From a virus: 64,000 bases of DNA. How positions within the stretch are numbered: position 1 is the first letter of the stretch; each line of letters opens with the position of its first letter. Under the pieces are notes generated by a model. The model made no database searches, was not told the origin of the DNA, and worked only from the letters and a program-made list of their open reading frames with translations. A program made the translations under genes and the position numbers. Below are positions 1-64,000 of the stretch, one piece after another. The DNA lies in IMG/VR virus record IMGVR_UViG_3300045988_085064. The stretch is one strand, 5' to 3'.

Positions 1-97
1 AAAAATCCCATGCGTTATATGTAATTTTGGAAAATGACAACTAAAGAATTTCGCAGACAGTTTGAAAATTAACATATGTTAGGGAGGAACAAAAAAA

Positions 98-436
98 ATG
101 AAATACAAGACAACTATCAAAGCAGTCCGGCAATGCGCTTGCAATCCCCGCTCGGTTGGATATTGCGATCTCCAGTATCTGTTAACTAACCATAGTCCAA
201 ACGCTTATACTTGCGGAGTTTACGGGTGGAATTTTGATGTATATGACGTGTACGGCGTGACTATTTGCACCGGATACCGTGGGATGATCGGCCCGCGCTG
301 CGAAGGTGTCAGGGAGTACGAAGAAAAAGCCGCAAAGATTCTTTCATGGGAAAATAAGGAAATGACATACGACGAAAAGCGGGAAGCTGTAGAAAATTTA
401 CTGCATGAATTTTGCAAACTAAATGGAGGATATTAA
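98..436 (+). CDS. hypothetical small Cys-rich protein
   Basis: 112-aa ORF with an AGGGAGG SD about 10 nt upstream. No family recognised. Confidence 0.5.
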   Translation: MKYKTTIKAVRQCACNPRSVGYCDLQYLLTNHSPNAYTCGVYGWNFDVYDVYGVTICTGYRGMIGPRCEGVREYEEKAAKILSWENKEMTYDEKREAVENLLHEFCKLNGGY

Positions 437-437
437 A

Positions 438-845
438 ATGTATATGTATAACTATTTGGAAGCAGTTACCAACGACGCAAAACAAGCTATTCTCGAAAAC
501 ATGAATGACTGGAACTTTGCAGACCGGGAAGAACTGGAAGAAATCGCAAGTGATGAGTTGTGGGTAGATGATAACGTGACCGGCAATGGAAGTGGAAGCT
601 ACAGTTTCAATTCTGAAATGGCAAAAGAATATGTGCTTGAGTCTGATGACGGGCTAGACACTCTCCGCGATGCAGCCAAGGATTATAACTGTGAACACAA
701 AGCATTCACAGCGTTTTTAGAAGAGAACTGGGAATATCTGGATGTTACAATCCGTTGCTATCTTTTATCGCAGGCAATCAGCGCCGCCATTGATGAGCTG
801 GAAGAAGAAGGGAAAATTCAGTATTCGGAAGAAGAAGAAAAGTAA
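438..845 (+). CDS. hypothetical strongly acidic protein
   Basis: ATG 438 follows GGAGGA (424-429) and abuts the upstream stop. Asp/Glu-rich composition only; function unknown. Confidence 0.5.
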   Translation: MYMYNYLEAVTNDAKQAILENMNDWNFADREELEEIASDELWVDDNVTGNGSGSYSFNSEMAKEYVLESDDGLDTLRDAAKDYNCEHKAFTAFLEENWEYLDVTIRCYLLSQAISAAIDELEEEGKIQYSEEEEK

Positions 846-921
846 ACATTTCCGCGCGGTTTCCAAAGGGTTTCCGCTCAAAAATCCATGAACATTTTAT
901 AAAAAAGGAGATTTTTTTGCA

Positions 922-1176
922 ATGAAATATAAAGCCAATTTAATTGGAAAACGATATATAAAAAATGGATATGCTACAGAGCTTTTTTATGAATATCGCG
1001 GAAAAGAATACATGTTAACCGCGTACAATAACGGATATATGGAAGATTCGCTATATAAGCGACATAAAGAAGAACAATATAAGATCGATGAAATGATCAA
1101 GAATGAGAATAAATCAGTTCAGCAAGGAACTTTCAATCTTGATGAAATATTCAATATTTTAGAATCGGAGGAATAA
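922..1176 (+). CDS. hypothetical protein
   Basis: 84-aa ORF with AAGGAG upstream. Confidence 0.45.
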   Translation: MKYKANLIGKRYIKNGYATELFYEYRGKEYMLTAYNNGYMEDSLYKRHKEEQYKIDEMIKNENKSVQQGTFNLDEIFNILESEE

Positions 1177-1179
1177 AAA

Positions 1180-1449
1180 ATGAAAAACGACATATCTAAA
1201 ATTTCTATATCCGTTATTGTAAACCATACGGAAAGAACGACGACGGTTAAAATGTCAGGAGAAAAAACGCCAGTGTCATTTATTCAAACTGCCAGTCAAT
1301 CCGCATACGTCGCCGCTCTTCGAGATGCTGCATTTTATTTACTTGAAAAGGCTGCTTTACTTGATGAAAAAAGTCCGTATAATACACGGGAGCAGGTGGT
1401 CAAAATGTTTAATGAGCATCGCGGATTCAATGAAAAGGAGCTTTTTTAA
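1180..1449 (+). CDS. hypothetical protein
   Basis: 89-aa ORF tightly packed after the previous gene (GGAGGA upstream). Confidence 0.45.
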   Translation: MKNDISKISISVIVNHTERTTTVKMSGEKTPVSFIQTASQSAYVAALRDAAFYLLEKAALLDEKSPYNTREQVVKMFNEHRGFNEKELF

Positions 1450-1450
1450 T

Positions 1451-1576
1451 ATGAAAAAATCTAAAAAACGTTTCAATCCCATTTACTGGATGTTCCAGTA
1501 TTTGGGCGGTCTGATAGCAATTTCCAGCTTGTTTTGGATTCCTGTAATTGTCTGTAAAATTTTAGGAGGTTGTTAA
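1451..1576 (+). CDS. small membrane protein (41 aa)
   Basis: ATG 1451 directly follows the upstream stop. Hydrophobic helix IAISSLFWIPVIV. Confidence 0.35.
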   Translation: MKKSKKRFNPIYWMFQYLGGLIAISSLFWIPVIVCKILGGC

Positions 1577-1577
1577 A

Positions 1578-1790
1578 ATGAAAAGATTTGTTCTCGAATA
1601 TGCACATTTTGAAAAAGCAAAGCCGCGTGAATATATGCCGGAATGCGGACGTATTTTACATAATAAGGAATTGGACAAAATAGAATGTTCATATGTTCGT
1701 GGGTTTATCACGGAAGCGGAAGCCGTTAAAATGATACTAGAATCAGAAGGTAAAATAATTGACGGATTGCAGAAAGAAGATATAATGTGA
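1578..1790 (+). CDS. hypothetical protein
   Basis: 70-aa ORF with a TAGGAGG SD upstream. Confidence 0.45.
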   Translation: MKRFVLEYAHFEKAKPREYMPECGRILHNKELDKIECSYVRGFITEAEAVKMILESEGKIIDGLQKEDIM

Positions 1791-1996
1791 TGCATACTGT
1801 AAAATACTGGGATTCCAAATTGTACCAACTCCAGAAACTGGCAGATTCCATAAACTACCATATAGATAGTGATACAGACTATCTGACTATCTGCCAGCTT
1901 TTGCCAGTATCAAGAAACAAGTCAGCACCCGTCGAGATTCTGCCACTTTTTTGCAAGGTAGTTGAGCGGGTGCAAAGCGTAAAAAATTGTAAATAA
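1787..1996 (+). CDS. hypothetical protein
   Basis: 69-aa ORF with an ATGA overlap to the upstream gene. Confidence 0.4.
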   Translation: MMHTVKYWDSKLYQLQKLADSINYHIDSDTDYLTICQLLPVSRNKSAPVEILPLFCKVVERVQSVKNCK

Positions 1997-2012
1997 TAGG
2001 GAGGGTTTTACC

Positions 2013-2201
2013 ATGGAAAGAAATAGGAAAATCCGTTGCTATATTAACGGGGAATATCTTTTCACTACCGCAAAATTTTCCAGTCAAAAGGCGCTAAAAA
2101 ATCATCTGCGCAGCGTGAAACATATCGAAATCGCATCAATTCCAGTCAAATATATTACGATTTACGACTATGACAAATTGACTTTTGAATATGTTGAATG
2201 A
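2013..2201 (+). CDS. hypothetical protein
   Basis: 62-aa ORF with a GGGAGGG SD upstream. Confidence 0.45.
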   Translation: MERNRKIRCYINGEYLFTTAKFSSQKALKNHLRSVKHIEIASIPVKYITIYDYDKLTFEYVE

Positions 2202-2216
2202 TAGGAGGATTTTACA

Positions 2217-2399
2217 ATGCTATTTTATGGAAATTATGAAAACGGAAAGCGTTATATTTGCGCGTACGATGAAAAAAAGCACGGAGCGCCGCGCGTGATC
2301 TCGGAAGATATAACTTTTATCTATCATAATTCGATCAGTGTTTACCGGATTTACAAAACAGAGCGGGAAGCAATGTCTGGCAGCTGGGGGGAAGTATAG
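2217..2399 (+). CDS. hypothetical protein
   Basis: 60-aa ORF with a TAGGAGGA SD. Ends TAG TAA TAA. Confidence 0.45.
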   Translation: MLFYGNYENGKRYICAYDEKKHGAPRVISEDITFIYHNSISVYRIYKTEREAMSGSWGEV

Positions 2400-2587
2400 T
2401 AATAAGCCCGTTATCATGCCAGACGGAACAGAGACAACGCCAGCGCGTTATTTCGGCACGGAGGATGTTCACGACGTGTTTATATCGTGGTATGACGTAA
2501 AGGGCGAACTTTGGCCGGGTGAAACGGCATAGAACGCCCACCACGCCCCGAACACAAAAAAACATATAAACATATGCCGCCGTTCTG

Positions 2588-2630
2588 AAAGCCCGTTGGC
2601 AAGCCGCTGACGGGCTTTTCTTTGCTTTTC
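2588..2630 (+). terminator. rho-independent terminator closing the left gene block
   Basis: AAAGCCCGT (2588-2596) pairs with ACGGGCTTT (2610-2618), followed by a T-rich run. Confidence 0.7.
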
Positions 2631-2742
2631 TATGTTCCTATAGCACTAGCATAGTTTGCGCCGTATACGTCCACCAGAGCCGCCAGAATGGCATTGTACA
2701 ATATACCTAAAATAGACGGCTTATTTTTGTGCAATTTTTTTG

Positions 2743-2771
2743 TTGACATATGGCGCACGATCTGTTATAAT
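2743..2771 (+). promoter_or_regulatory. consensus sigma70-type promoter (P1)
   Basis: TTGACA 2743-2748, 17-nt spacer, TGtTATAAT ending at 2771. Confidence 0.7.
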
Positions 2772-2777
2772 CAAAAA

Positions 2778-3340
2778 TGACCTATGGGCAACATATGAGG
2801 GGGGAGGAGAAGATATGCTAGTTAGAGACGGCTAACTATGTTGTTTAGACAATCTGCACAATTCCCAACTTTCCGGCACACTTTACTCAACTAAAGTATT
2901 TAGCTAGTCCAAGCTAACTCCAGAAGTTGCTCTTCACTAACTTCATTTCGTTAAAGTGAAAATCCAGGGTCATGTGCGCCTATGCGTATGCATACGCCCA
3001 AGAGATTTTTATTTTTCCGGGCCGGAGTATATAATATTATATATAGCGCGGCGGCTGGTCCTTCGCGTTGCCTAGCGCCATGTCCTGGACTAGCGGATCA
3101 GGGCTATGCGCACAACGGTATTCTTCAGCTCGAGTATGTAAAAGCCGTAGCGACGTTTTGCCGAAAGATTTTGACAGAGGTATAAATATTCTTAGTGAAA
3201 TGTGAACTTAACTCAAATCGGCACCGACGGCGCGACATGATTATGATGAAATTTGCGCTCACAGTTTGCACGTCTTATGCCATATAGACAAGTTACCAAC
3301 CGACAGCCACACATTATTTTACGATGGAAAAATGTGTGAG
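2778..3340 (+). ncRNA. candidate large structured non-coding RNA (class unknown)
   Basis: About 560 nt downstream of P1 with no credible ORF. G+C is visibly higher than in the flanks. Many local helices, for example 2819-2825/2832-2838, 2900-2905/2912-2917 and 3054-3061/3087-3094. Confidence 0.35.
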
Positions 3341-3399
3341 TGTACACAAATCTCCTACGAAAAATGTGATGATGTTGACTTTGATGCTAATACGCTAAT

Positions 3400-3720
3400 C
3401 AATATGTATATGAAAGTATGATAATGCTTCTATTCATAGACATAAAACTGTATATTGCTTATAAATACATATATCTATATCATGTGTATTTCTATCTGCA
3501 TCATTTATGTGCATGATGATGTAGATGTATCTGCATATGAATATGTAAATGTATATGCAGGTGGATGTGTAAATGATAATGATTATTGTTATTGTATATG
3601 TATATAGGTATCTATATATACACGAGCTGGAAAATGAAAAATGACTTTCCTATATGTAAATACAGCCCGAAAATGAAATTCTAAAATTGGAATTGATATT
3701 TACAATTCCAAAATGAAAAT
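3400..3720. repeat. AT-rich low-complexity tract plus phased AAAATGAAA 9-mers (candidate origin or DNA-bending region)
   Basis: TATR-type low complexity over 3400-3620. TATCTGCAT appears twice and TGTAAATG twice. AAAATGAAA occurs at 3631, 3670 and 3710, about 40 nt apart. Confidence 0.4.
3687..3711. promoter_or_regulatory. operator-like perfect inverted repeat TTGGAATTG-N7-CAATTCCAA
   Basis: 9-bp arms at 3687-3695 and 3703-3711, just upstream of P2. A third TTGGAATTG lies at 3797-3805, downstream of the predicted start site. Confidence 0.45.
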
Positions 3721-3732
3721 TAAAATTCGTAC

Positions 3733-3761
3733 TTGACAAATAGAATCAAATGTGGTATACA
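3733..3761 (+). promoter_or_regulatory. sigma70-type promoter (P2)
   Basis: TTGACA 3733-3738, 17-nt spacer, TGgTATACA. Confidence 0.65.
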
Positions 3762-4024
3762 TATATACGAGGTGATAATTATGACGTGACTAATTATTGG
3801 AATTGTATTTTTTGTATTCTTTTTTTTATTTGCATTTTTTGGATTGGTAATGGTACATTGTATTTACGTCAAAAATGGAGGGAAATTATATTTTGATGAG
3901 TGGATTAAAAAAGTATGGCACAAAATTTGGTGATGATGATGTATGTACTCTATAATCACAAATACTATCTTATACACAATGCCATAGGACAATATTATGT
4001 TAGAGAAATGGAGGAGCTGTTTGA

Positions 4025-4156
4025 ATGATTGATGTATTGTGGAATGTCGTTTGTTGCATTGGATATGTCGCGTTTGCTTTGATTGGGATTTTATTGTGTG
4101 TTGCATTAGTTGGTTGTATTTTGAAATTGATTAAAATTTTTAAGGAGAATATCTAA
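4025..4156 (+). CDS. 43-aa membrane micro-protein
   Basis: GGAGGAG SD, then ATG 4025. Sequence MIDVLWNVVCCIGYVAFALIGILLCVALVGCILKLIKIFKENI. Too short for the ORF track. Confidence 0.35.
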   Translation: MIDVLWNVVCCIGYVAFALIGILLCVALVGCILKLIKIFKENI

Positions 4157-4220
4157 TGATTGAAACAAGAATTTATAAATGCGAATATTGCGGTGCAGGT
4201 TACGATTTCTGAGGTATATT

Positions 4221-4427
4221 ATGGATAATGTGTTAGTTAAATTTATAAAAATAATGTATGAACAGGCTAAAATGTCAAAAGATTCGTTAGATATCCATCT
4301 GTATATTGCAAATTGCGTAGGCGCTTGTGCATATGAGCATATGAGAACAGGAGAGAGACTTGCATTTAATTTATGGAAGAACGAATGGAGTGAAAAATTT
4401 AACAAATTGCTTGAAAATAATTCTTGA
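4221..4427 (+). CDS. hypothetical protein (68 aa)
   Basis: ATG 4221 follows TGAGGT. This is the in-frame inner start of track ORF 4179-4427. Confidence 0.4.
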   Translation: MDNVLVKFIKIMYEQAKMSKDSLDIHLYIANCVGACAYEHMRTGERLAFNLWKNEWSEKFNKLLENNS

Positions 4428-4452
4428 CAAACAATAAATCATATGGTATAAT
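4424..4452 (+). promoter_or_regulatory. consensus promoter (P3) driving tRNA and zinc-ribbon gene
   Basis: TTGACA 4424-4429, 17-nt spacer, TGgTATAAT. Confidence 0.7.
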
Positions 4453-4555
4453 ACAGATGTGGTTGAGAGATTGGGTAATCTCAATTACAATTCTTCATTG
4501 TGAACCTCCTGAAAATATAGTCCTGAGCATGACGCTAAAAGGCTCAATCAAATAT

Positions 4556-4648
4556 GGCGGTGTCGGTTAATGGTAAGCCAGCGGTCTTATAAACCGTTTA
4601 GCTCTAGATTGGGGCAAAATCAGAGTTCGACCCTCTGCGCCGCTACCA
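4556..4648 (+). tRNA. atypical class-II (long variable arm) tRNA, formal anticodon UAU, CCA encoded
   Basis: Manual cloverleaf. Acceptor GGCGGTG/CGCCGCT, D arm GGTT-AATGGTA-AGCC, anticodon arm GCGGT-CTTATAA-ACCGT, 23-nt variable region, T arm CAGAG-TTCGACC-CTCTG, discriminator A plus CCA. Confidence 0.6.
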
Positions 4649-4678
4649 GATAAAATCCAAATCCAATGAGGTGATAAT

Positions 4679-4915
4679 ATGGAAAAATCTCCACTAAAAG
4701 CCATCCGCGCAAAATGCTTGGATTGTACTTGTGGTCAAGCAAGCGAAGTTAAAAATTGCCAAATCAAGCAATGTCCACTTTGGGAATATAGATTTGGCAA
4801 ATCAGGGCGTACCCGCTCAATGACCGACGAGCAGAGGCAAGCTGCGGCAGAACGGCTCAAATCAGCTCGTCTGGCAAAGAAATCATTGACTAATAATGAA
4901 GAAAATTCAGATTAG
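4679..4915 (+). CDS. small zinc-ribbon protein (CxxC...CxxxxC)
   Basis: 78-aa ORF with a GAGGTGA SD. N-terminus KAIRAKCLDCTCGQASEVKNCQIKQCPLWEYRFG. Confidence 0.6.
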   Translation: MEKSPLKAIRAKCLDCTCGQASEVKNCQIKQCPLWEYRFGKSGRTRSMTDEQRQAAAERLKSARLAKKSLTNNEENSD

Positions 4916-5052
4916 TTGATTAAGTAAGGTAAGTTGTAGGGTAAGTAGTTAAGAGGAATTTATTGATTATTAGTGTATGATTATTTTATTTGCTTGTTTA
5001 GGCTCGTTTGCGGCTGGCGTTGCAGTTGGGATGCTGATTGCAAAAACAATGC

Positions 5053-5081
5053 TTGACAAATAAAATCAAGTATGGTATAAT
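5053..5081 (+). promoter_or_regulatory. consensus promoter (P4) of the 1-kb tRNA/structured-RNA transcript
   Basis: TTGACA 5053-5058, 17-nt spacer, TGgTATAAT. Confidence 0.7.
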
Positions 5082-5092
5082 TGAAAATGTAA

Positions 5093-5267
5093 ATAATATC
5101 CGACCGGATTTGAAGATAACCGTCAAAATCTATATCACGCCTGTACTGAGGTCTGCGCAGAGTTTGAGAAGCGGCAGATACAGACTAGAGAATTGGGGTC
5201 GCGCCTGAGCGTGTTCCGTTAGCATGAGGACAAAAACATAACGGCAAAGGTGATATAAGGATATTAT
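5093..5267 (+). ncRNA. closed structured RNA domain D1 (unknown class)
   Basis: ATAATATCC (5093-5101) pairs with GGATATTAT (5259-5267). Nested inside it, TATATCAC (5131-5138) pairs with GTGATATA (5250-5257). No ORF. Confidence 0.35.
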
Positions 5268-5335
5268 GTAAACATCATTCACGGGTCAGTGCTAGAAATA
5301 GCTATGAGGTAGGAAGCTGGCTTGAGATAAAATAT

Positions 5336-5420
5336 GCGGGATTGGTGGAATTGGCAGACACATCTGATTCAAGCTCAGATGCCGTAAGGCGTAGGGATTC
5401 GAGTTCCCTATCCCGCACCA
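5336..5420 (+). tRNA. tRNA-Leu (anticodon CAA)
   Basis: Canonical class-II cloverleaf. Acceptor GCGGGAT/ATCCCGC, D region GTGGAATTGGCAGACAC, anticodon arm TCTGA-TTCAAGC-TCAGA, long variable arm, T arm AGGGA-TTCGAGT-TCCCT, ACCA end. Confidence 0.9.
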
Positions 5421-5512
5421 TTAAGTCCACAGCTTGTTGGATGCATACGGCTTGCTAAACTGAATAGGAATCCAATGCTTCTAATGGGTTGATGCTTAAA
5501 GCCCATTTCCAT

Positions 5513-5607
5513 ATGATAGCAAGTAGCGCAAATTTTATATAAGATGCTCAATGAGAATTGGGGAATGTATATAAGATGAGGTCATGCGCGGCCTCGCTTG
5601 CTATCAT
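5513..5607 (+). ncRNA. closed structured RNA domain D2 in a tRNA-equivalent position
   Basis: An 11-bp terminal helix: ATGATAGCAAG (5513-5523) pairs with CTTGCTATCAT (5597-5607). It is preceded by the same leader hairpin and CCATAT motif as the tRNA-like element at 5726. Contains an internal direct repeat TATATAAGATG twice. Confidence 0.3.
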
Positions 5608-5725
5608 AACCAGTAGTTATGGTTTGTTGACCATTGTTTGGATTACTAGCCAATCGATGCCTAGAGTCGATAAAAACAAATCAATGGCGGTTCTGGTAGG
5701 TTGAGCCTAAAGCCTACTACCATAT

Positions 5726-5799
5726 GACCGTATCAGCTAATTGGTAAGCCCAAGCTGTTCAGAGCAGTTGGAATGCAGATTCAAATCCTGCTTCGGTCA
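5726..5799 (+). tRNA. tRNA-like element, formal anticodon CAG, imperfect
   Basis: Acceptor GACCGTA/TTCGGTC has one T-T mismatch. There is an extra nt between the D and anticodon stems. Anticodon arm AGCTG-TTCAGAG-CAGTT. T arm GCAGA-TTCAAAT-CCTGC has an A-C mismatch. No encoded CCA. Needs tRNAscan-SE. Confidence 0.35.
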
Positions 5800-5805
5800 T
5801 ACGAT

Positions 5806-5987
5806 TATAGGATTGCACACAGTTATGCCCACCATTGTAACTGACCCAGATGCAAACCTAAGAAAATCTTAAAACCCTTAGTAAATAACGCGCGTCACTG
5901 CTAAGGTTGGCTGTTGGTCGAATCTCATCTAGTACCATCCGAAGAGCAAAACTGGAAAATGTGCTCATAGTGCGGTGATAATCCTAT
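5806..5987 (+). ncRNA. closed structured RNA domain D3 (unknown class)
   Basis: ATAGGATT (5807-5814) plus GCAC (5815-5818) pairs with GTGC (5970-5973) plus AATCCTAT (5980-5987). Followed by hairpin ATAGGG (6001-6006) with CCCTAT (6052-6057). Confidence 0.3.
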
Positions 5988-6140
5988 TCCGTGCATTGGT
6001 ATAGGGCTTGGGTAAAGATGACCTTGTAAGTAGTTGATAGTGGAACAATAACCCTATATATCAAGTCAATATGCGCATGAACATTGCGACTTGTTTTAAT
6101 AAAATTTTATTAGAAATTGAAAGGAAATTAAAAGGAATTT

Positions 6141-6416
6141 ATGACAAAGAAGGAACTAATCAAGTTTGTAGCAGATAGTACAGAGAATACGGTCAAGGAC
6201 ACAACTGAGATCGTAGATACGTTCATTGACTATATCAGACATAGCCTAGTTCAGCATGAAGATGTGGTGATTCATGGCTTTGGCAAGTTTACAACTAAGC
6301 TGCGAGATGCAAGAACTGCTCGTAATCCACAGACTGGTAAAATCATTGAAGTCCCTGCCAAGTATGCTCTGACGTTTAAGCCGACAAGCACACTAAAGGC
6401 AGAAATCAATGAGTAA
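6141..6416 (+). CDS. hup: HU/IHF-family DNA-binding protein
   Basis: 91 aa. Sequence KKELIKFVA...VVIHGFGKFTTKLRDARTARNPQTGKIIEVPAKYALTFKP is the classic HU arm motif. Confidence 0.85.
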   Translation: MTKKELIKFVADSTENTVKDTTEIVDTFIDYIRHSLVQHEDVVIHGFGKFTTKLRDARTARNPQTGKIIEVPAKYALTFKPTSTLKAEINE

Positions 6417-6430
6417 ATAATCCTCCTGTT

Positions 6431-6467
6431 AAAATCCCTATGGTCGAAAGATTGTAGGGATTTTTCT
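6431..6467 (+). terminator. rho-independent terminator after hup
   Basis: AAAATCCCTA (6431-6440) pairs with TAGGGATTTT (6455-6464), then a T run. Confidence 0.7.
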
Positions 6468-6477
6468 AAAATAACCC

Positions 6478-6506
6478 TTGACAAATTGTCGCTATGGTGC
6501 TATACT
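6478..6506 (+). promoter_or_regulatory. sigma70-type promoter (P5)
   Basis: TTGACA 6478-6483, 17-nt spacer, TGcTATACT. Confidence 0.7.
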
Positions 6507-6535
6507 TAAATCATCAAATGAAGGAGCTGAACATT

Positions 6536-7375
6536 ATGAATGAACTGTTTATTATGAGCCTCAAGGCAAAGCATCGTAGCGAAGGCACTGTTCGTGAATA
6601 TACCAAGGCGATTGAGAATTGCATGGCTTATGTCAATAAGCCTGAAGCTGAAATCAAGCCGATTGACCTTGAATTGTGGCAGTCCAGCATGAGCAATCTC
6701 AGCTCTGCATCTGTTGCTCAGAGAACATCTGCGGTCAGAGAATACTTCAAATTCCTTTATCGGAATGAATTCATTAGCCGCAATCCGGCTGAGATGCTTG
6801 AAGCACCGCAGATTAAAAATCGTGAGCAGTCAGCTCTTAATGGTGAACAGGTCAGGGCAATGGTCAATGCGGCAACTAATGAGCGCAATAAAGCAATTAT
6901 TATGATGCTTGCTCAGACTGGTTTGCGTATTCATGAGCTTGCTAATATCACGCTTGAACAGTATGAATCCCGTAGTAATAATGTGCTGGTCATCCGTGGC
7001 AAGGGCGATAAGGATAGGCTGGTTGGTCTGGCAGATGAAACAATCGAGCTGATTGATAACTATATTTCCAATGAGCGCAAAGATGGATGCGAATATCTGT
7101 TCGTAGGCAATCGTGGAAATAAAATGGATGGCAAGAACACCAGCGCCATGCTCAAGGTATGTGCTAGAAAAGCTGGTATTGAAAATTGGGAAGAATTGCA
7201 TATTAGTAATCATACCATGCGCCGCACATTTGCTACTATGATGTCTGAGGCTGATGTACCTATTGAGATCATTAGTAAAGCAATGGGGCATAGTTCAGTT
7301 GCCATTACAGCGAATAGATATATTAAGCGTACAGAGCAGAGAGCAATTAACGCAATGAGCGTTGTTAATTTCTAA
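6536..7375 (+). CDS. tyrosine recombinase/integrase (XerC/D-like)
   Basis: The C-terminal sequence HTMRRTFATMM...MGHSSVAITANRYI carries the R..H..R..Y catalytic pattern. ATG 6536 follows GAAGGAG. Track start 6494 lies upstream of the predicted transcription start. Confidence 0.85.
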   Translation: MNELFIMSLKAKHRSEGTVREYTKAIENCMAYVNKPEAEIKPIDLELWQSSMSNLSSASVAQRTSAVREYFKFLYRNEFISRNPAEMLEAPQIKNREQSALNGEQVRAMVNAATNERNKAIIMMLAQTGLRIHELANITLEQYESRSNNVLVIRGKGDKDRLVGLADETIELIDNYISNERKDGCEYLFVGNRGNKMDGKNTSAMLKVCARKAGIENWEELHISNHTMRRTFATMMSEADVPIEIISKAMGHSSVAITANRYIKRTEQRAINAMSVVNF

Positions 7376-7403
7376 AATAAAAAATACAAGGAGGACAAAA
7401 ATA

Positions 7404-7898
7404 ATGTTTGAGTACAAATTCTTTACTGGTAACACTGCTCCGAAATATGTGGAGGGAGATTATTTGCTTACTGTAAAGGGAAATGTGATGGAAATGAAAA
7501 AGGTAGGTGAAGCAAATACCGTTAAGGTGTCTTCTATTTGTAAAGAGGGAGACACTTGGAGCCTTCAGGGTGGAATTGAAGACTGTCTTTCTAAGGTTCC
7601 AGAAAGCACCAGAATCAATGTTGGCGATACAGTCAAATTCAAGAATGACATGAATAATTTTTTCTCTTGGCGCGAAACGGCAGAGATGAGAGAATTTATC
7701 GAGAAAGAAAATATGCTCATGAAGTATGTTCTTAGTGCTGTTGAAACTGAACGAGCAATTGAAAATCTTGAAACATTTAAATATGTGCGCGATATGAGTT
7801 TTGTAGTGCTTTATATTGATTCCCGGTTTGCTTATATTTACGAAGGCCAGACTGGCTATGGGCTGTTTGTTGAAACAAAGGATATTAAGCGCGTATGA
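7404..7898 (+). CDS. hypothetical protein
   Basis: ATG 7404 follows AAGGAGG. 164 aa. Confidence 0.55.
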   Translation: MFEYKFFTGNTAPKYVEGDYLLTVKGNVMEMKKVGEANTVKVSSICKEGDTWSLQGGIEDCLSKVPESTRINVGDTVKFKNDMNNFFSWRETAEMREFIEKENMLMKYVLSAVETERAIENLETFKYVRDMSFVVLYIDSRFAYIYEGQTGYGLFVETKDIKRV

Positions 7899-8179
7899 TT
7901 TGTCAATATGATATTATAGAGGCTATGAAAGATTATTTCAAGGCTGATGAGGAGATTTTCGTAGAGGCGCTTATATATCTGCTAAAGAGCTGCGATCCAG
8001 TGCATGGCATATGGATCAAAGGTGAAATTGCTCATGAGCTAAGAATGATGGGCCGTTGCCCCAAGTGCGGTGCTAAACTTGAGCGAATTAAGACTTATGA
8101 ACCACATACTGAGTTGGATGATTGCCCATATGAAATTATTGTTGAGGATTGTTGTCCAAAATGCGATTGGAGGGAATGA
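7895..8179 (+). CDS. zinc-ribbon protein
   Basis: Two CxxC pairs (CPKCG...CCPKC). ATGA overlap with the upstream gene. Confidence 0.5.
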   Translation: MICQYDIIEAMKDYFKADEEIFVEALIYLLKSCDPVHGIWIKGEIAHELRMMGRCPKCGAKLERIKTYEPHTELDDCPYEIIVEDCCPKCDWRE

Positions 8180-8406
8180 TGGATAAAAACGAAGATTTTA
8201 ACAAAGTGCTAGAAGATAAGCTAAAGATGGAATTTGAGCGGCATTTTAATCGTGGACTAATAGCAGGTTGGGATGCTTGTATCTATGAAATTAGTAAACA
8301 GATTGCACCACTAACATCAGCTAAGTCCATAAAAGACCTAATTAAATCCAAGATGGGCGAGGCTGACAAGCGGAGAAATCGAGGTGATGCTAATGCGACC
8401 AATTGA
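8176..8406 (+). CDS. hypothetical protein
   Basis: ORF overlapping the upstream stop. The exact start (8161, 8176 or 8179) is uncertain. Confidence 0.45.
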   Translation: MMDKNEDFNKVLEDKLKMEFERHFNRGLIAGWDACIYEISKQIAPLTSAKSIKDLIKSKMGEADKRRNRGDANATN

Positions 8407-8647
8407 TGCTGACGAATTAGAGCAAATCCTCGTTAAAGATTTTGAATTTTATCCAGCAATTGTTCGCCGCGCCATTCAACGATGTAAGACTCTTGATATT
8501 CCAAATATTGTAAGATGTCGTAATTGCAAGTATTGTAAGCAAAATCTATTTATGGGGAACTATTGGTGTAATAAGTTTGTTGGTAAAATTAGTGTTTGTA
8601 ACCCAGATGGATTTTGTGAATATGGAGAAATGAAGAATGGATGGTAA
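8393..8647 (+). CDS. Cys-rich hypothetical protein
   Basis: ATG 8393 is 6 nt after GAGGTG. Confidence 0.5.
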   Translation: MRPIDADELEQILVKDFEFYPAIVRRAIQRCKTLDIPNIVRCRNCKYCKQNLFMGNYWCNKFVGKISVCNPDGFCEYGEMKNGW

Positions 8648-8903
8648 GGACCGTCTAACCCCGCTATGGATTGCAGGAGGCGCAGTCCTATTTGTAAGCT
8701 CACTGTTGCCTCTGTGCGGCTCGATTGTAGACTTTGTACAGTCAGTTATCAATGCTAAGATTAACCGTATGTCGTTTGAACTAGAGCTTGACAAGGCAGA
8801 ACATGAAGCTGCTGCTGAAAAGATTGCGCCTAGCCCTGCTATCACCCAAGCTATTGGGTTTAGCTTGCCGCCTGAGCCTGAATATGAGGAGGGACATGAA
8901 TGA
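8637..8903 (+). CDS. membrane protein
   Basis: N-terminal TM helix LWIAGGAVLFVSSLLPL. Confidence 0.45.
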   Translation: MDGKDRLTPLWIAGGAVLFVSSLLPLCGSIVDFVQSVINAKINRMSFELELDKAEHEAAAEKIAPSPAITQAIGFSLPPEPEYEEGHE

Positions 8904-9094
8904 GCCGTAGACCTAATCACGTCTATGACATTCCTTGTATGCGATGCGATTGTCAAACAGATTGTGACAAATATGTAAAAATCGACCCACGCATGACCGC
9001 ACAGAGAGATAAAATGTGGAATGACGCAGATTTGAATTGTATGGATTGTGTACTGAGAAATGTGCTAAAAATGAGGAAGGAGTCGGCTAATTGA
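8900..9094 (+). CDS. Cys-rich hypothetical protein
   Basis: 64-aa ORF coupled to its neighbours. Confidence 0.45.
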   Translation: MSRRPNHVYDIPCMRCDCQTDCDKYVKIDPRMTAQRDKMWNDADLNCMDCVLRNVLKMRKESAN

Positions 9095-10464
9095 CAGATA
9101 AAGGCTGTAAAAAGCCATATATTCATTTCTTGTCAAATGCCGCAGTTGACGTAACTGGCTCTTGTCATCATGTGCGATTCAAAAAATATAGCATCCTCCT
9201 AGATTGTGGCATGATACAGGGGATGGGAGATATTGTATCTAACTATAAGGCTAATCTTGCACAACTAAAAAAGATTAAACCAAGGGATGTAGATTTTATT
9301 GTATTGGGGCATAGCCATTTAGATCATATTGGGCTTGTTCCTGCATTATATGCTAAAGGATGCAATGCGCATCTCTATGTGCCATCTGGCTCTACTAATT
9401 TTCTCAAATTGTTATGGGAAGATAGCCTAAAAATCATGCGATCTGATTGTCTGAAAATTCAGAATAAGCACGGACAGAAAGCTGCGCCATTCTATGACGA
9501 ACAAGCTATTGAACGTGCGCTTAATCGCATTATAGAGATTGATTATAACATACCAATCTCGCTTGCACCAGACATTAAATTGACATATTATCCAGCCGGT
9601 CATATTATCAATTCGGCGCAATGCGTACTTGAGCTAAAAGATGGATATGTGACTAAGCGCATTGGTTTCACTAGTGATATTGGTGGTGTATCTGAAAAAC
9701 CGTACAAAGCGCGTAGACAGCCGTTGCCATTTGTTGATGTTCTTATCTCTGAATGCACATATTGCCAACAGGGGCGACCCAACAGCCACAAGGATAGAGA
9801 TAAGGATATTGAGAAGATTAAGACGGTTATTGCTGAATCCAATAAAATACTAATCCCATGTTTTTCTCTTGACCGAACACAATCTATGTTGCGCCTATTA
9901 CATGATAAGGGTATTGATAAGCAAATCAAAATTTATCTTGATTCCCCTCTTGCATCTAAATTCTGTGCAATCTGGCCGTGGGAAGAAGATGAAATTGAGA
10001 ATGTGCGAATTGTTGAATCTCAAGAAGAATCAGTTAATCTACAAATGCGAAATGAGCATTGCTTAATCATAAGTGCATCAGGCTTCCTTGTCGGAGGCCG
10101 GATTATGAGTCATCTAAAAACGGCTCTGCCTGATAGTTGCAATCATATCTTATTCTGCGGCTTTGCTGGGGAAAATGGACTTGCGTCTCAAATTAAATCC
10201 AATATGCCAGAGGTCAATATTGATGGCGTGAATGTAGCGAACAAAGCCAATATCACAGAACTGCGCTCATTTAGTAGCCATGCTAGTTATGAAGAATTGA
10301 TTGACTACTTAACAAATCAATGCCGTTTCAATAAACTATGCTTAGTGCATGGGAACTATGAGAACAAAGTAGAATTTTCTCATACATTACAAGATGAGCT
10401 AATAAAACAAGGTAAATCAAGTAGAGTAGTATGCACTCAACAAGATCAGCGAATTTATTTGTAA
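9091..10464 (+). CDS. MBL-fold / beta-CASP-type metallo-nuclease
   Basis: HxHxDH motif (LGHSHLDHIGLVP). 457 aa, a length typical of RNase J/CPSF/SNM1-like enzymes. TTG start. Confidence 0.8.
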   Translation: MTDKGCKKPYIHFLSNAAVDVTGSCHHVRFKKYSILLDCGMIQGMGDIVSNYKANLAQLKKIKPRDVDFIVLGHSHLDHIGLVPALYAKGCNAHLYVPSGSTNFLKLLWEDSLKIMRSDCLKIQNKHGQKAAPFYDEQAIERALNRIIEIDYNIPISLAPDIKLTYYPAGHIINSAQCVLELKDGYVTKRIGFTSDIGGVSEKPYKARRQPLPFVDVLISECTYCQQGRPNSHKDRDKDIEKIKTVIAESNKILIPCFSLDRTQSMLRLLHDKGIDKQIKIYLDSPLASKFCAIWPWEEDEIENVRIVESQEESVNLQMRNEHCLIISASGFLVGGRIMSHLKTALPDSCNHILFCGFAGENGLASQIKSNMPEVNIDGVNVANKANITELRSFSSHASYEELIDYLTNQCRFNKLCLVHGNYENKVEFSHTLQDELIKQGKSSRVVCTQQDQRIYL

Positions 10465-10480
10465 AATTAAATAAACCCTC

Positions 10481-10509
10481 TTGACAACCGCTCTAATCTA
10501 TGATATAAT
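10481..10509 (+). promoter_or_regulatory. consensus promoter (P6) with SD-complementary spacer
   Basis: TTGACA 10481-10486, 17-nt spacer, TGaTATAAT. Positions 10484-10493 are complementary to 10528-10537. Confidence 0.65.
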
Positions 10510-10520
10510 CCAAGTATCAA

Positions 10521-10826
10521 ATGAAAGGGGCGGTTGTTATTATAAAATTCTGTTTGAACATCACGTCGATTGGTTATCCATTTTATGTAGAGGCGATTAA
10601 CAAGTATCCTTGTCTTGTGGATGAAAAGTATAAGATGTCCACGACGCGAGTATGGAACAAGGACAAAAGCATTGTGCAGAATATTACATATATTGACATT
10701 TCATCTATAGCTAAACTAAAAGAACTGATTGATGAAACAGGACATGATGTTATAATTGCACCACCACGCAAGTGGCGCGACAAGAAGCATTATGAGCTTG
10801 AAATTTATGATGATTATAGGGAGTAA
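10521..10826 (+). CDS. hypothetical protein (ends ...YELEIYDDYRE)
   Basis: 101-aa ORF. The start is uncertain: ATG 10521 would be almost leaderless from P6, and an in-frame ATT at 10539 follows a GGGG-rich SD-like site. Confidence 0.5.
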   Translation: MKGAVVIIKFCLNITSIGYPFYVEAINKYPCLVDEKYKMSTTRVWNKDKSIVQNITYIDISSIAKLKELIDETGHDVIIAPPRKWRDKKHYELEIYDDYRE

Positions 10827-10832
10827 GTAATT

Positions 10833-11475
10833 ATGACCACTAAAAAATTGTATGACATTATCAAAGCATGGCGTGATTCCTGTGATACTGCCGGGTTGTA
10901 TCTAATTGTCAAGGATATGGATACTACACTGAAGCAGCTTGAATCTGATATGCTCATTGAGCAATCAAAGAAATCTGGTACTAAATCCATTGTGACTGCG
11001 GCGAATAGGATTATTAAAAAACGCTGAATCGCGCAATAAGCCTATGCTTGAAGGTATGTTTACCAATCAGACAAGAGATGGATTAACGCTATATTGTGTA
11101 TGTGATAGCTTTGTAGCTATTAGATTCAACGAAAAGCCGCTCCTGCCTGAGATTGATGAAAAATATCACGGATAGGAAATGCAGCTTGAACAGATTGTTA
11201 AGTTTATGGACGGCTCTAAGGAAATTAAGCTGCCTAATATTGGCGAACTCAAGGTATATATCAAGACGCATAAAATTAAAGAAAAGGATAATCCTAAGAA
11301 AGTGGCTGATTATCTGCTTGATGAGGAATTAAATCTGTAGATAAATCCACAGTATTTACTTAATACTATGGAATGTCTGCCTGATTGTAAGGCGTATGCG
11401 GCAAATAGAATCAGTCCGATTTATTTCAAGGCAGAAAATGGTGATGGCGTGGTTATGCCGGTAAATCATCAATAA
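10833..11475 (+). pseudogene. sliding-clamp-like gene, disrupted or recoded (one frame change at an A6 tract, two in-frame TAG)
   Basis: Frame 0 runs 10833-11027. Frame +1 is open from 10996 to TAA 11473-11475 except for TAG codons at 11173 and 11338. Motifs KPMLEGMF...LYCVCDSFVAIRF and NPQYLLNTME...SPIYFKAENGDGVVMPV recall DnaN-type clamps (recalled from memory). Confidence 0.4.
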
Positions 11476-11489
11476 GGAGGAATAAAAAG

Positions 11490-11810
11490 ATGGAATATAA
11501 TATTGGAGACATCATAAAGTTCAAAAATGAAGCCGGTGTATTTCAGGTTGAGATTAAGAGTGAGATTCCAACAATAGATGCTATTCAAGGATTTGCTGAC
11601 GATATGATTTTTGAAGGCAAAATGCGGTTTGAAGTACACCACAGAGACTATGGAGAATATATTATTACCATGACAAGCCGTGAAGAATCCAATGATACGG
11701 GTAAAATTATCGTATGTTTGCTTGATACTTGTAATGATGAGGTTGAATATTATCTTGGACAGATTATTCAGTATGAAGATGAAGAAGATGTATTTGAGTT
11801 GATGAAGTGA
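11490..11810 (+). CDS. hypothetical protein
   Basis: 106-aa ORF with a TAAGGAGGA SD. Confidence 0.5.
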   Translation: MEYNIGDIIKFKNEAGVFQVEIKSEIPTIDAIQGFADDMIFEGKMRFEVHHRDYGEYIITMTSREESNDTGKIIVCLLDTCNDEVEYYLGQIIQYEDEEDVFELMK

Positions 11811-14800
11811 TGAATACAAACTATACAATCCTTCACCTTCATTCTATGCTATCTAATGGCGTAACCAACATAGATTCTGTGACGCGCTACGACCAATATA
11901 TAGACCGCGCCGCAGAGTTAGGGATGAAGGCAATAGCATTTTCTGAACACGGGTCAATTTTTCAATGGGTAAAGAAAAAATTGCATACTGAAGAAATGGG
12001 TATGAAATATATCCATGCTCAAGAATTTTATCTAACTCAGACCTTGGATGAAAAAATCCGTGATAATTACCACTGTCTGTTAATTGCTAAAAATTATGAT
12101 GGCATATTAGAGCTGAACAAGTTATCAAGTAAGGCATTTAACCGTGACGATAATTCATTTTATTATGTACCGCGAATCACGATTGATGACGTAAAGAATA
12201 CCAGTGATAATATCATTGTATCTACAGCTTGTCTTGGCGGCGTATTGAACAAAGCACCAGATGATGTTCGATGGGATTTCTACCATTGGCTATGTGAGCA
12301 TAGAGACAGATGTTTTCTTGAGATTCAGCCCCATCTTGACCCCGCTCAAAAGAGCTATAACAACACGCTATGGGCACTATCTAAACAAAGCGGCTTGCGG
12401 CTATTGATGTGTACTGATACTCATGCGCTCAATTCTACTCATGTAGATGGGCGACGCATCCTACAAAAAGCCAAGAATATTCATTTTGACGGTGAAGATA
12501 AATTTCATCTTGAAATGATGAGCTATGATGAGTTAGTGCAACTATGCTGCATGCAAGACGCGCTACCTATAGATGTGTACTTGGATGCTATTGAGATGAC
12601 AAACACGGTAGCAGATATGATTGAACCGTTTGAGCTTGATTATAGCTATAAATATCCTCATCTATGGGGTGATGATAGTGAGGCTGTGCTTAGAGATAAG
12701 ATCGCAGACGGTATTATGTGGCGCGGTGTTGATAAGCTGCCTAATTATCAAGAATACCTAGATCGCATCGAATACGAGATGAAAGCATATATCCATAATA
12801 GCGCGATTGACTTTATGTTGCTCATGGAGGACATCATAGCATGGTGCAAGACACAGGGTATTCTTGTGGGATATGGGCGCGGCTCATGTAATGGCTCAGT
12901 CATTGCTTATCTGCTTGGAATTACTGAGATGGATAGCATCAAGCACGGGCTTAATTTTGAGCGATTCATGAATACGGAGCGTGTATCACTGTCTGATATT
13001 GATACAGATTTTCCTCCTAGTAGAATCAATGAGGTCAAGCAATATATATTTAACAAACACGGATTACACTGTTCTGACATTGTAACATTTAATACGATTG
13101 CTCTGAAGGGCGCTATTCGTGATGTTGGTAGAGCGTTGGAAATGCCACTTGATGAAGTAGGGCAAATCTGTAATACCGTAGAACAAGATGAGCACAAATG
13201 CCGCACTAAATATCCAGAGCTATTCAAATATGTCGATATTGTAAATGGTTGCGTTGTATCAGTTGGCAATCATCCTTGCGGCTTAGTTGTATCACCTCAT
13301 TCTATTGATGACCGTATGGGGCTATTCACCACATCAACAGACGATGTTCCAATCAGTCAAATTAATATGAAAGAGGTTGATTTGCAGAATTATGTCAAGC
13401 TAGATTTACTCAAACTAGACACCATTGAACTAATCAACGAGACGTGTAAATTAGCTGGTATTGAGCGCCTAACACCTGACAATGTTGATATAAATGATAA
13501 AGTCGTGTGGGATAGCATTAGAGATGATACTACGGCTATATTCCAGTGGGAAGGCATGACTGGCGATAGATATATCAAGCAACTCTTGTCTGAATCTAAT
13601 ATTCAGAAATTCAAGGCATTGAACCCAAATATTGACTATATGACATTGCTATCAATCGGTAATGGCGCAATTCGTCCTGCCGGTGCATCATATCGTGATG
13701 ACCTTGCTAATGGTGTTATCCGCAAATCTGGAAATGCGGCGATTGATGAATTTATGAAGCCGACATTTGGCTATCTTGTATTCCAGTGTCAAATTATTCA
13801 ATTCTTACATGAATATTGTGGCTATACTATGGGCGAAGCCGATGTTGTGCGCCGCCATTTTGCTAAAAAGACTGGTACAGACAAGGATATACCACAAATC
13901 AAGGCTGGTTTTGCTGAGACAATGGCAGAGCGATATAATATGAGCCAAGATGAATCAGATAAGGTTATAGCTGATTTTATCCAAGTCATTATCGACGCTA
14001 GTAATTATCTGTTCTCTCTAAATCATAGTCAGCCATATAGCTATGAGGGATATGTATCAGGTTGGCTTAGATACCACTATCCACTTCAATTCCTTACGGT
14101 TGCTATGAATATCAATCAAGGTAAAGAGGAAAAGACGGCGGCACTAACGGCATATGCTCATAAAGTCGGCATTAAAATTAAATCTCCTAAATTTCGTCAT
14201 TCTCGCTCAGATTATTTTTACGATATAAACGAAAATACAATCTATAAGGGGCTTGGCTCAATCAAGTATATGAGCACCGATGTAGCCGAGGCATTATATG
14301 GTATGCGCGATATGCAGTTTAAGAATTTTATTGATGTGCTATTTGCTATTCAACAGCTCAACTCTAAACCAGATGCGCGGCAACTTGATATTCTAGTTAA
14401 AATTGGTTATTTTGCAGAATTTGGACCAGCCAAGGCACTATTGCTAGGTATTGAGATTTTTAATAAATTTTCAAAATGCAAGACAATTAAACTTGACAAA
14501 TGGGTTGGAATGGGTTATAATGTAGATATGCTCAAGCCGTATGCTGGTAATCTAACAGAGAAAACAGCTAGTCAACTTGATAATCGCGGCATCATATTAT
14601 CGATTCTGCGCTCAATGAAAATGCCAAAGACAACTATTGCTGATAAACTGAAATGGCAGATTGAGTTATTAGGCTATGTGGATGGCAACGACCCCAATTC
14701 AGACCTTAATGATTGGCTAGTGCTAGATGTTAAGACAACAGGATATGGTACGATTTATTGTATGCTTTATAACCTATGCTATGGCGCAGAACGCACATAT

Positions 14801-14968
14801 CGAGCTAATAAGAAATTCTGGACAAATCATCAATTATCAAAGGGTGATGCAATTAGAGTTGTATTGCAAGAGAAAAATAAAATGAAAAAGGATGAAAATG
14901 GTGAATGGGTAACATTATCGGAAACGTATCAGGAGATGAAAGTGTGGAAGAAGCATGAAGAAATGTAA
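11807..14968 (+). CDS. dnaE: DNA polymerase III alpha subunit (DnaE-type, N-terminal PHP domain)
   Basis: 1053 aa. PHP motif ILHLHSMLSNG...AFSEHGS, and GYGRGSCNGSVIAYLLGIT typical of Pol IIIalpha. Confidence 0.9.
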   Translation: MMNTNYTILHLHSMLSNGVTNIDSVTRYDQYIDRAAELGMKAIAFSEHGSIFQWVKKKLHTEEMGMKYIHAQEFYLTQTLDEKIRDNYHCLLIAKNYDGILELNKLSSKAFNRDDNSFYYVPRITIDDVKNTSDNIIVSTACLGGVLNKAPDDVRWDFYHWLCEHRDRCFLEIQPHLDPAQKSYNNTLWALSKQSGLRLLMCTDTHALNSTHVDGRRILQKAKNIHFDGEDKFHLEMMSYDELVQLCCMQDALPIDVYLDAIEMTNTVADMIEPFELDYSYKYPHLWGDDSEAVLRDKIADGIMWRGVDKLPNYQEYLDRIEYEMKAYIHNSAIDFMLLMEDIIAWCKTQGILVGYGRGSCNGSVIAYLLGITEMDSIKHGLNFERFMNTERVSLSDIDTDFPPSRINEVKQYIFNKHGLHCSDIVTFNTIALKGAIRDVGRALEMPLDEVGQICNTVEQDEHKCRTKYPELFKYVDIVNGCVVSVGNHPCGLVVSPHSIDDRMGLFTTSTDDVPISQINMKEVDLQNYVKLDLLKLDTIELINETCKLAGIERLTPDNVDINDKVVWDSIRDDTTAIFQWEGMTGDRYIKQLLSESNIQKFKALNPNIDYMTLLSIGNGAIRPAGASYRDDLANGVIRKSGNAAIDEFMKPTFGYLVFQCQIIQFLHEYCGYTMGEADVVRRHFAKKTGTDKDIPQIKAGFAETMAERYNMSQDESDKVIADFIQVIIDASNYLFSLNHSQPYSYEGYVSGWLRYHYPLQFLTVAMNINQGKEEKTAALTAYAHKVGIKIKSPKFRHSRSDYFYDINENTIYKGLGSIKYMSTDVAEALYGMRDMQFKNFIDVLFAIQQLNSKPDARQLDILVKIGYFAEFGPAKALLLGIEIFNKFSKCKTIKLDKWVGMGYNVDMLKPYAGNLTEKTASQLDNRGIILSILRSMKMPKTTIADKLKWQIELLGYVDGNDPNSDLNDWLVLDVKTTGYGTIYCMLYNLCYGAERTYRANKKFWTNHQLSKGDAIRVVLQEKNKMKKDENGEWVTLSETYQEMKVWKKHEEM
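14493..14521 (+). promoter_or_regulatory. perfect consensus promoter inside the dnaE coding sequence (P7)
   Basis: TTGACA 14493-14498, 17-nt spacer, TATAAT 14516-14521. No TG extension. Confidence 0.4.
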
Positions 14969-15161
14969 AGGATTCTGTGCAAATGAATGTGTGACCGGAT
15001 ATTGCCCGATTGCGCTTGATAGGAAATACGATTGGTATAGTGATATGGGATATGATGTGCCAAAGAACTGCAAAGAATGTTACTACAATACATTTAATTG
15101 TGCAGATTGCATTTTCCAAAAATCAAAATATTGTATAAAATTAGAGGGGGGCGTAAAATAA
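14955..15161 (+). CDS. Cys-rich hypothetical protein
   Basis: 68-aa ORF overlapping the dnaE end. Confidence 0.5.
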   Translation: MKKCKGFCANECVTGYCPIALDRKYDWYSDMGYDVPKNCKECYYNTFNCADCIFQKSKYCIKLEGGVK

Positions 15162-15520
15162 TGGATGCTGTTGAATTTTTGAAACAGCTTAATTGAATGT
15201 GTAAAGCATACAACGATGATGGATGTAAGGAATGTCCTGCTTATGGGTATCGTTGCGGAGAAGAATTTGATGGACAAGAAGAAGATGGTGTTTTTATTGT
15301 AGAACAATGGGCAAAAGAATACCCGGTCAAAACGAGGCAGAGCGAATTGCTCAAGCTATTTCCTAAAGCTAATATGCTATATGATGGATATCTAAGTATT
15401 TGCCCAGCTCAAATTTCAAGTGAATATCGTGATAAGGAAACTGGTGGATGTGGATGTCGTACCCCCGGAATAGGTTGTGATAAATGCAAACGTAATTTTT
15501 GGCTAAAAGAAATTCAATGA
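15161..15520 (+). CDS. Cys-rich protein with in-frame TGA at codon 12
   Basis: A GAGGGGGG SD precedes ATG 15161 (TAATG coupling). The sequence reads MDAVEFLKQLN-TGA-MCKAYNDDGCKECP... in one frame. No SD precedes ATG 15197. Confidence 0.45.
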
Positions 15521-15525
15521 GGTGA

Positions 15526-15690
15526 ATGATGACCAATCAAGAAGCTTCCACATTGATAGTTAAGGAATATGGTAATTATAGAGGACTTTGCATTGAATAC
15601 AAACAATTTTCTTATATCAACCCAAATCTATCTGAAGCTATTGCTATGGCTGTAGCAGCATTAAGTAAAGAAAATAATAAGGAGGATTAA
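15526..15690 (+). CDS. hypothetical protein (54 aa)
   Basis: TGAGGTGA SD, then ATG 15526. Below the track cutoff. Confidence 0.35.
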   Translation: MMTNQEASTLIVKEYGNYRGLCIEYKQFSYINPNLSEAIAMAVAALSKENNKED

Positions 15691-15698
15691 GTAAGTAA

Positions 15699-16367
15699 AT
15701 GGGCGTAGCAGTTCTTATTTTAGGTGAAAGTGGCTCTGGTAAATCAGCGTCACTTAGAAATTTCAAGCAAGAGGATGTTGGCATCCTAAATGTAGCATCT
15801 AAACCGCTACCATTCAGAAATGTAAATAAACTACAAAGTATGAATAAAGCAACATATGCCAGTATCAAAGGCGCGGTATGTAGCGGCAAAAAGCTAAGTT
15901 GGGTCGTAGACGATGCTCAGTATCTTATGGCTTTTGAGAGCTTTGATAAAGTAAATGAAGTCGGATATGGCAAGTTCACTACGATGGCTAAGAACTATGA
16001 AGATATGTTGCGTGTTGTTCAGGAAGATACAAATCCAGATACGATTGTATATATCATGCAACATATTGATACCGATGAAAATGGCAAGGTAAAGGCTAAG
16101 ACGCTTGGCAAGATGCTAGACCAGCAGCTCACAGTAGAGGGACTGTTTAGCATTGTCCTGCTATGTAAAGCTGATGAGCGCAAGCATTATTTTATCACAC
16201 AGTCTGACGGCTCGAATCCATGCAAGTCTCCAATGGGTATGTTTGATTCTCTTGAGATTGACAATGACCTAAAGATGGTTGATGATACAATCAGAGAATA
16301 TTATGGGCTAAAGAAGGCAAGTGCGCCAAAGGCTAAACCTACTACTCCAGCTAAAAAGGCTGAGTAA
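15699..16367 (+). CDS. P-loop ATPase (Sak4/AAA_24-like recombination ATPase)
   Basis: Walker A LILGESGSGKSAS. 222 aa. Sits beside an SSB-like gene. Confidence 0.7.
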   Translation: MGVAVLILGESGSGKSASLRNFKQEDVGILNVASKPLPFRNVNKLQSMNKATYASIKGAVCSGKKLSWVVDDAQYLMAFESFDKVNEVGYGKFTTMAKNYEDMLRVVQEDTNPDTIVYIMQHIDTDENGKVKAKTLGKMLDQQLTVEGLFSIVLLCKADERKHYFITQSDGSNPCKSPMGMFDSLEIDNDLKMVDDTIREYYGLKKASAPKAKPTTPAKKAE

Positions 16368-16383
16368 GATATAAAAATAATAC

Positions 16384-16412
16384 TTGACAAATATATGGCA
16401 ATGTGATATAAT
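16384..16412 (+). promoter_or_regulatory. consensus promoter (P8)
   Basis: TTGACA 16384-16389, 17-nt spacer, TGaTATAAT. Followed by a roughly 90-nt hairpin-rich leader. Confidence 0.65.
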
Positions 16413-16514
16413 ATAGTAGAGGTCAAAGCTGGGTTGCAAACTGGCTTAGTTTAAGAGGGTTGCCTATATCAGCCCTCTACTCTAAATAAATCTTATATAG
16501 GGAGATTGATAAAG

Positions 16515-17084
16515 ATGCACAAAACTCATAATATGTCAAATACGAGAATATATCGAATTTGGAGCGATGTTAAGGCAAGATGTTATTATGTTGGCAATGA
16601 TAATTATAAATATTATGGTGAACGTGGCATAGCAATGTGTGAGGAATGGAAGGATTCATTTGAAAATTTCTATAATTGGGCAATTAGTGCTGGATATAAT
16701 GATGATTTGACATTAGATAGAATTGATACGAATAAAGGATATTACCCAGCTAATTGTAGATGGATAACCTTGACTGAACAATGTAGAAATAGGCGAAATA
16801 ACGTAAGATATAAATATAATGGTGAAGAAAAAACATTAAAAGAATGGGAAGAAATTTATGGAGTTCCTTCGGCAACATCTTGGGCACGTATAAATAAATA
16901 TGGTTGGGATGTTGCAAAAGCTATTACATATAATGAAGAAGAATTATATGAATACAATGGGAAATCTCAAATATTATCTGATTGGGCAACTGAATTAGGT
17001 ATAAAATATACAACTTTAAGAGCTAGAATAAAGGCATATAAATGGCCTATAGAAAAAGCATTTAACACAAAAACATTAAAGTGA
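16515..17084 (+). CDS. free-standing homing-endonuclease-like DNA-binding protein (AP2/HNH-associated family)
   Basis: TRIYRIWSDVKARCY...YYGERGIAMCEEW...LTLDRIDTNKGYYPANCRWIT is the pattern commonly annotated HNH/AP2 homing endonuclease in phages. Confidence 0.65.
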   Translation: MHKTHNMSNTRIYRIWSDVKARCYYVGNDNYKYYGERGIAMCEEWKDSFENFYNWAISAGYNDDLTLDRIDTNKGYYPANCRWITLTEQCRNRRNNVRYKYNGEEKTLKEWEEIYGVPSATSWARINKYGWDVAKAITYNEEELYEYNGKSQILSDWATELGIKYTTLRARIKAYKWPIEKAFNTKTLK

Positions 17085-17094
17085 GGTAATCAAA

Positions 17095-17718
17095 TTGAAA
17101 AGAATTGAAAATTGGGACTCTATCGTTGAAAGCACGTCTTTTAAGCGTCTAACACCAAATGGCTATATTTGTAAGATTTTGAAGGTGGAAGATCATCCTG
17201 AGAAAGAATATCTAAAGATTTATTTTGATATTTTCAAGGGCGATGACAAGGGATATTTCAAGAAGCAGTATGATGGAGATACACGCAAGGAAAAGAAATG
17301 GCCTAATGCTGGCACATTCATTCGCTCTTATAAGGATAGTGCGGCATCTATGTTCAAGGGCTTTACCAATGCTATTGAGCGTTCAAATAAGGGCTATCAG
17401 TGGAATTTTGATGAAAAGACACTTGTCAATAAGATCATTGGTCTAATCATTGCAGATGAGCAGTATCAGAACCAGAAGGGTCAGGTTCGTGTCCGTAACT
17501 ATGTCGCGGCTGTTCGCTCTGTTGAAACCATTGAAAAGGGCGAATATGAAATTCCTGCGCTAAAGGAACTAACAACCACTAAGACTACTACATCTACTCC
17601 TGCTAATGACCCACTACCTGATTTTGGGGATGTGTTCAATACTACGTCTACTGATACGTCTACTCCTGCTGAATCAGAAAATCCTTGGGATGATTCCGAC
17701 GAGAATCCATTTAGCTAA
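17095..17718 (+). CDS. putative ssDNA-binding protein (DUF669-like) with acidic C-terminal tip
   Basis: TTG start after GAGGTAA. The C-terminus NPWDDSDENPFS resembles SSB tails. Lies next to the Sak4-like ATPase. Confidence 0.55.
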   Translation: MKRIENWDSIVESTSFKRLTPNGYICKILKVEDHPEKEYLKIYFDIFKGDDKGYFKKQYDGDTRKEKKWPNAGTFIRSYKDSAASMFKGFTNAIERSNKGYQWNFDEKTLVNKIIGLIIADEQYQNQKGQVRVRNYVAAVRSVETIEKGEYEIPALKELTTTKTTTSTPANDPLPDFGDVFNTTSTDTSTPAESENPWDDSDENPFS

Positions 17719-17732
17719 TCTATAAAAATATT

Positions 17733-17765
17733 AAAGGCGGGGCTTGACAATCCCGCCTTTTTATT
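17733..17765 (+). terminator. rho-independent terminator with a promoter -35 in its loop
   Basis: AAAGGCGGG (17733-17741) pairs with CCCGCCTTT (17752-17760), then a T run. The loop is GCTTGACAAT. Confidence 0.7.
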
Positions 17766-17772
17766 ATATAAT
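17744..17772 (+). promoter_or_regulatory. consensus promoter (P9)
   Basis: TTGACA 17744-17749, 17-nt spacer, TATAAT 17767-17772. Confidence 0.6.
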
Positions 17773-17791
17773 AGCTGTGAGGTGATGATGT

Positions 17792-18421
17792 TTGAATAGA
17801 TTTCTATGTATATCCCAGCTACAAGAGCTGCGAATCGACATATATCAGACCCACATGAAAGCCAGATTCAGTGTCATCACCAACAATCAATGCCTCACAA
17901 TGAGCCAAACATTAAGCCGCAAATGGAATGAGGCGCAAATCAAATCATGGCTGGGTATGGCGCAATATATCCATCCACGAATAGACAGCTATATATATGT
18001 CAAAAATAAACATTATTATACAATGAAAAAATCTGATATACCTACTAGACTATTGGTATCAGGCAATATCAACGAATGGAAAAAATCATTGTATTATAAT
18101 GTACAATATTGCCGCATAATTGAAGATAATACGGCTGATAGCATGAATATAGAAATGGATGGGCAATGGGTCGATTCGAGCCGATTCCTGAACATATGCG
18201 GCGATTCACCTAGGGTATTTAATATTAAGTGTCCTGACGGCTGTGAGGGCTGTGTATGCCGATTGCGGCTTGAATATGATGCAGGATATAGCATAGAGCA
18301 AAATCGGGTTATAACGCATCCTAGCGGTATTAGAGTGGTTGATTGTAAGAGGATAGATGCGGCTATGAGCCAAGAAGAAATTGATAAGTGGATGTTAGAA
18401 TATGAGATAATTTCCTCTTGA
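17792..18421 (+). CDS. hypothetical protein
   Basis: 209-aa ORF. TTG start after GAGGTGA. Confidence 0.5.
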   Translation: MNRFLCISQLQELRIDIYQTHMKARFSVITNNQCLTMSQTLSRKWNEAQIKSWLGMAQYIHPRIDSYIYVKNKHYYTMKKSDIPTRLLVSGNINEWKKSLYYNVQYCRIIEDNTADSMNIEMDGQWVDSSRFLNICGDSPRVFNIKCPDGCEGCVCRLRLEYDAGYSIEQNRVITHPSGIRVVDCKRIDAAMSQEEIDKWMLEYEIISS

Positions 18422-18446
18422 CAACCTCCTATTTCTATGCTATAAT
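18418..18446 (+). promoter_or_regulatory. consensus promoter (P10) with SD-complementary spacer
   Basis: TTGACA 18418-18423, 17-nt spacer, TGcTATAAT. Positions 18421-18430 are the perfect complement of 18465-18474. Confidence 0.65.
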
Positions 18447-18480
18447 TAAGTCAACAAATGAAACAGGAGGTTGTTTTATT

Positions 18481-18618
18481 ATGACTTGGAAAGTATGGTT
18501 TGATGGTGATGAATGCCAGAACGTGATTATTGTTCAGTGTGATTCTTTTGATGAGGCAATTAAATATGTACGAACGATTGATGAACGGTATGACACAGCA
18601 CAGGTGGTAAGCAAATGA
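18481..18618 (+). CDS. hypothetical small protein (45 aa)
   Basis: ATG 18481 follows AGGAGG (18465-18470). Track start 18418 is the promoter -35 itself. Confidence 0.5.
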   Translation: MTWKVWFDGDECQNVIIVQCDSFDEAIKYVRTIDERYDTAQVVSK

Positions 18619-19097
18619 GAAAGCCACCTACAATTAAATGCCGCCAATGCGGTAAATCAACGTTAAAACAAAATGCAATTGAATATAAGCCTAAATTCTA
18701 TTTTTGTTGTGAACAATGCAAGCAAGATTATATCAATACTCATACTGCTAAGTCAAAGCCAGAATCAAAAGATGATAGGCGCAAATTGTTAGATTATATA
18801 CGTCAAATCTCCCCTGATGCCAATATGCGGCTTGTAGGTATACAGCTTGCTCAGTTAATGAAAGATAATCCTGATATGACATGTGGCGGCATTGCTTATA
18901 CCATTAGATATATCCATAAGGAGCAAGGATTGGATATATCTAAATCACCACTTGGACTGGTCAAATATAAATATGATGAATGTAAAAAATATTATACTTG
19001 GCTAAATCAGGTAAAGCAGAATATACAGCAATGGAAAGCTGAAGATGGGGTTGAGACGATTATGAAAAGAAATGATGAGGAGGATGTGTTTGGATGA
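18615..19097 (+). CDS. zinc-ribbon protein
   Basis: N-terminal CRQCG...CCEQC motif. 160 aa. Confidence 0.55.
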   Translation: MRKPPTIKCRQCGKSTLKQNAIEYKPKFYFCCEQCKQDYINTHTAKSKPESKDDRRKLLDYIRQISPDANMRLVGIQLAQLMKDNPDMTCGGIAYTIRYIHKEQGLDISKSPLGLVKYKYDECKKYYTWLNQVKQNIQQWKAEDGVETIMKRNDEEDVFG

Positions 19098-19312
19098 TTT
19101 TAATTGAATACTATCCGGGATATGATATTGGCTATGACGCTACTAAGATGTATGTTGATATTTCAAGTATTCAATATATTACTTATACTTATGTCAGAGG
19201 GCATAAGTATCTAGTTATTGGACTCAATGGGGAATCTTTTACTCTAACAGATGAGAGTGGCAAGGATTTGTTGGGTATCATGGGATTGTCTAAGGAGGAT
19301 TTGATGTCATGA
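19094..19312 (+). CDS. hypothetical protein
   Basis: 72-aa coupled ORF. Confidence 0.5.
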   Translation: MILIEYYPGYDIGYDATKMYVDISSIQYITYTYVRGHKYLVIGLNGESFTLTDESGKDLLGIMGLSKEDLMS

Positions 19313-19560
19313 AACAATATGTCAATGAATATGATGAAGCTCTCAATGCTCTAACTAGCGGTATGCTTGATACAAGTGATATTGAGCCATATATGGGTGC
19401 TATTGTTGGAGCATTGCAGAAACAAATCCCCATATATGCGGTTGGTGTGCGCTCATCTGGATTGTACAAAGATAGTGGCATTTGCCAGTTATGTGGTAAT
19501 GATGTCAACTCATATATGCAATATTGTGAATGTTGTGGGCAAGCGTTGAAATGGAAATGA
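19309..19560 (+). CDS. hypothetical protein with C-terminal zinc ribbon
   Basis: 83 aa, with CQLCGN...CECCG. Confidence 0.5.
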   Translation: MKQYVNEYDEALNALTSGMLDTSDIEPYMGAIVGALQKQIPIYAVGVRSSGLYKDSGICQLCGNDVNSYMQYCECCGQALKWK

Positions 19561-19670
19561 TAATGTGTCCATATAAAGATGGTGCTAAATGTACCGCTCC
19601 TGATACAGATTGCCTGCATTGGCAAGGCACATTTTGTGAATTAGATGAATCGAGCAAGGAGGAATAATCA

Positions 19671-21143
19671 TTGCTCTATGACCAAAATTCTGTTAGGTTG
19701 CTATTGGGTTGTTTGCTAATTAAGTCGTCTCTTGCTATTTCCGACAAGTATCCTTTAAGCCGTGATGATTTCACGGTCGATTTCCATCTCAGATTGTGGC
19801 AAGGGTGCGTTGCTCTAGCTAAACGTGGGGCTGAATCTATATCTGCCCTAGACCTCTATATGCTATGTAAGAATAATAAGCAGGTAGAGGATATATTCAA
19901 GTTAAATCAGCTAGACGATTTTATTGATACTGTTAAGCAACTTGCTAATGTGGGCAATTTTGAGGTATATTACAACAATGTGCGCCGCGCAACATTACTC
20001 CGTTCATATAAAAATGCTGGCTATAACGTAGACAAATTTGAGCAAGACGATAAAGCAACCATAGAAGATATAGTACAATATTTTGACGCACAACAGATAG
20101 CTATAAAGAAGCAATTCTATAAAGACAAAGATATAGATGAGCTAAAAGCCGGTGATGGATTTGAGGCGGTTAAAGAGGGTTTCAAAGCAGAACCGCTATT
20201 CGGCGCAACAACTTTTAGTGAATATCTAAACACAGCTGCTAGAGGTTGGATTCCGGGACAGCTATCTATCTATTCAGTCGGCTCAGGTGTAGGCAAGTCA
20301 ACTATTGGCTTGGCTAATCTTGTGCAAGTATGTTGCCCTAGAATCTATGATATAGACAAGGGGCAATATGTAGATAATCCATGTTATCAGCATAAGGCTG
20401 GTCTATATCTTCAATTTGAGATGGCTGGTGATACTGAAATCACGCCCAAGATTGTGGCTACAATTAGCGGCGTACCATGTTTTAGCATCTTAAATGGGCG
20501 ATATGAAGAAGGTGAAGAAGAACGTGTAGATGAGGCTATTAAAATCCTGCATGAATCTAAGCTATATATTGTCACCATGCCTAATTATACTGTTGATTTG
20601 ATTGAATCATATGTAAAGGATTATGTGGTAAATAAGCAAGTAGGCTTTCTATGTTATGATTATATCGTTGAATCATCATCCGTATCGAGTGACCTAGCTA
20701 AAAAGAACGGCGTATCTACTCGTTCAGATCAGGTGCTATCTGGTATAGCAAGTAAGCTCAAGGATTTAGCTGTTGAATATAATATAGCAGTACTTACATT
20801 TACTCAGGTCAATGCTAATGCTATGACGCAAGAAATTATGGATAGTGGTGTTGCGGCTGGTTCAAGAGCGATTCAGAACAAGGCTGATGTGGCCGGTGTA
20901 ATTATGCCTTTGCGCCGTAAAGAGCAAGAGATAGCTGATATGATGATGGAGAAATATCCTGATAAAACAAAGCCAAATCGCGTGCTGCATCTCTATAAAA
21001 TGCGCTTTTCACAGGTTGAACAGGGTATTAAGATATATTTTAATCTTGACTTGAATACTGGACGAACAAAGGATTGTTTTGTAACGAGCAAGTTCGACAA
21101 TCCAATACAGCTTCAAAGAACAAGGTTGGTGTATGCGAAATGA
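19671..21143 (+). CDS. dnaB: replicative DNA helicase (DnaB family)
   Basis: 490 aa. Walker A SVGSGVGKSTIGLAN. RecA-like C-terminal domain. TTG start after AAGGAGGA. Confidence 0.85.
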   Translation: MLYDQNSVRLLLGCLLIKSSLAISDKYPLSRDDFTVDFHLRLWQGCVALAKRGAESISALDLYMLCKNNKQVEDIFKLNQLDDFIDTVKQLANVGNFEVYYNNVRRATLLRSYKNAGYNVDKFEQDDKATIEDIVQYFDAQQIAIKKQFYKDKDIDELKAGDGFEAVKEGFKAEPLFGATTFSEYLNTAARGWIPGQLSIYSVGSGVGKSTIGLANLVQVCCPRIYDIDKGQYVDNPCYQHKAGLYLQFEMAGDTEITPKIVATISGVPCFSILNGRYEEGEEERVDEAIKILHESKLYIVTMPNYTVDLIESYVKDYVVNKQVGFLCYDYIVESSSVSSDLAKKNGVSTRSDQVLSGIASKLKDLAVEYNIAVLTFTQVNANAMTQEIMDSGVAAGSRAIQNKADVAGVIMPLRRKEQEIADMMMEKYPDKTKPNRVLHLYKMRFSQVEQGIKIYFNLDLNTGRTKDCFVTSKFDNPIQLQRTRLVYAK

Positions 21144-22192
21144 TTGACATTCAATCTCTCAAATCCCAACTAACCGATGACCGCATTATAGAGCTAATGG
21201 ACGCTATGGGTGCGCCATTAATGAAGGCTGATAGTAATAATTTGATATTCGGCTCAATTTGTCATTGGGGTGCTGATTGGGATAAACACAAGCCCAAATT
21301 ATGGTACTATATAAAATCAGGTTCATTTCACTGTTGGAGCTGCGGCTTTTCAGGCGATACCATATCTCTAGTTCAGTACGTCAAGCATCTTGACTTCAAT
21401 CAAGCTGTATCATATATCTGCTCAATCCTACATCTACAAGTAGGGCAAATAGAACAGAATGGGCAGATTGATAATTGGGCTGAATTGCGCCGATTCTTAC
21501 CTAATGCTGAGCCAGAGCCAGACAAGCTATTGACATATGACAAGTCCATATTATCTCTATTTGACCATTTATATCCGCAAGAATGGCTGGATTATGGTAT
21601 TTCAGCGGATATACTTGATAAATTTGGTATAGGCTGGTATGCGCGTCAGGCGTGCATATCAATACCTGTCGTGTTTAATGGACAACTAGTAGGTGTAAGG
21701 GGGCGATATACAAGAGAGCAGGATGTGGTTAAAGGCAAATATAGACAAATATGTACGCTGGATGGTACAGTGCTAAAGCTGGCAACATCACAAGTCATGT
21801 ATGGCTACGACCAAAATAAAGCCGCTATTGAAAAGTCGCGTCAAGTGGTGCTATTTGAATCAGAAAAAAGCGTACTCAAGTCGCCCAAATACGGTATAAA
21901 TAATGCTCTAGCCGTCTTTGGCTCTAATATAAGCAAGCAGCATATACAACTATTGCTAGAGCTGGGCGTGAATGATGTGGTGCTTGCGTTTGATAGCGAT
22001 TATAAGCAAGTAGGCGATGAGGAATTTAAGTTCTTTGTAGTCAAGCTGAAGAAATTAGCGGTTAAGTTAAAGCCTTTCTTCAACTGTTCGATAGTCTATA
22101 ATAATCAAGGTTATGATATGTATAAATGCAATATGATGGACATACCATATGAGCAAGCAATGAAATTATGGGAAAGTAGGGTAAAAATATGA
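21140..22192 (+). CDS. dnaG: DNA primase (zinc-finger + TOPRIM)
   Basis: ATG 21140 overlaps the dnaB stop. CHC2-type zinc finger FHCWSCGFSGDTISL. TOPRIM-like VVLFESEKSVL...VLAFDSD. Confidence 0.8.
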   Translation: MIDIQSLKSQLTDDRIIELMDAMGAPLMKADSNNLIFGSICHWGADWDKHKPKLWYYIKSGSFHCWSCGFSGDTISLVQYVKHLDFNQAVSYICSILHLQVGQIEQNGQIDNWAELRRFLPNAEPEPDKLLTYDKSILSLFDHLYPQEWLDYGISADILDKFGIGWYARQACISIPVVFNGQLVGVRGRYTREQDVVKGKYRQICTLDGTVLKLATSQVMYGYDQNKAAIEKSRQVVLFESEKSVLKSPKYGINNALAVFGSNISKQHIQLLLELGVNDVVLAFDSDYKQVGDEEFKFFVVKLKKLAVKLKPFFNCSIVYNNQGYDMYKCNMMDIPYEQAMKLWESRVKI

Positions 22193-22488
22193 GTAAACCA
22201 GTTATGGAAAAATTTCTGAATGGAGAAAAGCTAACAGAAGAAGATCGCTCTAATTTAGCATGGGGTTTTCTTGATGATGAAGGATATGAATATGTAGACC
22301 AAATTGATGGCGCATCTGGTAGATGGACACAAGAGACGCAAACTGTGTTTAAATATAATGGTGAATATTGGGCTATTGACTGGCGCTTTGGTTTAACTGA
22401 ATATCAAGAAAATGAATATCCGTCAAATCCATATCGTGTTGAGCGTAAAGAACGTGTTGTTACTGTTGTGGATTGGGTGAGAGTATGA
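22189..22488 (+). CDS. hypothetical protein
   Basis: 99-aa coupled ORF. Confidence 0.5.
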   Translation: MSKPVMEKFLNGEKLTEEDRSNLAWGFLDDEGYEYVDQIDGASGRWTQETQTVFKYNGEYWAIDWRFGLTEYQENEYPSNPYRVERKERVVTVVDWVRV

Positions 22489-22611
22489 GAGGCAAATGTA
22501 AGTATGCGCATGAATGCCGTTATCAGCGATATGTGGACGGAAAATAGCGCACTGTGGTTAGAACAGAATGTTGGGCTACCAAAGAGCCGTTTATAAGGAG
22601 GCTGATTTTTT

Positions 22612-24288
22612 ATTAAGATTCATCCACTACTTGGTTCCCTTAATGAAGCCACATTTTTAAGGGATTTACTTCATACCTACGGCATATCTGATATTGACGC
22701 ATATCTAAATCCAGATAAGATTGAATATCAATCGCCCGATATGTATAAGAATATGGATGTGGCTGTGAATCTATTCAATCATACCAAAGGCTCTGTTGGT
22801 ATTGTTATTGATAGTGATCTTGATGGAGCTTGTTCGGCGGCTATTGCCTATATGCTATGTATTGAGAACGGGCTAGAGGACATTCGTATTTATAGTCATG
22901 CTGGTAAAGAGCATGGGTTATCAGACCTAACAGGTCAAATCACCATTGATGAATTAGATTTGTTAATTGTGCCAGATGCCGGGTCGAACGATATATATCA
23001 ATGTGAAGAACTGATGTGTATGGGTATTGATGTTATAATCTTAGACCATCACATCATTGAGAAGTCAAATAAGTATGCTACAGTAGTCAATCCATATAAT
23101 AGTGCTATTATTCGACCAATGCCAGATGACCAAATGGAGTCAATCGAACACAAATATTGGGGCGTTGGTGGCGATGTCACATACACTTGTAATGCCGACA
23201 TCAGTGGCACAGGCGTTGTAGAAAAATTTGCTTGTGCACTTGGCTCTAAGCAATCTTTCAAAGACCTAGTAGCTGTTAGCCTAATCTCTGATATTTGCAA
23301 TTTGCGCTCACTTGAGAATCGCAAATATGTATATGACGGATTGACTAATCCTACTAATCCATTTATCAAATACTGCCTAGAGCATTGTTGCAATCGCGGC
23401 GTTAATCCAGAGGGTGTGGCATTTGGGATAGCGCCTCTTGCTAATGCGCTTGCTCGTAGCGATGACCAGTCTACTAAGCGGCTATTCTTTGATGCGCTGA
23501 TTGGCAAGATTGAGCCAGAAGCCGCAGTAAAGGCTATGAAAGCCGTAAAATCTAAGCAGGATTATCAAGTCAAGAAGGTCGTAGATAAGCTGTCTGATGG
23601 ACTTGACACATCTCATAAGGTCATTATCGGCTTTGGTGAACCTGAGAATAAGTCCTATTTAGGGCTTGTAGCCAATAAATTCTGTGGAAAATACAATAAG
23701 CCGACATTCCTATTGAGAGAACTAAATAGCACAACATGGTCTGGCTCGATGCGTAGTCCTATTGATTTACTTGAGATTATCAATAAATCAGGATTGGCTA
23801 AATGTCAAGGACATGGCGCCGCAGCTGGCATAACCGTCAAGAAAAGCAACTTAAAGAGATTTGCACGATTCTTAGACGGGCTTGATTTGGACGTAGAGCC
23901 AGATATTGAGGTGGCGGCTCAGATCGCGCCTAATAATATCACACACAATCTTGCAAATCTGTGTGTAGAAAATAATATTCTATGGGGTCAAGGTGTACCG
24001 AAGCCGCTATTCCATCTAACCCTATCATCCCCTCAAATCTATATCTATCGTAATCGCTCAACTACTGTCAAGTTGATTCAGGATGATGTTGAGTTCATTA
24101 AATTCTTTGTTAGTAATGAAGAGGCAAGCCAATTTGAATCAGCTCAAGGTAAATCTATTGAGGTGGTAGTATCGCTTGGATTGAATGAATATAATGGACA
24201 GATTAAGCCACAAGCAATTATTGAGCTATATGAAATTATTGATAAACCAAATGATAATGAAATTGATTGGGAGGTGATTTTCCACTAA
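22612..24288 (+). CDS. DHH-family phosphoesterase / RecJ-like exonuclease
   Basis: Motifs DSDLDGACSAA, VPDAGSND, LDHH and GHGAAAG. Conserved-looking sequence extends upstream of ATG 22741 to a stop at 22603. The only plausible start after AAGGAGG is ATT 22612. Confidence 0.75.
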   Translation: MKIHPLLGSLNEATFLRDLLHTYGISDIDAYLNPDKIEYQSPDMYKNMDVAVNLFNHTKGSVGIVIDSDLDGACSAAIAYMLCIENGLEDIRIYSHAGKEHGLSDLTGQITIDELDLLIVPDAGSNDIYQCEELMCMGIDVIILDHHIIEKSNKYATVVNPYNSAIIRPMPDDQMESIEHKYWGVGGDVTYTCNADISGTGVVEKFACALGSKQSFKDLVAVSLISDICNLRSLENRKYVYDGLTNPTNPFIKYCLEHCCNRGVNPEGVAFGIAPLANALARSDDQSTKRLFFDALIGKIEPEAAVKAMKAVKSKQDYQVKKVVDKLSDGLDTSHKVIIGFGEPENKSYLGLVANKFCGKYNKPTFLLRELNSTTWSGSMRSPIDLLEIINKSGLAKCQGHGAAAGITVKKSNLKRFARFLDGLDLDVEPDIEVAAQIAPNNITHNLANLCVENNILWGQGVPKPLFHLTLSSPQIYIYRNRSTTVKLIQDDVEFIKFFVSNEEASQFESAQGKSIEVVVSLGLNEYNGQIKPQAIIELYEIIDKPNDNEIDWEVIFH

Positions 24289-24479
24289 TGTATATCGCAA
24301 AGAGGCACATCAAACAGGCCATCATGGAGAATGGTGGAAATGCCACATTTGACAAGATTGCTGATTGGACTGAATATGAGTGTATCAATCTGAATGCCCG
24401 TATCAATGAGATGGTAAATAATGGCGAGCTGGTCAGACGTGACAATAGATATTATTTGAAAGGAGAAAGAAGAAATTGA
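24288..24479 (+). CDS. hypothetical small protein
   Basis: ATG 24288 overlaps the upstream stop. Confidence 0.45.
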   Translation: MYIAKRHIKQAIMENGGNATFDKIADWTEYECINLNARINEMVNNGELVRRDNRYYLKGERRN

Positions 24480-24655
24480 GCAGAGCAGAAAGAAATCGTC
24501 GCAAACGGACTGAGCATCCCCTAAAATATGCTCCTATCAAATGTCCAAATTGCGGCTTAATGGTAGATGAAAAATATGTAGTTGACATAAATTCTACTTG
24601 TCCTATTTGTGGCAGAGAGCTATTTGCAGAGTTAAAGAAAATGATTGAAAAATAA
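24476..24655 (+). CDS. zinc-ribbon protein (59 aa)
   Basis: TTG 24476 overlaps the upstream TGA. Contains CPNCG...CPICG. Below the track cutoff. Confidence 0.4.
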   Translation: MSRAERNRRKRTEHPLKYAPIKCPNCGLMVDEKYVVDINSTCPICGRELFAELKKMIEK

Positions 24656-24667
24656 TTAAAATAATGC

Positions 24668-24696
24668 TTGACAACCTCTTGTTACTATGATATACT
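24668..24696 (+). promoter_or_regulatory. sigma70-type promoter (P11) with SD-complementary spacer
   Basis: TTGACA 24668-24673, 17-nt spacer, TGaTATACT. Positions 24671-24683 pair with 24710-24722. Confidence 0.65.
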
Positions 24697-24729
24697 TGAT
24701 TTATCAAAGAACAGGAGGTTGTTTTAATT

Positions 24730-24921
24730 ATGAAACGGGTAAAAGGTTCTATCTACGTCAGAGCATTAGGTGAATATAATTGGGAATTTTATGTACCAGA
24801 CGATGCGACAGATGACGAAATTAGAGAACAAGTTGAAGAAATCTGTAACTATGATATTGACTATACTGTAGAAGAGGGATATGAAGAGTACACTGAAACG
24901 CGCTATAGAAAGAAGTGGTGA
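24730..24921 (+). CDS. hypothetical acidic small protein
   Basis: ATG 24730 follows AGGAGG (24713-24718). Confidence 0.5.
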   Translation: MKRVKGSIYVRALGEYNWEFYVPDDATDDEIREQVEEICNYDIDYTVEEGYEEYTETRYRKKW

Positions 24922-24924
24922 CAA

Positions 24925-25182
24925 ATGCAAGACGTATTAACCTATGAAGCATGGCTCGAGTCTGTATGTCATATCTGTAATAGCTTGCTGAAAGCGAATG
25001 TAAGCATCATTGGTAATGAATTTAAGGTGGTAGCAAGCAAATATAGATGGATTACATTCATTGATGTAGCGCATATTCGTTACGCATATAGTGTCGGATT
25101 TGAGCCGGCTTGGGGAGCAACTGAGCTGATGAAGCTGATTATTGATGAATGGGACAAATTGCTGGTTGAGGAGGATGATTGA
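24925..25182 (+). CDS. hypothetical protein
   Basis: 85-aa ORF. Confidence 0.5.
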   Translation: MQDVLTYEAWLESVCHICNSLLKANVSIIGNEFKVVASKYRWITFIDVAHIRYAYSVGFEPAWGATELMKLIIDEWDKLLVEEDD

Positions 25183-25909
25183 CATAAAATACGTTGGAAG
25201 CAAGAATCGCCTGAGCAAGTACATCGCGCCTATTATCCAGTCATATATTGATAATATGCCTGATTGCCGTGGTTATTTAGAGCCATTTGTTGGCGGCGCT
25301 AATATGATTGATAAAATTAAATGTCCATGTAAGATTGGTAACGATATTCATAAATATCTGATTGCATTGCTAAATCATGTATCAGAGACAACAGATGATT
25401 TTCCTGATACCATCACAGAAGAAGAATATAATGCTGTAAGAATCAATCCATCCAATTATCCAGATTGGTATGTAGGGTTTGTTGGATTCTGTACGTTCGG
25501 CGCAAAATGGTTTGGCGGCTATCCAAGAAGCTTCAAAGCAGATGGCGTAACGCCAAGAGATATTGCCAATGAAGCTATCCGCAATATCAAGAAGCAAGCA
25601 CCTAAGCTAAAAGGCACAATTTTTGTATGCGGCGATTTCTGGAAATTGAGTGCAAGCAATATGGTTATCTATTGTGACCCGCCTTACCGTGATACAACAA
25701 AATATGCAACAAGCGATTTTGACTATGATAAATTCTATGCTTGGTGTAAAGAGATGGCTAAAACCAATATTGTATTGGTAAGTGAATACTGGATGCCAGA
25801 GGATGGATTTGAATGTATCTGGGAAGGTAAGTTGAAATGCACATTAGATAAATCAAGCCGCATAGATAAAACAGAAAAATTATATAGGTGTATTCCATGC
25901 AAACAGTAA
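25175..25909 (+). CDS. dam: DNA N6-adenine methyltransferase (Dam-like)
   Basis: KYVGSKNRL at the N-terminus, FVGGAN, and the catalytic DPPY motif (IYCDPPYRD). Confidence 0.85.
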   Translation: MIDIKYVGSKNRLSKYIAPIIQSYIDNMPDCRGYLEPFVGGANMIDKIKCPCKIGNDIHKYLIALLNHVSETTDDFPDTITEEEYNAVRINPSNYPDWYVGFVGFCTFGAKWFGGYPRSFKADGVTPRDIANEAIRNIKKQAPKLKGTIFVCGDFWKLSASNMVIYCDPPYRDTTKYATSDFDYDKFYAWCKEMAKTNIVLVSEYWMPEDGFECIWEGKLKCTLDKSSRIDKTEKLYRCIPCKQ

Positions 25910-28065
25910 AATTAACCCCAATGCGCATGATATTCAATAATCCTGAATCCAATTTCTCGATTATATCATGCAGCACTAAGGACGAATCAATAGAAGCCCA
26001 TCCTAAATATGGCACAATCAGTCTAAAAGGGACTGGAATTGCTGATCTAAAAATGGGGCAATCCATTGATTGTATCATAGAGACATGCGTGGATGACAAA
26101 TATAAATATAGCTATAAATTCATTGGTTTTGCTGGATTTGTAGCTAAAGATGGTAAATTCAATCTAACAGAGAAAGCCGAATTACAGACACTACGCAGCT
26201 TAATGACCAATGGGCAAGCTGAATCATGCCATGTAGCATATCCTCATTTTGTTAGTATGGTGCTGAATGGCGAAGAAGCCAAGTTGGACTATAAAAAAAT
26301 TAAAGGTGTAGGCAAGGTACTATTGCCAAGATATATTGCAAAAATCAAGACAATCAACAAGCGCGTTGAATTTATGGGCGAAACATATGCTTGGGGTATT
26401 GAGAATGATGAGGATATAAACAAAATCGCCGCGACATATAAAAATGTATATGAATTTAGCAAGGATATAAACGCTAATCCATATGCCGTTATAATTAACT
26501 TGCTTGAATGGTCATTTGATAGAGTTGATAGAGCAATAATCAATAAAACAGCAATTTGGTTGGATAGCTATGAACGATGTGAAGCGGCTACTATATATGC
26601 TCTAAAGCATAATGAGCTGGACGGCAATACAAGAATGCAAGCCAAGATGCTATTCAATATGGTTAAGCAGAAAACGCCTCAATGCGTTCATCATCTCCTC
26701 GATGTTGTGACGAAATCGGCGCAAGTACACTATGACGCGCCTAGCCAAAATACCGCCCTACAAGCCACATATAGCGCTGAAAAGCATATTGCTGATGTCA
26801 TCAAGAAAAAAATAGCCAATCCACATTATTATCCTATGGATTGGCAGAAGTTTACAAGTGTAGACGGCTTAGAGCTTACAGATGAACAAGCGCAGATTCT
26901 TGAAATGGCTTGTAAGCAAGATGTGATGATGCTGACTGGCTCGGCTGGCGTTGGAAAATCGGCTACAACTAAGGCAATCATTGAGATGCTAGAAGCCAAT
27001 GATTATAGTTATACCCTGTTATCCCCGACCGGTATAGCTACAAAGAGACTAAGAGAAGCAACGGGTCGTAAAGCAAGCACCATTCATATGTTCTTGACTT
27101 GTGACGGCAATCTAGGCGATTATGTACTAATTGATGAGATGGGCATGGTTAGCGTTCATTTACTGTCAATGCTATTCGATAAAGTAACAGACCGTACCAA
27201 AATCATCTTTATAGCCGACCCATCTCAGCTTGCATCTATTGCTTGCGGCAACATTGTGGAGGATATGCTTGATAGCGGCATCGTGCCTGTTTGTAACTTG
27301 ACTAAGGTATTCAGATACAACACATCTGGCATTATTACCATAGCTACTGATGTACGAAATGGAGTAAATGAACACCTGACAGATACTTTCACAGATTATA
27401 AGTTCATTGAAACTGATACATTAGTAATCAATCAAATTGAACAAGAATATGCGTGGCTATTAGCAAATGGGTATAGTAAAGATGATGTGCTGATTCTATC
27501 GCCATTTAATAAGGGCGAAGTTGGCTCATTGGCTATCAATGCGGCGATTCAAGCCAAATTCAATCCAAATGAATTGAGTAAGGTTGGGCATACTGTTAAT
27601 AATGTGCCTATTTATTTCAAAGTTGGCGATAAGGTAATTAACAAAAAGAATGAATATGCTATGCCGCTTGCTGATAATGACGATACGGCTTTTGTAGCCA
27701 ATGGAGATATTGGCACAGTAATGGAGATTGTGCCTGATGGAAAAGAGCCATATATGATTGTGCGATATGATTGCGGCGATTGCATAGTAGATAAGGCGCA
27801 TATTAAGAATACGCTGTTGGCATATGCAATTTCTATTCATAGCTGCCAAGGTAGCCAAGCAAAGGCTGTAATTGTGGTGATTGATAGAAGCCATGTAAGG
27901 ATGTTAAGTCGTAACTTGTGCTATACAGCGGTATCACGTGCACAAGAGCGGCTAATATTGATTGGAGATGAAGTGGCTATTCAAGAGGGATTGAGAGTAC
28001 AAGAGGAAATGGAAAGGAACACAGAATTATGTGAAATGTTACTTGACAAATCAACCAAATCGTGA
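25897..28065 (+). CDS. SF1 ATP-dependent helicase, RecD-like
   Basis: Walker A LTGSAGVGKSATT, Walker B VLIDEMGMV, then SIHSCQGSQA and YTAVSRAQERLILIG. Confidence 0.85.
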   Translation: MQTVKLTPMRMIFNNPESNFSIISCSTKDESIEAHPKYGTISLKGTGIADLKMGQSIDCIIETCVDDKYKYSYKFIGFAGFVAKDGKFNLTEKAELQTLRSLMTNGQAESCHVAYPHFVSMVLNGEEAKLDYKKIKGVGKVLLPRYIAKIKTINKRVEFMGETYAWGIENDEDINKIAATYKNVYEFSKDINANPYAVIINLLEWSFDRVDRAIINKTAIWLDSYERCEAATIYALKHNELDGNTRMQAKMLFNMVKQKTPQCVHHLLDVVTKSAQVHYDAPSQNTALQATYSAEKHIADVIKKKIANPHYYPMDWQKFTSVDGLELTDEQAQILEMACKQDVMMLTGSAGVGKSATTKAIIEMLEANDYSYTLLSPTGIATKRLREATGRKASTIHMFLTCDGNLGDYVLIDEMGMVSVHLLSMLFDKVTDRTKIIFIADPSQLASIACGNIVEDMLDSGIVPVCNLTKVFRYNTSGIITIATDVRNGVNEHLTDTFTDYKFIETDTLVINQIEQEYAWLLANGYSKDDVLILSPFNKGEVGSLAINAAIQAKFNPNELSKVGHTVNNVPIYFKVGDKVINKKNEYAMPLADNDDTAFVANGDIGTVMEIVPDGKEPYMIVRYDCGDCIVDKAHIKNTLLAYAISIHSCQGSQAKAVIVVIDRSHVRMLSRNLCYTAVSRAQERLILIGDEVAIQEGLRVQEEMERNTELCEMLLDKSTKS

Positions 28066-28071
28066 TAGTAT
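28043..28071 (+). promoter_or_regulatory. sigma70-type promoter (P12) inside the helicase 3' end
   Basis: TTGACA 28043-28048, 17-nt spacer, TGaTAGTAT. Confidence 0.55.
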
Positions 28072-28093
28072 ATATGACAAGGAGGTAATGTAA

Positions 28094-28276
28094 TTGAAAG
28101 TAAACCAATTTTATGGCGAGGTATATGATTGTGTTATGCAATCACCTGGCTATATTTTCGATCAATTTGTTCGCGTCCACATTGGCAATCTACTATATGA
28201 TGTTGACCACATTGACACAGTAATTGATATGGATAGCAATAAGCCAAATATTGTTATTCATGTTAAGGAGAAGTAA
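28094..28276 (+). CDS. hypothetical protein
   Basis: TTG start after AAGGAGG. Confidence 0.45.
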   Translation: MKVNQFYGEVYDCVMQSPGYIFDQFVRVHIGNLLYDVDHIDTVIDMDSNKPNIVIHVKEK

Positions 28277-28278
28277 AC

Positions 28279-28659
28279 ATGAAAATGAATAAAGAACAAT
28301 TCAAGAAAATCATTGATACTTATTACGCTCAATCGCCGCCTACTAAATTTGTATTAGCAGTGGATTTTGACCATACACTATGTTACAGCTTATATCCGCT
28401 ATGTGGTGAAGAAACGCCAATTGCAGCATTTATTCGCTCTGTACAGGATTTGGACATGATTATCATTATTGCCACTTGTCGCGAAGGACATGTCGCCGAA
28501 TTTGCTAAAGAATGGCTAAATGCGCATAATATCCGTTGGGATTATTTCAATGAAAATGACCCAGCAAGAATTGAGATATATAAGGATTGCCGCAAGATTT
28601 ATTGCGATATGCTAATTGATGATACTGCGTATTGCTTTAATATGGATGATTTTGAATAA
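28279..28659 (+). CDS. HAD-superfamily phosphatase (nucleotidase-like)
   Basis: DxDxT motif (LAVDFDHTLC). 126 aa. Confidence 0.6.
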   Translation: MKMNKEQFKKIIDTYYAQSPPTKFVLAVDFDHTLCYSLYPLCGEETPIAAFIRSVQDLDMIIIIATCREGHVAEFAKEWLNAHNIRWDYFNENDPARIEIYKDCRKIYCDMLIDDTAYCFNMDDFE

Positions 28660-28674
28660 AAGGAGGACGATTTA

Positions 28675-30939
28675 TTGTTTGTTGAAGAGTGGCTAGGTAA
28701 AGAAAATCAGCTTGGTATTGACATCTGGAATAAGAAATATCAACGTAATAATGAATCTTTTGAAGATTGGCTTGATCGTGTAAGTGGTGGCGATGCAGAT
28801 GTAGCAGAGCTTATTGCTGATAAGAAATTCTTGTTTGGTGGGCGCATCTTGAGCAATCGAGGTATTGATGATGAAAAGGTAACATATAGCAACTGTTATG
28901 TGATTGCGCCTCCAGAAGATAATATTGAGTCAATTTATGATACCGCTAAAAAGCTGGCTCGTACTTATAGTTATGGAGGAGGCTGCGGCATTGACATCAG
29001 TAAACTTGCTCCATGTGGTGCAAAGGTAAATAATCAAGCCAAATCAACATCAGGTGCAGTCAGCTTTATGGACACATTTGGTCAAGTAACAGAGCAGATT
29101 GGTCAGAATGGTAGACGTGGCGCATTGATGATTAGCATTGATTGTACCCATCCAGACCTAGAAAAATTCATTACGGTCAAATCCGACTTGAATAAAGTAA
29201 CATCTGCTAATATCTCAGTTCGCGTCACAGACCGTTTTATGGTAGCAGTCAAAAATAATGAAGATTGGGAATTGTACTATAAGCGTAATGAAACAGGCGA
29301 AGAAATCAAAAAGACTGTAAAAGCACGAGATATTTTTGACCTGTTATGCCGTAATAATTGGGATTATGCTGAACCGGGTATTCTCTATTGGGATAGAATT
29401 ACCAACTGGAATTTGGTAAGTAATGATAAGGATTTTGAATATGCTGGTGTAAATCCATGCGCAGAAGAACCACTACCGGCAGGAGGCTCATGCCTACTTG
29501 GTGCAATCAATCTAGCTGCATTTGCCGATAACGGCAAGTTTGATTGGGATGATTTTAACAGAACTGTAAAGATTTCCGTTAGAGCATTGAATGATGTATT
29601 GGATGAAGGGCTTGAACGCCATCCGCTTGCTGAACAGCGCAAAACAGTAAGAGATTGGCGGCAGATTGGGCTTGGAATCATGGGTTTAGCCGATATGCTA
29701 ATCAAATTAGGTATTGAATACGGCTCTCCTGATTCTATTACTCTATGCGATGCTATTGGCTATTCTATGGCTAGAAATGCCATTGTAGCTAGTGCTAGAG
29801 TAGCTAAGGATAAGGGATGCTATGATAGGTATAGTCAAGATACAGTAGTATCATCTCCATTCTTTACTGAACATATTAAAGAGGATGATTTTGAGTCAAT
29901 TGACCTTATTCAAGTAAACGGGCTAAGAAATAGCCAGCTATTGACAATCGCGCCAACTGGCTCTATTAGCACCATGATTGGTGTATCAGGCGGTATTGAG
30001 CCAATCTTTGCTAACTACTACGAACGTACTACAAAATCCCTGCATGGGCATGATGAGGTATATAAGGTATATACAGCAATTGTCAAGGAATATATGGATG
30101 CTCATGATATTAAAGACGAACTTGGGCTACCATCCTATTTTGTCACATCTGCGACCATTCCCATTAAGCGGCGCATTGATATGCAGTCAGTATGGCAGAA
30201 ACATATTGATGCGAGTATTAGCTCAACTGTTAATCTACCAAATGAGGCGACAGTAGATGATGTGAAAGACCTATATATGTATGCTTGGGAAAAGCATCTA
30301 AAGGGCATCACAGTATATCGTGCAGGATGTAAAAGAGCTGGGATTCTCAATGCTGATACAAAGAAAGACGCTGAGCATAAGTTAGAATGTGCATCTACTA
30401 TTCTCCCTCGCGGCTCAATCATCGAACCAAGTAATGACCTGATTGGCAAAAAGCGCAAAATCCAGACAGGATGTGGCTCACTTCATGTTCTAGCATTCTT
30501 TGACCCTATTGACGGTAATCTACAAGAGGTATATTTTAACAAAGGCTCGACAGGCGGATGCGCTAATTTTATGACAGGTCTAAGCCGAATGGTCAGCCTA
30601 CTATGCCGTGCAGGTGTAGATATTATGACAATTAAAGACCAGCTTGATTCAACTGGGGTATGCCCATCATATGCTACTAGAAAGGCAACTCACCACGATA
30701 CTAGTAAAGGCTCATGTTGTCCTATGGCTATTGGTAATGCTCTAATAGATATGTATAATGAGATGCAAGCAGAACTAGATGATAAAGACGAGGAAGAAAA
30801 GCCAGCTAAGAAAATCGATATGAAGTCTAAAGTTGCCAAAGTAAAAGAAGCTCAGACTTGTCCCGAATGTGGCGAACCTTTAGTATTTGAGGGAGGTTGC
30901 TGCACCTGTAAATCCTGTGGATATACAAAATGTGAATAA
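28675..30939 (+). CDS. nrdJ: ribonucleotide reductase, class II (adenosylcobalamin-dependent type)
   Basis: 754 aa. NPCAEEPLPAGGSCLLGAINL active-site region. C-terminal CPECG...CCTCKSCG zinc ribbon. No NrdB partner is present. Confidence 0.8.
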   Translation: MFVEEWLGKENQLGIDIWNKKYQRNNESFEDWLDRVSGGDADVAELIADKKFLFGGRILSNRGIDDEKVTYSNCYVIAPPEDNIESIYDTAKKLARTYSYGGGCGIDISKLAPCGAKVNNQAKSTSGAVSFMDTFGQVTEQIGQNGRRGALMISIDCTHPDLEKFITVKSDLNKVTSANISVRVTDRFMVAVKNNEDWELYYKRNETGEEIKKTVKARDIFDLLCRNNWDYAEPGILYWDRITNWNLVSNDKDFEYAGVNPCAEEPLPAGGSCLLGAINLAAFADNGKFDWDDFNRTVKISVRALNDVLDEGLERHPLAEQRKTVRDWRQIGLGIMGLADMLIKLGIEYGSPDSITLCDAIGYSMARNAIVASARVAKDKGCYDRYSQDTVVSSPFFTEHIKEDDFESIDLIQVNGLRNSQLLTIAPTGSISTMIGVSGGIEPIFANYYERTTKSLHGHDEVYKVYTAIVKEYMDAHDIKDELGLPSYFVTSATIPIKRRIDMQSVWQKHIDASISSTVNLPNEATVDDVKDLYMYAWEKHLKGITVYRAGCKRAGILNADTKKDAEHKLECASTILPRGSIIEPSNDLIGKKRKIQTGCGSLHVLAFFDPIDGNLQEVYFNKGSTGGCANFMTGLSRMVSLLCRAGVDIMTIKDQLDSTGVCPSYATRKATHHDTSKGSCCPMAIGNALIDMYNEMQAELDDKDEEEKPAKKIDMKSKVAKVKEAQTCPECGEPLVFEGGCCTCKSCGYTKCE

Positions 30940-30957
30940 GATAAGGAGTAAACTAAA

Positions 30958-31182
30958 ATGACAGAAAATCGTATCAATTTCTATCTAGGCAGACTAGGTA
31001 ATGAGGACTGGATTTGTTCATGTGATGAACTAGACCTGATGGGCGAACCAAATAAGGACGATTTGGTATGGCTACCACTAGATGCGCCGGATGAAGAGCG
31101 TGAAATGTATGTGGTCATGCAGAAATATATCTCAGATGATGAACTTAGCTATTTCTGTAAACTATATAATTGGGAGGATTGA
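30958..31182 (+). CDS. hypothetical protein
   Basis: 74-aa ORF with an AAGGAG SD. Confidence 0.45.
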   Translation: MTENRINFYLGRLGNEDWICSCDELDLMGEPNKDDLVWLPLDAPDEEREMYVVMQKYISDDELSYFCKLYNWED

Positions 31183-31186
31183 GCGA

Positions 31187-31435
31187 ATGGAATTTCTGCT
31201 AAGATATTTTATTGATGATAGTGAAAGCTGTGAAGGGCATGAATGGTCATACACCCATGCCGCACGTATGATTATCCCTCGCATTGGTGAGCGCGTATGG
31301 GTCGATGATGACACTTGTGTAGAGGTTGATATGGTCACATATTATCCTAATCGCCATGATGATGACAAGTTATATTTTGTGGATATTGAATGCCATGATA
31401 TTACGGAGGAAAAATGTGATGAGGAGGACTACTAA
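31187..31435 (+). CDS. hypothetical protein
   Basis: ATG 31187 follows GGGAGGA. Confidence 0.45.
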   Translation: MEFLLRYFIDDSESCEGHEWSYTHAARMIIPRIGERVWVDDDTCVEVDMVTYYPNRHDDDKLYFVDIECHDITEEKCDEEDY

Positions 31436-32053
31436 TTGCCTAATGTATCTAATGTTCGTGTATATGGACTAGATGAGGCGATTAGAGCAGCTAAGTACCC
31501 AAAGGCGGTTGAGCTTGACGGCTTGACCGCCGAGCTTACTAAGGGTATTAAGGCTTGCTTGAATTGCCCGACAGGTGAAGGACATGATAATGCTCTGAAT
31601 GGAATTATCGTACAATTTGACCTTACATTCAGCCAGAAAGCATGGGTAGAATTGCAAAGATACCACTTCATTGATTTTGTTTCATCTTGCTCTACAATGC
31701 ACAAGTTACAGAATATGAACCCCAGACTACAATGTAACCGTTATGTAGACCCAAGAACTATTAACATCCTACAAGAAAAGATTAACCGCTATAATTGGCT
31801 AGTTGCTATGAATAAGAAGCCAGAATATAACATCAGCTCAAATGAGCTAAAGCAAGCACGACTTGAGATGCTATATAATATCCCTAGCGGTTTTGAGCTT
31901 ACAGCTGCAATGACCACAAATTATAGGCAACTCAAGACAATCTATCAGCAGAGACGGCATCACGCCCTTCCTGACTGGCAGATGTTCTGTGACTTTTGCG
32001 AGACACTACCTCGATTTCTTGAACTGACACAAAAGGAGAAAAACAATGCTTAA
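31436..32053 (+). CDS. ThyX-like protein with a degenerate signature motif
   Basis: ELQRYHFIDFVSSCSTMH sits where ThyX carries RHRxxSxxxxSxR. TTG start after GAGGAGGA. Neighbours RNR and dUTPase. Confidence 0.5.
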   Translation: MPNVSNVRVYGLDEAIRAAKYPKAVELDGLTAELTKGIKACLNCPTGEGHDNALNGIIVQFDLTFSQKAWVELQRYHFIDFVSSCSTMHKLQNMNPRLQCNRYVDPRTINILQEKINRYNWLVAMNKKPEYNISSNELKQARLEMLYNIPSGFELTAAMTTNYRQLKTIYQQRRHHALPDWQMFCDFCETLPRFLELTQKEKNNA

Positions 32054-32525
32054 CGTTAAAATCAAGCGGTTGTCTGTTAGTGCTTGCATTCCCACCTATG
32101 GTTCTAATAAGGCCGCTGGGCTTGACCTATATGCTAATATTGGTTGTGAATACGCCCGTACTACAGATGGTATGCGTCTTTTCCCAAAGTCCATTGATAT
32201 TGCCCCTCATACCACAGTAAAAGTAGGCACTGGTTTGGCAATTCAGCCCCCGGAAGGCTATTGTGGACTTATCTTTGCCCGTTCTGGACTTGCTACTAAA
32301 CAGGGTCTAAGACCAGCCAACTGTGTTGGCCTTTGTGATGAGGATTATACAGGTGAGTATATTGTTGCTCTGCACAACGATACAGACGAAGCTCAAATCG
32401 TCTATCATGGAGAACGCATTGCACAGCTTGTATTTATGCCCTATGAACGGGTGTCCTTTACCGAAGTAGATGAACTTGATTCTACTGAACGTGGTGATAG
32501 AGGCTTTGGCTCTAGTGGCGTATGA
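32046..32525 (+). CDS. dut: dUTP diphosphatase
   Basis: AAGLDLYA, RSGLATKQGL and the C-terminal GDRGFGSSG motif. Confidence 0.9.
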   Translation: MLNVKIKRLSVSACIPTYGSNKAAGLDLYANIGCEYARTTDGMRLFPKSIDIAPHTTVKVGTGLAIQPPEGYCGLIFARSGLATKQGLRPANCVGLCDEDYTGEYIVALHNDTDEAQIVYHGERIAQLVFMPYERVSFTEVDELDSTERGDRGFGSSGV

Positions 32526-32743
32526 TTCTACCACGGCTACAAATCAATCAAGAAGGAAAATGTAAACTAGAATTATATTATCCAGATGAGACTTGTGATG
32601 AAACAGTATTTAGTATATCTGGAGCAGATAAGCCAATTTGTGAGATGTTCCTAAACATTTTATACATGTCTTTAGATAATTACGATGAAGGCTATAATGA
32701 CGGCTATATTGACGCCATGAATGACATGAATCCTCTAGAGTAA
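32522..32743 (+). CDS. hypothetical protein
   Basis: 73-aa ORF, the last gene of the plus arm. Confidence 0.45.
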   Translation: MILPRLQINQEGKCKLELYYPDETCDETVFSISGADKPICEMFLNILYMSLDNYDEGYNDGYIDAMNDMNPLE

Positions 32744-32746
32744 AAA

Positions 32747-32783
32747 ATAGGGTAGTATAGATTTAATTTCTATACTACCCTAT
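32747..32783. terminator. bidirectional terminator between the convergent arms
   Basis: Perfect 15-bp inverted repeat ATAGGGTAGTATAGA / TCTATACTACCCTAT with a 7-nt loop. Flanked by an A run on one side and T-rich sequence on the other. Confidence 0.75.
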
Positions 32784-32788
32784 AATTA

Positions 32789-33829
32789 TTATGCTCTAGC
32801 TGTATATTTTAGATAAATCCAGCCATTACGATTATTAGAATATGCTTTGAGTAGCCCCCATCCATTTTGTTCTTCGACGATAGTATAGCCACCGCCATAT
32901 GGAATCGATTGTACAATACTGTAGCCAGTACCTGGTCCACTACGGACGTTTAACCCACTCTTAGCTGTAATTCGAACAACATAGCTAGTCTTGTTTGTAT
33001 TTGGTTGGGTATCAGGCTTCACCGCTTCCAGTGCAGCCCAAGTGAGCTTCCCACAGATGCCGTCGGAACTCAGACCTGACTTGCACTGGAAAGCTCGAAC
33101 AACACTATCCGTATAGTCGCCCCAAATACCATCAGCACCCCAAGGACTAAAACTATATCCAGCCTTGATGAGCAACTTTTGCATTCTTGCCACAGCCTCG
33201 CCTCTGTCGCCCTTACGAAGCGTCGGATGATTTGAGGATGTAGGAGTAGAAGGAGTTGCCGGAGTAGAACTACTGCCACCCATCTCTGCCGCGACATCCT
33301 TACGGAGCTTTGCAATATCATAGCCCAGGCCCAGGCCGTCCCAGAGGTGCTGCGGGTCCACATGGTCCGTATTGCTAAGACCCCGCCGGGTGATATCATA
33401 GTGTGTTTCTACTGCTGTATATGGGTCCCAGCCGTACTTCTTACACAGTTGCGCAATCAGCCAAACGGCATTTTTATATGTGGCCTTGGCGTAATTCTGC
33501 GCGGAGGCTAGGTCGGAAACAGTAAACCGAGCGCCTGACGTGTAATGAATCTGACGAGGTTCACCCATTTCAATGCCAAGATACTGAGCATTGCCAGGAC
33601 TACCAATGTGCCAGCATTTATAATTGTCTGGCATACAATGCAAAATAGTTGCATCATCCACCATATAATGAACTACATATTGTGAGCCATTATTTTGCCA
33701 ATAATTATATAGTGCCTTAGCACTTGGTTGTGGTGTACCAATAGAATGTAGCACAACGCCTCTAGGTGTAAATTTTTGAGCTGCCTTGTATCGACTGTTC
33801 CCAGTACAAATTGCTTCTGTAATGACCAT
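32789..33829 (-). CDS. endolysin: N-acetylmuramoyl-L-alanine amidase + PG_binding_1 + SH3-like domain
   Basis: Amidase_2-like VVLHSIG...CWHIGSPGNAQYLGIEM...HVDP. LRKGDRGEAVARMQKLLIKAGY matches a PG-binding repeat. The C-terminal LNVRSGPGTGYSIV is SH3-like. Confidence 0.9.
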   Translation of the reverse strand: MVITEAICTGNSRYKAAQKFTPRGVVLHSIGTPQPSAKALYNYWQNNGSQYVVHYMVDDATILHCMPDNYKCWHIGSPGNAQYLGIEMGEPRQIHYTSGARFTVSDLASAQNYAKATYKNAVWLIAQLCKKYGWDPYTAVETHYDITRRGLSNTDHVDPQHLWDGLGLGYDIAKLRKDVAAEMGGSSSTPATPSTPTSSNHPTLRKGDRGEAVARMQKLLIKAGYSFSPWGADGIWGDYTDSVVRAFQCKSGLSSDGICGKLTWAALEAVKPDTQPNTNKTSYVVRITAKSGLNVRSGPGTGYSIVQSIPYGGGYTIVEEQNGWGLLKAYSNNRNGWIYLKYTARA

Positions 33830-33877
33830 TCAATATCCCTTCCTTTTCTTTATCAAATATAAAATTTCATCTATCTA

Positions 33878-34408
33878 TTAGCCACCAACAGCTTCTTGCA
33901 TTACAATAGTAAACGTCTGGTCGCCTGTATTCTTGACCTGTTTAGCCTCAGTAGTATATCCTTCTCTAGTAGCTGTAACGGTATATGTATCGCCAATGCC
34001 ACTCAGTATGAATTGCTTAGCATTGCCACTAACTGGGTCAACCTCTGTACCATCAACATCAGTCACAGTGATAAGAGCATCCTTTGGCGTTACATCAACA
34101 GTAAGCAGAAAGCCTTCTTGTAGAGTAACAGCGCCCTTAACTACCTTGAAAAAACGTCCATCAAGACCAACGCCGCAATTGCCCCTACTCATAATAGGCG
34201 CACCAATTCCCTCGCCTTCAGAACCATGCAAAGTGATATAGCCAGCACCACCAATTTTGGCTACGGTAAATAATGCGCCATCCCAGAGCTGACCGCAAGT
34301 AGATACTGCTTTACTCTTATCAACGGTTGTTGCATTTACATCACAAATTACACCATCAATAATCTTGAGTCCATCGCCTAAGCGGATGCCACCACAAAAA
34401 TTAGCCAT
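33878..34408 (-). CDS. structural-type protein with C-terminal Ig/PEGA-like beta-sandwich
   Basis: 176 aa. LLTVDVTPKDALITVTDVDGTEV...YTVTATREGYTT. Confidence 0.45.
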   Translation of the reverse strand: MANFCGGIRLGDGLKIIDGVICDVNATTVDKSKAVSTCGQLWDGALFTVAKIGGAGYITLHGSEGEGIGAPIMSRGNCGVGLDGRFFKVVKGAVTLQEGFLLTVDVTPKDALITVTDVDGTEVDPVSGNAKQFILSGIGDTYTVTATREGYTTEAKQVKNTGDQTFTIVMQEAVGG

Positions 34409-34428
34409 ATTTTATTCCCCTCTCTATA

Positions 34429-35241
34429 TTATGCTTTAGCGACCCATGCTAATGCGCCATTTACAATGCCTAGCACCTTGTCATTGTCGGCAGCCGTGAA
34501 TGGTGGCAGAATAGCGTCAACATATGCCTTATCAACTGCGTCATTATCTTCAGTTGGTTCGGCAGTTAGCTTGAGCTTACCTACCATAGTACCACCCGAT
34601 TTAAGGATTGCACTAGCTTGAATTGCACCTGTCTTGCCATCTACATATTCTTTAGTAGTAGCATGATTTGTTGATGTTGGCACACCTACACTAACAGGTA
34701 CATAAGTAGACTGTGTATCAGCCTTAACAAATGCCGCTGTGCCATCATTTGAGCTAGTCAATCTAGGCGCATTTGTGCCGGTTGGTTCAATAGTTGATCC
34801 AATATATAATAGAGCTGGACCGTCCGTGCTAATTCTATGCGCATTAACAATACCATGCTCATTCATATTTAGGTCACTATCAATCTTGCCATCATCGCCA
34901 AGTAGGCTATGCCCATCTACATATGCCTTAGTTGCCGCGTCTTGGTCTGTAACTGGGTCGAGCAGGTCAGTGATTTTATGATTGTTCAAGCTGACCTCTG
35001 ATTCAATAGCCATGCCACTATCTGTATTGCTAATGGACTTAACGCCCATAATATTATTGCCGTTCATGTATAGGTTGCCACTCATAGGCACTGTGCCATC
35101 CGACTTAAAATCGCCTGATGCGCCATCAGCACCAGTTGTACCCTTTATATTAAGCACGGGTCTGCCCTGTGCATCCTTGGTATAATTAAATTGATCTGAA
35201 TTTAATAGATAACCACCATCTGCGGCTCTGATTGTTGCCAT
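34429..35241 (-). CDS. tail-fibre-like protein
   Basis: Contains ATKAYVDG, TTKEYVDG and VDKAYVDA repeats typical of fibre proteins. Confidence 0.55.
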   Translation of the reverse strand: MATIRAADGGYLLNSDQFNYTKDAQGRPVLNIKGTTGADGASGDFKSDGTVPMSGNLYMNGNNIMGVKSISNTDSGMAIESEVSLNNHKITDLLDPVTDQDAATKAYVDGHSLLGDDGKIDSDLNMNEHGIVNAHRISTDGPALLYIGSTIEPTGTNAPRLTSSNDGTAAFVKADTQSTYVPVSVGVPTSTNHATTKEYVDGKTGAIQASAILKSGGTMVGKLKLTAEPTEDNDAVDKAYVDAILPPFTAADNDKVLGIVNGALAWVAKA

Positions 35242-35313
35242 ATATTATCACATCCCTTTCTGAAATAATAATAGAGCACCCTAAATAAAAGGATGCTCTA
35301 TTATTATGTGATA

Positions 35314-35577
35314 TTACTCTTGTTTTAGTTGCTTGAACACCTGATTTACACCAGTAGCGGCCAAGCCAGAAACAATACCTACAGCTACAGCCGTAATCAT
35401 ATCTTGCGCAGGATAATCGGGCATGACACGCATAGCAACAGCACCTAAAATGCCACCTAGAACACCACAGATAGCTGGTAGCCACTTGTTATCCAATGCT
35501 GTTGCTTTTAAACCAAGAGCCAATAGATAACATATAACCGTAATTGCCGCGATTGAACTAATACCTAGAATTTCCAT
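35314..35577 (-). CDS. holin
   Basis: 87 aa with predicted TM helices and a charged C-terminus (KQLKQE). Lies in the lysis region. Confidence 0.75.
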   Translation of the reverse strand: MEILGISSIAAITVICYLLALGLKATALDNKWLPAICGVLGGILGAVAMRVMPDYPAQDMITAVAVGIVSGLAATGVNQVFKQLKQE

Positions 35578-35599
35578 ATTATTTTACCTCCATTATTTT

Positions 35600-36553
35600 T
35601 TAAGATGCTGTACCACGAACATAAATTTTTAATGCGCCACTGACTGCTAAGTTGGTAGGCCGAACAATGGCAATTTGTCCTGGATTTTGCATTGATGCAC
35701 CAGTCCCGGAATACGAAACCGCCCATGCTCCGGCAGTTGTATTTGTGTTACACATAAATGAATATTGTATATTCGGCCATGTTGTAAATGTAATGGGATA
35801 GTTTGGGACCGTTACTGGGAGTACATATAAATTACTCCATTGTTCAGATGGATTGCCAGAGACAGATAGACTACCCCAACATTCCGCAATCCCATCTCTA
35901 TATTTCTTATAAGACCAAATGCCAGAAGACCCTTCTTCTATTAGGGATTCTACTTTTCTCCATCCTGGCTCAGCAAATGTGGAAGAACTTCTTCCATAGA
36001 ACATTCGATTATATTCATCAATATAAATATGTAAGGCATACTCAGCCTTAAAAATTACAAGAACGCCGTAGTTCCCGTGGGTGAACGAAAGGTTCTTGAA
36101 AATATCCGTCCCGACGGTCCGATAAATACCTGGAGATGTTGGATATGTCGTAACAGATTGCCAGCTTCCATATCGCTCACCAAATACCGTATGGATAAGG
36201 CCCTCTAGTGTTTGCGTTCCAGTACCACCACTTTCAAGGGGTACTGGATTAGTAAATGATGGTAAACAATCAAACAGAAGTTGTCCTGCTTGTTGCTCAA
36301 TAATACGCGATGTGAAATTACTTGTATTACCAGCATAGTGAAAATCAACATAGCCACCATTAGTAGTCTCATCCATGCCAAGTTCAATACCTGAATCAAA
36401 TGAATTAACCTTAACCTCGCCACTATTGTTAGGCATTGCCCCGTTTACAGAGGTAACCCCGCCTTCAACTTGAGAAACTTTCGTTTTTGGATATAATGTA
36501 TCATAATCCGACCCATTATATTGTTTCATTGTAATATTTTTATTTTCAGCCAT
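35600..36553 (-). CDS. tail fibre / receptor-binding protein
   Basis: N-terminus MKQYNGSDYDTLYPKT...ESGGTGTQT is typical of Firmicute phage fibres. Confidence 0.55.
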   Translation of the reverse strand: MAENKNITMKQYNGSDYDTLYPKTKVSQVEGGVTSVNGAMPNNSGEVKVNSFDSGIELGMDETTNGGYVDFHYAGNTSNFTSRIIEQQAGQLLFDCLPSFTNPVPLESGGTGTQTLEGLIHTVFGERYGSWQSVTTYPTSPGIYRTVGTDIFKNLSFTHGNYGVLVIFKAEYALHIYIDEYNRMFYGRSSSTFAEPGWRKVESLIEEGSSGIWSYKKYRDGIAECWGSLSVSGNPSEQWSNLYVLPVTVPNYPITFTTWPNIQYSFMCNTNTTAGAWAVSYSGTGASMQNPGQIAIVRPTNLAVSGALKIYVRGTAS

Positions 36554-36565
36554 TTCTTACCTCTA

Positions 36566-36844
36566 TCATCCTGTTAATTCAAAATAAACTTGACCAGATT
36601 GCAAAGTTGGAGCCGTAGTCGCCACTTGAATTCTATCAGCCTTAAATGTTGCGTCGTTTAGATTTTCGGTCGCTTCGATCTCAGATGCAACATGATTAAT
36701 GTTGACCGCAATCAATGCCTTTGGAGACATTGCGTCAGCCGTTACAATAGCATGAGCTGTAGTATAATTTCCAGCTTCAACATCTGCAATAAACTCATCT
36801 CGCTTATTTACATCAGAAATTCTAATATCCTGATATTTCAACAT
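36566..36844 (-). CDS. hypothetical tail-module protein
   Basis: 92-aa coupled ORF. Confidence 0.45.
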   Translation of the reverse strand: MLKYQDIRISDVNKRDEFIADVEAGNYTTAHAIVTADAMSPKALIAVNINHVASEIEATENLNDATFKADRIQVATTAPTLQSGQVYFELTG

Positions 36845-37158
36845 TATGCTGTCACCTCAAACCAAAAATCACCATTTTCTTGAGATACTGGTTTAGTTGA
36901 TGACACCACATATGCTGGGCTATATCTTGCTGCAAAATAATCCTGTACGGCCTCAATCGTATCATTCATATCGTTGAGGTAGTTTGCTTGAATAATCTTT
37001 CTCGCATAGTTTGGAATTTGAACAAGAATTTGTCTCGCCAACGCATAATCTTTATTTTTCATTGCTGTCTGGTATTGATTAACAAGCTGCAAATCAGATT
37101 GCTCAATATCCATCATCCTAGGAAATGTCTGCGTTGACTCTGGGAATGTAGTTGCCAT
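36844..37158 (-). CDS. hypothetical tail-module protein
   Basis: 104-aa coupled ORF. Confidence 0.45.
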   Translation of the reverse strand: MATTFPESTQTFPRMMDIEQSDLQLVNQYQTAMKNKDYALARQILVQIPNYARKIIQANYLNDMNDTIEAVQDYFAARYSPAYVVSSTKPVSQENGDFWFEVTA

Positions 37159-37161
37159 TTA

Positions 37162-38595
37162 TCATCCCTCCTTATAGTAAGGGTAGTATTTACTTGTTGT
37201 TATAGTCATTGAATTTGATTCTCCATAATCTGCCTTGATACTCTGTATCATATATTTATCGGATGCTGATTGATTTGACAGTGTGTATGATATAATATAG
37301 TTTACATCGAGCCATGGAATAGGAATACACCCAAGCGACATAGCATCATTTAGGCGGCATCTCCAGTATAATTCAATGTCGGCCCGTTGTTTTGCCAGAT
37401 TATCTGACATGATGTTATCATATTCACCACCGTATAGAGCAATCCGAATAATGCCAATATCGCCGTTAATATAAAATGGGCTATCAGGGTTTGTATCAGA
37501 AGCAATGGCCTGAGCCTGATTATGTCCAAGAAACAGCCATGTGTTATTGCTTTGATATACTGCAACATAATATTCATTGGCTTTGAGCATTTTGATTTGT
37601 ACTCCACTTTCATCTACAAGTTTATGAAAACCAGATATGTTGTTGATTCCAATAGCTACAGGGGAATTGATATCTGTTGTAAGCGTGAATCCTATCATCG
37701 TATTTGCTTTAATGGTTGTCTCTGTAATAGAGCCATATGCCAATCTAATATTGCCGCCGCTGACTGTTGCCGTAGATGAATAATGTTGAACATCATGACT
37801 ACGCCCATATACCTCTATATAGTTCTTGACGCTCTCAAAATCTGTGTCTACGCTCTCCGATGTAGTAATGCGGCTCAAAATATCATCATCTAATATAACA
37901 GGCGCATCATATCCAAACGGAATTTGCTCATAATGGAATACACCATCCACATCGAAATACATTTGATATTGAGGCAAGATATCTCGCAACTCAGATAGAA
38001 TATTGTATATAGTTCCGCCTTGATTTATAGTAATATCATATGGAACGTTTTGAATAGCTCCATCAGTATTGACACACTCAGATACAATATACTTGTTCAT
38101 ATTAGCCAGCTTTAACGTGGCAATAATAGCTTGGCGAACATTTGACCCAGTTGTAATCACCGTAGGAATACTAGGAAGATTACCGTTGCGTAAACCAGTC
38201 AATTTGGACATCATATCCAACCCTTGTAATTGCAATGTTCGACTTGCCCCATCATATGAAAACGACGGAGCATTGATTAAATACGTGCCCTGATTATACC
38301 ATTGAATTTCTTTAGTATGAATATTTTCATAGCCGATATATGGTTGAATATACTTATCTAGCCAAATTTTACCGCCAGGCTGAATATCAAATGAGCTGTT
38401 CTGAACGACTAAGTTTACAGTACATGAACGTCGCAAGTCGCTATTGGCATCTATGGACACCTCAAGTCCAATTAAATCTCCACTAATCTCATCGACGATA
38501 TTTAACTGAAAATTTAACAAATATAGCTTGATATATTTTTTGATATATGATTGCTTCAGGATAGAATAATCATTTGCCCCAATATTAAAGCCCAT
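37162..38595 (-). CDS. baseplate / tail-tip protein
   Basis: 477 aa. Call rests on position in the tail module. Confidence 0.5.
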   Translation of the reverse strand: MGFNIGANDYSILKQSYIKKYIKLYLLNFQLNIVDEISGDLIGLEVSIDANSDLRRSCTVNLVVQNSSFDIQPGGKIWLDKYIQPYIGYENIHTKEIQWYNQGTYLINAPSFSYDGASRTLQLQGLDMMSKLTGLRNGNLPSIPTVITTGSNVRQAIIATLKLANMNKYIVSECVNTDGAIQNVPYDITINQGGTIYNILSELRDILPQYQMYFDVDGVFHYEQIPFGYDAPVILDDDILSRITTSESVDTDFESVKNYIEVYGRSHDVQHYSSTATVSGGNIRLAYGSITETTIKANTMIGFTLTTDINSPVAIGINNISGFHKLVDESGVQIKMLKANEYYVAVYQSNNTWLFLGHNQAQAIASDTNPDSPFYINGDIGIIRIALYGGEYDNIMSDNLAKQRADIELYWRCRLNDAMSLGCIPIPWLDVNYIISYTLSNQSASDKYMIQSIKADYGESNSMTITTSKYYPYYKEG

Positions 38596-38597
38596 GT

Positions 38598-39506
38598 TTA
38601 ATCCTCCGTTGGAATCATATTTGTATCATATAAGTCGGACTTAGAATCCATAGAACCAATCTCTGTCCAATCAGCAGACACATCCATAATACCCATTCCA
38701 TATTCATTACTATACGTCACAGATGGGTTACCCGTAATATATACGAGCCAAGCATTACCATTCCAGTCCTTGATGATTTTCGGCTCTTTATTTGTCAAAT
38801 AATCAAGTAATGCCGTCTTTTCTTGCTGAATGGCATTTCTATCGATTTTACCTGTTTTCTCAAATGATTTGTTTATAATCTTACCACTAATATTCCCCGT
38901 CTCGTAATTCAACAGCCCATTGCTAACCACAACTGGCATACGCCGCCCAAATGGGGTAAATACACCGACCTGTTGGACGCGGTCATTTGAATTGTAGGCT
39001 ACACCATACTTGAATTTATAGATTGTATTAGCATCACAAATATATATACCCTTAAAATTTGATACTACATCATCCGTAATATAATTTCCTTCCACGCCTT
39101 CCATTACTGGAACAAACGCATACTCATATTCTTTAAAGTTGACGTTTAGCCTATCAATATAAGAAAATGATAAATCGTCCAGACTATTGACAGTAGTCTC
39201 ATATAGCGTAACCCATTCAAAAGCGCCCTTCTCCCGACGCTTGACTCGAACAGATGTAATCTGCGAACCAATCTCAGCCAAAGAGCCGCCATTCAGATTC
39301 CCATTAAATCCAGCGTTGATAATTGTAGAGAAATCCCAAGATGCTGGGATTGTATCGTCAAAATCCATGGAACCGTTAGAACTTAAATTGAAATGATTAA
39401 CTACACCACTTGAAATCTTAGTTCGTTGAATATTCGTAATTCCAGTCGGAGATGGGTCTAAAGCGTTGACATCTCCGCAAAAATTATATCCAATCAATCC
39501 AATCAT
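38598..39506 (-). CDS. tail protein (distal-tail-like)
   Basis: ATG 39506 follows AAGGAGGTGG. Sequence KDWNGNAWLVYITGNPSV. Confidence 0.5.
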   Translation of the reverse strand: MIGLIGYNFCGDVNALDPSPTGITNIQRTKISSGVVNHFNLSSNGSMDFDDTIPASWDFSTIINAGFNGNLNGGSLAEIGSQITSVRVKRREKGAFEWVTLYETTVNSLDDLSFSYIDRLNVNFKEYEYAFVPVMEGVEGNYITDDVVSNFKGIYICDANTIYKFKYGVAYNSNDRVQQVGVFTPFGRRMPVVVSNGLLNYETGNISGKIINKSFEKTGKIDRNAIQQEKTALLDYLTNKEPKIIKDWNGNAWLVYITGNPSVTYSNEYGMGIMDVSADWTEIGSMDSKSDLYDTNMIPTED

Positions 39507-39522
39507 ATTAGACCACCTCCTT

Positions 39523-40593
39523 TTAGGTTGTCTTACCGATGGTAACATCATATATATTATTTCGTTTCTGTATAAAAATACACAGATTAGTTGTGCTCGT
39601 TACGTTTGACACCTCGTCACCTTTTATAGCGTAATAATATGCAACCCCAGCATTCCTTGCCGTTAGCTCAGGCCATATCGTATTGCCAGTATGCCGTAAC
39701 GCTACAGTCACAATATCCCCTGATACTGTTGAAAATGTTATTAAGTCGCCATTTGTATCAAAGTCATAACCCCAAATTCTTGCCGTAAAATCATCAGTAA
39801 CCGTATATCCTTCATTGAATGCTACGTAGTCGCCATCACCACGTAGGTCAATGGCCGTATTATCAATATAAATAGGGTCTTTTGGAGTCTCACCATCAAT
39901 GACTGTTACATTTGATTGGAACACAATATATCCATTTTCACAATCATTGACCAACACAATGTTTGAAAATACTTCTGGAATATCAAATGCTGTCAAAAAA
40001 TGAACTTTGCCAGTATCAACTTGAACGCCAGCATCAGATACCCCAATACATTCAATATAATATTTGGTATTATTTCTAAACCCAGCGAATGTATAGCTCA
40101 TCGTATATGGCAATGTCTTATCTTGAATATATATTTCATTACTGGTTGATAACAAAATTTGAGCATCGCTATATAAATTAAATATGCAACTATTCAATGC
40201 GTCCTTCTCTTCTTGATTATACATCACAGAGAATGAATATGATGCATTATTTACTTTTGCTCCACTTGAGATATTGTTAAACCCGAATGTCGCCGCAGTC
40301 AAACATTGAAAAGATATCGTATTTGAAGCAATAGATATGTCGCCAGTTGCGTTGATAGTTTGAATATAAGCTAGATATTGCGTTCCATTAGTCAACGTTC
40401 CAGATGGTAACATATGCTCATACCTAAACGTGGTGGTTTCTACACTATATACAATAGCCAACGTATCAGCATTTTGTATTGTCAATTTGTTTTTTACGAC
40501 TTGGTCCCCACCAATAACCGTAAATACAAACGTGTGTGATGTGGATGCGTCAAATGGCATTGTTGAATATAAAATTGGTTGAGTTAAAGCCAT
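39523..40593 (-). CDS. tail protein with repeated beta-sandwich (FN3-like) modules
   Basis: 356 aa. Call rests on position and composition. Confidence 0.45.
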   Translation of the reverse strand: MALTQPILYSTMPFDASTSHTFVFTVIGGDQVVKNKLTIQNADTLAIVYSVETTTFRYEHMLPSGTLTNGTQYLAYIQTINATGDISIASNTISFQCLTAATFGFNNISSGAKVNNASYSFSVMYNQEEKDALNSCIFNLYSDAQILLSTSNEIYIQDKTLPYTMSYTFAGFRNNTKYYIECIGVSDAGVQVDTGKVHFLTAFDIPEVFSNIVLVNDCENGYIVFQSNVTVIDGETPKDPIYIDNTAIDLRGDGDYVAFNEGYTVTDDFTARIWGYDFDTNGDLITFSTVSGDIVTVALRHTGNTIWPELTARNAGVAYYYAIKGDEVSNVTSTTNLCIFIQKRNNIYDVTIGKTT

Positions 40594-40636
40594 TTCTTCA
40601 CCTCCAGTATAATTAACTAAAACAAATATTTTTTAA

Positions 40637-40735
40637 TTACTTTAGATTTTCCCTTACGGCCTCCCGGTATTTTGCGGGTACCTGGGCCAGGGTGATGCGC
40701 CCCAGCCGCACCTGCAAGGTCAAAAACTGCACCAT
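40637..40735 (-). CDS. small protein (32 aa) in high-GC cassette
   Basis: MVQFLTLQVRLGRITLAQVPAKYREAVRENLK. TAAATG coupling to the upstream small ORF. Below the track cutoff. Confidence 0.45.
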   Translation of the reverse strand: MVQFLTLQVRLGRITLAQVPAKYREAVRENLK

Positions 40736-40909
40736 TTACTCCGTGCCTCCCATCACAAGCTCCAGCATCGCCGCCTCCAGCGCCTCCAGTCGCTCCTCCG
40801 CCGTCGGCCCCGGCTCCGGCTGCGCGGCCAGCATGGCGTTGTATTCCGCCTCTTCTTCCGGCGTCATGTTCCGGATGACCCCGTTGTCGCTGATCCTCAA
40901 TTTGCTCAC
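40736..40909 (-). CDS. small protein (57 aa) in high-GC cassette
   Basis: A GTG overlaps the fibre stop. ...MTPEEEAEYNAMLAAQPEPGPTAEERLEALEAAMLELVMGGTE. The inner ATG is also possible. Confidence 0.45.
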   Translation of the reverse strand: MSKLRISDNGVIRNMTPEEEAEYNAMLAAQPEPGPTAEERLEALEAAMLELVMGGTE

Positions 40910-42147
40910 CCCATTTTGTAAATGTTGACGGTCGTCCCGCTGATGATTTTGACGCCGGATGTTTGGGAGTAGATGTATATTTTGTTTGCTTTATATTCTG
41001 CATTTTGTGGGACGTTTTGGGAGTTTTGTGTCCTGTCCGACACCGAGTGGATCGTCCCTCCCAACACAAAAAAGGTCCACCTGGATTGTATGACCGAGTA
41101 TTTGTATTGTCCGGTGACCGTCCCCACCATCATACCGGTGTATGTGTTTCCTTCCGACCCGATCCTGACGTTTACAACAGGTGTTGTAACGTTGGCGGTC
41201 AAATCTCCGTTGTTCGGTACAATCGTCTCACAAAAATACAGCTTGCCCGGCTCAATCGTCAGATCGTTTATTGCCGACATGGTCGTCCCGTCTGCGGTCC
41301 AGGTATACACCAGCTCGATGCCGCTTGAGCTTCCACCGCCCCCCGGCGCGGTCCACAGCTTGCCGTCTGTGTCCATGCCCACGGTCTTGGTCATGTCATC
41401 TGTTTTACTATCAGGTCCAGGAATTTTTTGTAACACACGCGAAACATTGCCGTTAGACATAACGGTGAACTGGGATATGCTATTATTAAAAGTTAGTCCA
41501 GAGAAGAATGCAACCTGCGGTCCTTGTGCCCCAGCAAGATTGTGCATGATAGTAACGTACTGCGCAACCACCCGTTTCCCGGCCTGTATCGCAGCCCAGA
41601 TTTCTGTCGTAGTTTTGTTGCAAACATACGGAGATGCCGTTGTGCCGATCCCGGTAATCATGCAAACGAGAACCCCTGGACTATGGTTTGCCACATAATC
41701 TGCAATACCACCCGAATTGGCAACATTATTATCTGGATCATATACAGATTTAAGCATATCACCAGCTCCAGCTGCCGATAATGCGTCAGAAACAGCCTTT
41801 TCAGATGGAACTTTTGTTGTAGATACACCTAGTGTCTGAGACATATCACTTGTACTAATAGCCCCAATATCAGATGCATTCAGCACCACAGCACCAGTTT
41901 TTGAATTGACGCTAGTAACTGGGGCGGATGTTAATGGCGTAATCGTCTTATCACCAAGCGTAATCACGCCATTATCAATCTTAGCATCAGTAATACCATA
42001 ACCAACTATTGTGGTAGGTTTATTTTTTACATTATCCCATTCAACATCACTAGCTGTGCCGCCTCCTGATTTTACGGCGGCAATTAATTCATCCATTTTC
42101 CCTACATAGGATGAATTTTTTAGTAAGTCGATAGTAGTATCTGCCAT
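40906..42147 (-). CDS. mosaic tail fibre (low-GC N-terminal anchor, high-GC C-terminal domain)
   Basis: ATG 42147 follows GGAGGG. Contains an SVNSKTGAVVL repeat. Composition switches near 41700. Confidence 0.65.
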   Translation of the reverse strand: MADTTIDLLKNSSYVGKMDELIAAVKSGGGTASDVEWDNVKNKPTTIVGYGITDAKIDNGVITLGDKTITPLTSAPVTSVNSKTGAVVLNASDIGAISTSDMSQTLGVSTTKVPSEKAVSDALSAAGAGDMLKSVYDPDNNVANSGGIADYVANHSPGVLVCMITGIGTTASPYVCNKTTTEIWAAIQAGKRVVAQYVTIMHNLAGAQGPQVAFFSGLTFNNSISQFTVMSNGNVSRVLQKIPGPDSKTDDMTKTVGMDTDGKLWTAPGGGGSSSGIELVYTWTADGTTMSAINDLTIEPGKLYFCETIVPNNGDLTANVTTPVVNVRIGSEGNTYTGMMVGTVTGQYKYSVIQSRWTFFVLGGTIHSVSDRTQNSQNVPQNAEYKANKIYIYSQTSGVKIISGTTVNIYKMG

Positions 42148-42165
42148 ATATCCCTCCAAGTAATT

Positions 42166-42993
42166 TTACTCACTCCATACTAAGTTTAGACTATTATCTT
42201 CATTTTTTGTCAGTTTATAATTTATCCCTATATCATTTGGGGTTAATACAACTACGCCTGTTTTACCATTAACTGAATCAACATTGCCGCCAGTAGATAT
42301 TGTCACATCACCAGTCTGCCCGTTTACAGATGTTACAGGATATGGAGGTGGATTACTTATACTATATTGTTTAACATTATCAACATTCCCAAGCCCAACA
42401 TCAGTTTTCCCAATCACCACCGTGCCAGTCTTGCTATTAACGCTCTGAACCGGAGCGGCATTCTTAGCAGCTGTAATATCTACATATTCACTATCGTTCT
42501 CAAGTTGACTCGTTTTAGTCGGAACAGCGGATTCCGTGATATAGCCACTATCATTGGTAAGGTCTGACGTTTTATTAGGAATTTTTGTCCCAGACGGCAA
42601 CGCTCCAACATCTGCCGCTGTCAAAACCACATCTCCTGTTTTGCCATTAACCGACTGCACCCCAGATTCACCAGTGCTTGTATCTGCAAATATGAGCGTA
42701 AACGCTTGAGACATATTACCAAATGGAACAAATACTCTATAGGCATTGCCAACAATAGGCGTACCACCATAATAAGCAATATTGCTATATGTGTTGCCAT
42801 TTATTTTCATCGTACAGACGCTAGTTGATATCTCTGTAACTATGCCACTATATATCACGGCATTATTCTTTGCCGATTTCTCTGCTAAAATTTCAATAGC
42901 ATCTAGTAGTTCATTTGCTTCGTTAATGTTGTACACCTCTATTCTTATAAAAATCCGGGTCAACACCGTGGTATCAACCCGGATATATATCAA
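42166..42993 (-). CDS. tail fibre protein with SVNGKTG repeats
   Basis: VQSVNGKTGDVVL, VQSVNSKTGTVVI, VTSVNGQTGDVTI and VDSVNGKTGVVVL. TTG start overlaps the TMP stop. Confidence 0.55.
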   Translation of the reverse strand: MIYIRVDTTVLTRIFIRIEVYNINEANELLDAIEILAEKSAKNNAVIYSGIVTEISTSVCTMKINGNTYSNIAYYGGTPIVGNAYRVFVPFGNMSQAFTLIFADTSTGESGVQSVNGKTGDVVLTAADVGALPSGTKIPNKTSDLTNDSGYITESAVPTKTSQLENDSEYVDITAAKNAAPVQSVNSKTGTVVIGKTDVGLGNVDNVKQYSISNPPPYPVTSVNGQTGDVTISTGGNVDSVNGKTGVVVLTPNDIGINYKLTKNEDNSLNLVWSE

Positions 42994-45900
42994 CGTCTGC
43001 TAAAAGCTCTCTGGTATGCTAATGCTTTTACATTTTCTACAAATTTCCTTGCATCTGCCGCAGTCTGAATATTCGGGAATGACATAGTAGTATTATTAAA
43101 TTCCATACTCATACCCGCTGGATTTCTATTTGATATAGCAATACCTTTATTATCTATAACAGACCTACCCAGATTCCAAAGATTCTTTGTGATATTGCTT
43201 GGAATAATTCCATCACCAGAGTTAAGTACCCTAAGTTCTGGGCCATTTTCACCAACCATATGAAGCCCACTTGTGCTAGATAATGTTCCATTTGCATATC
43301 CAGTAATAGAACTTAGTTTCTTATTGATTTCGTCCTGTTGCTTGATTACCTTGGCAAGTTCAGCGTCGCGTTTTGCCTCAATCACAGATTTCTTTGCTTC
43401 AAGGCTCTTGCTACGATTGTATTCATTTAGAGCTTCTTGCGCCGTGGCAATTGCATCATAATCTTGAGCGTATTGATATCGTCCATCCTTAAAAGTATAC
43501 ACCCGCTTAGAACGAGCCTCTGCTAGGTTCTTTAGCAACCCCTCATATTTAATTTGGTCTTCTAACTTATTGTTTGTATCTTCAAGCGCCTTAATCTCTG
43601 CATTATACTTATCATTGATTGCGCTCTGAGTCTCTTTGAGGGCTTTAAGCTGCGCATTCAAATTATCCTTTATCTGGGATTTTTCCCATTTGTATATCTC
43701 CTCTTGATATTTCCAATATTCCTTTTGATACTCTTGCCGCCCTTGGAAATATTTTTTATTCATCTCTTCAAGCTCTTTATAATATTGAGCTTCAGAAATT
43801 TCATCCATTGCCAAAGCGTGTTTCTTGGCGTCTAACCAAGCATCAAATTCATCTTTCCAAATATCTTTAGAACTCTTACTAGAACCTGAAGATGAAGATG
43901 AACTTGAACCAGATGAGCCAGAACTACTAGCAGAAGAATAAGACGAAGTAGGATATGAGCCACTTGTTTCCCTGCTTTTAGACGTTTTAGGGATTTTGCC
44001 CTTAGCCGTAATAGGCGTTAGTCTCGAAACAAGGTCGAACGAAACTCTTGGGATGTATCCAAGTCTATGTGCTTGAATCGCGCCATGTAATTTTTTCCCA
44101 TTTAGAATAGCTCTAGTCTCTTCTGCCGTATACACATAATCTCCATCGTGCATCTGAGTAATTGTCGGCATACCATTACCAGCGATATATGCCTCATTAC
44201 CACTTTGGATAAGCTCAGGGCCTTCCTCATTTACAAGAGATGGCCCTTCTTTTGTTCTACCGCCATCTGCATTGACTTGGTATCTTGTGTCGCCAAGATT
44301 CTGAATGTTATTCTTTGCGTTTTGCGCTTGATTGGACACTCTAAGTAGTTGATCGCCAAGAGACCTAACCTGACTCGTAATACCCGACAGAGACGTACTA
44401 TTCAAATCTTCCAACTCAGATGTCATCTCTGCCGTTGCAGATTCCGTCTCACCAGCTTTTTTGATAATATCGTCTATGCTCTCAGGTACATTTGTCAATC
44501 TTACATTATCCGCATCTTCCAAAGAACGCTTCATGTCTAAGATGGCATCCTTAGAATAACCAACCTCAGATAACCCCTCTACAACCTTAGTAAAATCGAT
44601 TTCATTAACGCCATTTTTGACTGTAACAATAGAACTATCAAGATTGCTAAATGCAGATATGAGCGCATCAATGTTCCAATCAACATCCGCTCCATATACC
44701 TTGCCAGCCTCAATAAGTGCCCAAAGCTGAGATGTTGTCAGCCCCATAGAATTGGCAAGTTGGTCAAAATCAGTAATATTATAGGATATAGAGTCTCCCG
44801 TTGTATCTAATGTCGCGCCAACAAGCTCTCCAGCATCTGCCAATTCTTGCATAACTGTAACAAATCCAAGCCCGCCCGATTCAGCGTCAGAATACAAGGT
44901 TGACAATCTATCCATAATACCGGCCATATACTCAGCCTTATCAGAAGCGTTGTCAAATCTAGTTAAAATGTCATCCCCGACAAGTTGAGATAAGGCATTT
45001 CTGAATGTTAGAGAGCCAATTTGCCCAGCTTCAAATTCGTCATTAAGAGTTGAGAACACAGATGCAAGCCCCTTAAAAGCATCATCATAGTCGCCCGTTT
45101 GGGACATGGCATTGTCAAAATTCGTTTTAGCATCTGTCGCGCCTTGAATCATGTCGGCCCATCTTAGAACCGTTTCAGCAGACGATTTGAATTTAGAATC
45201 CATATCGCTGGTCGCATCGCCTATACTACCAGCTAGATCGCTAAACCTCTTATATAGCTCATAGACTTCATCCTTGGTAATAGATAATCTTTGAGCAATA
45301 GTATCAGCAACATCAGAAAACGACCGCCCCTCAGAATTAGCAACCGTTTGTACCACTACCAATTGCTGATAACTATTATATTCATCCATCAAAGCATCAG
45401 ATACTTGATTCCCAGCATCTATCTGTTGCTTGATGATTTCATAATATTGTTTGCCGCTTTGAATCGCATTGTCAACATCTTCGGCCCAGCGCTTAGTTTG
45501 TGCTCTGGGACTATCAAATATATTCTTAGACATCCCAGAATAGGTATATAAAGATTTGTAATATTCAGCATTGGACTTTGCGGCCTCGTTCTGAGATACA
45601 GTATTTTCCTTAATGGCAATTCCATATTTCTTAGCGGCTTTGGCAAGAGCCTCGGTATCTGCCTCATAATCGCCTGTTACCTCAATAAGGTCAATCAATT
45701 TGGCCTTTTGAGCAATTATAGTTTGGCTATTTGTAGCGGACGCTATCGTAACAGTGATCTCGGCATCAGCAATATCCCATAGAGCATCAGACATATCTTT
45801 GTATACCTTAGTATTATCAATACCAGATATATTAATATTTGAATTCTTGGTGCCAACAGATACACCTTCAACCCTATCCTTGCTAAGGATTGACGCGCCT

Positions 45901-46833
45901 TCAGCAATTTGAGCTTTCTGTTGGATATCTAGCAACTTTTCATAATATGCAATGACGTGCTCTAGGTATTCCGCTTCTTTATCAATATCAGCGGTCCTGT
46001 CCTCCCATGGCGTTGCATTGATTTCCTGAAGACTGGACTTAGCATCATCGTATTTGCCGCTAATTTCTTGGACTTTATCTCCAAGTTCATTATATTCATC
46101 AATATGCTCTTGGATGGATTTATTTGCTTCGGCAATAAGCCCAGATATGCCTCTAAACACCTCGGCTAATCCAGCCACAGCCACAGCAACAGCAGCTATA
46201 ATTACCAATGTTTTCGGAGCTAATAATGTTGCAAGTAAGCCACCGCCACCAGCAGTTGCCGCTAATGTGGCACTCAATTTAGCCATAGCCGCAATTATAG
46301 TGCCAACAATGCCAACTAATGCAGTTAATGCCGCAGCAAATCCACCTACACGGGCGATAACAGCCACAACATCATTATTGGCAAAACTAAGCATTGTATG
46401 CCCAGCATCAAGGAAACCGCTTACTAAATCCTTTGATAAGACACGATTGGAAAAATCCTCAAATTCAGCCTTGAGCAGTTGTTCTTTAGCTCCAAGACTT
46501 TCCATATACCGCTCATTTTCTTTCATGGCCGAGCCATTGGATTCTAGTGCTGTATTAGTTGCATTGATAGCTGTTTGGTAATTCTTTAAAAGAGCGGCTA
46601 GATTTTGAGTTTGAGTGGTTCCTGCTTGCTGTTGCAGATAATACATCTGCTCATTCTTAGTTAATGTCGGCCAGATTTTTGCTACATCAGTCAATACATC
46701 ATATAGACTGCGAATCTGACCTTCGTCATCTTTTATCGCAATTTCGTGTTCTTGATACCATTTTGTAAGCGCCTTACCAGTGTCAGATGATTCATCTACG
46801 ACTTGGTTTAAGCGGGCTTGTACAGTGATAAGT
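42990..46833 (-). CDS. tape measure protein, exon 3
   Basis: The frame is open from 46832 (after an in-frame TGA at 46835-46833). Sequence LITVQARLNQ..., TM/Gly-Ala region, long coiled coils. Confidence 0.85.
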
Positions 46834-48385
46834 CAATGTATTAACTCGGATTCGTCACATCCGATAAGGAGAATTTATTTATAAAATCAGTTAACAAGAC
46901 ATCGTGCTCGTCTTTTTCTAACACCCAAAATGGAACCCGCAATAACGGAATGTTATTATCTTCACAGTATTTAGTTTTTATCTCGTCATTCTCTTTCACT
47001 GTCTCATATTTCTTTTCTGCTTGTTCTCTATATTTTTTACCACCAAATGAAACTGGCCTATAATGTCCTATTCCATCAACCTCAATGCAAGCATTAAAAT
47101 CTGTTAAATAAAAATCAAATGGTAATGCTCTTTTATTGACACATCTATCAAATGTTTTTTCTTTTTCATATAGTATATTATTATTATTTAGCCACAGCTC
47201 TACTTTTGCAGAAATAGCAGATTGTTTCATTCTACATTCATTGCATTGATACTTTCCATCTGCGAAATGATATGCATCAACCTTAAAGTCGTTGCCACAA
47301 GAGCATTGAACAATAAATGGCGATTTTACACCATTGTATTCTTGATTATAAATGGTACAATCCCAATCTTTTAGAAAAGCATATATCCTTAAATTATCAA
47401 GAGCGTATGGGTTTGATTTGCCGAATCTCTCAAATGAACACCCGTTATATAGCGAGGTAACACTAATAAGCCCACGATAACCGTTTTTGTCCTGAACAAC
47501 AACATTATCTTTTGACCTTATCGTTGAATCATTCAAAATACACAATCCAGATTTCCTAGCAATTTCATGATATTTGTTAGAATCAATATGGTTTGTATTG
47601 ACTTCTCCCCTACTTCTTTTTATCTTGTAACATCTATTGCAGCATTTATCATCTTTTGAATAATATTTATGCCATGTTGATGTAAATTCACCGCCACATA
47701 TTCCGCACTTAAACATGATTGGCATATCAATGTTTGATATATCTTCTTTTTTTGTTAATAAAATAGTACCATACTCATTTGTCTTTTTGATATATAACAT
47801 CATATTGTCATAAAAATATGGGTTTTTTGTGCTAAATGTATGCTCTACATCCACAGAGTAACGTTTTTTATATGTTAAAGTGTGTTTACAAGTGTGGTAG
47901 CTTCTTTTGTATTTATATCCATCAGAATCAACACAGTCATATTTATAATCTACGCCACGCGCAATATCTTCCAATAACGTTAATCCAACTTGTTCAAATA
48001 ATTTCCTTGTTTCTTCTATTGTTATTTTTTTCGACATAAATTCTCCTTCTTGCATTTTCATGCAATGTTTAGACTATTTCTTCATCTCATAGTATTGAGA
48101 GTCTATCATTTCGATTTAAGGGAATCTCACCCACAAGCTTAGACGTACTTGCCCTACTCCTATTGTGATATAGTCACCAATGGGATAGTCGTTTGACTCA
48201 CTCCTATTCGGAGCTTTGCGCCCAAACATCCATTATAAAATACTTAGGTGTTTCCACCATATATCATCTCTATCGTTTTTAATACTTTCGCACATTCACG
48301 CTTGTCAATCTTTCAAGACTACGTTGTAGTGATAGAGCTTTAGGAATTACTGGGTTTAGATAGATATCATGAGGCATATTACTAT
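46834..48385 (-). mobile_element. group-I-like intron 2 (1552 nt) with endonuclease ORF
   Basis: 5' exon GAGGU pairs with internal GCCUC (48375-48371). The last nt is G (46834). Shares core blocks and covarying helices with intron 1. Confidence 0.7.
46841..48037 (-). CDS. intron-encoded homing-endonuclease-like protein (zinc ribbons + PD-(D/E)XK/Vsr-like C-terminal domain)
   Basis: ATG 48037 follows AAGGAG. Several CxxC...CxxC modules. C-terminal LPFDFYLTDFNACIEVDGIGHY matches the nuclease-type motif. Confidence 0.55.
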   Translation of the reverse strand: MSKKITIEETRKLFEQVGLTLLEDIARGVDYKYDCVDSDGYKYKRSYHTCKHTLTYKKRYSVDVEHTFSTKNPYFYDNMMLYIKKTNEYGTILLTKKEDISNIDMPIMFKCGICGGEFTSTWHKYYSKDDKCCNRCYKIKRSRGEVNTNHIDSNKYHEIARKSGLCILNDSTIRSKDNVVVQDKNGYRGLISVTSLYNGCSFERFGKSNPYALDNLRIYAFLKDWDCTIYNQEYNGVKSPFIVQCSCGNDFKVDAYHFADGKYQCNECRMKQSAISAKVELWLNNNNILYEKEKTFDRCVNKRALPFDFYLTDFNACIEVDGIGHYRPVSFGGKKYREQAEKKYETVKENDEIKTKYCEDNNIPLLRVPFWVLEKDEHDVLLTDFINKFSLSDVTNPS

Positions 48386-48774
48386 ACCTCTAGGCACTTA
48401 TTGTTTGCCCTACTTCCCTTGGCGGCGTTCCTCGTGATTTCAGTCATAGCCGTAAGCATACCAAGGGATTGTTCAAATGTATTATTGCCTGTTGCCATAG
48501 CAGCAGACATATTACCTAGGTTCTGTGCTAATTGCCCAGATGAAACAGCATAATTATTTGATACAGCATTAACCGCATCGATAATATGCTCAGCATTATC
48601 CGCTTCAATATTGAACGCCTTCATCTGCGCAACAATAAATGATGCGCTATCTGCCGCAGAAACCGATTCATCCGCTACGTTCTGAAAAGTAGTCGCAACT
48701 TTAGCTAGAGTTGCCGAGTCAGAATCATTAAAGCTGTTTTTACGGAATTGAGTTGCGGCCTCAACCATCTCTGA
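48386..48774 (-). CDS. tape measure protein, exon 2 (TP901-type core)
   Basis: SEMVEAATQFRKN...NVADE...AVSSGQLAQNLGNMSAAMATGN...TEITRNAAKG. The 5' splice site could alternatively lie at 48410|48409. Confidence 0.8.
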
Positions 48775-48795
48775 CGGTTATAAATTATCCAATGC

Positions 48796-48882
48796 TTACT
48801 TGCCCTTCCAGCAAGCAACTGTATATGCAATCATAAATGTAAACCAGCCAACAATGAAAATTGTAGCGTAGAAATCTCCCAT
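48796..48882 (-). CDS. 28-aa hydrophobic micro-ORF inside intron 1
   Basis: TAATG coupling to the upstream ORF. MGDFYATIFIVGWFTFMIAYTVACWKGK. Confidence 0.3.
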   Translation of the reverse strand: MGDFYATIFIVGWFTFMIAYTVACWKGK

Positions 48883-49112
48883 TACAGCTTCCCCCATCTT
48901 TCATCGTCACACCCATATTCAGCCGTTCTTTTCTGCTCTTCTTCAGCGGTTTCATAATGAATGTTGTACTGTTCATCATCAGGCTCTTTTTTAATAAGCC
49001 CATGGTCGTGGTTGTTACGAATACCATACACAATCATCTTGATTAGTGTAACCAGTCCAACAATAAAGAACGCTGGAACAACAAAAATAAAAACCATAAT
49101 TGAGAGAATCAT
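48882..49112 (-). CDS. 76-aa single-pass membrane protein inside intron 1
   Basis: AAAGGA SD, then ATG 49112. N-terminal TM MILSIMVFIFVVPAFFIVGLVTLI and an acidic C-terminal tail. Confidence 0.45.
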   Translation of the reverse strand: MILSIMVFIFVVPAFFIVGLVTLIKMIVYGIRNNHDHGLIKKEPDDEQYNIHYETAEEEQKRTAEYGCDDERWGKL

Positions 49113-49145
49113 AATGTAACATCCTTTCTTTTATTTGGTGTCTAC

Positions 49146-49174
49146 ACTATAACACATATTAGATAATTTGTCAA
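49146..49174 (-). promoter_or_regulatory. consensus promoter inside intron 1 (P13)
   Basis: On the minus strand: TTGACA (49174-49169), 17-nt spacer, TGtTATAGT (ends 49146). Confidence 0.55.
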
Positions 49175-49520
49175 GGGGTTTTTAATCCCTTCCTGAATAT
49201 TTCTTCGCCCTATTTTATTGGAGGGTCGCCCTGTATATTCGATTGACACATCCCTCATCAGGACTTCGCGCCCAATTTGCCCTTTTGTCCCAAATATTAT
49301 ACATTATTTGTGACAGATTCTTTAGGTTTTTCAACCATGGAATCATCCTTATCGTCTTTCTGCTTTCGCACTAATTGTTCATTACTAATGAACATATCAC
49401 ACTCAGGCATATCTCATCCTCATGTTGTAGTGATAAGGCTCTTGAGGCTTTCAAGGGTTTAGGGGCTGTTCTCTATGCTGCTTTACCATCGCAACATACC
49501 GGCTCAGACCGATTTGGTTT

Positions 49521-49892
49521 ACCGGTTCGTCCTACTTCCTTGCCCATATTGGCAAGTTTCTGCGTATATGAATCAAGCGCCGCGCCAGTTAAATCCGACA
49601 CCTTTTTAAATTCTGTTTGTGCCGTGTCAAGCGCTTTAACTTGAGTATACATTTTGCTTGTAACATCCACAACGGCATCGAATACTTGTCGTAATTGTTG
49701 ATACGTTATAGATAGCTCTTTTGTGGCGTTATCAAGCGATTGCGTTGCACCAGTTGTTTCTTTTATTCCTTTACCATTTACGGTTGTTTCAACGTCAACG
49801 CTATATTTCCTAGAGCTTAGGTTTCTTTGTATTTTTTCAAGATCGAGTACAGCATCGAGAACTATACTATAATTACTATTTGTTCCAGCCAT
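49521..49892 (-). CDS. tape measure protein, exon 1
   Basis: 124 codons ending ...TEFKKVSDLTGAALDSYTQKLANMGKEVGRTG. The unspliced frame stops 15 codons later. Confidence 0.8.
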
Positions 49893-50397
49893 TCATCACA
49901 CTCCCTTTTTTTATTTGTGAGTAGGCTATAAGGATTCCTTCTGCGCAATCATCCTCATTCTTTTTGCTACTTGGGGCAACCCATGCCAATTCGAGGCCAA
50001 ATTCTTCATTCGCCATCTCTATAGCTTTTTTCTTCAGAACATCTCTTTGTAAACCAGCTCTTGTACCATCAAAGAGATTAAGGTCGCCACGCCATTTACT
50101 TGGCATCAAGAAGCATGGCTTTATCTTGAAGCCAGCGCATAATGCTAATATCACACCCTGTACTGCGCCCAATTTCTCTATGGTAGACGCGCCTTTCTTT
50201 AATGGTACTTCTTCAGCATAGAGAATTGTCGGTTTATACTGTTTAAATATACTTGACAATTCCATAGTAAGCCCCATTACCCTATCGTGCCAATCATCGC
50301 CCTTTGGCTTAATTGTACCATATGCAATGAGTTCTCCATTATCAAATATGGACCATCCTGTAGAAGATGTGCTAGCGTCCAATCCGGCTATAATCAT
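49876..50397 (-). CDS. ruvC: RuvC-family Holliday-junction resolvase
   Basis: MIIAGLDASTSSTGWS (catalytic Asp), YAEEV, and DDCAEGILIAY. 173 aa. Confidence 0.8.
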   Translation of the reverse strand: MIIAGLDASTSSTGWSIFDNGELIAYGTIKPKGDDWHDRVMGLTMELSSIFKQYKPTILYAEEVPLKKGASTIEKLGAVQGVILALCAGFKIKPCFLMPSKWRGDLNLFDGTRAGLQRDVLKKKAIEMANEEFGLELAWVAPSSKKNEDDCAEGILIAYSQIKKGSVMNGWNK

Positions 50398-50400
50398 ACA

Positions 50401-50958
50401 TCAATTCTCTGTGACTTGAATAGCCGTATTATGCATTTGTACTGTAAGCCCAGCCATCTCAAGCCCCTCTTTCATCCATTGTTTAACCTTACGTCTTCCA
50501 ATACGCTCGTTAAGCTCTTTCCAAGCGTTCCTTGCCTTTTGCCAATATCCATTGCCAAACGCATCACCAGCACCGCCGCAACCGTTCATATGATAAATAA
50601 TGTCAGCCAAATATGATCTTGCATCTTCGCCTTCATATGGGCTTGCAACACCTATATGTTGCCCAAAATTATCATCACCAAGAATCATGCTACCTACAGA
50701 CATTGAATTTGGATTGTAATAAAATTCGCTTCGTGCATCATGCCCATGCGTCAAATTATGCTTTCCTTGAGTATAATTCCAAGCATTCAAAAACCCGTAT
50801 GTTCTTTTATATTCTTGAGGCAACCCGGTCTCATATACCACGACACGAACAATTTCACGGTTCTCATTCCATATTTTTTGAATGACATAATCACAGGCTT
50901 TTTGAATAGCAGGCTGAAGAAGACTCTTCAACTCATCTTTACTTTTTGCTTGTGGCAC
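50401..50958 (-). CDS. hypothetical protein
   Basis: 185 aa. GTG start after GGTGA. Confidence 0.5.
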   Translation of the reverse strand: MPQAKSKDELKSLLQPAIQKACDYVIQKIWNENREIVRVVVYETGLPQEYKRTYGFLNAWNYTQGKHNLTHGHDARSEFYYNPNSMSVGSMILGDDNFGQHIGVASPYEGEDARSYLADIIYHMNGCGGAGDAFGNGYWQKARNAWKELNERIGRRKVKQWMKEGLEMAGLTVQMHNTAIQVTEN

Positions 50959-51328
50959 TCTTCATCACCGCATCGACCTTCTTATTGAATTCAGGGATTT
51001 CCTTAGCAAGTTGTAGCAAAATACGAACTGGCGATTCCTCATATTTAAGAGCGTCTTCAATCTGAATATAATTCTTAATGTGTTGTTCTACATCTGGAAT
51101 CAATCCAATTGTCAGCCAATAATCATGGTTGTGCGCGTCTAGTTCCTCTTTAGAGATATCCGTAGCAAATGCAAGAACCAACATATCGATACACTGCTGT
51201 CTATCTGCCCAAGATTCAAATTGCCGCGCTTGATTAACAATGCTCTGAATCTGTGCATATGTTAAATACTGATTGACGTTAATGTTATAATCGCCAAGAT
51301 GAATCTTAATTGTTTCAAGTTTCTCCAT
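50939..51328 (-). CDS. possible tail assembly chaperone
   Basis: 129 aa. The call rests only on its position between the tube and tape-measure genes. Confidence 0.35.
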   Translation of the reverse strand: MEKLETIKIHLGDYNINVNQYLTYAQIQSIVNQARQFESWADRQQCIDMLVLAFATDISKEELDAHNHDYWLTIGLIPDVEQHIKNYIQIEDALKYEESPVRILLQLAKEIPEFNKKVDAVMKSATSKK

Positions 51329-51638
51329 TTTCTTTATTCTCCTTTACTACCTTATAATTTCCTTTATATTTCCTTAGTTGTACATTCTCCGGAATGTAAT
51401 CGTATGGGTTTTCTACCTTGATAATTTGATTGCCAACTTGTACATATAGATAGCCATGCCGCGCCATCTTGACATTACCCTGTCTCCTACGAATTGGACA
51501 ATTTAACATAGCGTCTAATTGCTTCCAAATTTGAAGTTTGGCGCATCTATATACATGGGGACAAATTGGAGCGCCTTCTTGCTTGGTGCATTTACAAAAA
51601 TCCATATATGCACCTACTTTGCAATATGGACAATCCAT
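51315..51638 (-). CDS. Cys-rich hypothetical protein
   Basis: 107 aa, with a CPYC...CKC...CPH...C pattern. Confidence 0.45.
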   Translation of the reverse strand: MDCPYCKVGAYMDFCKCTKQEGAPICPHVYRCAKLQIWKQLDAMLNCPIRRRQGNVKMARHGYLYVQVGNQIIKVENPYDYIPENVQLRKYKGNYKVVKENKENGET

Positions 51639-51653
51639 AAATATCGCCTCCGT

Positions 51654-51684
51654 AATAAAATGGGGTAGCCGAAACTACCCCATT
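51654..51684 (-). terminator. rho-independent terminator after the tail tube gene
   Basis: On the minus strand AATGGGGTAG pairs with CTACCCCATT (51684-51675 / 51668-51659), then UUUAUU. Confidence 0.6.
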
Positions 51685-51706
51685 ATTTTAATTTATTTAA
51701 TTGTAA

Positions 51707-52774
51707 TTAAGCTGGCGTGACGTTAGCATAACCAACCTTATCGGTAGGCTTGCCAGCAGCGTCTTTTAGAGTTGCAGAAATAACAGTGACCCCAGTGCCA
51801 TCTGCCTTAGTGACAACGCCAGTGCTTGCATCAACAGTTGCAGAAGTGCCAGATTCAACCGCAAAAGTAAAGTTGCTATTGTCCATCAGACGAGAAGCAA
51901 CAGAACCGCCGAAGACGGCGTAAACCTGAAGAGCTTCGGAAGTAGCACCGATCTCAAGGTCTGCATTACCAATAGCAATAGCTTTAACTTCATCCTGCCA
52001 CTTAGTGCCAAAGATTTCCTGAGTCATAGTACCGTAAATGGAGTTCTCCTCGCAGGATAGTTCATCGTCAACTGCTAGAGCAGAGCCATTCAGAGAAACG
52101 GTTGCCGCAGAAGTAGCAGACCATGCTAGATTCTGTTCACCAGAAAGCTGGAACTGAGGAATATCAGTAATGAGACGGCCATACTTGGAAGTAGAAGCGG
52201 CAACATTAGCAACATCACCAGAGTATAGGTCGTTAATCAGAACAAGGTGCAGGGTCTTAGGCACATACTGAGCCTTAATAGTGATAGACTTAGCATTTAG
52301 ATTCTGATAGAAATACTTAACGCAGTAATGGTCGCCAACAACTGCGCCAGGGACAGTAATTGCATTTTGAGAAACAGATGCAACAGTCCAATCATCATCT
52401 GCTGGCTTTTTGTACCATGCGAGAATGGAACCGTCAAATGCTACAGCAGTCTCGGTCAGAGCAATCTTGCCACCAGCCGCAACAGTTTCACCAGCCTTTG
52501 CAGACTCATACAAGGATAGTCCACCCTGCTCAACATCAACACCTAGAGATGCAGCAACATACTGGAGGTTGAACATTGCATCAGTGATGGAAATGTTCAG
52601 AGAAGAATCGTGGAAATACTTACCGTATAGAAGATTACCAGGGCCGCCACGGACTTCTTCACCAGTGATTGTAGAATCAAACGTACTATCGGATAGGGTG
52701 CGACCAACACCAATTAGTTGCTGGCCGTAGAAGAATAGTGCTCTTGCAGGGCCAGCCGTAAAAATATTAGCCAT
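51707..52774 (-). CDS. major tail (tube) protein with C-terminal Ig-like domain
   Basis: 355 aa. Higher-GC codon usage typical of abundant virion proteins. The C-terminal FTFAVESGTSATVDASTGVVTKADGTGVTVISATL is Big_2-like. Confidence 0.7.
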   Translation of the reverse strand: MANIFTAGPARALFFYGQQLIGVGRTLSDSTFDSTITGEEVRGGPGNLLYGKYFHDSSLNISITDAMFNLQYVAASLGVDVEQGGLSLYESAKAGETVAAGGKIALTETAVAFDGSILAWYKKPADDDWTVASVSQNAITVPGAVVGDHYCVKYFYQNLNAKSITIKAQYVPKTLHLVLINDLYSGDVANVAASTSKYGRLITDIPQFQLSGEQNLAWSATSAATVSLNGSALAVDDELSCEENSIYGTMTQEIFGTKWQDEVKAIAIGNADLEIGATSEALQVYAVFGGSVASRLMDNSNFTFAVESGTSATVDASTGVVTKADGTGVTVISATLKDAAGKPTDKVGYANVTPA

Positions 52775-52791
52775 ATATTTTCATTTCCTCC

Positions 52792-53658
52792 TCAATCATT
52801 TTGAGTTGTATTCATATTATACATAGCATCTAAAGCTGCCCCATCTTGAGGCACATTCTTCGATGCTCTAAATTTTCCATCAGCGACTTTACCATCACCG
52901 CCCATAGATTTATTATAATCCTCAATCGTCATGATATAATCGCTATATTTGTCTTTCTTCTTCTTATAAATCCATTCTATTTCATTTGCTTTACCAGCAT
53001 ATAGAGCAATTGGTCGAGTTGTAGTATAATTGATTTCTGCCACGCATTCTTCAAATAATGATTCATGCGCTCTCATAGTCATAGCCATCTGATCCTTTTT
53101 AGATAAACCGCAATGCGCCGTTATAATAGACATTTTACGTTCGATAGACGGTAGTTCGATATCCCTTAACCGTAGCTTATCAGTTTCCTCTATTGATTTT
53201 TTTAAGTCAGGATCAATATATTCATCTGTGTACCCTAGTAAATTTTGATATAATATAATACGTTTAATATCATCAAAATCCTTAGCAGATATGATATCGC
53301 TGTTGTCAGTATTTATGATAAATGGTTTATTCGTGCTATCAAAGCTAACGCTCCAATTATCCCATTTTAAACACAACGACATTATATTACGAACCTTATC
53401 TGCCATCGCCTCGTTTTTATCTATCTGTAAGATGACGCCCATAAGAAATTCTAGATAGGACATCTGTATAATTTCAACAGATGAAGACGAATTTTTATCA
53501 AATTGCAATATATCTACACTCGACATAAATATTTCATAATCAGAAACAAACACAGGATATATAGGTATCGTCTTTTTTTTGCGAGTTATATATAAAACTG
53601 GCTTATCAAAATAGAAATACGCCTTTTCCAAAAATGCAATGTCAACGGCCACAGCCAA
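52792..53658 (-). CDS. hypothetical head-tail module protein
   Basis: 288-aa ORF. Confidence 0.45.
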   Translation of the reverse strand: MAVAVDIAFLEKAYFYFDKPVLYITRKKKTIPIYPVFVSDYEIFMSSVDILQFDKNSSSSVEIIQMSYLEFLMGVILQIDKNEAMADKVRNIMSLCLKWDNWSVSFDSTNKPFIINTDNSDIISAKDFDDIKRIILYQNLLGYTDEYIDPDLKKSIEETDKLRLRDIELPSIERKMSIITAHCGLSKKDQMAMTMRAHESLFEECVAEINYTTTRPIALYAGKANEIEWIYKKKKDKYSDYIMTIEDYNKSMGGDGKVADGKFRASKNVPQDGAALDAMYNMNTTQND

Positions 53659-54220
53659 CCTCCTCGCCAGTGTCGCCTACGTTGACTGCCATATATAACT
53701 GTACTCCTGTAAAAGTCTTGTTGTTACCAATGATTGAACGTGCCGCGCTATATCGGCTCATATCATCCAAGAATGTCAGCTTGCCTACCCCGCCGACCTC
53801 TACTCCATTCAATAGAGTAAGGATGCAATGGATAAATAAATCACCGCGATTGACAGGAACACCATTATATTCAACTAGGCTCATTTGACCGCCATATAGA
53901 CAATCGAACGCATAGACTACTGTGCTAGTATACAGCTCAGAGGCATGGATATAATATTGATATATCTTAACAATCTGCTTAGATTCAGCCATAGCGTCCT
54001 CAATTAGATTAGTTAAAAATACACTATATGTGTCCTGCTTGCCCTGCGCCCATACTAACTTCATCTTCTGTTGAAATGTAAGCGGCTCATGGCTCAATGT
54101 CTTGTAGTCCTTATATGCTAGCATTTTCCAAAAAACATCAGCAATAGGGTCGGTCGATTTTGCTAGATATACCATAATATTATATGGTATTGTCGGTAAA
54201 CGACTTAATGAATTATACAT
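53642..54220 (-). CDS. hypothetical head-tail module protein
   Basis: 192-aa ORF. Confidence 0.45.
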   Translation of the reverse strand: MYNSLSRLPTIPYNIMVYLAKSTDPIADVFWKMLAYKDYKTLSHEPLTFQQKMKLVWAQGKQDTYSVFLTNLIEDAMAESKQIVKIYQYYIHASELYTSTVVYAFDCLYGGQMSLVEYNGVPVNRGDLFIHCILTLLNGVEVGGVGKLTFLDDMSRYSAARSIIGNNKTFTGVQLYMAVNVGDTGEEVGCGR

Positions 54221-54234
54221 CTAACCGCCCTCCT

Positions 54235-54987
54235 TTAGCCCATTGGAAATGGCTCGTTTTCATCCATTGGATAATCAATAGAGCTGTTATCCGCAAGCTG
54301 ATTAACGAGGTCATCACCAGCATGAGCCTCATCAAAATATAGCTCAAGAGTAAGTAGCGTCGGCTTGTTATCGCCATATGCGTTGATTGCATTTTGATAA
54401 GCCAACAGCTTGAATGGTCTGCCACCTAAAATATATCTGGTATTTAACTTAAATAGCCTATATACGTCCTCATTACCCTGAACCATAACAACGGCATGAT
54501 TGTTTGGCGTAATAATAGGCGTACTTACCTTTGCTGATGGTGATTGCGTATTATATTCAATAACGCATGGTGCGCTAAAGATTACGTCATTGACCCCATC
54601 TTTAATCCGCATCACATTATTGCAACGGCGCACACCAACACCACGGGGCAAGCCATCAAATTTACCTGAATCGTGGACAATCCACACATTATTATCGAAC
54701 TTGTAATACAGTCCACGCACAACAAAATGGTCAATATCTCTAAATATTAGCTGTAAAAAATCAATCGTATCTTTTTGTCCGGTCGATGTAGTTGCCACAG
54801 TAGGAGCAACCCATGCCTCTACAACATTATATTCATTAGACCCTATTCCATTTTGTTCTAACAATTCACCGCCATTCTCAGGTGTTTTAGCAGACGTGTT
54901 ATCCCACTGCGCGTTTATATATTCCTGTGTCAAATCGCGGTAATAATCATTGGGGTTTGATTGATATTGAAACATCTCATATACCAT
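54235..54987 (-). CDS. hypothetical head-tail module protein
   Basis: ATG 54987 follows AAAGGATGGGTGA and abuts the upstream stop. Confidence 0.45.
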   Translation of the reverse strand: MVYEMFQYQSNPNDYYRDLTQEYINAQWDNTSAKTPENGGELLEQNGIGSNEYNVVEAWVAPTVATTSTGQKDTIDFLQLIFRDIDHFVVRGLYYKFDNNVWIVHDSGKFDGLPRGVGVRRCNNVMRIKDGVNDVIFSAPCVIEYNTQSPSAKVSTPIITPNNHAVVMVQGNEDVYRLFKLNTRYILGGRPFKLLAYQNAINAYGDNKPTLLTLELYFDEAHAGDDLVNQLADNSSIDYPMDENEPFPMG

Positions 54988-54988
54988 A

Positions 54989-55255
54989 TCAATCACCCAT
55001 CCTTTCAATCCTGTTCGTCATGCGTAGTACGCATGAACGAATAATAGGATGAGTAAGCTCAAGCCCCATCTTACTTAGTCCTGCTAATGTATCAGCGATT
55101 TCACCATCAACCGCCCTAAATCGCACAGATAGCCGCTTACAATATGCTGTATAGTCGGCTTCTTCGATTGTTGGCTCAAGACTGGTCAAATCTTCAAACA
55201 GCAACAAGACTTTATATAAAGCATGAATTTTATCTCGTTTATCTGTTCTACTCAT
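54989..55255 (-). CDS. hypothetical protein
   Basis: 88-aa ORF. Confidence 0.45.
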   Translation of the reverse strand: MSRTDKRDKIHALYKVLLLFEDLTSLEPTIEEADYTAYCKRLSVRFRAVDGEIADTLAGLSKMGLELTHPIIRSCVLRMTNRIERMGD

Positions 55256-55269
55256 ATATCCACCCCTCT

Positions 55270-55710
55270 TTAATAATTATAGGAGGATAGATATAAGAGC
55301 TGGTATTTATCATGAATGAGCCTATCTACATCTTCTTCTAGCTTATCAATGACGTTCTGTTTTTCTTTGAAATTCTGTGAGGATACGCCATCCATCTGAA
55401 AAGAGGATGGAACTTTAAGTTTTTGTGCAATCTGTGTTGCTACGTCCGTCTCGCCGCGCCACCAGTAAATTACCCAATATTCGGCAAGAATCTGAATCTC
55501 TAAATTTGTTAAATCTTCGTCAAATTGTCTAAGCTCTGAATCATATGTTAATGGTTGCTCACATTCTATAAACTTCGCGGCTGAACTAATGACCCATCCA
55601 TCAATCTTGTCATGAAATAAGGCGATATTCGCGTCATATAGCTTGCGCAGTTTATAGTCATCAATTACACTTAATGCTCTTTGCCCAATAACATCAAATG
55701 ATGTTGCCAT
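55270..55710 (-). CDS. possible head-tail connector protein
   Basis: 146 aa. Call rests on position downstream of the capsid gene. Confidence 0.4.
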   Translation of the reverse strand: MATSFDVIGQRALSVIDDYKLRKLYDANIALFHDKIDGWVISSAAKFIECEQPLTYDSELRQFDEDLTNLEIQILAEYWVIYWWRGETDVATQIAQKLKVPSSFQMDGVSSQNFKEKQNVIDKLEEDVDRLIHDKYQLLYLSSYNY

Positions 55711-55716
55711 AATTTA

Positions 55717-56364
55717 TCACTCCTCTTCGAGGGGTTCAATATCAATTAGATTTTTACCACTAAGCTCACCAAGTTTTACTAGAACATTGGCGTCAACGTG
55801 CTTTCCGTCCATAACTGAATTTGCAATCATATCTGTAATAATTTTCTTCTGTTGATCTGAACATTGTTTGTAAATTTCACAAATATCATCCACATTCTTA
55901 GTAAGAAGGTTTTTTAGTTGCTCATCACTTAGAATATTACGATAAATTTCATCCAAATCACAATCATCAACGAATTTTTTGTCTGCAATATATACCATGC
56001 CGCTAGATATAGTTTCTGGCATATTATTAACAACAGCAAGTGCTTCAGACTCAGGAATCATTTTATATTTAAATTGTCCTTCAATTCTATGGAATCTAGT
56101 ACCACGCAAATTCAAATTGCCAGAACACAGATTGATAAATTTAATATTGCGAATGGATTTTTCAGACTTCTGCTCATCTAATTTTTTACCATCTGCTTGA
56201 GCTTGCATGAGAACTTTCATCTGTACCATCATTTCAGACATCTGCTTCTGTTGTTCTGCAAGTTGTGCTCTTAGCTGTTCCTTTTCGGCATCAACGACAG
56301 GTGTTTCAGTCTGCTTGATTGTCTTGGTAGTCGTAGTGGATTTAGTGTTTGTAGTATTTGCCAT
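55717..56364 (-). CDS. hypothetical protein with N-terminal coiled coil
   Basis: 215 aa. Confidence 0.45.
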   Translation of the reverse strand: MANTTNTKSTTTTKTIKQTETPVVDAEKEQLRAQLAEQQKQMSEMMVQMKVLMQAQADGKKLDEQKSEKSIRNIKFINLCSGNLNLRGTRFHRIEGQFKYKMIPESEALAVVNNMPETISSGMVYIADKKFVDDCDLDEIYRNILSDEQLKNLLTKNVDDICEIYKQCSDQQKKIITDMIANSVMDGKHVDANVLVKLGELSGKNLIDIEPLEEE

Positions 56365-56401
56365 TCCTTTTATTTTCCTTTCTAATTTCCAATTTTAAAT
56401 A

Positions 56402-56424
56402 GAGAGGGGCTATTAACCCCTCTC
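56402..56424 (-). terminator. hairpin (attenuator/terminator) after the capsid gene
   Basis: GAGAGGGG pairs with CCCCTCTC (8 bp, 7-nt loop). The trailing U run is weak. Confidence 0.5.
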
Positions 56425-56433
56425 AGAAAAATA

Positions 56434-57525
56434 TTATTCAGTGATGGTATAGCAACCAGCAAACTGAGCACCAACAAATTCCATACCATAATTCTTACGC
56501 ATGGTGAAATTCTGAGTAAGATCAGCATTCTCATAGAACTGGTTGCTATTGGTTAGAGTCGTAGACATTGCGCCCACAACTAGCTTGGAGCCAACAGGAG
56601 ACACGACATATAGCTTATTGTCAGCAAGAGCTAGACCATAATCAGAGCCAGTTGGCATCTGGGGTAGCTCATAAAGAGCAAAGCCATAGAAATCACGGAG
56701 AACGTGAACAGCGCCACCATTGGCATCATAAGTGCCACGATAGCCCATAGTGCTATCAGGTAGAACATTGGATAGAGCAGCAGCAGTACCCATGATAATT
56801 GGCTTAATGCCATTGTTATAAGCCTGAACGCGTTGTGCTAGAGCAATGAGCTTCTTGGCATCAAACGCAGCATTTTCAAGGAACGCCTGGGGATAAGATG
56901 CGCCAGCTAGACCAGCATCAAGAGCAGATACTGCCATCTTCTGCATATCAATCTCAATGGAAAGAACAATAGCGCGAACGAAATCAGCAATATCTTCCTT
57001 GCCAGCCATTACACGGTACATATCTACATAAGTAGTGATGATGCGCTCCTGCATAGGAATGATTACATCGCCAGCAAACTTTTTCTGACGGAAAGTGGTA
57101 CGCTCACCGGTGCCGCCAGCAGATACAGTGTAAAGAGTACGAGGCAGAACCTTTACCTTTACAATATCACCAATACCAGCCATCCGAAGATCAACAAATG
57201 GAGCAAGAGACTCAGTGACATATGCAGGAAGAACTGCATTAACTAATGCGTTGATGACGGCGAAGTTTGCCCAGCGAACCATAGGATTGGCAGACCAAGC
57301 GTCGGTATTGTCAGCGTTACGAACACAATTAGAAAGACGCTCAACCTCTGCAAAATATGCCGCATTGACCTTATCATGCTTTTCAGACAGAAGAATGCTA
57401 GAATCATAAGCCCCTAGCTTACGACCCTGCTCGACATCAGACTTGTGGAAATGATAATCCATGAACTGCTCATAGAACTTAGTGTTGCCAGCAGAAAAAG
57501 CAACAATCTCTTTACTTAGATTCAT
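56434..57525 (-). CDS. major capsid protein
   Basis: 363 aa. Supported by position, size and abundant-protein codon bias. Followed by a hairpin. Confidence 0.7.
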   Translation of the reverse strand: MNLSKEIVAFSAGNTKFYEQFMDYHFHKSDVEQGRKLGAYDSSILLSEKHDKVNAAYFAEVERLSNCVRNADNTDAWSANPMVRWANFAVINALVNAVLPAYVTESLAPFVDLRMAGIGDIVKVKVLPRTLYTVSAGGTGERTTFRQKKFAGDVIIPMQERIITTYVDMYRVMAGKEDIADFVRAIVLSIEIDMQKMAVSALDAGLAGASYPQAFLENAAFDAKKLIALAQRVQAYNNGIKPIIMGTAAALSNVLPDSTMGYRGTYDANGGAVHVLRDFYGFALYELPQMPTGSDYGLALADNKLYVVSPVGSKLVVGAMSTTLTNSNQFYENADLTQNFTMRKNYGMEFVGAQFAGCYTITE

Positions 57526-57560
57526 AATATATATCTCCTTTACTTATTTATTAAATTTAA

Positions 57561-58082
57561 TTAGTTACGGGCGCACTTGAGAATCCAAGTAGGAACAGCT
57601 TCAATACCAATATCAACGGTATGCTCAGCCTCAATGGTAAAATAAGTACCAGAAGCAGGAGCACTAGCAGCTGCAACCAGACGGCCATCAGTACCAACAG
57701 AGGCAACAGTAGCACTGGCAACAGTCTTGGGGTCCTTAGAAACGGCAAACGCAGAAGCGGGAACCTCAATGAAAGTGCGGCCAGCAGTTAGACCCTTGAT
57801 GGAAAATGCGCTGCCCTTGGGGTTATAGAAATAACGGGGGTCGCTCATCTCCTGCATTTCAACAGTAGAGCCAACAGGAGGAATTTCGACAAGCCATAGA
57901 TCGGTAGCATTAGCAACGGGTAGTGCGCAAGCAAATTCATAGCCGCCATCGGTCTTTAGACCAAGAGCGCCACGAGTAACAAACTGACCATTGTCTAGGT
58001 CAACAGTAGCAACGCCAGCACAGTTGATGGCGTCATTCTGCCAATCATCAAGAGTGCGGATAACAAAAGAGTGATTATTCAT
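57561..58082 (-). CDS. possible head decoration / auxiliary capsid protein
   Basis: 173 aa, directly upstream of the capsid gene, with the same codon bias. Confidence 0.4.
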   Translation of the reverse strand: MNNHSFVIRTLDDWQNDAINCAGVATVDLDNGQFVTRGALGLKTDGGYEFACALPVANATDLWLVEIPPVGSTVEMQEMSDPRYFYNPKGSAFSIKGLTAGRTFIEVPASAFAVSKDPKTVASATVASVGTDGRLVAAASAPASGTYFTIEAEHTVDIGIEAVPTWILKCARN

Positions 58083-58117
58083 AATATATTTGTCTCCTTT
58101 TTAATCAATTTTAGTTT

Positions 58118-59617
58118 TTAGTCCCATAGACTAGTTCTTTTCTTGCCCTCGATTGGGGCCGCAAATGAAAACACGTCAGATTTTTCTTTCTTATTTACTT
58201 TCTTAGCCACAGAGAAACAACACGCTTTAACCTTATTGCTCCAAGCGTCAACTTCTTCAAACTTACATTCAAGACCCTCTTGACGAAGCTGCTTATATGC
58301 GTCATCCGCTAGATAATCCTTGCATTCTGTCATTACGGATTCTACACAAATAGCCTTTTCCTTGTCCTCTACATCTTTCTTAAACTGACGTAGCGTCTCA
58401 AGCTCAGAATTTTGACCCATGATGATATTGTCTCTATCTTCAATATCTTTTTCAAGTTGCGCAATACGAGCCTTCATTTCGTCCGCAGACATTTCTTCCT
58501 CATGCACATCATCGTCATGCTCGTCACAATCGTCACAGTTCGGTTCTTCCGCCTTAACCTCAATCTCTGGCTCGGCCATTTCTTCTTTCTTTTCTTCAAG
58601 AGTGGATTCAGCCTCAACCTCGGTAGCGGCAAGTTCTTTAATCTCTTCCATTTTAGCCTCCTCCTTTCTTTCAGAATCGTCATCAAGGTCTAACTTCTTA
58701 TAGATAGCCTTAATTTTATTTACAACCTCAGTCTCATCATTCTGCTTTGCATATGCTAGCGCAGATGATAGAGCGTTTCGGTTATAGATGAATTTGTCAC
58801 CATCAAGCATCATAACTGGGTACTTGAGGTGTTCAGATGGCACATCTTTCCAACCATCTTCTACAAGTAGATATACAGATTTTACAAGTGTGTCACGATT
58901 CTTAGCTTCCATGATCTTATCTCTCATAGCTGCCTTGTCGTAATCGCCCCAATCAGCCGTAGACATGACTTCTTTTGACTTGTCAATCTTGTATGTTTTC
59001 TTTTCAGCCATTGATTGTTTCCTTTCTTCGACAAATTGCTTTAGATTAGATAGAGAATCAGATTTAGCAAAATAAGCATCCGCATCTTCAGTAGAAAATC
59101 TAACCATTTTAATATCTGCATCTGGGCAACTGCCGTTTATGGCCTTCCCAAGTACAGTTAGCCCAAAAATGTCTAGCGCTACTACCTTGCCTTCATCCTC
59201 ATCATTATCTGTTGTTACTGTCATTTCGACAGAGCTATTGCGAAGATTATCAAACTCAAAGATATTGTTTAGTTCCTTGCTATAGTGTTTACTTACAACC
59301 GCATAAGCATATGCTTTAGTAACGCCATCTTCCTCAACAAACTCAATCTCTTGTTCGCGTGGAAAATAGCCATATTGAATTTCTGATGGTAGGTGCGTAG
59401 TTGCATCGCCATTCTGTATTTTCGCCACAAGCATATTGCCAAGAATAGATTGAGCGTCGCGCCGCAGTACATCATTGCTAATATCTAATTTATGTGAATT
59501 TGGCTTAGTGCTTAGAAAGCAACACTTAAACACAGTAAATTTATGCTCTGGATAATTATCACACCATTCAGGATATTCAACAGCGTCTTCAAGCTGAAAT
59601 TTTACATCTTTCTGCAA
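58118..59617 (-). CDS. scaffold / prohead-protease-like protein
   Basis: 499 aa. The C-terminal half is an acidic coiled coil. TTG start after AAGGAGGAAG. Confidence 0.45.
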   Translation of the reverse strand: MQKDVKFQLEDAVEYPEWCDNYPEHKFTVFKCCFLSTKPNSHKLDISNDVLRRDAQSILGNMLVAKIQNGDATTHLPSEIQYGYFPREQEIEFVEEDGVTKAYAYAVVSKHYSKELNNIFEFDNLRNSSVEMTVTTDNDEDEGKVVALDIFGLTVLGKAINGSCPDADIKMVRFSTEDADAYFAKSDSLSNLKQFVEERKQSMAEKKTYKIDKSKEVMSTADWGDYDKAAMRDKIMEAKNRDTLVKSVYLLVEDGWKDVPSEHLKYPVMMLDGDKFIYNRNALSSALAYAKQNDETEVVNKIKAIYKKLDLDDDSERKEEAKMEEIKELAATEVEAESTLEEKKEEMAEPEIEVKAEEPNCDDCDEHDDDVHEEEMSADEMKARIAQLEKDIEDRDNIIMGQNSELETLRQFKKDVEDKEKAICVESVMTECKDYLADDAYKQLRQEGLECKFEEVDAWSNKVKACCFSVAKKVNKKEKSDVFSFAAPIEGKKRTSLWD

Positions 59618-59654
59618 TTATCTTCCTCCTTTCTTCAAGGATGGTAATATATGG

Positions 59655-60074
59655 TTAATTGACATCTTGTGAATCAACACCAGTATAGTCAACAGACCAC
59701 GTTTTCATTTCCTCAATAAGCCCCTTAGTATAATGATTCTTTTGCAGCTTATTGACATAAATATCCTCAATCTGTAGCATGTGCATCTTTTCATAATATG
59801 GTAGTGTCTTGGTGCCCATATATCTATAGAATATATTCTTAATTTCACCACGACACGCCTCGGTTGTATATGCTACAGTTGCATCTAGCTTACTCTCAAT
59901 TCTCTTGAGCGTCGCTTTGAGGGCATTTTGCTTTAATTTATCATCTTGTTCGCTCTGATATTTTTTTAGAGCATTCGCAATATATAGTTTAATAGGTTTG
60001 CAACATAGGGTAATAACCGCTGCCAAAGAAAGGATTGCTCCTAAAATTGCGGCAATGTTCTTGACTGTTTCCAA
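59655..60074 (-). CDS. membrane-anchored protein
   Basis: N-terminal TM IAAILGAILSLAAVITLCC. TTG start after AAAGGAGGTG. Confidence 0.45.
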   Translation of the reverse strand: METVKNIAAILGAILSLAAVITLCCKPIKLYIANALKKYQSEQDDKLKQNALKATLKRIESKLDATVAYTTEACRGEIKNIFYRYMGTKTLPYYEKMHMLQIEDIYVNKLQKNHYTKGLIEEMKTWSVDYTGVDSQDVN

Positions 60075-60099
60075 TCATAGACACCTCCTTTCTAGCGTA

Positions 60100-60276
60100 T
60101 TATCCTTCTATTCCGTTCTTATTTAACCATTTTAGCAATTTTGCGTTTCGCTTATAATAATGCGCGTCCTCATCTAGGTATTTAGCAGAAAATCCAGCTC
60201 TATCTAATTCCCAAGCAAGGGTATCATCAGCAATAAAATAATCTTCTGGATTCTTTGGGATTCCAAGGATAATCAT
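60100..60276 (-). CDS. hypothetical small protein
   Basis: ATG 60276 follows GGAGGA, with an ATGA overlap to the upstream stop. Confidence 0.4.
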   Translation of the reverse strand: MIILGIPKNPEDYFIADDTLAWELDRAGFSAKYLDEDAHYYKRNAKLLKWLNKNGIEG

Positions 60277-60785
60277 TGATAATCCTCCAAGCCAACAATT
60301 CCCCAACTATCAATATGACGGTCATATTCGTCATATTCTGTTGGCATTTGTTTGGCTTTGTCATCCAATAGAATAATCTGCGCTACAACTTTATTCATAT
60401 CCTGCATAAGCTCTTGTAGCATAGCATTGGCGTTAAAATCTTTTTCTTCTTTTGCGATATAATACGTCTGCTTAATAACTTGATATAGGTCAACCGTTTC
60501 TCTAAGCATAGTATCCATCATTTGCTCAAGATTATCATACTCGCGCTTATCGCCGCGAGTCTCAGGATAATATGTAGTAATATTCCACTGATGCTTAAAA
60601 TCGCTTACAGCATCAGCCATAAGCGGCCAGAGATGCGCTAATTTGTGATGGATAATATTTGCCGCATTTGGCATAGCAAATTTTACTTCCATCCACGATA
60701 CGCAACGATCAAACGTGCGGTTCAACTGAAAATACTGCCCAACTAGAATATCTAGAGCTTCACTTGTTCTTTCTGATAACATCAT
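60273..60785 (-). CDS. hypothetical helical protein
   Basis: 170 aa. A ferritin/Dps-like helix-bundle impression only. Confidence 0.4.
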   Translation of the reverse strand: MMLSERTSEALDILVGQYFQLNRTFDRCVSWMEVKFAMPNAANIIHHKLAHLWPLMADAVSDFKHQWNITTYYPETRGDKREYDNLEQMMDTMLRETVDLYQVIKQTYYIAKEEKDFNANAMLQELMQDMNKVVAQIILLDDKAKQMPTEYDEYDRHIDSWGIVGLEDYQ

Positions 60786-60796
60786 AATATTTCACC

Positions 60797-62374
60797 TTAT
60801 TCTAATGAATCTCGGCTTGCTTCGCCCGATTCGGTAAGTGCGGTCGAATTTTCTCTGGGTCTACCACCCTCATTATCTGAGCCACCCTTAGTTGTATTGG
60901 TATTTTTCAAGAGCTGTGTATATTTATCAATCCAACCAGTATATTTACTCTCAGCCATCATTGCTTCAAATACCTGTGGCTGATAGCCAGATACAGACGC
61001 CCACGTCTGCATAGGTAGAACAATGCCAGAATCGGCCATTTTCTTCACTTTATCAAATCGAGCCTCGCGCTCAAATGGATAATTAGACCCGTCAAAAATA
61101 AATTTCCACTTGTATTTCTTTGTTAATTTATTTGCATAATATTCTACAAAATTAGCAAATTGATGATACATAGGGTGCATAGTCTGATACATATCATTAA
61201 GTCCAGCCTCAATCTCAGCATTGGACTGTCTATCAGAACTATAAATAACGCGGCTAATACCAGAACCAACACCAGCAGATGTGGCTAGTTGCGTTGAATA
61301 CATATCCGTATTCTTATCCTCAAATTGATAAAATTTTAAATTTTCAGTAGGCATTGCAGCAAGTCTAATTAAACTACCTAGTCCAGTTTTAGCTTTCTGC
61401 ATAAATCCGCCCAGGGTTTTTGGATCAATAGCAAACTGATTGGATTTAGTGCCAGATTTTGCATTGTCAAATAGACGAATTTCACCAGCCAAAATAGCAT
61501 AAGCTGAAGCCATATCTTTGTTATATTGAAGTTGCGCAATTTCATCATTTTGAATAGCATTCTTTAAGAATGGAGCAAGATATGGTGTTGTATTAAAGTT
61601 GGAAGAATCAAATTTAAATGCCCATGCCCCATCCTCAGGCGATGTCTGCGCCCATGTCGAATATGCACCATCACGCTTCCAAAGCGGGTTTGTAGGACGA
61701 TAATTTTTAATGGAATCTTCTTGAACCCCAAAAACACGCTGAAAATATTTCTTAAATGCTGGGTCATACGCATCAATATCAACACCAGCTTGTAAGAAAT
61801 AGTTCATATCAAAATCAAATAATAGACCCTTTTCCCAATATCCGGTTAGCAAACATCTGTCTTGAGGCAAAATTTGCAATGCAAATTTCATGCCCTTATT
61901 TCCCCATTTAGTTTTTCTAAACCATGTGAAATAAACCTCATGAGACATAATCTGTTGAATAACTTTTCTAAATTCATATTTATAATTAAATTTATTCAAA
62001 AAATCATAGATGCGCTTTTTATCTTCTTGATATCCATTTGATTCATAATCTGATTGTGTAAACGCATTGATGCAAACCGGCTCTAAATCAAAAGCAAGCG
62101 CATTTGCATAAGATTGTAATGTTCTAGCAAATATCATATCGAAAAACTTCATATATTCCATGTAGCCATGAATATTTTCTCCACTTTCACGATATGTACT
62201 CAATGCTTTTCTAATAGATTCTGATGTCGGTAGTCTTGGATTATTATTTAAACCTTGTAGCAACTCATTACTTGTATATGGCGACCAAAAACCAATTTGG
62301 TCATACGCATATAATGCTGTTGCAAAGTCAACAACATCTTTACTTTGTTCAAATGAAATTAGCGGTTCTGCCAA
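60797..62374 (-). CDS. portal protein
   Basis: 525 aa, directly downstream of the terminase. TTG start after AAAGGAGGG. Confidence 0.7.
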   Translation of the reverse strand: MAEPLISFEQSKDVVDFATALYAYDQIGFWSPYTSNELLQGLNNNPRLPTSESIRKALSTYRESGENIHGYMEYMKFFDMIFARTLQSYANALAFDLEPVCINAFTQSDYESNGYQEDKKRIYDFLNKFNYKYEFRKVIQQIMSHEVYFTWFRKTKWGNKGMKFALQILPQDRCLLTGYWEKGLLFDFDMNYFLQAGVDIDAYDPAFKKYFQRVFGVQEDSIKNYRPTNPLWKRDGAYSTWAQTSPEDGAWAFKFDSSNFNTTPYLAPFLKNAIQNDEIAQLQYNKDMASAYAILAGEIRLFDNAKSGTKSNQFAIDPKTLGGFMQKAKTGLGSLIRLAAMPTENLKFYQFEDKNTDMYSTQLATSAGVGSGISRVIYSSDRQSNAEIEAGLNDMYQTMHPMYHQFANFVEYYANKLTKKYKWKFIFDGSNYPFEREARFDKVKKMADSGIVLPMQTWASVSGYQPQVFEAMMAESKYTGWIDKYTQLLKNTNTTKGGSDNEGGRPRENSTALTESGEASRDSLE

Positions 62375-62494
62375 ATTTCGCCCTCCTTTCTTTGTTTTAT
62401 ATTTTGAGTATTTTTATTTTCTAGTTGGAACTTATAATCCTAATAATATCTCCACGGCAACACACCATCATAGTTGCCGCTCCATAGATAAATA

Positions 62495-64000
62495 CTAATA
62501 TACTAATTGAATGGAATCTATATCAAACTCATCTTCTTGTAACTGTTGTTGCCATGCGTTCTCAATCAAATCGATAATATGATTCCCATACATAATAGTT
62601 ACAATTCTATCCTTTGTGCCATTTCGTGGTTCTTCTAGCTTGATTTTATCTTGCTTGATAACCGTCTTTAGGTTGACCGCCTCTATGATTGTCATATCTG
62701 TTTGACCATATGGCTCAAGCTGATTAGCTAATTCCTCAGCTGTATATTTATAATATTCACCACTATCTGTTAGCTCGTTCTGATAATCTTGCATAGAAAT
62801 AAGAAATTTCATATTGTTAGTCTCAAGCTGTTTGCGCAATGACAACCAACCAGTAGAGTTTAGCTCTGGTGTGCCTATCACGGGTATAATAGCTGGAACT
62901 GCATCTTTGTCAACGACACGACTTCTGTAATCATCCAATTTTGCTTGTGGAACCATCTGGTATTTATCTGCAAGACCTAGTCCGTGCTTATTCCACCTCA
63001 ACCCTAATTCTGGCCAAGATAATGGCTCTGTCATATGGTTAAATAGAACTTCGCCACCTGAACGTCCATCAGGACATAGATAATCCGCATCATATACCCA
63101 CCATAAGTATCTTGCTCTGTCAGACGCGCCGATGGTATCAGATGCGTCATGACCTTCTATGTAATCAATATGACGCTCAAACCGATTTTTCTTTTTATCC
63201 CAATGCGCCGACATAAGCGTAATAATGGTATTGTCGTTCTTTGTACAACCAGTAGTGTTGGAAAATGCGTAGTCAACCACAACAAGCCGCACTTCATCTT
63301 CCTTTTTCTCTGGAAAATCAACCTGCTCACCAGAGAAAAAATCAAGGTAAGTAAGAGGTCTAAAACAATGCTGTAAAATTTGTGCCGTCTTGAATTGTTC
63401 ATATGTGAAAAACGCATCTTCAGCCTCACCAATCATTTGATTGAGGTCTTCCATTTTCCAGTCCATCTCAGACTCCGCTTTATCTTTACGATAATCAGCC
63501 CATGTTTTCAAGCGATTGTCTATTGCCATAAATATATCACCGGCAAACACATTATGATTAACACGCTTATCTACAAAATGCTGAGTGAACACATTCTTGA
63601 AAGAACGCCAAAACCATTCGTATTTGTATCTTGCAGACGTAATATAAATACGTTGACATTCTTCAATCCATCGTTTATTATTCCCATAAACAGGATTATC
63701 CATGTATTTAGCCTGTCTTGGATGTGGCATCTTTTCAAATACTGCATCAAGAATTGTCTTTTTAAGCAAACGCACCTCTTCATAAATAAGTAATGTTGCA
63801 CGTTCACCACGGCTTGCCTCAGTACACGGCAACACAACAATAGTTGAGCCATTCAGCTTATTTTCTATCTTTGTGCCATCATCTGGCTTTGTTATGACTA
63901 TATACTCATGCTCGTACATATATAGCAAATAGCTTGAGAGCTTTTTAATTATTTCATCACGTATCTTTTTATCAGCCAATTTATTAGCCTGTTGAACAGT
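62495..64000 (-). CDS. terL: terminase large subunit (partial; N-terminus beyond the window)
   Basis: The frame stays open to position 64000. C-terminal nuclease-domain-like sequence. Ends in TAG. Confidence 0.8.
   Translation of the reverse strand, partial: TVQQANKLADKKIRDEIIKKLSSYLLYMYEHEYIVITKPDDGTKIENKLNGSTIVVLPCTEASRGERATLLIYEEVRLLKKTILDAVFEKMPHPRQAKYMDNPVYGNNKRWIEECQRIYITSARYKYEWFWRSFKNVFTQHFVDKRVNHNVFAGDIFMAIDNRLKTWADYRKDKAESEMDWKMEDLNQMIGEAEDAFFTYEQFKTAQILQHCFRPLTYLDFFSGEQVDFPEKKEDEVRLVVVDYAFSNTTGCTKNDNTIITLMSAHWDKKKNRFERHIDYIEGHDASDTIGASDRARYLWWVYDADYLCPDGRSGGEVLFNHMTEPLSWPELGLRWNKHGLGLADKYQMVPQAKLDDYRSRVVDKDAVPAIIPVIGTPELNSTGWLSLRKQLETNNMKFLISMQDYQNELTDSGEYYKYTAEELANQLEPYGQTDMTIIEAVNLKTVIKQDKIKLEEPRNGTKDRIVTIMYGNHIIDLIENAWQQQLQEDEFDIDSIQLVY

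What the first reader, a model, noticed from the sequence alone, without database searches (positions are those of the whole stretch)
40637..41720. High-GC cassette replaces the C-terminal half of a tail fibre and brings two small downstream genes
From about 41700 down to 40637 the composition jumps. By eye it is clearly GC-rich against an AT-rich background, and it produces spurious Gly/Ala/Arg-rich antisense ORFs.

The switch falls inside the fibre gene 40906-42147, after the N-terminal roughly 150 aa. That N-terminal part holds the anchor plus the SVNSKTG repeat and ...YDPDNNVANSGGIADYV. The entire distal domain is therefore foreign.

The cassette continues through two tightly coupled small ORFs missed by the track. 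They are 40736-40909 (…MTPEEEAEYNAMLAAQPEPGPTAEERLEALEAAMLELVMGGTE) and 40637-40735 (MVQFLTLQVRLGRITLAQVPAKYREAVRENLK). It ends abruptly at AT-rich sequence.

This looks like a receptor-binding-domain swap, plus accessory or chaperone genes, acquired from a phage of a much higher-GC host. That points to a recent host-range change or a broad host range.
Basis: partly seen in the sequence, partly recalled or inferred. Interest (0 to 1): 0.7.

Follow-up and report, generated by a model that had tools for sequence, protein, structure and literature searches.

The report
Swapped phage tail-fibre tip cassette
An AT-rich gut phage carries a tail-fibre tip and two tiny helper-like genes that are about 91% identical in DNA to those of much more GC-rich temperate phages. 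This is a clean but fairly ordinary case of phages trading host-recognition parts, most likely inside a shared host.

Summary
The GC step is real. Window 40637-41720 is 52.7% GC against a 39.1% window mean (z about 4.5, the highest in the window). GC3 jumps inside the fibre gene near aa 155.

The foreign part is not one block. The fibre (40906-42147, minus strand) has four pieces:
- a lineage-specific anchor N (aa 1-157);
- a middle module M, 84% nt-identical to a roughly 46%-GC phage;
- a conserved Gly-rich hinge;
- a lectin-like beta-sandwich head D.

Hinge, D, a 54-aa ORF and a 32-aa ORF (CD1375 family) together span 751 bp. They are 91% nt-identical to the end of the tail module of 33-kb temperate siphophages of 61% GC.

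Sister genomes of the window phage carry two other D alleles at the same site. Each has a counterpart in 61-62%-GC temperate phages. The hinge and the small ORFs stay conserved and probably serve as homology arms.

The endolysin is also shared with these phages (72% aa), and the phage's two tRNAs read AT-rich codons. I therefore favour a shared high-GC host over a recent host jump. The host itself was not identified.

This is a new member of a known kind: exchange of a receptor-binding protein plus accessory genes.

The parts
41677..42147 (-). Fibre module N (aa 1-157): lineage-specific anchor with PVTSVNSKTG-type linker repeats. It is native in composition.
   Evidence: GC 40%, GC3 0.24. The 5' part is 90% nt-identical to the AT-rich relative L033. 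The same N module is joined to many different C-termini in P0069-P0108.
41407..41676 (-). Fibre module M (aa 158-247): a self-contained globular alpha/beta insert of intermediate GC.
   Evidence: GC3 0.46. Window 41344-41674 is 84.3% nt-identical to L035, a 56-kb phage contig whose fetched 17-kb locus is 45.5% GC. It is 83% aa-identical to P0060 and 41% to the M of the 449-aa fibres of 33-kb phages; the 360-aa forms lack M. AF2 pLDDT is about 87. All close relatives carry it.
41332..41406 (-). Hinge KTDDMTKTVGMDTDGKLWTAPGGGG (aa 248-272): conserved junction and the 5' homology arm of the cassette.
   Evidence: It is shared by fibres carrying all three head alleles and several different N-termini. 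Homology to L035 and to L024 overlaps here. Exact matches of 19-31 bp occur between most non-cognate allele pairs. AF2 gives it low confidence, as for a linker.
40906..41331 (-). Fibre module D (aa 273-413 plus stop): distal beta-sandwich head, the exchangeable putative receptor-binding domain (allele D1).
   Evidence: It lies within the 751-bp tract that is 91.3% nt-identical to L024/L025/L026 and 90.5% to L029, all 61-62% GC. Non-homologous alleles replace it in sister genomes L027 (D2) and L036 (D3), whose flanks are 93-96% identical. pN/pS is 0.20 against L024. AF2 pLDDT is about 90. The best Foldseek matches are weak ones to galectin/ConA-like sandwiches.
40736..40900 (-). ORF54: a 54-aa acidic, probably helical protein translationally coupled to the fibre. 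It is a putative fibre accessory/chaperone protein and the 3' homology arm.
   Evidence: GC 66%, GC3 0.87. The TTG start aligns with the ATG of L024. The family has at least 142 clusters of 51-94 aa, mostly 53-64 aa. It lies downstream of the fibre in every related phage contig examined that carries this cassette. No Pfam, NCBIfam or PHROG hit. pN/pS is 0.36.
40637..40735 (-). ORF32: a 32-aa CD1375-family protein whose start abuts the ORF54 stop (TAAATG). Its last 6 codons plus the stop (40637-40655) are AT-rich and lie beyond the 3' recombination junction at 40656/40655.
   Evidence: NF040910 scores 26.1 bits against a cutoff of 22.5; phrog_1382, 3e-7. Homologues lie after the tail-fibre genes in Streptococcus prophages. 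The first 26 codons differ from L024 by 3 synonymous and 0 non-synonymous changes. The junction sequence was read, and sister genomes L027, L031 and L036 encode the same VRENLK end.
32789..33829 (-). Context: the endolysin (Amidase_2 + PG_binding_1 + SH3_3), shared with the same pool of GC-richer phages.
   Evidence: It is 72% aa-identical to the endolysins of L024 and L035 over the full length, against 34% for the best catalogued phage. Window 33191-33845 is 82% nt-identical to L035.
4556..5420 (+). Context: tRNA-Ile(TAT) at 4556-4648 and tRNA-Leu(CAA) at 5336-5420. They decode AT-rich codons that are common in this phage and rare in the GC-rich phages.
   Evidence: ARAGORN and Rfam. ATA is 13.1 and TTG 14.3 per 1000 codons in the window bulk, against 1.9 and 2.2 in L024.

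Best explanation
The region is the distal two-thirds of a modular tail-fibre (receptor-binding) gene plus two small co-transcribed genes. The genome is an AT-rich siphophage-like genome of about 75-84 kb whose terminase is closest to that of Enterocloster phage PMBT24.

Anatomy. The fibre is built like beads on a string:
- a lineage-specific anchor N;
- an optional globular module M;
- a conserved Gly-rich hinge (...DGKLWTAPGGGG);
- a distal lectin-like beta-sandwich head D.

Origin. Hinge + D + ORF54 + ORF32 came from the gene pool of 61-62%-GC temperate siphophages. There the same four elements close the tail module, just before the lysis genes. M came from, or is shared with, a third phage type of about 46% GC.

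Mechanism (inferred). The cassette entered the ancestor of this sub-lineage once, because all relatives share the same 3' junction inside ORF32. Since then only the head, plus the first ~20 codons of ORF54, has been replaced repeatedly. The replacement is by homologous recombination between two conserved arms, the hinge and the small ORFs. It presumably happens when the phage infects cells that carry such prophages or are co-infected by such phages.

Function (inferred). D sets receptor specificity. ORF54 and the CD1375-family ORF32 are fibre accessory proteins, most likely folding/assembly helpers. They move with the fibre tip and not with the lysis genes.

Host (inferred). Recombination needs both phages in one cell, and the endolysin and holin are also shared. 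The AT-rich phage and the GC-rich temperate phages therefore most likely infect the same or closely related high-GC gut Clostridia. The GC contrast then reflects phage-lineage composition rather than a host jump.

What is shown: the composition step, the module boundaries, the nucleotide identities, the allelic replacement in sister genomes, and CD1375-family membership. What is inferred: the recombination mechanism, the chaperone role, receptor binding and the shared host.
For: - Composition and GC3 steps.
- D1: window 40656-41406 is 91.3% nt-identical over 751 bp to L024, a 32.6-kb contig whose fetched 21-kb locus is 61.1% GC. It carries an integrase and the gene order fibre, 54 aa, 33 aa, endolysin, holin.
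- D2: sister genome L027 (40% GC) has flanks 93-96% identical to the window, but 40838-41336 is replaced by another head. That head is 86.9% nt-identical to L030, of the 61-62%-GC type.
- D3: sister genome L036 carries a third head, 80.8% nt-identical to the 62%-GC temperate phage L038.
- Arms: the small-ORF arm is 95-96% identical across alleles. Exact matches between non-cognate alleles are 19-31 bp in the hinge (most pairs) and 21-69 bp in the small-ORF arm.
- M: 84.3% nt-identical to L035 and 83% aa-identical to P0060.
- N: occurs with many other C-termini.
- The same junctions appear in independent assemblies from different samples.
- ORF32 is CD1375 family. Purifying selection acts on D, ORF54 and ORF32.
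- Literature: short genes downstream of the receptor-binding gene raised Avidocin-CD activity (PMC4453579), and PtsHN10N improved the solubility of the receptor-binding protein (PMC9615553).
- Shared host: endolysin 72% aa-identical to L024 and L035 against 34% for the best catalogued phage. The amidase part is 82% and the holin 70% nt-identical to L035. The tRNAs read ATA and TTG. PMBT24 is virulent, 32.1% GC, and also encodes an XerD-type recombinase (PMC11035940).
- Fold: D is a confident beta-sandwich. The top BFVD match is annotated as a tail fibre protein; most other BFVD matches are unannotated.
Against: - No host was identified for any of the phages.
- Endolysins are themselves mobile, so sharing one does not prove a shared host.
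- The direction of transfer rests on composition and on canonical gene context. It does not rest on a rooted phylogeny.
- The shared segment shows no amelioration: 55.9% against 56.0% GC, with 24 GC-to-AT and 23 AT-to-GC differences. Its age is therefore unconstrained, and 8% divergence means L024 is not the direct donor.
- The chaperone role of ORF54 and ORF32 has no direct support here. Neither matches any known chaperone family. The co-variation of the ORF54 N-terminus with the head holds for D2 but not D3, so it looks like linkage.
- The Foldseek matches for D are weak (TM about 0.4, E about 1e-3).
- The window encodes a XerC/D-type tyrosine recombinase at 6494-7375, so a temperate or plasmid-prophage lifestyle is not excluded.
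Confidence: 0.7

Rival explanations
1. The cassette was captured from a phage of a different, much higher-GC host. It marks a recent host-range change or a broad host range of the AT-rich phage.
For: The cassette is 91% nt-identical to 61%-GC temperate phages, whose hosts should be of similar GC. The window phage is 39% GC and carries a tyrosine recombinase. If it is temperate, its own host might be low-GC. The cassette shows no amelioration, which is compatible with recency.
Against: - The same 3' junction and the same M module occur in all sister genomes, which have diverged by 4-7%. The entry is therefore not very recent.
- Three head alleles have been exchanged independently with the GC-rich pool, which implies sustained contact.
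- The endolysin, wall-binding domains included, and the holin are shared with the same pool.
- The phage's tRNAs fit an AT-rich phage on a GC-rich host.
- The nearest cultured relative is a virulent phage well below its host's GC and also has XerD (PMC11035940).
Confidence: 0.2
2. Reverse direction. The cassette is native to the AT-rich lineage, or to a third unsampled lineage, and was donated to the GC-rich temperate phages.
For: The shared segment is 56% GC, below the 61% of the temperate phages. It contains locally AT-rich stretches in both lineages.
Against: - GC3 of 0.64-0.87 in the cassette is far from the 0.24-0.33 of the AT-rich genome and close to the 0.73-0.80 of the same genes in L024.
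- In the temperate phages the cassette sits at the canonical end of the tail module, in at least two different temperate phage types (L024-like and L038-like) plus the L035 type.
- Their protein clusters are much larger: 241-498 members for the L024 capsid, tail and endolysin proteins, against 32 for the window's endolysin.
Confidence: 0.05
3. The two small ORFs are not fibre helpers. They belong functionally to the lysis module, or are small virion or regulatory proteins, and were merely dragged along as flanking DNA.
For: In the temperate phages and in Streptococcus prophages they lie between the fibre genes and the holin/endolysin genes. They match no chaperone family. CD1375-family function is untested.
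Against: - In the AT-rich lineage they stay intact, and ORF32 shows only synonymous changes. They sit next to the fibre and about 5-7 kb from the holin and endolysin.
- Neither is hydrophobic enough to be a holin (sequence).
- Short genes at this position improved receptor-binding-protein activity or solubility in C. difficile systems (PMC4453579, PMC9615553).
Confidence: 0.2
4. Artefact. The step is an assembly chimera, or a by-product of Gly/Ala-rich amino-acid content.
For: Metagenomic contigs can be chimeric. The hinge and ORF54 are rich in Gly, Ala and Glu.
Against: The same junctions are present in independent assemblies from other samples: SRR17827929, SRR28082630 and ERZ27287079. The jump is strongest at third codon positions.
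Confidence: 0.01

Closest known systems
Tail-fibre plus cognate-chaperone host-recognition modules shared between unrelated phages of one host (Alteromonas phages A5 and V22; PMC10579305). Also the classical P2/Mu/P1 fibre + Tfa exchange and T-even gp37/gp38 exchange (own knowledge).
   Same: A distal fibre segment and the small gene(s) immediately downstream move together between otherwise unrelated phage lineages. The N-terminal anchor stays lineage-specific.
   Different: The accessory genes here are much smaller (54 and 32 aa) and match none of those chaperone families. Donor and recipient genomes differ by about 22 GC points. Chaperone activity was not tested here.
C. difficile diffocin / prophage receptor-binding locus (rtbM/ptsM followed by the short genes ptsN and ptsO), as used in Avidocin-CD (PMC4453579; PtsHN10N in PMC9615553).
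   Same: A receptor-binding gene in a Clostridia phage-tail system is followed by two short genes. Carrying those genes along improves the activity or solubility of the transplanted receptor-binding protein. ORF32 belongs to the family named after C. difficile CD1375.
   Different: I could not verify from the papers that CD1375 is ptsN/ptsO or their diffocin equivalent. The receptor-binding protein is unrelated in sequence. Here the exchange happened in nature, not by engineering.
Streptococcus prophage tail ends (T12, Javan phages): tail fibre, DUF1366, a small CD1375-like ORF, holin, lysin.
   Same: A CD1375-like ORF of 40-55 aa lies directly after the fibre-associated genes.
   Different: The partner there is a 115-aa DUF1366 protein, not the 54-aa family. 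Identity to ORF32 is only 41-55% over about 29 aa.
Conserved-linker-mediated swapping of receptor-binding heads in phages of Gram-positives: the collagen-like repeats flanking VR2 in S. thermophilus phages, and lactococcal head-domain swaps (own knowledge, not checked here).
   Same: A short conserved Gly-rich linker precedes a variable head and acts as the recombination point. Some donor fibres here also carry collagen repeats (PF01391 in P0028 and others).
   Different: The second arm here is provided by downstream genes, not by a second repeat inside the fibre gene.
Enterocloster phage PMBT24 (virulent, 99,962 bp, 32.1% GC; PMC11035940).
   Same: It is the nearest cultured relative by terminase (45% aa). 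It has a similar replication gene set, including DnaE-type polymerase, DnaB, primase, RecJ-like exonuclease and XerD. Its genome is AT-rich relative to a host of about 49% GC (own knowledge).
   Different: The relationship is distant. No tRNAs were reported in PMBT24. Its fibre locus was not compared here.

Membership tests
CD1375 family protein (NCBIfam NF040910 / Pfam PF23792 CD1375-like) | HMM score at or above the curated cutoff | tested here: met
   ORF32 scores 26.1 bits against a cutoff of 22.5 with NF040910. The L024 homologue scores 26.7. The Pfam PF23792 model gave no hit for ORF32 itself; it gave sub-threshold hits only for the Streptococcus homologues.
CD1375 family protein (NCBIfam NF040910 / Pfam PF23792 CD1375-like) | Very small protein (about 30-50 aa) encoded just downstream of tail-fibre or receptor-binding genes of Firmicutes phages or tailocins | tested here: met
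   ORF32 is 32 aa. It lies downstream of the fibre in the window and in all related loci. The context is the same in T12 and Javan393 and in F. prausnitzii phage FP01 (PMC13432834).
Known tail-fibre assembly chaperones (Caudo_TAP/Tfa, T4 gp38, gp57A, intramolecular S74 chaperone) | Sequence membership in one of these families | tested here: not met
   ORF54 and ORF32 gave no Pfam hit up to E = 10, and no NCBIfam hit other than CD1375. The fibre has no C-terminal peptidase_S74.
Known tail-fibre assembly chaperones (Caudo_TAP/Tfa, T4 gp38, gp57A, intramolecular S74 chaperone) | Encoded immediately downstream of the fibre and co-inherited with its distal domain | tested here: met
   The starts are overlapping or abutting (GTGA / TAAATG). 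The genes were co-transferred within one 751-bp tract.
Known tail-fibre assembly chaperones (Caudo_TAP/Tfa, T4 gp38, gp57A, intramolecular S74 chaperone) | Required for, or improves, folding or trimerisation of the fibre | not testable with these tools
   This needs co-expression experiments or multimer modelling. Only analogy from PMC4453579 and PMC9615553 is available.
Modular phage receptor-binding tail fibre | Lies in the tail gene block, with an N-terminus conserved within the lineage and a C-terminus replaced among near-identical genomes | tested here: met
   It lies between the tape-measure gene and the DUF5048 tail protein gene. The N module is conserved with many different C-termini. 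D is replaced in L027 and L036, whose flanks are 93-96% identical.
Modular phage receptor-binding tail fibre | Distal domain with a receptor-binding (often lectin-like) fold | tested here: inconclusive
   The AF2 model of D is a confident beta-sandwich (pLDDT about 90). The best PDB matches are galectin/ConA-like, but TM is about 0.4 and E about 1e-3. Among BFVD matches, rank 1 is annotated as a tail fibre protein and most others are unannotated.
Modular phage receptor-binding tail fibre | Homotrimer that binds a host surface receptor | not testable with these tools
   No multimer modelling or binding assay is available.
Diversity-generating retroelement target (variable C-terminus of a fibre) | A template repeat matching the variable region, plus a nearby reverse transcriptase | tested here: not met
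   No direct or inverted repeat anywhere in the window involves 40637-41720. The large ORFs that were scanned contain no reverse transcriptase.
Invertible tail-fibre segment (Mu Gin / P1 Cin type) | Inverted repeats flanking the variable segment, alternative C-termini in opposite orientation, and an adjacent invertase | tested here: not met
   No inverted repeats flank the cassette. The antisense ORFs are low-complexity by-products of high GC. The only recombinase found is a tyrosine recombinase 34 kb away.
Horizontally acquired segment | Compositional outlier, high nucleotide identity to an otherwise unrelated lineage, and alternative content in sister genomes | tested here: met
   composition; identity; sister genomes. 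Besides the cassette, only the endolysin region matches between the window and L024 or L038.

The most novel reading that the evidence does not exclude
AT-rich PMBT24-like phages of about 78 kb prey on high-GC (about 60%) gut Clostridia and use the resident temperate phages as a library of receptor-binding heads. The conserved hinge and the ORF54/CD1375 pair form a standard 'socket' shared by several unrelated phage types. Any head can be plugged into it by homologous recombination. The two mini-proteins are a generic, head-independent maturation pair for this class of fibres. If so, sharing of the cassette and the endolysin could assign hosts to an uncultured phage family. It would also supply a ready-made design rule for retargeting phages of gut Clostridia.
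Probability: 0.3. Interest if true: 0.6.

Novelty: new member of a known kind. Interest (0 to 1): 0.4.

Why it matters
- Exchange of fibre tips together with their small downstream genes is a well-known route of phage host-range evolution. The principle is therefore not new.
- The case is unusually well resolved. Module boundaries are mapped to the nucleotide, three alleles each have a counterpart in the donor pool, and the conserved arms are identified.
- It links phage lineages that differ by about 22 GC points. GC mismatch is routinely used to argue for different hosts. Here the shared endolysin, holin and fibre parts argue the other way, which is a useful caution for composition-based host prediction in gut viromes.
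- It gives a natural co-transfer argument that the uncharacterised CD1375 family and the unnamed 54-aa family belong functionally to the fibre rather than to the lysis genes.
- It defines junctions (the hinge and ORF54) that could be used to engineer chimeric fibres for phages of gut Clostridia.

Tried and rejected
- Megablast of 38000-46000, and of the donor-type locus L024, against 50,697 catalogued phages: no match.
- tblastn of the C-terminal 261 aa against the same collection: no match. The N-terminal part hit only the linker motif in Streptomyces phages.
- Pfam and NCBIfam on the fibre and on ORF54: nothing significant.
- PDB sequence search: only a sub-threshold hit of the linker repeat to FtbO (9j1l; E = 0.007).
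- Host identification failed by every route tried:
  - Cluster look-ups returned no organism names apart from 'MAG TPA Caudoviricetes sp.' for the window endolysin and for one member of the L024 tape-measure cluster.
  - The capsid protein of L024 has no close cultured relative; the best is 45%.
- A diversity-generating retroelement and an invertible segment were both rejected, because no repeats involve the region.
- Amelioration test: no GC-to-AT bias in the window copy, so it gives no dating or direction signal.
- Co-variation of the ORF54 N-terminus with the head allele: it is seen for D2 in both lineages, but D3 carries the D1-type N-terminus. This is linkage rather than demonstrated specificity.
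- Promoter and terminator scan of 39500-43200: counts are at chance level, and no signal lies within the cassette.
- My pN/pS value for module M was computed on a misaligned pair and should be ignored.
Full report
**Observation**

The composition step is real and large. Window 40637-41720 is 52.7% GC. The window as a whole is 39.1%, and 1084-bp windows have a standard deviation of 3.0%. This is the highest such window; the runner-up, at 46.3%, covers the endolysin gene. A two-breakpoint likelihood segmentation puts the GC-rich tract at 40651-41692.

The change is in codon usage. GC3 is 0.24 in fibre residues 1-157, 0.46 in residues 158-247, 0.76 in the hinge and 0.64 in the distal domain. It is 0.87 in the 54-aa ORF and 0.73 in the 32-aa ORF. 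The neighbouring genes are at 0.29-0.33.

The fibre gene starts at ATG 42147 and stops at 40906-40908 on the minus strand. Both small ORFs are present and tightly coupled to it. By alignment with homologues, the first small ORF starts at TTG 40900, giving 54 aa.

**Genomic setting**

The minus strand carries a structural block in this order:
- a tape-measure gene (42990-46694);
- a repeat-rich gene of about 256-275 aa (42166-42993);
- the fibre;
- the two small ORFs;
- genes of 356 aa, 317 aa and 477 aa (the last with DUF5048);
- further tail genes, a holin and the endolysin (32789-33829).

The plus strand encodes a DnaE-type polymerase, DnaB, a primase, a RecJ-like exonuclease, a RecD2-like helicase, ribonucleotide reductase and a XerC/D-type recombinase.

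The terminase is 45% identical to that of Enterocloster phage PMBT24. PMBT24 is a virulent siphophage of 32.1% GC that also encodes XerD (PMC11035940). Relatives of the window phage occur on contigs of 75-84 kb at about 40% GC.

**Anatomy of the fibre**

A database search with the C-terminal 261 aa, followed by inspection of the hits, shows a beads-on-a-string protein.

- **N (aa 1-157).** N is specific to the AT-rich lineage. There it is joined to many alternative C-termini through PVTSVNxKTG-type linkers.
- **M (aa 158-247).** M is a compact alpha/beta module with AF2 pLDDT of about 87. It is present in all close relatives. It is optional in the fibres of 33-kb temperate phages: the 449-aa forms have a 41%-identical M and the 360-aa forms lack it.
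- **Hinge (aa 248-272).** The hinge KTDxMTxxVGxDxDGKLWTAPGGGG precedes the head.
- **D (aa 273-413).** D is a confidently predicted beta-sandwich. It has only weak structural matches, to galectin/ConA-like lectins (TM about 0.4).

**Origins at the DNA level**

Window 40656-41406 covers the hinge, D, ORF54 and most of ORF32. It is 91.3% identical over 751 bp to L024/L025/L026 and 90.5% identical to L029. These are temperate siphophage contigs of up to about 33 kb, and their fetched loci are 61-62% GC. In them the same genes close the tail module, immediately before the endolysin and holin, and an integrase lies further downstream.

Window 41344-41674, which is M, is 84.3% identical to L035. L035 is a 56-kb phage contig whose fetched 17-kb locus is 45.5% GC.

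The two homologies overlap only in the hinge. The 3' end of the homology is sharp. After ...CGGGAGGCCGT the window continues with the AT-rich AAGGGAAAATCTAAAGTAA, encoding ...VRENLK*. The donors continue with CCGGGCCGCCCTGAACGCATAA, encoding ...VRAALNA*. All sister genomes encode the same VRENLK end.

**Allelic replacement**

Sister genome L027 has flanks 93-96% identical to the window. It lacks homology across 40838-41336, where it carries a different head, D2. D2 is 86.9% nt-identical to the head of L030, of the 33-kb GC-rich phage family.

Sister genome L036 carries a third head, D3. D3 is 80.8% nt-identical to that of L038, a different temperate phage of 43.5 kb and 62% GC with a collagen-containing fibre.

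Across alleles, the small-ORF region remains 95-96% identical. Between non-cognate alleles there are exact matches of 19-31 bp in the hinge (in most pairs) and 21-69 bp in the small ORFs.

This pattern is what repeated homologous cassette exchange between two conserved arms would leave. That mechanism is my inference.

**The small ORFs**

ORF32 passes the curated threshold of the CD1375 family. It has homologues right after the tail-fibre genes of Streptococcus prophages and of a Faecalibacterium phage (PMC13432834).

ORF54 has no named family. It belongs to a set of at least 142 protein clusters of 51-94 aa, mostly 53-64 aa.

Both are under purifying selection relative to L024. ORF32 shows 3 synonymous and 0 non-synonymous differences, and ORF54 has pN/pS of 0.36.

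In the temperate phages their position cannot tell whether they belong to the fibre or to the lysis genes. In the AT-rich lineage they have moved with the fibre tip, to a site about 5-7 kb from the holin and endolysin. This argues for a fibre-linked role.

In C. difficile systems, short genes at this position increase the activity or solubility of the receptor-binding protein (PMC4453579, PMC9615553). I therefore favour an assembly or accessory function, but it is untested here. Neither ORF matches any known chaperone family.

**Same host or host jump?**

Only three other stretches of the window match the GC-richer phages at the nucleotide level.

- The endolysin gene matches all three phages compared. 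At the protein level it is 72% identical to the endolysins of L024 and L035 over the full length, including the PG_binding_1 and SH3_3 wall-binding domains. The best match in the catalogued phage collection is only 34%. Its amidase part is 82% nt-identical to L035.
- The holin is 70% nt-identical to L035.
- Module M matches L035, as described above.

The window's two tRNAs read ATA and TTG. These codons are about seven times more frequent in the window than in L024. That is the expected pattern when an AT-rich phage compensates on a GC-rich host; this expectation is established knowledge and was not tested here.

PMBT24 shows that this phage group can sit well below its host's GC. PMBT24 is 32.1% GC (PMC11035940), and its host, E. 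bolteae, is about 49% GC (own knowledge).

Recombination needs both genomes in one cell, and three alleles have been exchanged. A shared or closely related host is therefore the more economical reading.

It is not proven, because no host could be identified. The only hit in species-representative genomes was a hinge-only match in a 61.5%-GC Aristaeellaceae MAG contig.

**Direction and age**

The cassette's GC3 resembles that of the temperate phages. Its gene context there is canonical and is found in several phage types. The protein clusters of those phages are far larger. These three points favour transfer from the GC-rich pool into the AT-rich lineage.

The shared segment has the same GC in both lineages, 55.9% against 56.0%, and shows no directional substitution bias. 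There is thus no amelioration signal. The 8% divergence means the sampled phages are relatives of the donor, not the donor itself.

**Alternatives excluded**

- A diversity-generating retroelement and an invertible segment are excluded, because no repeats involve the region.
- An assembly chimera is excluded, because the same junctions occur in independent samples.
- An amino-acid composition effect is excluded by the GC3 data.

**Verdict**

It needs two corrections:
- The acquisition is nested: M, and then hinge-D-ORF54-ORF32, with ongoing head replacement.
- A shared high-GC host is more likely than a recent host shift.

This is a well-resolved new example of a known phenomenon. It involves protein modules that no family model names (M, D and ORF54), and one that has a family model but no known function (ORF32, CD1375 family).

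Noticed in passing
window 42990-48768 (minus strand): The tape-measure gene appears split. ORF 48382-48768 (128 aa) matches tape-measure profile phrog_4211 at positions 657-765, and ORF 42990-46694 (1234 aa) matches positions 815-1700. Between them, ORF 46841-48061 encodes an HNH/homing endonuclease (phrog_559, 1e-39). The relative L027 has the same three-gene layout. No Rfam intron model matches 46500-48900. It may be a free-standing homing endonuclease insertion or an unrecognised intron.
   Followed up: partly
window 3721-28074 (plus strand): At least eight copies of a 41-nt element containing a near-consensus promoter (AAATAAT-CTTGACAAAT-N-TATAAT) lie in front of early and replication genes. 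A second family has three copies with the promoter followed by a conserved GGAGGTTGTT segment (10477, 18414, 24664). This is probably the phage's early promoter set, read by the host sigma-70-type polymerase.
   Followed up: no
window 42943-42984 (minus strand): A 14-bp-stem hairpin followed by a T-run lies directly after the tape-measure stop codon and just upstream of the likely true start of the repeat-rich gene (256 aa in relatives). It may be a terminator or attenuator separating the tape-measure gene from the fibre block. The first ~19 codons of the listed 275-aa ORF are probably not translated.
   Followed up: no
window 6494-7375 (plus strand): A XerC/D-type tyrosine recombinase (Phage_integrase + Phage_int_SAM_1) sits in a genome that otherwise looks like a self-replicating, virulent-type phage. 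PMBT24, described as strictly lytic, also has one (PMC11035940). Its role is unclear: dimer resolution, a plasmid-prophage state or integration.
   Followed up: partly
window 40637-42993 relative to 37162-40593: The gene order is unusual. The fibre block (repeat protein, fibre, two small ORFs) lies directly after the tape-measure gene and before the putative distal-tail and DUF5048 tail proteins. Further fibre-like genes (35600-36553, 34429-35241) lie near the lysis genes. A more distant relative, L033, has a 157-aa fibre in the same slot, followed by ORFs of 148, 87 and 55 aa with moderately raised GC3 (0.40-0.55). The slot is therefore a general hot spot for fibre cassettes.
   Followed up: partly
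L035 9475-9993; L033 4521-4784: Longer proteins downstream of other fibres share the N-terminal motif of ORF54 (MKIxxxxVIRDMT...EE...). In L035 that motif is fused to a CBM_5_12 carbohydrate-binding domain. The similarity is weak (pairwise E about 1e-3). It hints that the ORF54 N-terminus is a reusable fibre-docking peptide.
   Followed up: partly
window 32789-33829: The exact endolysin sequence is in NCBI nr as DAZ67894.1, 'MAG TPA: N acetylmuramidase [Caudoviricetes sp.]'. This phage, or a near-identical one, has therefore already been deposited as an uncultured, unstudied viral genome. The related contigs found here come from gut and other metagenome assemblies.
   Followed up: no
window 41840-41940 (fibre aa 70-105): The PVTSVNSKTG linker region gives a sub-threshold PDB sequence hit to FtbO (entry 9j1l; E = 0.007). 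It also gives weak tblastn hits to minor tail proteins of Streptomyces phages. It is a widespread fibre linker motif rather than a lineage marker.
   Followed up: no

Follow-up and report, generated by a model that had tools for sequence, protein, structure and literature searches.

We propose that the 64,000-nucleotide stretch of viral DNA analysed here (the window) contains one late tape-measure gene of the TP901 type into which two homologous, mobile group I introns have inserted, and we assign a probability of about 0.85 to this reading, including the intron cargo and the splicing model described below. The exon junctions are defined by homology, while the group I identity of the two gaps is based on homology to Rfam-certified introns, structural covariation, insertion polymorphism and the homing endonuclease of intron 2. 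An earlier sequence-only reading had already described a single gene with three exons and two paralogous group I introns, and this remains our main interpretation, but one of its four splice junctions had to be moved. All features listed below are located on the minus strand, and a caret marks a junction.

The three tape-measure pieces were recovered where they had been placed. Exon 1 (49521..49892; 372 nt, 124 codons) is an open reading frame with a weak match to TMP_3 in Pfam and a 3' end that codes for ...GGACGAACCGGU. Exon 2, with its corrected boundary (48407..48774; 368 nt, ending in ...AGUAGGGC), carries the PF10145 PhageMin_Tail domain at 45.6 bits, compared with a Pfam cut-off of 33.2, and exon 3 (42990..46833; 3844 nt including the stop) starts with A^CUUAUC. 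The corrected sum of 372+368+3844 = 4584 nt yields a spliced product of 1527 aa, instead of the 4605 nt and 1534 aa proposed earlier, with GRTGSEMVEAATQFR and GSRALITVQAR as the predicted junction peptides. The domain is present in most of the 115 homologues, and the gene product also matches proteins annotated as tape measures in Enterocloster and Bacillus phages. In the alignment, intron-less homologues are continuous across both junction regions, and exon 2 continues into exon 3 without a break in P0001-P0005. With a PF10145 score above the cut-off and a length of more than 1000 aa, the product belongs to the TP901 family, and the conclusion that the three pieces constitute one TP901-type tape-measure gene holds. 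The genome as a whole is gut-phage-like, and its closest cultured relatives are Enterocloster phages.

Intron 1 (48775..49520; 746 nt) has the expected group I features at both ends, and every element previously suggested for its junctions proved to be exact. Exon 1 ends with ACCGGU, which faces the guide GCCGGU in P1 and forms the canonical U.G wobble at position -1, and the last nucleotide of the intron is the terminal G at 48775. The internal guide, as read from the sequence at 49498..49508, is composed of UCUGA + G + CCGGU, in which UCUGA is complementary to UCAGA in exon 2 (P10), the G is located opposite U-1 and CCGGU pairs with ACCGG. In the intron-less homologues, this junction reads GRTG^SEMVEAAT, free of gaps. 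The ribozyme core (49175..49520) comprises P1-P9 without P7.1/P7.2 hairpins, according to the alignment, a helix check and pair counts.

The Rfam group I covariance model, which had been suggested as a check, placed neither intron at its gathering score. The RF00028 model gave nothing at this score in the whole window and nothing at E<=10 on 3.2 kb; when the ribozymes were searched alone, intron 2 scored 37.0 bits, short of the cut-off at 50, and intron 1 gave no match. The same model does detect close relatives (L002 at 95.9 bits; L017, L024 and L015 at 62-74 bits), and its matches in the tape-measure gaps of relatives score 55-84 bits. Group I identity is nevertheless supported by a profile derived exclusively from four introns certified by Rfam. 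Its matches in the 64-kb window fall solely in the two gaps, with 48350-48054 in intron 2 (E=7e-30) and 49455-49315 in intron 1 (E=2e-10). A family profile identified both introns with nhmmer (E=1e-62 for intron 1 and E=2e-76 for intron 2), and the two are 53% identical across 306 aligned core positions.

Additional support comes from covariation. A P2-P9 structure with a P3/P7 pseudoknot was drawn by hand for 13 aligned family members, intron 1 included; it contains 59 pairs with 90.6% of cells paired, compared with 36-46% when the partners were slid, and double changes were observed in 42 of the 59 pairs, values that were reached in none of 500 shuffles. Pairing amounted to 100% in P3 and P6, 98.5% in P7 and 88.6% in P8, with the reservation that P3 (GCCC/GGGC) and P8 (CCCU/AGGG) of intron 1 coincide with gaps in the alignment and could be recognised only by eye. 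The blocks of sequence and the pair of compensatory helices that the introns were said to share are real, and the helices correspond to P5a (CUCUAUC/GAUAGAG in intron 2 versus CCUUAUC/GAUAAGG in intron 1) and to the P5 side hairpin (GGUG-GAAA-CACC versus GGUU-GAAA-AACC). All 13 sequences have G-C as the first P7 pair (columns 296:431), the candidate guanosine-binding pair, and a check of P7 and J8/7 showed that GAAGAAAUAGUC agrees with the Rfam consensus UgAAGAUAUAGUCu. Two extra hairpins are present between P7 and P3' in intron 2, the interval that holds P7.1/P7.2 in subgroup IA (phage-type) introns, and the hairpins of this region in intron 2 and its site-2 relatives (CCC...GGG enclosing GGUGA/UCAC, CAAG...CUUG, GGG...CCC) have no counterpart in intron 1. 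At the level of sequence and covariation, the interpretation of both gaps as homologous group I introns holds.

The distribution of the introns among relatives is patchy. At site 1, L005-L008 and L016-L023 carry an insertion and L009-L012 do not; at site 2, an intron is present in L015, L027, L029 and L030 and absent from L005-L012. L009-L012 lack an insertion at both sites. Since relatives of the window contain three to five or more insertions within the same tape-measure gene, and a precedent has been published (PMC2504315), the description of twin introns in such a gene as unusual was overstated. The presence and absence of insertions at site 2, combined with an endonuclease ORF inside intron 2, is the pattern of a mobile (homing) intron, and site 1 is also polymorphic.

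The endonuclease ORF (46841..48061; 406 aa) is intact and preceded by the Shine-Dalgarno sequence GAAGGAG just after P9. It matches PHROG 559 ("HNH endonuclease", 1e-39), PHROG 9084 ("homing endonuclease", 7.5e-29) and PHROG 7140 ("intron encoded nuclease"), and shares 55% identity, over the full length, with the ORF of the L029 site-2 intron and 38% identity with that of the L015 site-2 intron. No endonuclease ORF was found among the ORFs of intron 1. Instead, a sigma-70-type promoter-like site (49146..49174; TTGACA-17-TATAGT with an upstream TG) is located directly after P9; with 11 of 12 matches, it is the best in the region. Of six relatives inspected, five (L005, L006, L008, L016 and L026) have an equivalent element at the corresponding position, and the sixth, L039, has a HEG-like ORF in its place. 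A ribosome-binding site is also present in intron 1. The cargo ORF of this intron (48882..49112; 76 aa) has an N-terminal hydrophobic helix and an acidic tail, ...EYGCDDERWGKL; it has no Pfam or PHROG family match and only near-identical sequences as database relatives, and analogous small membrane-type ORFs are located in the site-1 introns of the same five relatives. A second small hydrophobic ORF (48796..48897; MGEAVMGDFYATIFIVGWFTFMIAYTVACWKGK) has a counterpart in L005 (MNNLATVFIIGWFVYIILFTISCVRK). The intron cargo is presumably expressed.

The junction that had to be moved is the 5' end of intron 2, which had been placed at 48386^48385 and thereby 21 nt away from the position indicated by homology. 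We place the end of exon 2 at 48407 because all 20 homologues in the alignment have ...GSR(A/G)^L(I/V)... here, a position also backed by the intron-less site-2 alleles of L005-L008, with GCG^CTT, GCA^CTT and GGA^CTT in the DNA, and by the four other site-2 introns (L015, L027, L029 and L030), all of which have the exon ...GG(G)^A ... G^ACUU. The corrected intron 2 (46834..48406) is 1573 nt long rather than 1552 nt, with C(-1)-G in P1 and the terminal G at 46834. Its internal guide, read from the sequence at 48392..48401, is AUAAGU + G + CCU, in which AUAAGU pairs with ACUUAU in exon 3 (P10), G with C-1 and CCU with GGG; P10 covaries with exon 3, being AUAAGU/ACUUAU here and AACAAGU/ACUUGUU in L029. 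The ribozyme core (48053..48406) covers P1-P9. A 3'-terminal hairpin (46847..46863; CGGAU-GUGACGA-AUCCG), separated from the terminal G by 12 nt, is also conserved in the four other site-2 introns, and its stem covaries among them.

The proposal that the junctions follow group I rules is thus correct for intron 1 and for both terminal G nucleotides but not for the 5' splice site of intron 2 (GGGC^), which lacks the U.G wobble present in "virtually all" group I introns (PMC2504315). A C(-1) opposite the guide G recurs at several sites, flanked by intact exons, in ~20 distinct members of the family, and is common to about half of the intron family. The register of the splice site is fixed by the relatives L071 and L076. 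The former is canonical, with GGU^ paired to the guide G and G^AAAACA as its 3' junction, whereas C at -1 is forced in the latter because its first intron nucleotide differs from the first nucleotide of the 3' exon and its terminal nucleotide is G. The junctions of intron 2 carry a one-nucleotide ambiguity because an A stands after either candidate cut site, and the choice is made only by the terminal G and the analogy with L071 and L076; each of the four other site-2 introns also has a G at this position, as do L071, L051, L035 and L076.

We also considered the possibility that intron 2 is spliced after GAGGU at 48386 as originally suggested, with GAGGU/GCCUC as P1 and a product of 1534 aa or, in a weaker form, that this is a cryptic or alternative site used because the C-G site is a poor one. 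A GAGGU/GCCUC pairing with a U.G wobble does exist, the junction at 48386 is in frame with no stop in the 21 nt, and the site defined by homology has no U at -1. However, the additional seven amino acids, NNKCLEV, are absent from all 20 homologues, including the closest match, P0001 (81% identical), and the presumed P1 is in fact the P2 hairpin (48371..48390; GAGGUAU-AGUAAU-AUGCCUC), which is conserved in all 13 aligned introns, with 97.8% of cells paired and double changes in six of its seven pairs. Furthermore, intron 1 has its own separate P1, L015 contains a stop codon between the homology junction and P2, L027 has a C-G pair at the equivalent position, and P2 is directly preceded by the P10 element AUAAGU and the guide G, which is the order expected for a P1 that lies upstream. 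We consider the use of this site improbable.

Another explanation, to which we give equally little credence, is that the introns are decayed relics that no longer splice, and that the tape-measure gene is a pseudogene in a defective phage, or that the metagenome assembly represents a non-viable variant. Both introns score below the Rfam gathering threshold, intron 2 has a C rather than a U at -1, and intron 1 has lost any endonuclease it may have had, all of which would be consistent with decay. Yet the three exons are open, in frame and conserved against relatives, the core helices have been preserved through compensatory changes, the C(-1) shared by so many members at several sites is unexpected under independent decay, and the endonuclease ORF has remained intact with full-length similarity to its homolog in L029. 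Least likely of all, and in our view hardly credible, is that the pieces are separate genes for independently translated subunits, with no RNA splicing involved. Public gene callers do split them in this manner, such that P0001 starts at the M of SEMVEAAT and P0046-P0064 end just after SRG, but the break points vary between relatives and are absent in others, and the first start codon of piece 3 is only reached 46 codons into the piece. The residues past the break points (NKSLSV, DMSLCA, K and D, each followed by a stop) are not conserved and reflect read-through into the intron, and what fills the gaps is structured RNA with homology to group I introns.

According to the preferred reading of one gene with two mobile introns, the tape-measure gene would be transcribed into one pre-mRNA, in which each intron would fold into P3-P9 with the P3/P7 pseudoknot. 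In intron 1, the guide GCCGGU would hold ACCGGU by means of the U.G wobble, and UCUGA would align UCAGA of exon 2 as P10. In intron 2, the guide GCCU would hold GGGC, with a Watson-Crick C(-1)-G pair replacing the wobble, and AUAAGU would align ACUUAU of exon 3 as P10. The predicted ligations are 49521^48774 and 48407^46833. We infer that both introns are spliced and that the C-G splice site of intron 2 is functional, and the endonuclease would carry intron 2 to empty alleles.

Paralogous group I introns in tape-measure genes of Firmicutes phages have been known since 2008, when TMP-IVS1, TMP-IVS2 and TMP-IVS3 were described from lambda01-like prophages of the Bacillus cereus group (Tourasse & Kolsto 2008, NAR 36:4529, PMC2504315). 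TMP-IVS1 and TMP-IVS2 are 80%-identical IA2 paralogues at two sites of prophage tape-measure genes (PMC2504315). The P1 and guide sequences of these two paralogues have adapted to different sites. By published description, the Bacillus introns, which are of the phage IA type, resemble the introns studied here in being group I introns at several sites of a tape-measure gene for more than 1200 aa, with endonuclease genes in some introns only and a patchy distribution among related prophages (PMC2504315). On the other hand, the closest cultured relatives here are Enterocloster phages, the introns have diverged to 53% identity, intron 2 has C rather than U before its 5' splice site, and intron 1 carries small membrane-protein ORFs with a promoter-like site.

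The group I intron of Enterocloster phage CB457P2 (OP172754.1, 8417-8747), which is located upstream of an I-TevI-like "intron-associated endonuclease 1", is ~71% identical in nucleotide sequence to the core of intron 2 over 163 nt (blastn), and this stretch lies inside an RF00028 match of 95.9 bits. The two introns share the P2-P9 architecture, an extended P5 arm and hairpins after P7, but the CB457P2 intron resides in a different, unannotated gene and has a canonical P1 (UGGAU^, U.G) and an endonuclease of another family. Landthaler and Shub reportedly found, in 1999, three group I introns in orf142 of the Staphylococcus phage Twort. Likewise, the terminase and DNA polymerase genes of Bacillus phage Moonbeam contain two group I introns each (PMC4299906). 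These two phages also have several self-splicing group I introns in one essential gene, often with endonuclease genes, but the host genes are different; the comparison concerns the arrangement. That a bacterial group I ribozyme can use a 5' splice site without U has a precedent in the group B IStron BcISt1 of Bacillus cereus, which was shown experimentally to splice after G (Tourasse et al. 2014, PMC4227781). BcISt1 is, however, a chimera with an IS200/605-type transposon rather than an in-frame insertion in a phage structural gene, and its anomaly is described as a one-base shift beside a U-G pair (PMC4227781), whereas in intron 2 a C-G pair takes the place of the wobble itself.

The three minus-strand tape-measure pieces described in the sequence-only reading are reproduced by the ORF listing, in which piece 1 (49892-49473) ends ...LANMGKEVGRTG before reading through, piece 2 (48768-48382) begins MVEAATQFRKN, and the long C-terminal piece 3 (46694-42990) lies in a frame that is open back to 46832. 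Pfam searches identified PhageMin_Tail (PF10145) in exon 2 at 45.6 bits (cut-off 33.2) and a weak TMP_3 match in exon 1, and found no family in exon 3. A homologue search with the N-terminus as first spliced returned 115 relatives, which were compared by local BLAST and 20 of which were aligned. Both junction regions are crossed without interruption in many homologous proteins, such as P0003, P0009, P0010 and P0036. The junction between exons 1 and 2 (site 1) was placed exactly, with GRTG/SEMVEAAT being gap-free in the aligned homologues, and the details claimed for intron 1 are all in the sequence: the exon end ACCGGU, the internal guide GCCGGU located 17 nt downstream, the UCUGA that precedes it, the UCAGA that begins exon 2, and the final intron nucleotide, a G, at 48775.

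The junction between exons 2 and 3 (site 2) needs correction. As first drawn, it adds seven residues, NNKCLEV, which are present in none of the 20 aligned homologues; the closest homologue, P0001 (81% identical), reads ...AAKGSRA/LITVQGRLNQ without them. All five site-2 introns conform to the pattern exon ...RGG(G/C) A ... G A CUU. Because an A follows both candidate cut sites, the boundary is fixed to within one A, and the requirement for a terminal G then sets intron 2 to 48406-46834 (1573 nt), exon 2 to 48774-48407 and exon 3 to 46833-42990, all on the minus strand. The corrected coding sequence of 4584 nt is open throughout, and the three ORFs should be merged into one tape-measure protein of 1527 aa, the determinant of tail length. 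Many of the relatives are ORF fragments that end just past SRG with unconserved tails (NKSLSV, DMSLCA, K or D, each followed by a stop), while others begin at the M of SEMVEAAT. Such fragments are gene calls that introns at sites 1 and 2 have broken up. Public gene calls across the phage clade are similarly fragmented, and many of the 115 "proteins" are exon fragments.

The identity of the two gaps as group I introns was not evident from Rfam. The covariance-model search proposed in the sequence-only reading, where a missing group I core was named as grounds for giving up the interpretation, identified no group I intron in the window at the gathering score and E<=10, so that taken literally the result goes against the claim. 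Intron 2 reached 37 bits, against a cut-off of 50, only when its 396-nt ribozyme was searched by itself, and the excised intron 1 ribozyme gave no Rfam group I match. Likewise, megablast of the entire locus against phage genomes yielded no match. With blastn, the intron 2 core was found to be about 71% identical to stretches in Staphylococcus and Enterocloster phages, unannotated and located just 5' of "intron encoded nuclease" genes, and to match at this level within the RNA-polymerase intron annotated in phage MarsHill. The Enterocloster stretch is a match to the Rfam model RF00028 at 95.9 bits, and gaps elsewhere in the tape-measure genes of the relatives match the same model at 55-84 bits, including five in the related locus L026. 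A profile built from four such certified introns alone matched nothing in the window but the two gaps (E=7e-30 and E=2e-10), and the family profile likewise matched only these gaps in the 64 kb (E=2e-76 and E=1e-62). The window has no third copy of the family. A profile that combined all 12 Rfam-certified introns of the loci compared found no match in the window, probably because the alignment is too heterogeneous.

We also assigned the structure by hand (P2, P3, P4, P5, the P5 arm, P6, P7, P8 and P9, with P3/P7 as a pseudoknot). On a 13-sequence alignment of the intron family, this structure is 90.6% paired, compared with 36-46% in slid controls, double changes occur in 42 of the 59 pairs, and none of 500 shuffles attained the observed values. 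The link to a certified intron, the certified introns in the relatives, the profile search and the covariation taken together override the Rfam miss. The Rfam alignment of the Enterocloster phage CB457P2 intron ruled out two earlier placements, P4 at GUGCGAAAG/CGCA and P3 at AUCU/AGAU; GUGCGAAAG belongs to the P5 arm, where it forms a tetraloop hairpin, and UCUAUC/GAUAGA forms P3. The two helices cited for their compensatory changes correspond to P5a and to a side hairpin of the P5 arm. The description of the introns as paralogous is fair, and their identity of 53% over 306 aligned positions indicates that they are old paralogues.

Several other explanations for an interrupted gene were considered and rejected. 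A group II intron should start with GUGYG and contain a domain V, neither of which is present, and an intein would have to be translated through gaps that contain stop codons in all frames. An IStron is at odds with the absence of IS200/605-type ORFs, and a programmed frameshift or translational bypass would need to span 0.7-1.6 kb.

The error at site 2 can be traced to the helix that was taken to define the 5' splice site (P1). The hairpin GAGGUAU-AGUAAU-AUGCCUC, first read as P1 of intron 2, aligns with a P2 hairpin found in every family member, with AUGUUGC...GCAGCAU as its counterpart in intron 1. This hairpin is 97.8% paired with double changes in six of its seven pairs, and at L015, a relative with a site-2 intron, a stop codon falls between the true junction and the hairpin. 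In 11 of the 13 introns, the fifth P2 pair (alignment columns 35:51; window 48386 with 48375) is a U.G wobble, so that P2 looks like a mimic of P1, and this misled the first reading. The real guide of intron 2 is 5'-AUAAGU-G-CCU, located directly upstream of P2. Its G pairs with the C that ends the 5' exon, its CCU pairs with GGG to complete P1, and its AUAAGU pairs with the first six nucleotides of exon 3, ACUUAU, to form P10. At the site-2 relative L029, the P10 segment is AACAAGU and the exon reads ACUUGUU, and since both differ from the window, P10 covaries with the exon.

With the junction corrected, the nucleotide before intron 2 (position -1) is a C that forms a Watson-Crick pair with the guide G, while the four site-2 relatives have a G that pairs with a C. 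A motif scan of IMG/VR with CTAAAMCCAGTAANNYCTAAAG identified 57 loci of the intron family (L034-L090), 44 of which contain tape-measure-like coding sequence. One of them, L071, is canonical, with GCUGGU/ on the guide G-CCAG and the 3' junction ...UUUG/AAAACA. At another, L076, the exon end UUGGC/ lies on the guide GCCAA and the first intron nucleotide (G) is unlike the first nucleotide of the 3' exon (U), which together with the terminal-G rule means that the exon must end in C. These two loci fix the register of the predicted 5' splice site. For each distinct sequence, the P1 region was read by eye, and the tally is therefore approximate: C-G in about 20, including intron 2 of the window; G-C in 5-7, including the site-2 relatives; the canonical U.G in about 10-13, including intron 1 of the window; and U-A in one (L041). 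On this reading by eye, C replaces U at -1 opposite a guide G in roughly half of the distinct family members. L046 (GGU/) and L042 (GGC/) share one insertion site and have an identical guide G. The U.G wobble at the 5' splice site is near-universal in group I introns (PMC2504315); an exception on record is the BcISt1 IStron, for which splicing occurs after G (PMC4227781). The number of C-G members and their intact exons argue that these introns would splice well. If they do so efficiently, the lineage recognizes its 5' splice site unlike the textbook group I ribozymes.

The occupancy of the tape-measure gene varies among the relatives. A single insertion of 826-913 nt, at site 1 only, was observed in L005-L008, none in L009-L012, one at site 2 in L015, and from three to at least five in L016-L026; three further site-2 introns (L027, L029, L030) come from contigs encoding truncated proteins. 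Intron-less alleles at site 2 read AGAGCG/CTTATT, as in L005, CGCGCA/CTT and CGTGGA/CTT. Break points in L016-L026 recur at query residues ~94, 124, 151, 192-195, 230, 247, 317-325 and 369, and the five gathering-score matches of L026 lie within about 6 kb (4669-10990). Introns cluster in the conserved TP901 core, which is a hot spot for them. More family members are located in the tail modules of relatives, in other genes upstream of the tape-measure gene (L005 396-760, L006 1611-1930, L016 2234-2440 and L029 811-1095), and the L029 copy adjoins a YomU_Tube-family gene. In L035 and L090, the intron follows ...DIQRA/ at query residue ~317, which is a different tape-measure site. Its start and guide, AAACAAUAGAUGCCU, are almost like those of intron 2 in the window (48392-48406), AAACAAUAAGUGCCU, and the exon ends, CGGGC/ and AGGGC/, are also alike. 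This suggests that introns may have moved between sites that have the RGGGC/A motif in common.

The two introns carry different genes. In intron 2, P9 is followed by a Shine-Dalgarno sequence, GAAGGAG, and an ORF of 406 aa with PHROG matches to HNH endonuclease (1e-39), homing endonuclease (7.5e-29) and intron encoded nuclease. The ORF has no Pfam family and no sequence relative in PDB; its identity to the ORFs of the L029 and L015 site-2 introns is 55% and 38%, respectively. It extends into the conserved 3'-terminal hairpin, which lies 12 nt ahead of the terminal G. The C-terminal domain of the ORF is seen again in further family members. At the DNA level, this domain (window 47059-47207, minus strand) matches very different phages at 71-78% over 100-135 nt, namely Erwinia pEa_SNUABM_49, Klebsiella phiKp_21 and KP13-7, Clostridium vB_CpeS-1181 and Staphylococcus St14.GH ("restriction enzyme"), which fits an endonuclease module that may travel widely among phages.

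Intron 1 has no endonuclease. Directly after its P9 is the region's best promoter-like site, TTGACA-17-TATAGT, which has a TG upstream. A ribosome-binding site and two small ORFs follow: the first, of 76 aa, combines a single hydrophobic helix with an acidic tail, and the second is also hydrophobic. Together these elements span 49174-48796 on the minus strand. The small ORFs match no Pfam or PHROG family, and only two proteins, both near-identical, were retrieved as homologues of the 76-aa ORF. The diverged site-1 introns of L005 (5394-6000), L006, L008, L016 and L026 share this module, which likewise sits directly behind P9 and consists of a sigma-70-like promoter, a ribosome-binding site and between one and three small hydrophobic ORFs of membrane type, with an acidic tail that contains the motif (E/D)(Y/W)G. 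No homing endonuclease was found in any of these introns, while L039 has an HEG-like ORF at the same site in place of the module. Across these sequences, the module forms a conserved non-endonuclease cargo. If the site-1 sub-lineage, intron 1 included, has exchanged its endonuclease for this module, the intron would serve as a vehicle for an accessory, "moron"-like gene.

The surrounding sequence contains a 173-aa ORF (49876-50397, minus strand) with a RuvC-like N-terminus that shares 17 nt with the start of the tape-measure gene; the versions of this ORF in relatives have a weak Pfam RuvC match. Downstream of the tape-measure gene, two ORFs (40906-42993, minus strand) contain repeats of the motif SVNGKTG(D/A/V)V, as is typical of tail fibres. 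The sole Rfam gathering-score matches in the window are two tRNA genes, each with a long variable arm (4556-4645 and 5336-5417, plus strand; 49-51 bits on RF00005).

The finding of two introns is thus real and was mostly well read, one junction excepted. Two features stand out as odd: the recurrent C-G in place of the U.G splice site, and an intron in which its own promoter and membrane-protein genes replace the endonuclease. One tentative hypothesis, to which we assign a probability of about 0.4, is that these introns represent a large lineage specialized on the tape-measure genes of gut Firmicutes phages, with altered 5'-splice-site recognition and with the site-1 endonuclease swapped for a promoter-driven membrane-protein module. 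The closest cultured relatives of the tape-measure protein are in Enterocloster bolteae phages (38% identity), in which the gene is uninterrupted in the matched region. A multi-intron gene is reportedly also found in phage Twort. Such phage genes are known, for example, from Moonbeam (PMC4299906), and the arrangement, first considered unusual, is not new in kind, since related tape-measure introns have been in the literature since 2008. Group I introns were described at three tape-measure sites in prophages of B. cereus and B. anthracis, among them two IA2 paralogues that are 80% identical and have P1 adapted to different sites, as well as introns without complete endonuclease genes (Tourasse & Kolsto 2008, PMC2504315). 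The window adds a well-resolved example of intron paralogues retargeted inside one gene.

Follow-up and report, generated by a model that had tools for sequence, protein, structure and literature searches.

A group I intron in the tape-measure gene of this phage (intron 1) most probably houses an independent, promoter-driven cassette of membrane-protein genes. The intron lacks an endonuclease and is fixed at a single codon. We put the probability of this explanation as a whole at about 0.78. The analysis covered the entire 64,000-nt stretch of viral DNA, referred to below as the window, as well as related loci.

Intron 1 and the tape-measure gene

The tape-measure protein (TMP) gene is interrupted by intron 1 and by a paralogous intron, intron 2. 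The gene and its introns have the following parts:

49521–49892, minus strand: TMP exon 1, an ORF with a weak TMP_3 match; it ends ..ACC GGT (..GRTG)
48775–49520, minus strand: group I intron 1, 746 nt, with the 5' splice site after U49521 and omega-G at 48775
49499–49508, minus strand: internal guide sequence of intron 1, identified from the sequence; its pairs are invariant in 10 of 10 diverse relatives
49173–49498, minus strand: ribozyme core P2–P9 of intron 1, identified by compensatory changes and by blocks in common with intron 2
48407–48774, minus strand: TMP exon 2, with a PhageMin_Tail match (PF10145, E = 2.9e-11); its junction comes from relative L001 and its 3' end is tentative
46834–48406, minus strand: group I intron 2, identified by a 37-bit match to RF00028 and by comparison with the intron-2-less relative L001; boundaries tentative
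42990–46833, minus strand: TMP exon 3, followed by a strong terminator (42984–42953)

The boundaries of intron 1 are defined by homologues that have no intron. These read ..ARTG-SEM-VEAATEF, and the window supplies ..GRTG (ACC GGT, ending at 49521) and SEMVEAATQF (TCA GAG ATG.., from 48774); the resulting junction, GRTG|SEMVEAATQF, agrees with ARTGSEMVEAATEF of the intron-less tape-measure homologues. Because these homologues fix the junction at GRTG|SEMVEAAT, the boundaries proposed in a preliminary description of this DNA (49520 and 48775) turn out to be exact. The alternative junctions GRTG|VEAAT, KEVGQ|MVEAAT and GRTE|MVEAAT are excluded by the same homologues (..RTG-SEM-VEAAT).

The ribozyme could be assigned helix by helix. 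The guide sequence pairs with both exons: UCUGA (49508–49504) forms P10 with the first bases of exon 2, UCAGA (48774–48770), while GCCGG (49503–49499) forms P1 with CCGGU of exon 1 (49525–49521), and all 10 sequences compared have U·G at the splice site. P2 occupies 49498–49474 and the P9 hairpin 49191–49173; the P7 strands are GAAUA (49240–49236) and UAUUC (49199–49195). In the consensus structure of the intron relatives, compensatory changes were found in P2, P3, P5, P6, P7, P8 and P9. They include C-G to U-A in P3 (three sequences), A-U to G-C in P7 (five sequences) and multiple compensatory pairs in each of P2, P5 and P9, and the P3/P7 pseudoknot covaries. The core has 20 base pairs with compensatory changes in all, and the observed covariation score was reached by none of 500 shuffles. 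A nested pairing proposed by RNAalifold, GCCC (columns 61–64) with the first GGGC, was dropped for the second GGGC, because it is with the latter that covariation is seen and the canonical P3/P7 pseudoknot forms. A 37-aa ORF reported by gene callers within the core (49410–49297) was treated as spurious: it coincides with paired helices of the core, and relative L016 has lost part of it.

The Rfam model RF00028 did not match intron 1 at E-values up to 10, nor did it in a 441-nt search; intron 2 scores 37 bits, which is under the gathering score of 50. We regard the miss as a limit of the model and not as counter-evidence, because intron 1 agrees with group I introns in its junction, guide pairings and core helices. 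Judged by its sequence, intron 1 is a genuine group I intron that looks competent to splice.

Related loci were collected by exact match to the first 22–26 nt of the intron. The insertion codon is identical in all 113 loci, and intron 1 appears to be fixed at this one tape-measure codon in a clade of ~70–100 kb gut phages. The relatives were drawn from metagenomes because 50,697 phage records, searched at the nucleotide level, contained no match to the region. An exact 26-mer of the intron is absent from species-representative bacterial genomes; in the same genomes a 23-mer of the core has one match, on a 20.8-kb contig of a 'Bacteroidales' MAG, which is probably a binned phage contig. The 'integrase'/recombinase of the phage is Xer-like.

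Promoter and cargo genes of intron 1

The region between the ribozyme core and the 3' splice site contains the following elements:

49146–49174, minus strand: sigma-70/sigma-A-type promoter, a motif match whose layout is kept in 100 of 100 related introns
49139, minus strand: predicted transcription start, ~7 nt past the -10 and within the 5' arm of the leader hairpin (see below)
49122–49127, minus strand: Shine-Dalgarno sequence AAAGGA of the 76-aa ORF, identified from the sequence
48882–49112, minus strand: cargo ORF-A, 76 aa, with an N-terminal transmembrane helix and a charged tail ending ..EYGCDDERWGKL
48796–48882, minus strand: 28-aa cargo micro-ORF, coding for one hydrophobic helix with ..CWKGK at its end; its start lies in a TAATG overlap with ORF-A

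The last cargo stop codon falls 21 nt short of the 3' splice site. The preliminary description had placed on the minus strand a promoter (TTGACA-17-TGtTATAGT), the Shine-Dalgarno sequence, the 76-aa ORF, the TAATG-coupled 28-aa ORF and the 21-nt gap, and each was found in its place.

The promoter sits immediately 3' of P9 and consists of a -35 TTGACA (49174–49169), a 17-nt spacer, an extended -10 TG (49154–49153) and a -10 TATAGT (49151–49146). It matches 11 of 12 consensus positions in addition to the TG, it is the top-scoring site of the 12 kb scanned, and the minus-strand late genes have no second match of this quality. In the window as a whole the strict motif, TTGACA-17-TGnTATAAT with at least 5 of 6, is found nine times, compared with an expectation of 0.02 from 100 first-order Markov simulations. 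The other eight sites share its extended form (cTTGACAaat..TGnTATAnT) and lie on the opposite strand at ~2.7–25 kb, where the replication genes are. At low stringency the region has about as many promoter matches as chance would give (52 vs 40.7 expected), so only the strict motif and its conservation carry weight. In the related introns with enough sequence for comparison the -35 is TTGACA (98 of 100) or TTGACT (2 of 100), while the 17-nt spacer, the TG and a -10 of the form TAnnnT are present in every one of the 100. The letters of the spacer vary freely, together with their RNA partner.

The consensus form and the phage's own opposite-strand promoters suggest that this promoter would serve the main sigma factor of the host. 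At sigma-70-type promoters transcription starts ~7 nt after the -10, and the promoter geometry accordingly predicts a start at ~49139. Between 48796 and exon 2 we found no convincing terminator, only a weak 6-bp stem within the coding sequence of exon 2 (48714–48695); an RNA started at the promoter must therefore run into the tape-measure gene. An N-terminally truncated, promoter-driven tape-measure protein starting at ATG 48768 was considered and set aside because this ATG has no Shine-Dalgarno sequence and its methionine belongs to the SEM motif of the intron-less homologues too.

Cargo of this kind is a regular property of the intron. All 92 complete related introns carry one to three small membrane ORFs and none carries an endonuclease, although the search by exact match to the intron start could have missed diverged cargo-less copies. 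The lack of a homing endonuclease in intron 1, which the preliminary description had pointed out, is thus shared by every complete copy. Even the longest related intron (1078 nt) codes exclusively for small membrane proteins. A Shine-Dalgarno-like motif upstream of the first ORF was required, and found, when cassettes were called in the relatives. A single ORF with a long hydrophilic tail makes up the cassette in 57 of the 92 introns. Where a cassette has several genes, these are usually coupled in translation; 30 of 34 internal junctions read TAATG or TGATG. Only a minority of cassettes include the micro-ORF (10 distinct homologues of 25–28 aa). The preliminary description had made its proposal depend on conservation of the ORFs in related introns, and conserved they are, with pN/pS values between related pairs of 0.02–0.31 (0.02–0.19 for A-type pairs, 0.11 for the micro-ORF) indicating purifying selection. 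At the same time, the cassettes turn over rapidly: they hold one to three paralogues that are gained and lost between close relatives. Neither the cargo nor the host gene comes close to the ribozyme core in conservation.

Most of the larger cargo proteins (81 of 84) belong to one BLAST-connected family, which comprises 1121 clusters in the protein collection, none of them named. Across the 126 loci and the window, matches to the HMM of this family occur only inside intron 1. Relatives L121, L123 and L125 have the same tail module with neither intron 1 nor a family member, and no family member was found within 10 kb of the tape-measure gene in the intron-1-less relatives. The AF2 model of the 76-aa protein (mean pLDDT 62.7) has a confident transmembrane helix at residues 2–35 and a low-confidence tail. 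By the positive-inside rule, applied to the cassette protein sequences, the N-terminus is predicted to be outside and the C-terminus inside, which would place the flexible charged tail in the cytoplasm. The C-terminal tails share a conserved acidic-[W/Y/F]-G motif, which is under purifying selection across all subtypes. Searches of the cargo proteins against Pfam, PHROGs, PADLOC, NCBIfam and PDB returned nothing significant, the best being matches of hydrophobic segments (E = 0.003–0.3).

RNA helices, expression and alternative readings

The cassette is framed by two helices:

49158–49169, minus strand: 5' arm of the closing helix (P9.1-like), AAAUUAUCUAAU, made up of the final -35 base and the 11 spacer nt that follow it; from the MFE fold
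48782–48793, minus strand: 3' arm of the closing helix, AUUGGAUAAUUU, running from 2 nt past the last cargo stop to 6 nt before omega-G
49139–49153, minus strand: 5' arm of the leader hairpin, GUUAUAGUGUAGACA, comprising the -10 hexamer and the start-site region
49108–49121, minus strand: 3' arm of the leader hairpin, UGUUACAUUAUGAU, comprising the AUG of the first cargo ORF and the bases that separate it from the Shine-Dalgarno sequence

The closing helix, also recovered by the MFE fold of the window, covaries across the relatives and has the cassette in its terminal loop. Among 27 distinct 5' arms, pairing with the cognate 3' arm has a mean energy of -14.0 kcal/mol compared with -5.0 for non-cognate and -5.2 for shuffled arms. 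The helix returns the 3' splice site to the ribozyme core. The leader hairpin (-10.7 kcal/mol in the window) has arms that covary across subfamilies, and here the cognate value is -8.2 kcal/mol compared with -4.2 for both non-cognate and shuffled arms. It reaches -6 kcal/mol or lower in 31 of 41 variants and is weak or missing in about a quarter of them (for example, L009, L016, L029 and L060); in most relatives it also takes in part of the Shine-Dalgarno sequence. The unpaired probability of the region from the Shine-Dalgarno sequence to the AUG is 0.19 in the read-through RNA of the window and 0.65 in the promoter-initiated RNA; the corresponding means for the variants are 0.38 and 0.62. The preliminary description had named, as an outcome that would refute it, a region that folds as an essential peripheral domain of the ribozyme with no translation. 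Through the closing helix part of the region does belong to the periphery, but its ORFs evolve as coding sequences. All the refuting outcomes named there that lend themselves to computation came out in favour of the proposal.

On this basis we propose that two classes of RNA are made, a late read-through pre-mRNA and an internally initiated mRNA. The pre-mRNA would hold the whole intron, with the closing helix formed and, in most variants including that of the window, with the leader hairpin joining the -10/start-site region to the region between the Shine-Dalgarno sequence and the AUG. With both helices in place, the cargo would consequently stay untranslated, the intron would be spliced out and the tape-measure mRNA would be intact. 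A polymerase starting at ~49139 would instead produce an mRNA without the ribozyme core and without the 5' arms of both helices. Its ribosome-binding site would be open, and the membrane proteins could be made independently of late transcription. Such a scheme would follow the promoter/hairpin logic of T4 I-TevI with the timing inverted, an early-type promoter being placed in a late gene.

Because the same bases serve DNA and RNA, the promoter motif might be seen as a mere by-product of the RNA constraints imposed by P9, the closing helix and the leader hairpin. There would then be no internal start, and the cargo would be translated from the late pre-mRNA or the excised intron. Two U's of the -35 do close P9, and an RNA helix takes in the last -35 base together with most of the spacer, so that part of the -35 and spacer conservation could be RNA-driven; in some subfamilies (L029, L061 and L086) the helix runs through the whole -35. 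The pairing of the -10 with the AUG region and the lack of a terminator after the cassette point the same way. However, helices accept any complement, and the neighbouring positions do covary, yet TTGAC[AT], the 17-nt spacer, TG and TAnnnT are fixed in 100 of 100 introns. Many variants leave the TG and several bases of the -10 without a pairing partner. Moreover, the motif is that of the phage's own promoter class, and a hairpin that hides the start codon would make no sense were the long transcripts the sole mRNA. We consider the by-product reading improbable.

The biological role of the cargo is a guess, since none of the five databases searched (Pfam, PHROGs, PADLOC, NCBIfam and PDB) yielded a homologue of known function. 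Our tentative guess is that the proteins act at the membrane to exclude other phages or to compete with them, for which the odds are still clearly below even; membership in a superinfection-exclusion family was not found (the best hit was PHROG 8545, Sie-like, at E = 0.059 for one variant, and PADLOC gave no match). With the same cassette mechanism, the proteins might instead be early host-takeover factors that act on a cytoplasmic partner in division, envelope synthesis or replication anchoring. The strong early-type promoter fits such factors, as do the predicted N-out/C-in topology, which puts the conserved motif into the cytoplasm, and the purifying selection on that motif in all subtypes. 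Phages SPO1 (gp56) and phi29 (p16.7) of Bacillus have small early bitopic membrane proteins of a similar general shape. Rapid cassette turnover would be unexpected for a conserved host target, though, relatives without intron 1 show no homologue up to 10 kb from the tape-measure gene, and there is no homology to any takeover protein; we rate early takeover as unlikely, but worth keeping in view. A lysis-timing factor (holin, antiholin or holin modulator) housed in the intron seems improbable. Some holins do combine a small N-terminal transmembrane helix with a charged tail, and one distant variant has a weak PHROG holin match (E = 0.007), but there is no significant match to a holin family in Pfam or PHROG, and the promoter is of the type found in the opposite-strand replication-gene region, not of a late class. 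The endolysin gene (32789–33829) lies ~15 kb away, one relative has Phage_holin_1 (Pfam) outside the intron, ~9 kb downstream of the tape-measure start, and phages that lack intron 1 and have no family member near the tape-measure gene must lyse too. An addiction module resembling type I toxin–antitoxin systems, whose hydrophobic peptides punish intron loss, would explain the persistence of an endonuclease-less intron fixed across the clade, and the 25–28-aa hydrophobic micro-ORF is like type I toxins in size and composition. Nevertheless, most cassettes do without the micro-ORF and the majority have only the long-tailed ORF; what is conserved is the cytoplasmic tail motif and not hydrophobicity alone; no antisense promoter-like site (at least 9 of 12) is present on the plus strand within 48775–49174; and precise loss of the intron would take the toxin along. 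This too we find improbable. The remainder of our guess goes to roles other than exclusion or early takeover.

As to the origin of the promoter-driven cassette, intron 2 offers a comparison within the same gene. Its ribozyme core is paralogous to that of intron 1 (common blocks CUAUCACUACAAC, GUGCGAAAG, UUGGGCGC and GAAGAAAUA), and both introns have an ORF directly 3' of P9, within a long-range helix. In intron 2 this ORF starts 13 nt past the P9 hairpin, the same relative place as the cargo site, as had been claimed, but it codes for a 398-aa HNH-type endonuclease (48037–46841; PHROG 559, E = 1e-39), and intron 2 has no promoter-like site. Also unlike intron 1, intron 2 is present only in some relatives (L001, L009 and L016 lack it). 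The preliminary description saw here an intron that had swapped its mobility gene for a new cargo. The endonuclease at the equivalent site of intron 2 is consistent with a swap, but insertion of a cassette into an ORF-less intron would fit equally well.

A joint reading goes further, and we hold it only tentatively. If it is true, the cassette is flanked by two portable homology arms, one consisting of the near-invariant core with the promoter and the other of the closing-helix arm with the splice site, and co-infecting phages swap cassettes by means of them. The strong conservation of the core relative to the host gene and the cargo would then have an explanation. The intron would then be kept by selection on a non-nuclease cargo of benefit to its carrier and not by a homing endonuclease. 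One stretch of DNA would be put to triple use, as promoter spacer, as a strand of an RNA helix and, via the partner strand, as the last codons of a protein.

Comparison with known systems

The group I introns of bacteria and phages are known with a homing endonuclease, with IS605 transposases (IStrons) or without any cargo. We found no described precedent in the literature for a promoter-driven membrane-protein cargo in a group I intron, in keeping with what had been claimed for this cargo type. An intron family of ~100 copies, always with a promoter-driven membrane-protein operon, would thus be a new kind of intron cargo. It would mean that an independently timed gene can be lodged in an essential late gene by way of a self-splicing intron, without costing the latter gene anything. 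The fixation of an endonuclease-less intron across a clade is a puzzle of persistence, for which a benefit from the cargo is the obvious hypothesis. In addition, the family adds more than 1100 clusters of wholly unannotated gut-phage membrane proteins with a conserved cytoplasmic tail motif. Finally, the overlapping codes (promoter, RNA structure and coding sequence in one short stretch) come with ready-made natural compensatory variants.

In its gene content, the cassette resembles morons. Gene 15 of HK97, in the tail-gene region, is a moron whose product is a small superinfection-exclusion protein of the inner membrane; morons are placed between genes, as a rule with a terminator at their end. 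Like HK97 gene 15, the cassette is an extra gene with its own host-type promoter among late structural genes and codes for a small membrane protein, and, as with other morons, some relatives have it and others do not. No resemblance in sequence between the cargo and gp15 of HK97 or further exclusion proteins was found, the best hit being the Sie-like PHROG match given above. The earlier label 'moron-like' is thus apt as regards the promoter, seen at the sequence level, and the patchy occurrence, but because no terminator follows, the cassette fits the definition of a moron only partly. Also unlike morons, it lies inside a gene and would be made harmless by splicing.

The IStron CdISt1 of Clostridioides difficile is a group I intron with an IS605-family element at its 3' end (reviewed in PMC3984707). 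IStrons share with intron 1 a bacterial-type (IA2-like) intron, non-endonuclease protein genes in the 3' region and an insertion neutralised by splicing. However, IStron cargo is a transposase pair that mobilises the element, whereas the cargo here includes no detectable nucleic-acid enzyme, and intron 1 stays at its one fixed site and brings its own consensus promoter.

The closest parallel in expression is provided by phage T4, whose td, nrdB and nrdD introns have internal promoters and in which hairpins sequester ribosome-binding sites (PMC2988022). An intron-internal promoter as such is therefore already known, and only the cargo and the timing class are new. In both cases a phage group I intron has an ORF looped out of a peripheral helix, and an intron promoter gives rise, in intron 1 by prediction, to a separate transcript nested in the transcription unit of the host gene. 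In both, a hairpin (predicted for intron 1) hides the ribosome-binding site in the read-through RNA and cannot form in the promoter-initiated RNA. The differences are threefold. The T4 cargo is a homing endonuclease, whereas here it consists of small membrane proteins. In T4 a late or middle promoter lies in an early gene, whereas here a host-consensus, early-type promoter lies in a late structural gene. And it is in intron 1 that the promoter spacer is at the same time one strand of the helix that closes the ORF loop.

Boundaries and ribozyme core of intron 1

To locate the boundaries of intron 1, we used the provisional spliced N-terminus of the tape-measure protein as a query, which returned many uninterrupted tape-measure homologues. 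Across the insertion point these intron-less homologues read ..V(A/G)RTG-SEM-VEAATEFRK. In the window, exon 1 ends at 49521 with ..GGA CGA ACC GGT (G R T G), and after G48775 the sequence reads TCA GAG ATG GTT GAG.. (S E M V E). Since the exon ends match the intron-less homologues, intron 1 occupies 49520-48775 on the minus strand, exactly the limits proposed in the preliminary description. It is preceded by U and its last base is G. The guide at 49508-49499 has two halves: the 3' half (GCCGG) forms P1 with exon-1 CCGGU, placing a U·G pair at the splice site, and the 5' half (UCUGA) forms P10 with the first five exon-2 bases, UCAGA.

Covariation was analyzed in ten diverse relatives, with the cassette swapped for a tetraloop. 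Of the 72 pairs predicted by RNAalifold, 24 show compensatory changes. In the hand-annotated structure, which includes the P3/P7 pseudoknot, 91% of cells are paired and double changes occur at 20 pairs. The observed covariation score was reached by none of 500 shuffles, and slid controls all collapsed. Both P3 (GCCC/GGGC to GCUC/GAGC) and P7 (GAAUA/UAUUC to GAGUA/UACUC) covary. The Rfam model RF00028 does not match intron 1; its match to the paralogous intron 2 scores 37 bits, and several core blocks are common to the two introns. We attribute the missing Rfam match for intron 1 to a limitation of the model. The comparative evidence identifies intron 1 as a bona fide group I intron.

Several public contigs carry a gene-caller annotation of a 37-aa ORF within the intron-1 core (49410-49297, minus strand). 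This ORF is probably spurious: core helices are paired where it lies, and the related locus L016 has lost part of it. Two other related loci (L088 and L109), representing one intron subfamily, have an extra hairpin (GUCAAG..CUUGAC) between P8 and J8/7 that contains a second TTGACA.

Intron 2 (48406-46834, minus strand) has tentative boundaries: its junction, between ..GSRA and LITVQ.., was deduced from a relative lacking the intron. The tentative 5' splice site follows C (GGGC, then AAAC) rather than the usual U, and a 6-bp P10 (ACUUAU/AUAAGU) adjoins a GCCU guide. Relatives also carry, at varied positions in tape-measure exon 2, group I introns of a third and unrelated family that encodes an endonuclease of its own (~250 aa). 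With as many as three introns, the tape-measure gene is a hot spot for them.

Exon 2 positions of the third intron family in related loci
L001: ~500-1620
L008: ~1145-1290
Also in L051, L115 and L022

Conserved promoter and cargo genes

The promoter (TTGACA at 49174-49169, a 17-nt spacer and TGtTATAGT ending at 49146, minus strand), the Shine-Dalgarno sequence AAAGGA, the 76-aa ORF (49112-48882) and the TAATG overlap leading into the 28-aa micro-ORF (48882-48796) are all present where the preliminary description had placed them. It had also suggested looking for the same intron in metagenomic phages, and the intron does recur there. A DNA search of public contigs with the first 22-26 nt of intron 1 gave 33 viral and 69 metagenomic loci, and a core 23-mer found one further MAG contig; retrieval through the intron 5' end is independent of the cargo, and diverged copies could be missed. 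In all loci with enough upstream sequence (113/113) the insertion follows the same codon, ..[A/G]RTG. Intron sequence of 450 nt or more is available for 100 loci; in every one of them the -35 is TTGAC[A/T] (98 with TTGACA), the spacer measures exactly 17 nt, TG occupies -15/-14 and the -10 reads TAnnnT. The complete introns (590-1078 nt) contain one to three small membrane ORFs in 92 of 92 cases and an endonuclease in none of the 92. One intron copy uses a GTG start.

The ORFs are thus conserved in related introns, with pairwise pN/pS of 0.02-0.31 within ORF subtypes (0.11 for the micro-ORF). Where two cargo genes adjoin within a cassette, stop and start codons overlap by one base (TAATG or TGATG) in 30 of 34 cases. 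By this comparative pattern, the cargo ORFs are genes. In two related loci (L017/L038, ~5063-5272) the third cargo ORF, of B type, lacks one nucleotide of an A run in comparison with L008, which is either a frameshift in a decaying gene or an assembly error.

The cargo proteins comprise 95 distinct sequences, of which 84 have a length of 55 aa or more; BLAST links 81 of these 84 into a single family. Its members carry a single transmembrane helix at the N-terminus (in rare cases two to four), then basic residues and finally a charged tail, 30-45 residues long, which is predicted by the positive-inside rule to be cytoplasmic. The tail carries a KxPDDxY-like motif and a C-terminal acidic-[W/Y/F]-G-x-[I/L] (e.g. 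..YDNDWGYIR, ..DDERWGKL). AlphaFold2 gives a confident helix for residues 2-35 and a low-confidence tail, as would be expected for a short linear motif. No significant match was found in Pfam, PHROGs, PADLOC, NCBIfam or PDB. A profile search of a 5.8-billion-protein collection yielded 1121 family clusters, none with a name or Pfam domain.

An exhaustive protein search with the 76-aa query gave five small homologue clusters (32-50% identity). For four of them, every place examined is just upstream of a tape-measure ORF or fragment, and the fifth (L008) has tape-measure exon 2 downstream in its own sequence; therefore, all are at the same tape-measure position. The family HMM, run over every ORF in 126 loci and the window, matched only inside intron 1, and three related phages without intron 1 have no family member within 10 kb of the tape-measure gene.

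The phage genome has a G+C content of ~39%, and intron 1 resides in its late structural module.

Features of the phage genome
Late module, minus strand: tube protein with YomU-like domain; RuvC-like resolvase; tape-measure gene in three pieces; tail genes
32789-33829: endolysin, late structural module
~2-31 kb, plus strand: replication genes (Pol III alpha, DnaB, DnaG, RecJ, RecD-like, RNR)
6494-7375, plus strand: Xer-like tyrosine recombinase (closest models XerA/XerC/XerD, not typical phage integrases)
2743, 4424, 5053, 6478, 10481, 16384, 18418, 24668, plus strand: eight near-perfect TTGACA-17-TGnTATAAT promoters in a common cTTGACAa context

None of 50,697 deposited phage genomes gave a nucleotide match to the region. 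Many gut metagenomes hold identical or related contigs (67-100 kb); of two exact-pattern searches in 185,579 species-representative genomes, one had no match and the other a single 20.8-kb MAG contig. The resolvase gene (50397-49876), kept directly upstream of the tape-measure gene in all relatives examined, overlaps the tape-measure start (49892) by 17 nt (49876-49892).

The 64-kb window contains nine copies of the strict promoter motif (TTGACA, 17 nt, TG, at least 5/6 of TATAAT), against 0.02 expected from simulations that keep its first-order composition; at lower stringency, match numbers are at the level of chance. Among the late genes of the minus strand, no site other than the intron-1 promoter combines an 11/12 match with the extended TG. 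The other eight sites are on the opposite strand (~2.7-25 kb) and have the same extended form; they lie in the region of the Xer-like recombinase, replication genes and tRNA genes, two of them adjoining tRNA genes, and presumably represent the early promoter class of the phage. Because the intron-1 promoter shares its form with the replication-region sites and is the sole site of this score and extended TG among the minus-strand late genes, expression of the cargo is probably early or, should the phage be able to persist in cells, constitutive.

Helices around the cassette and a possible expression switch

The whole cassette is enclosed, also in the MFE fold, by a closing helix between 49169-49158, directly after P9, and 48793-48782, the final nucleotides before the 3' splice site. 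Its 5' arm comprises the last -35 base and most of the promoter spacer. For 27 distinct 5' arms, pairing averages -14.0 kcal/mol with cognate arms versus -5.0 with non-cognate and -5.2 with shuffled ones. Arm sequences are completely different between subfamilies. In many copies, the terminal codons of the final ORF, its stop included, make up the 3' arm. The last B-type ORF provides an example (L008:905-925): UAU AUU AGA UAA (Y I R stop) is the 3' arm and so is complementary to the promoter spacer. In relatives whose last ORF is of B type, one short stretch is constrained as protein C-terminus, RNA helix and promoter-spacer partner.

A second, leader hairpin, newly recognised here, pairs the -10 hexamer and the next 6-8 nt with the stretch running from the Shine-Dalgarno sequence to slightly beyond the first-ORF AUG (window coordinates 49153-49139 with 49121-49108, -10.7 kcal/mol). 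Cognate arms average -8.2 kcal/mol versus -4.2 for both non-cognate and shuffled arms, and 31 of 41 variants reach -6 kcal/mol or lower. Parts free of the promoter consensus covary (UAGAUAC/GUAUCUA, UUAACC/GGUUAA, ACACUU/AGUGUG, GUAUUC/GAGUAU). A transcript starting ~7 nt after the -10 would be without the 5' arm: between Shine-Dalgarno and AUG, the mean unpaired probability is 0.38 for read-through RNA and increases to 0.62 for promoter-started RNA (0.19 and 0.65, respectively, in the window). Since the hairpin is sensible only given two transcript classes, it is independent support for the predicted start site. A start-hiding hairpin layout has been described for I-TevI and other T4 intron endonucleases (PMC2988022).

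In intron 2, a 28-nt long-range helix (48055-48028 with 46886-46859, 79% complementary) encloses the endonuclease ORF and covers its AAGGAG Shine-Dalgarno sequence and start codon (48037); it could repress endonuclease translation in the pre-mRNA.

Sequence and comparison together show that the intron is genuine, that its consensus promoter and its coding cargo are conserved, and that two helices covary. We propose that in late read-through RNA the ribozyme would fold, the cassette loop would close and the first-ORF start would be hidden, so that ribosomes would have no access and splicing would proceed. Transcription initiated at the internal promoter would instead yield an mRNA that lacks the core, does not splice and leaves its ribosome-binding site open. 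This transcript would continue into exon 2, because there is no terminator between the cassette and exon 2; the first strong one downstream is at the end of the tape-measure gene. That intrinsic terminator (42984-42953, minus strand; 14-bp stem and T run, immediately after the tape-measure stop codon) would stop any read-through from the intron-1 promoter.

Evolution of the cassette and comparison with known systems

Identity medians were calculated between phages with exon 1 at most 90% identical.

Median nucleotide identity
Exon 1: 0.56
Exon 2: 0.59
Cargo: 0.44
Ribozyme core and promoter: 0.875

Cassette make-up differs between close relatives, the arrangements being A + micro-ORF; A + micro-ORF + B; A' alone; A' + B; A' + B + B'; and B alone, with rarer forms encoding two to four transmembrane helices. 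The pattern is consistent with RNA and promoter being strongly constrained and with cassettes being exchanged or turned over within constant flanks. It makes us lean weakly toward a role of the cargo in conflict with other phages; the cytoplasmic location of the conserved motif would fit an early host-directed function equally well.

Introns within tape-measure genes are already known, as are morons encoding small membrane proteins among tail genes. In the literature we did not find a description of the combination seen here: a phage intron that is fixed, lacks an endonuclease and invariably carries a host-consensus promoter with membrane-protein genes, the promoter being woven into the peripheral helices of the ribozyme. 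Non-endonuclease cargo is known from IStrons, and intron-internal promoters and RBS hairpins from T4 introns (PMC2988022).
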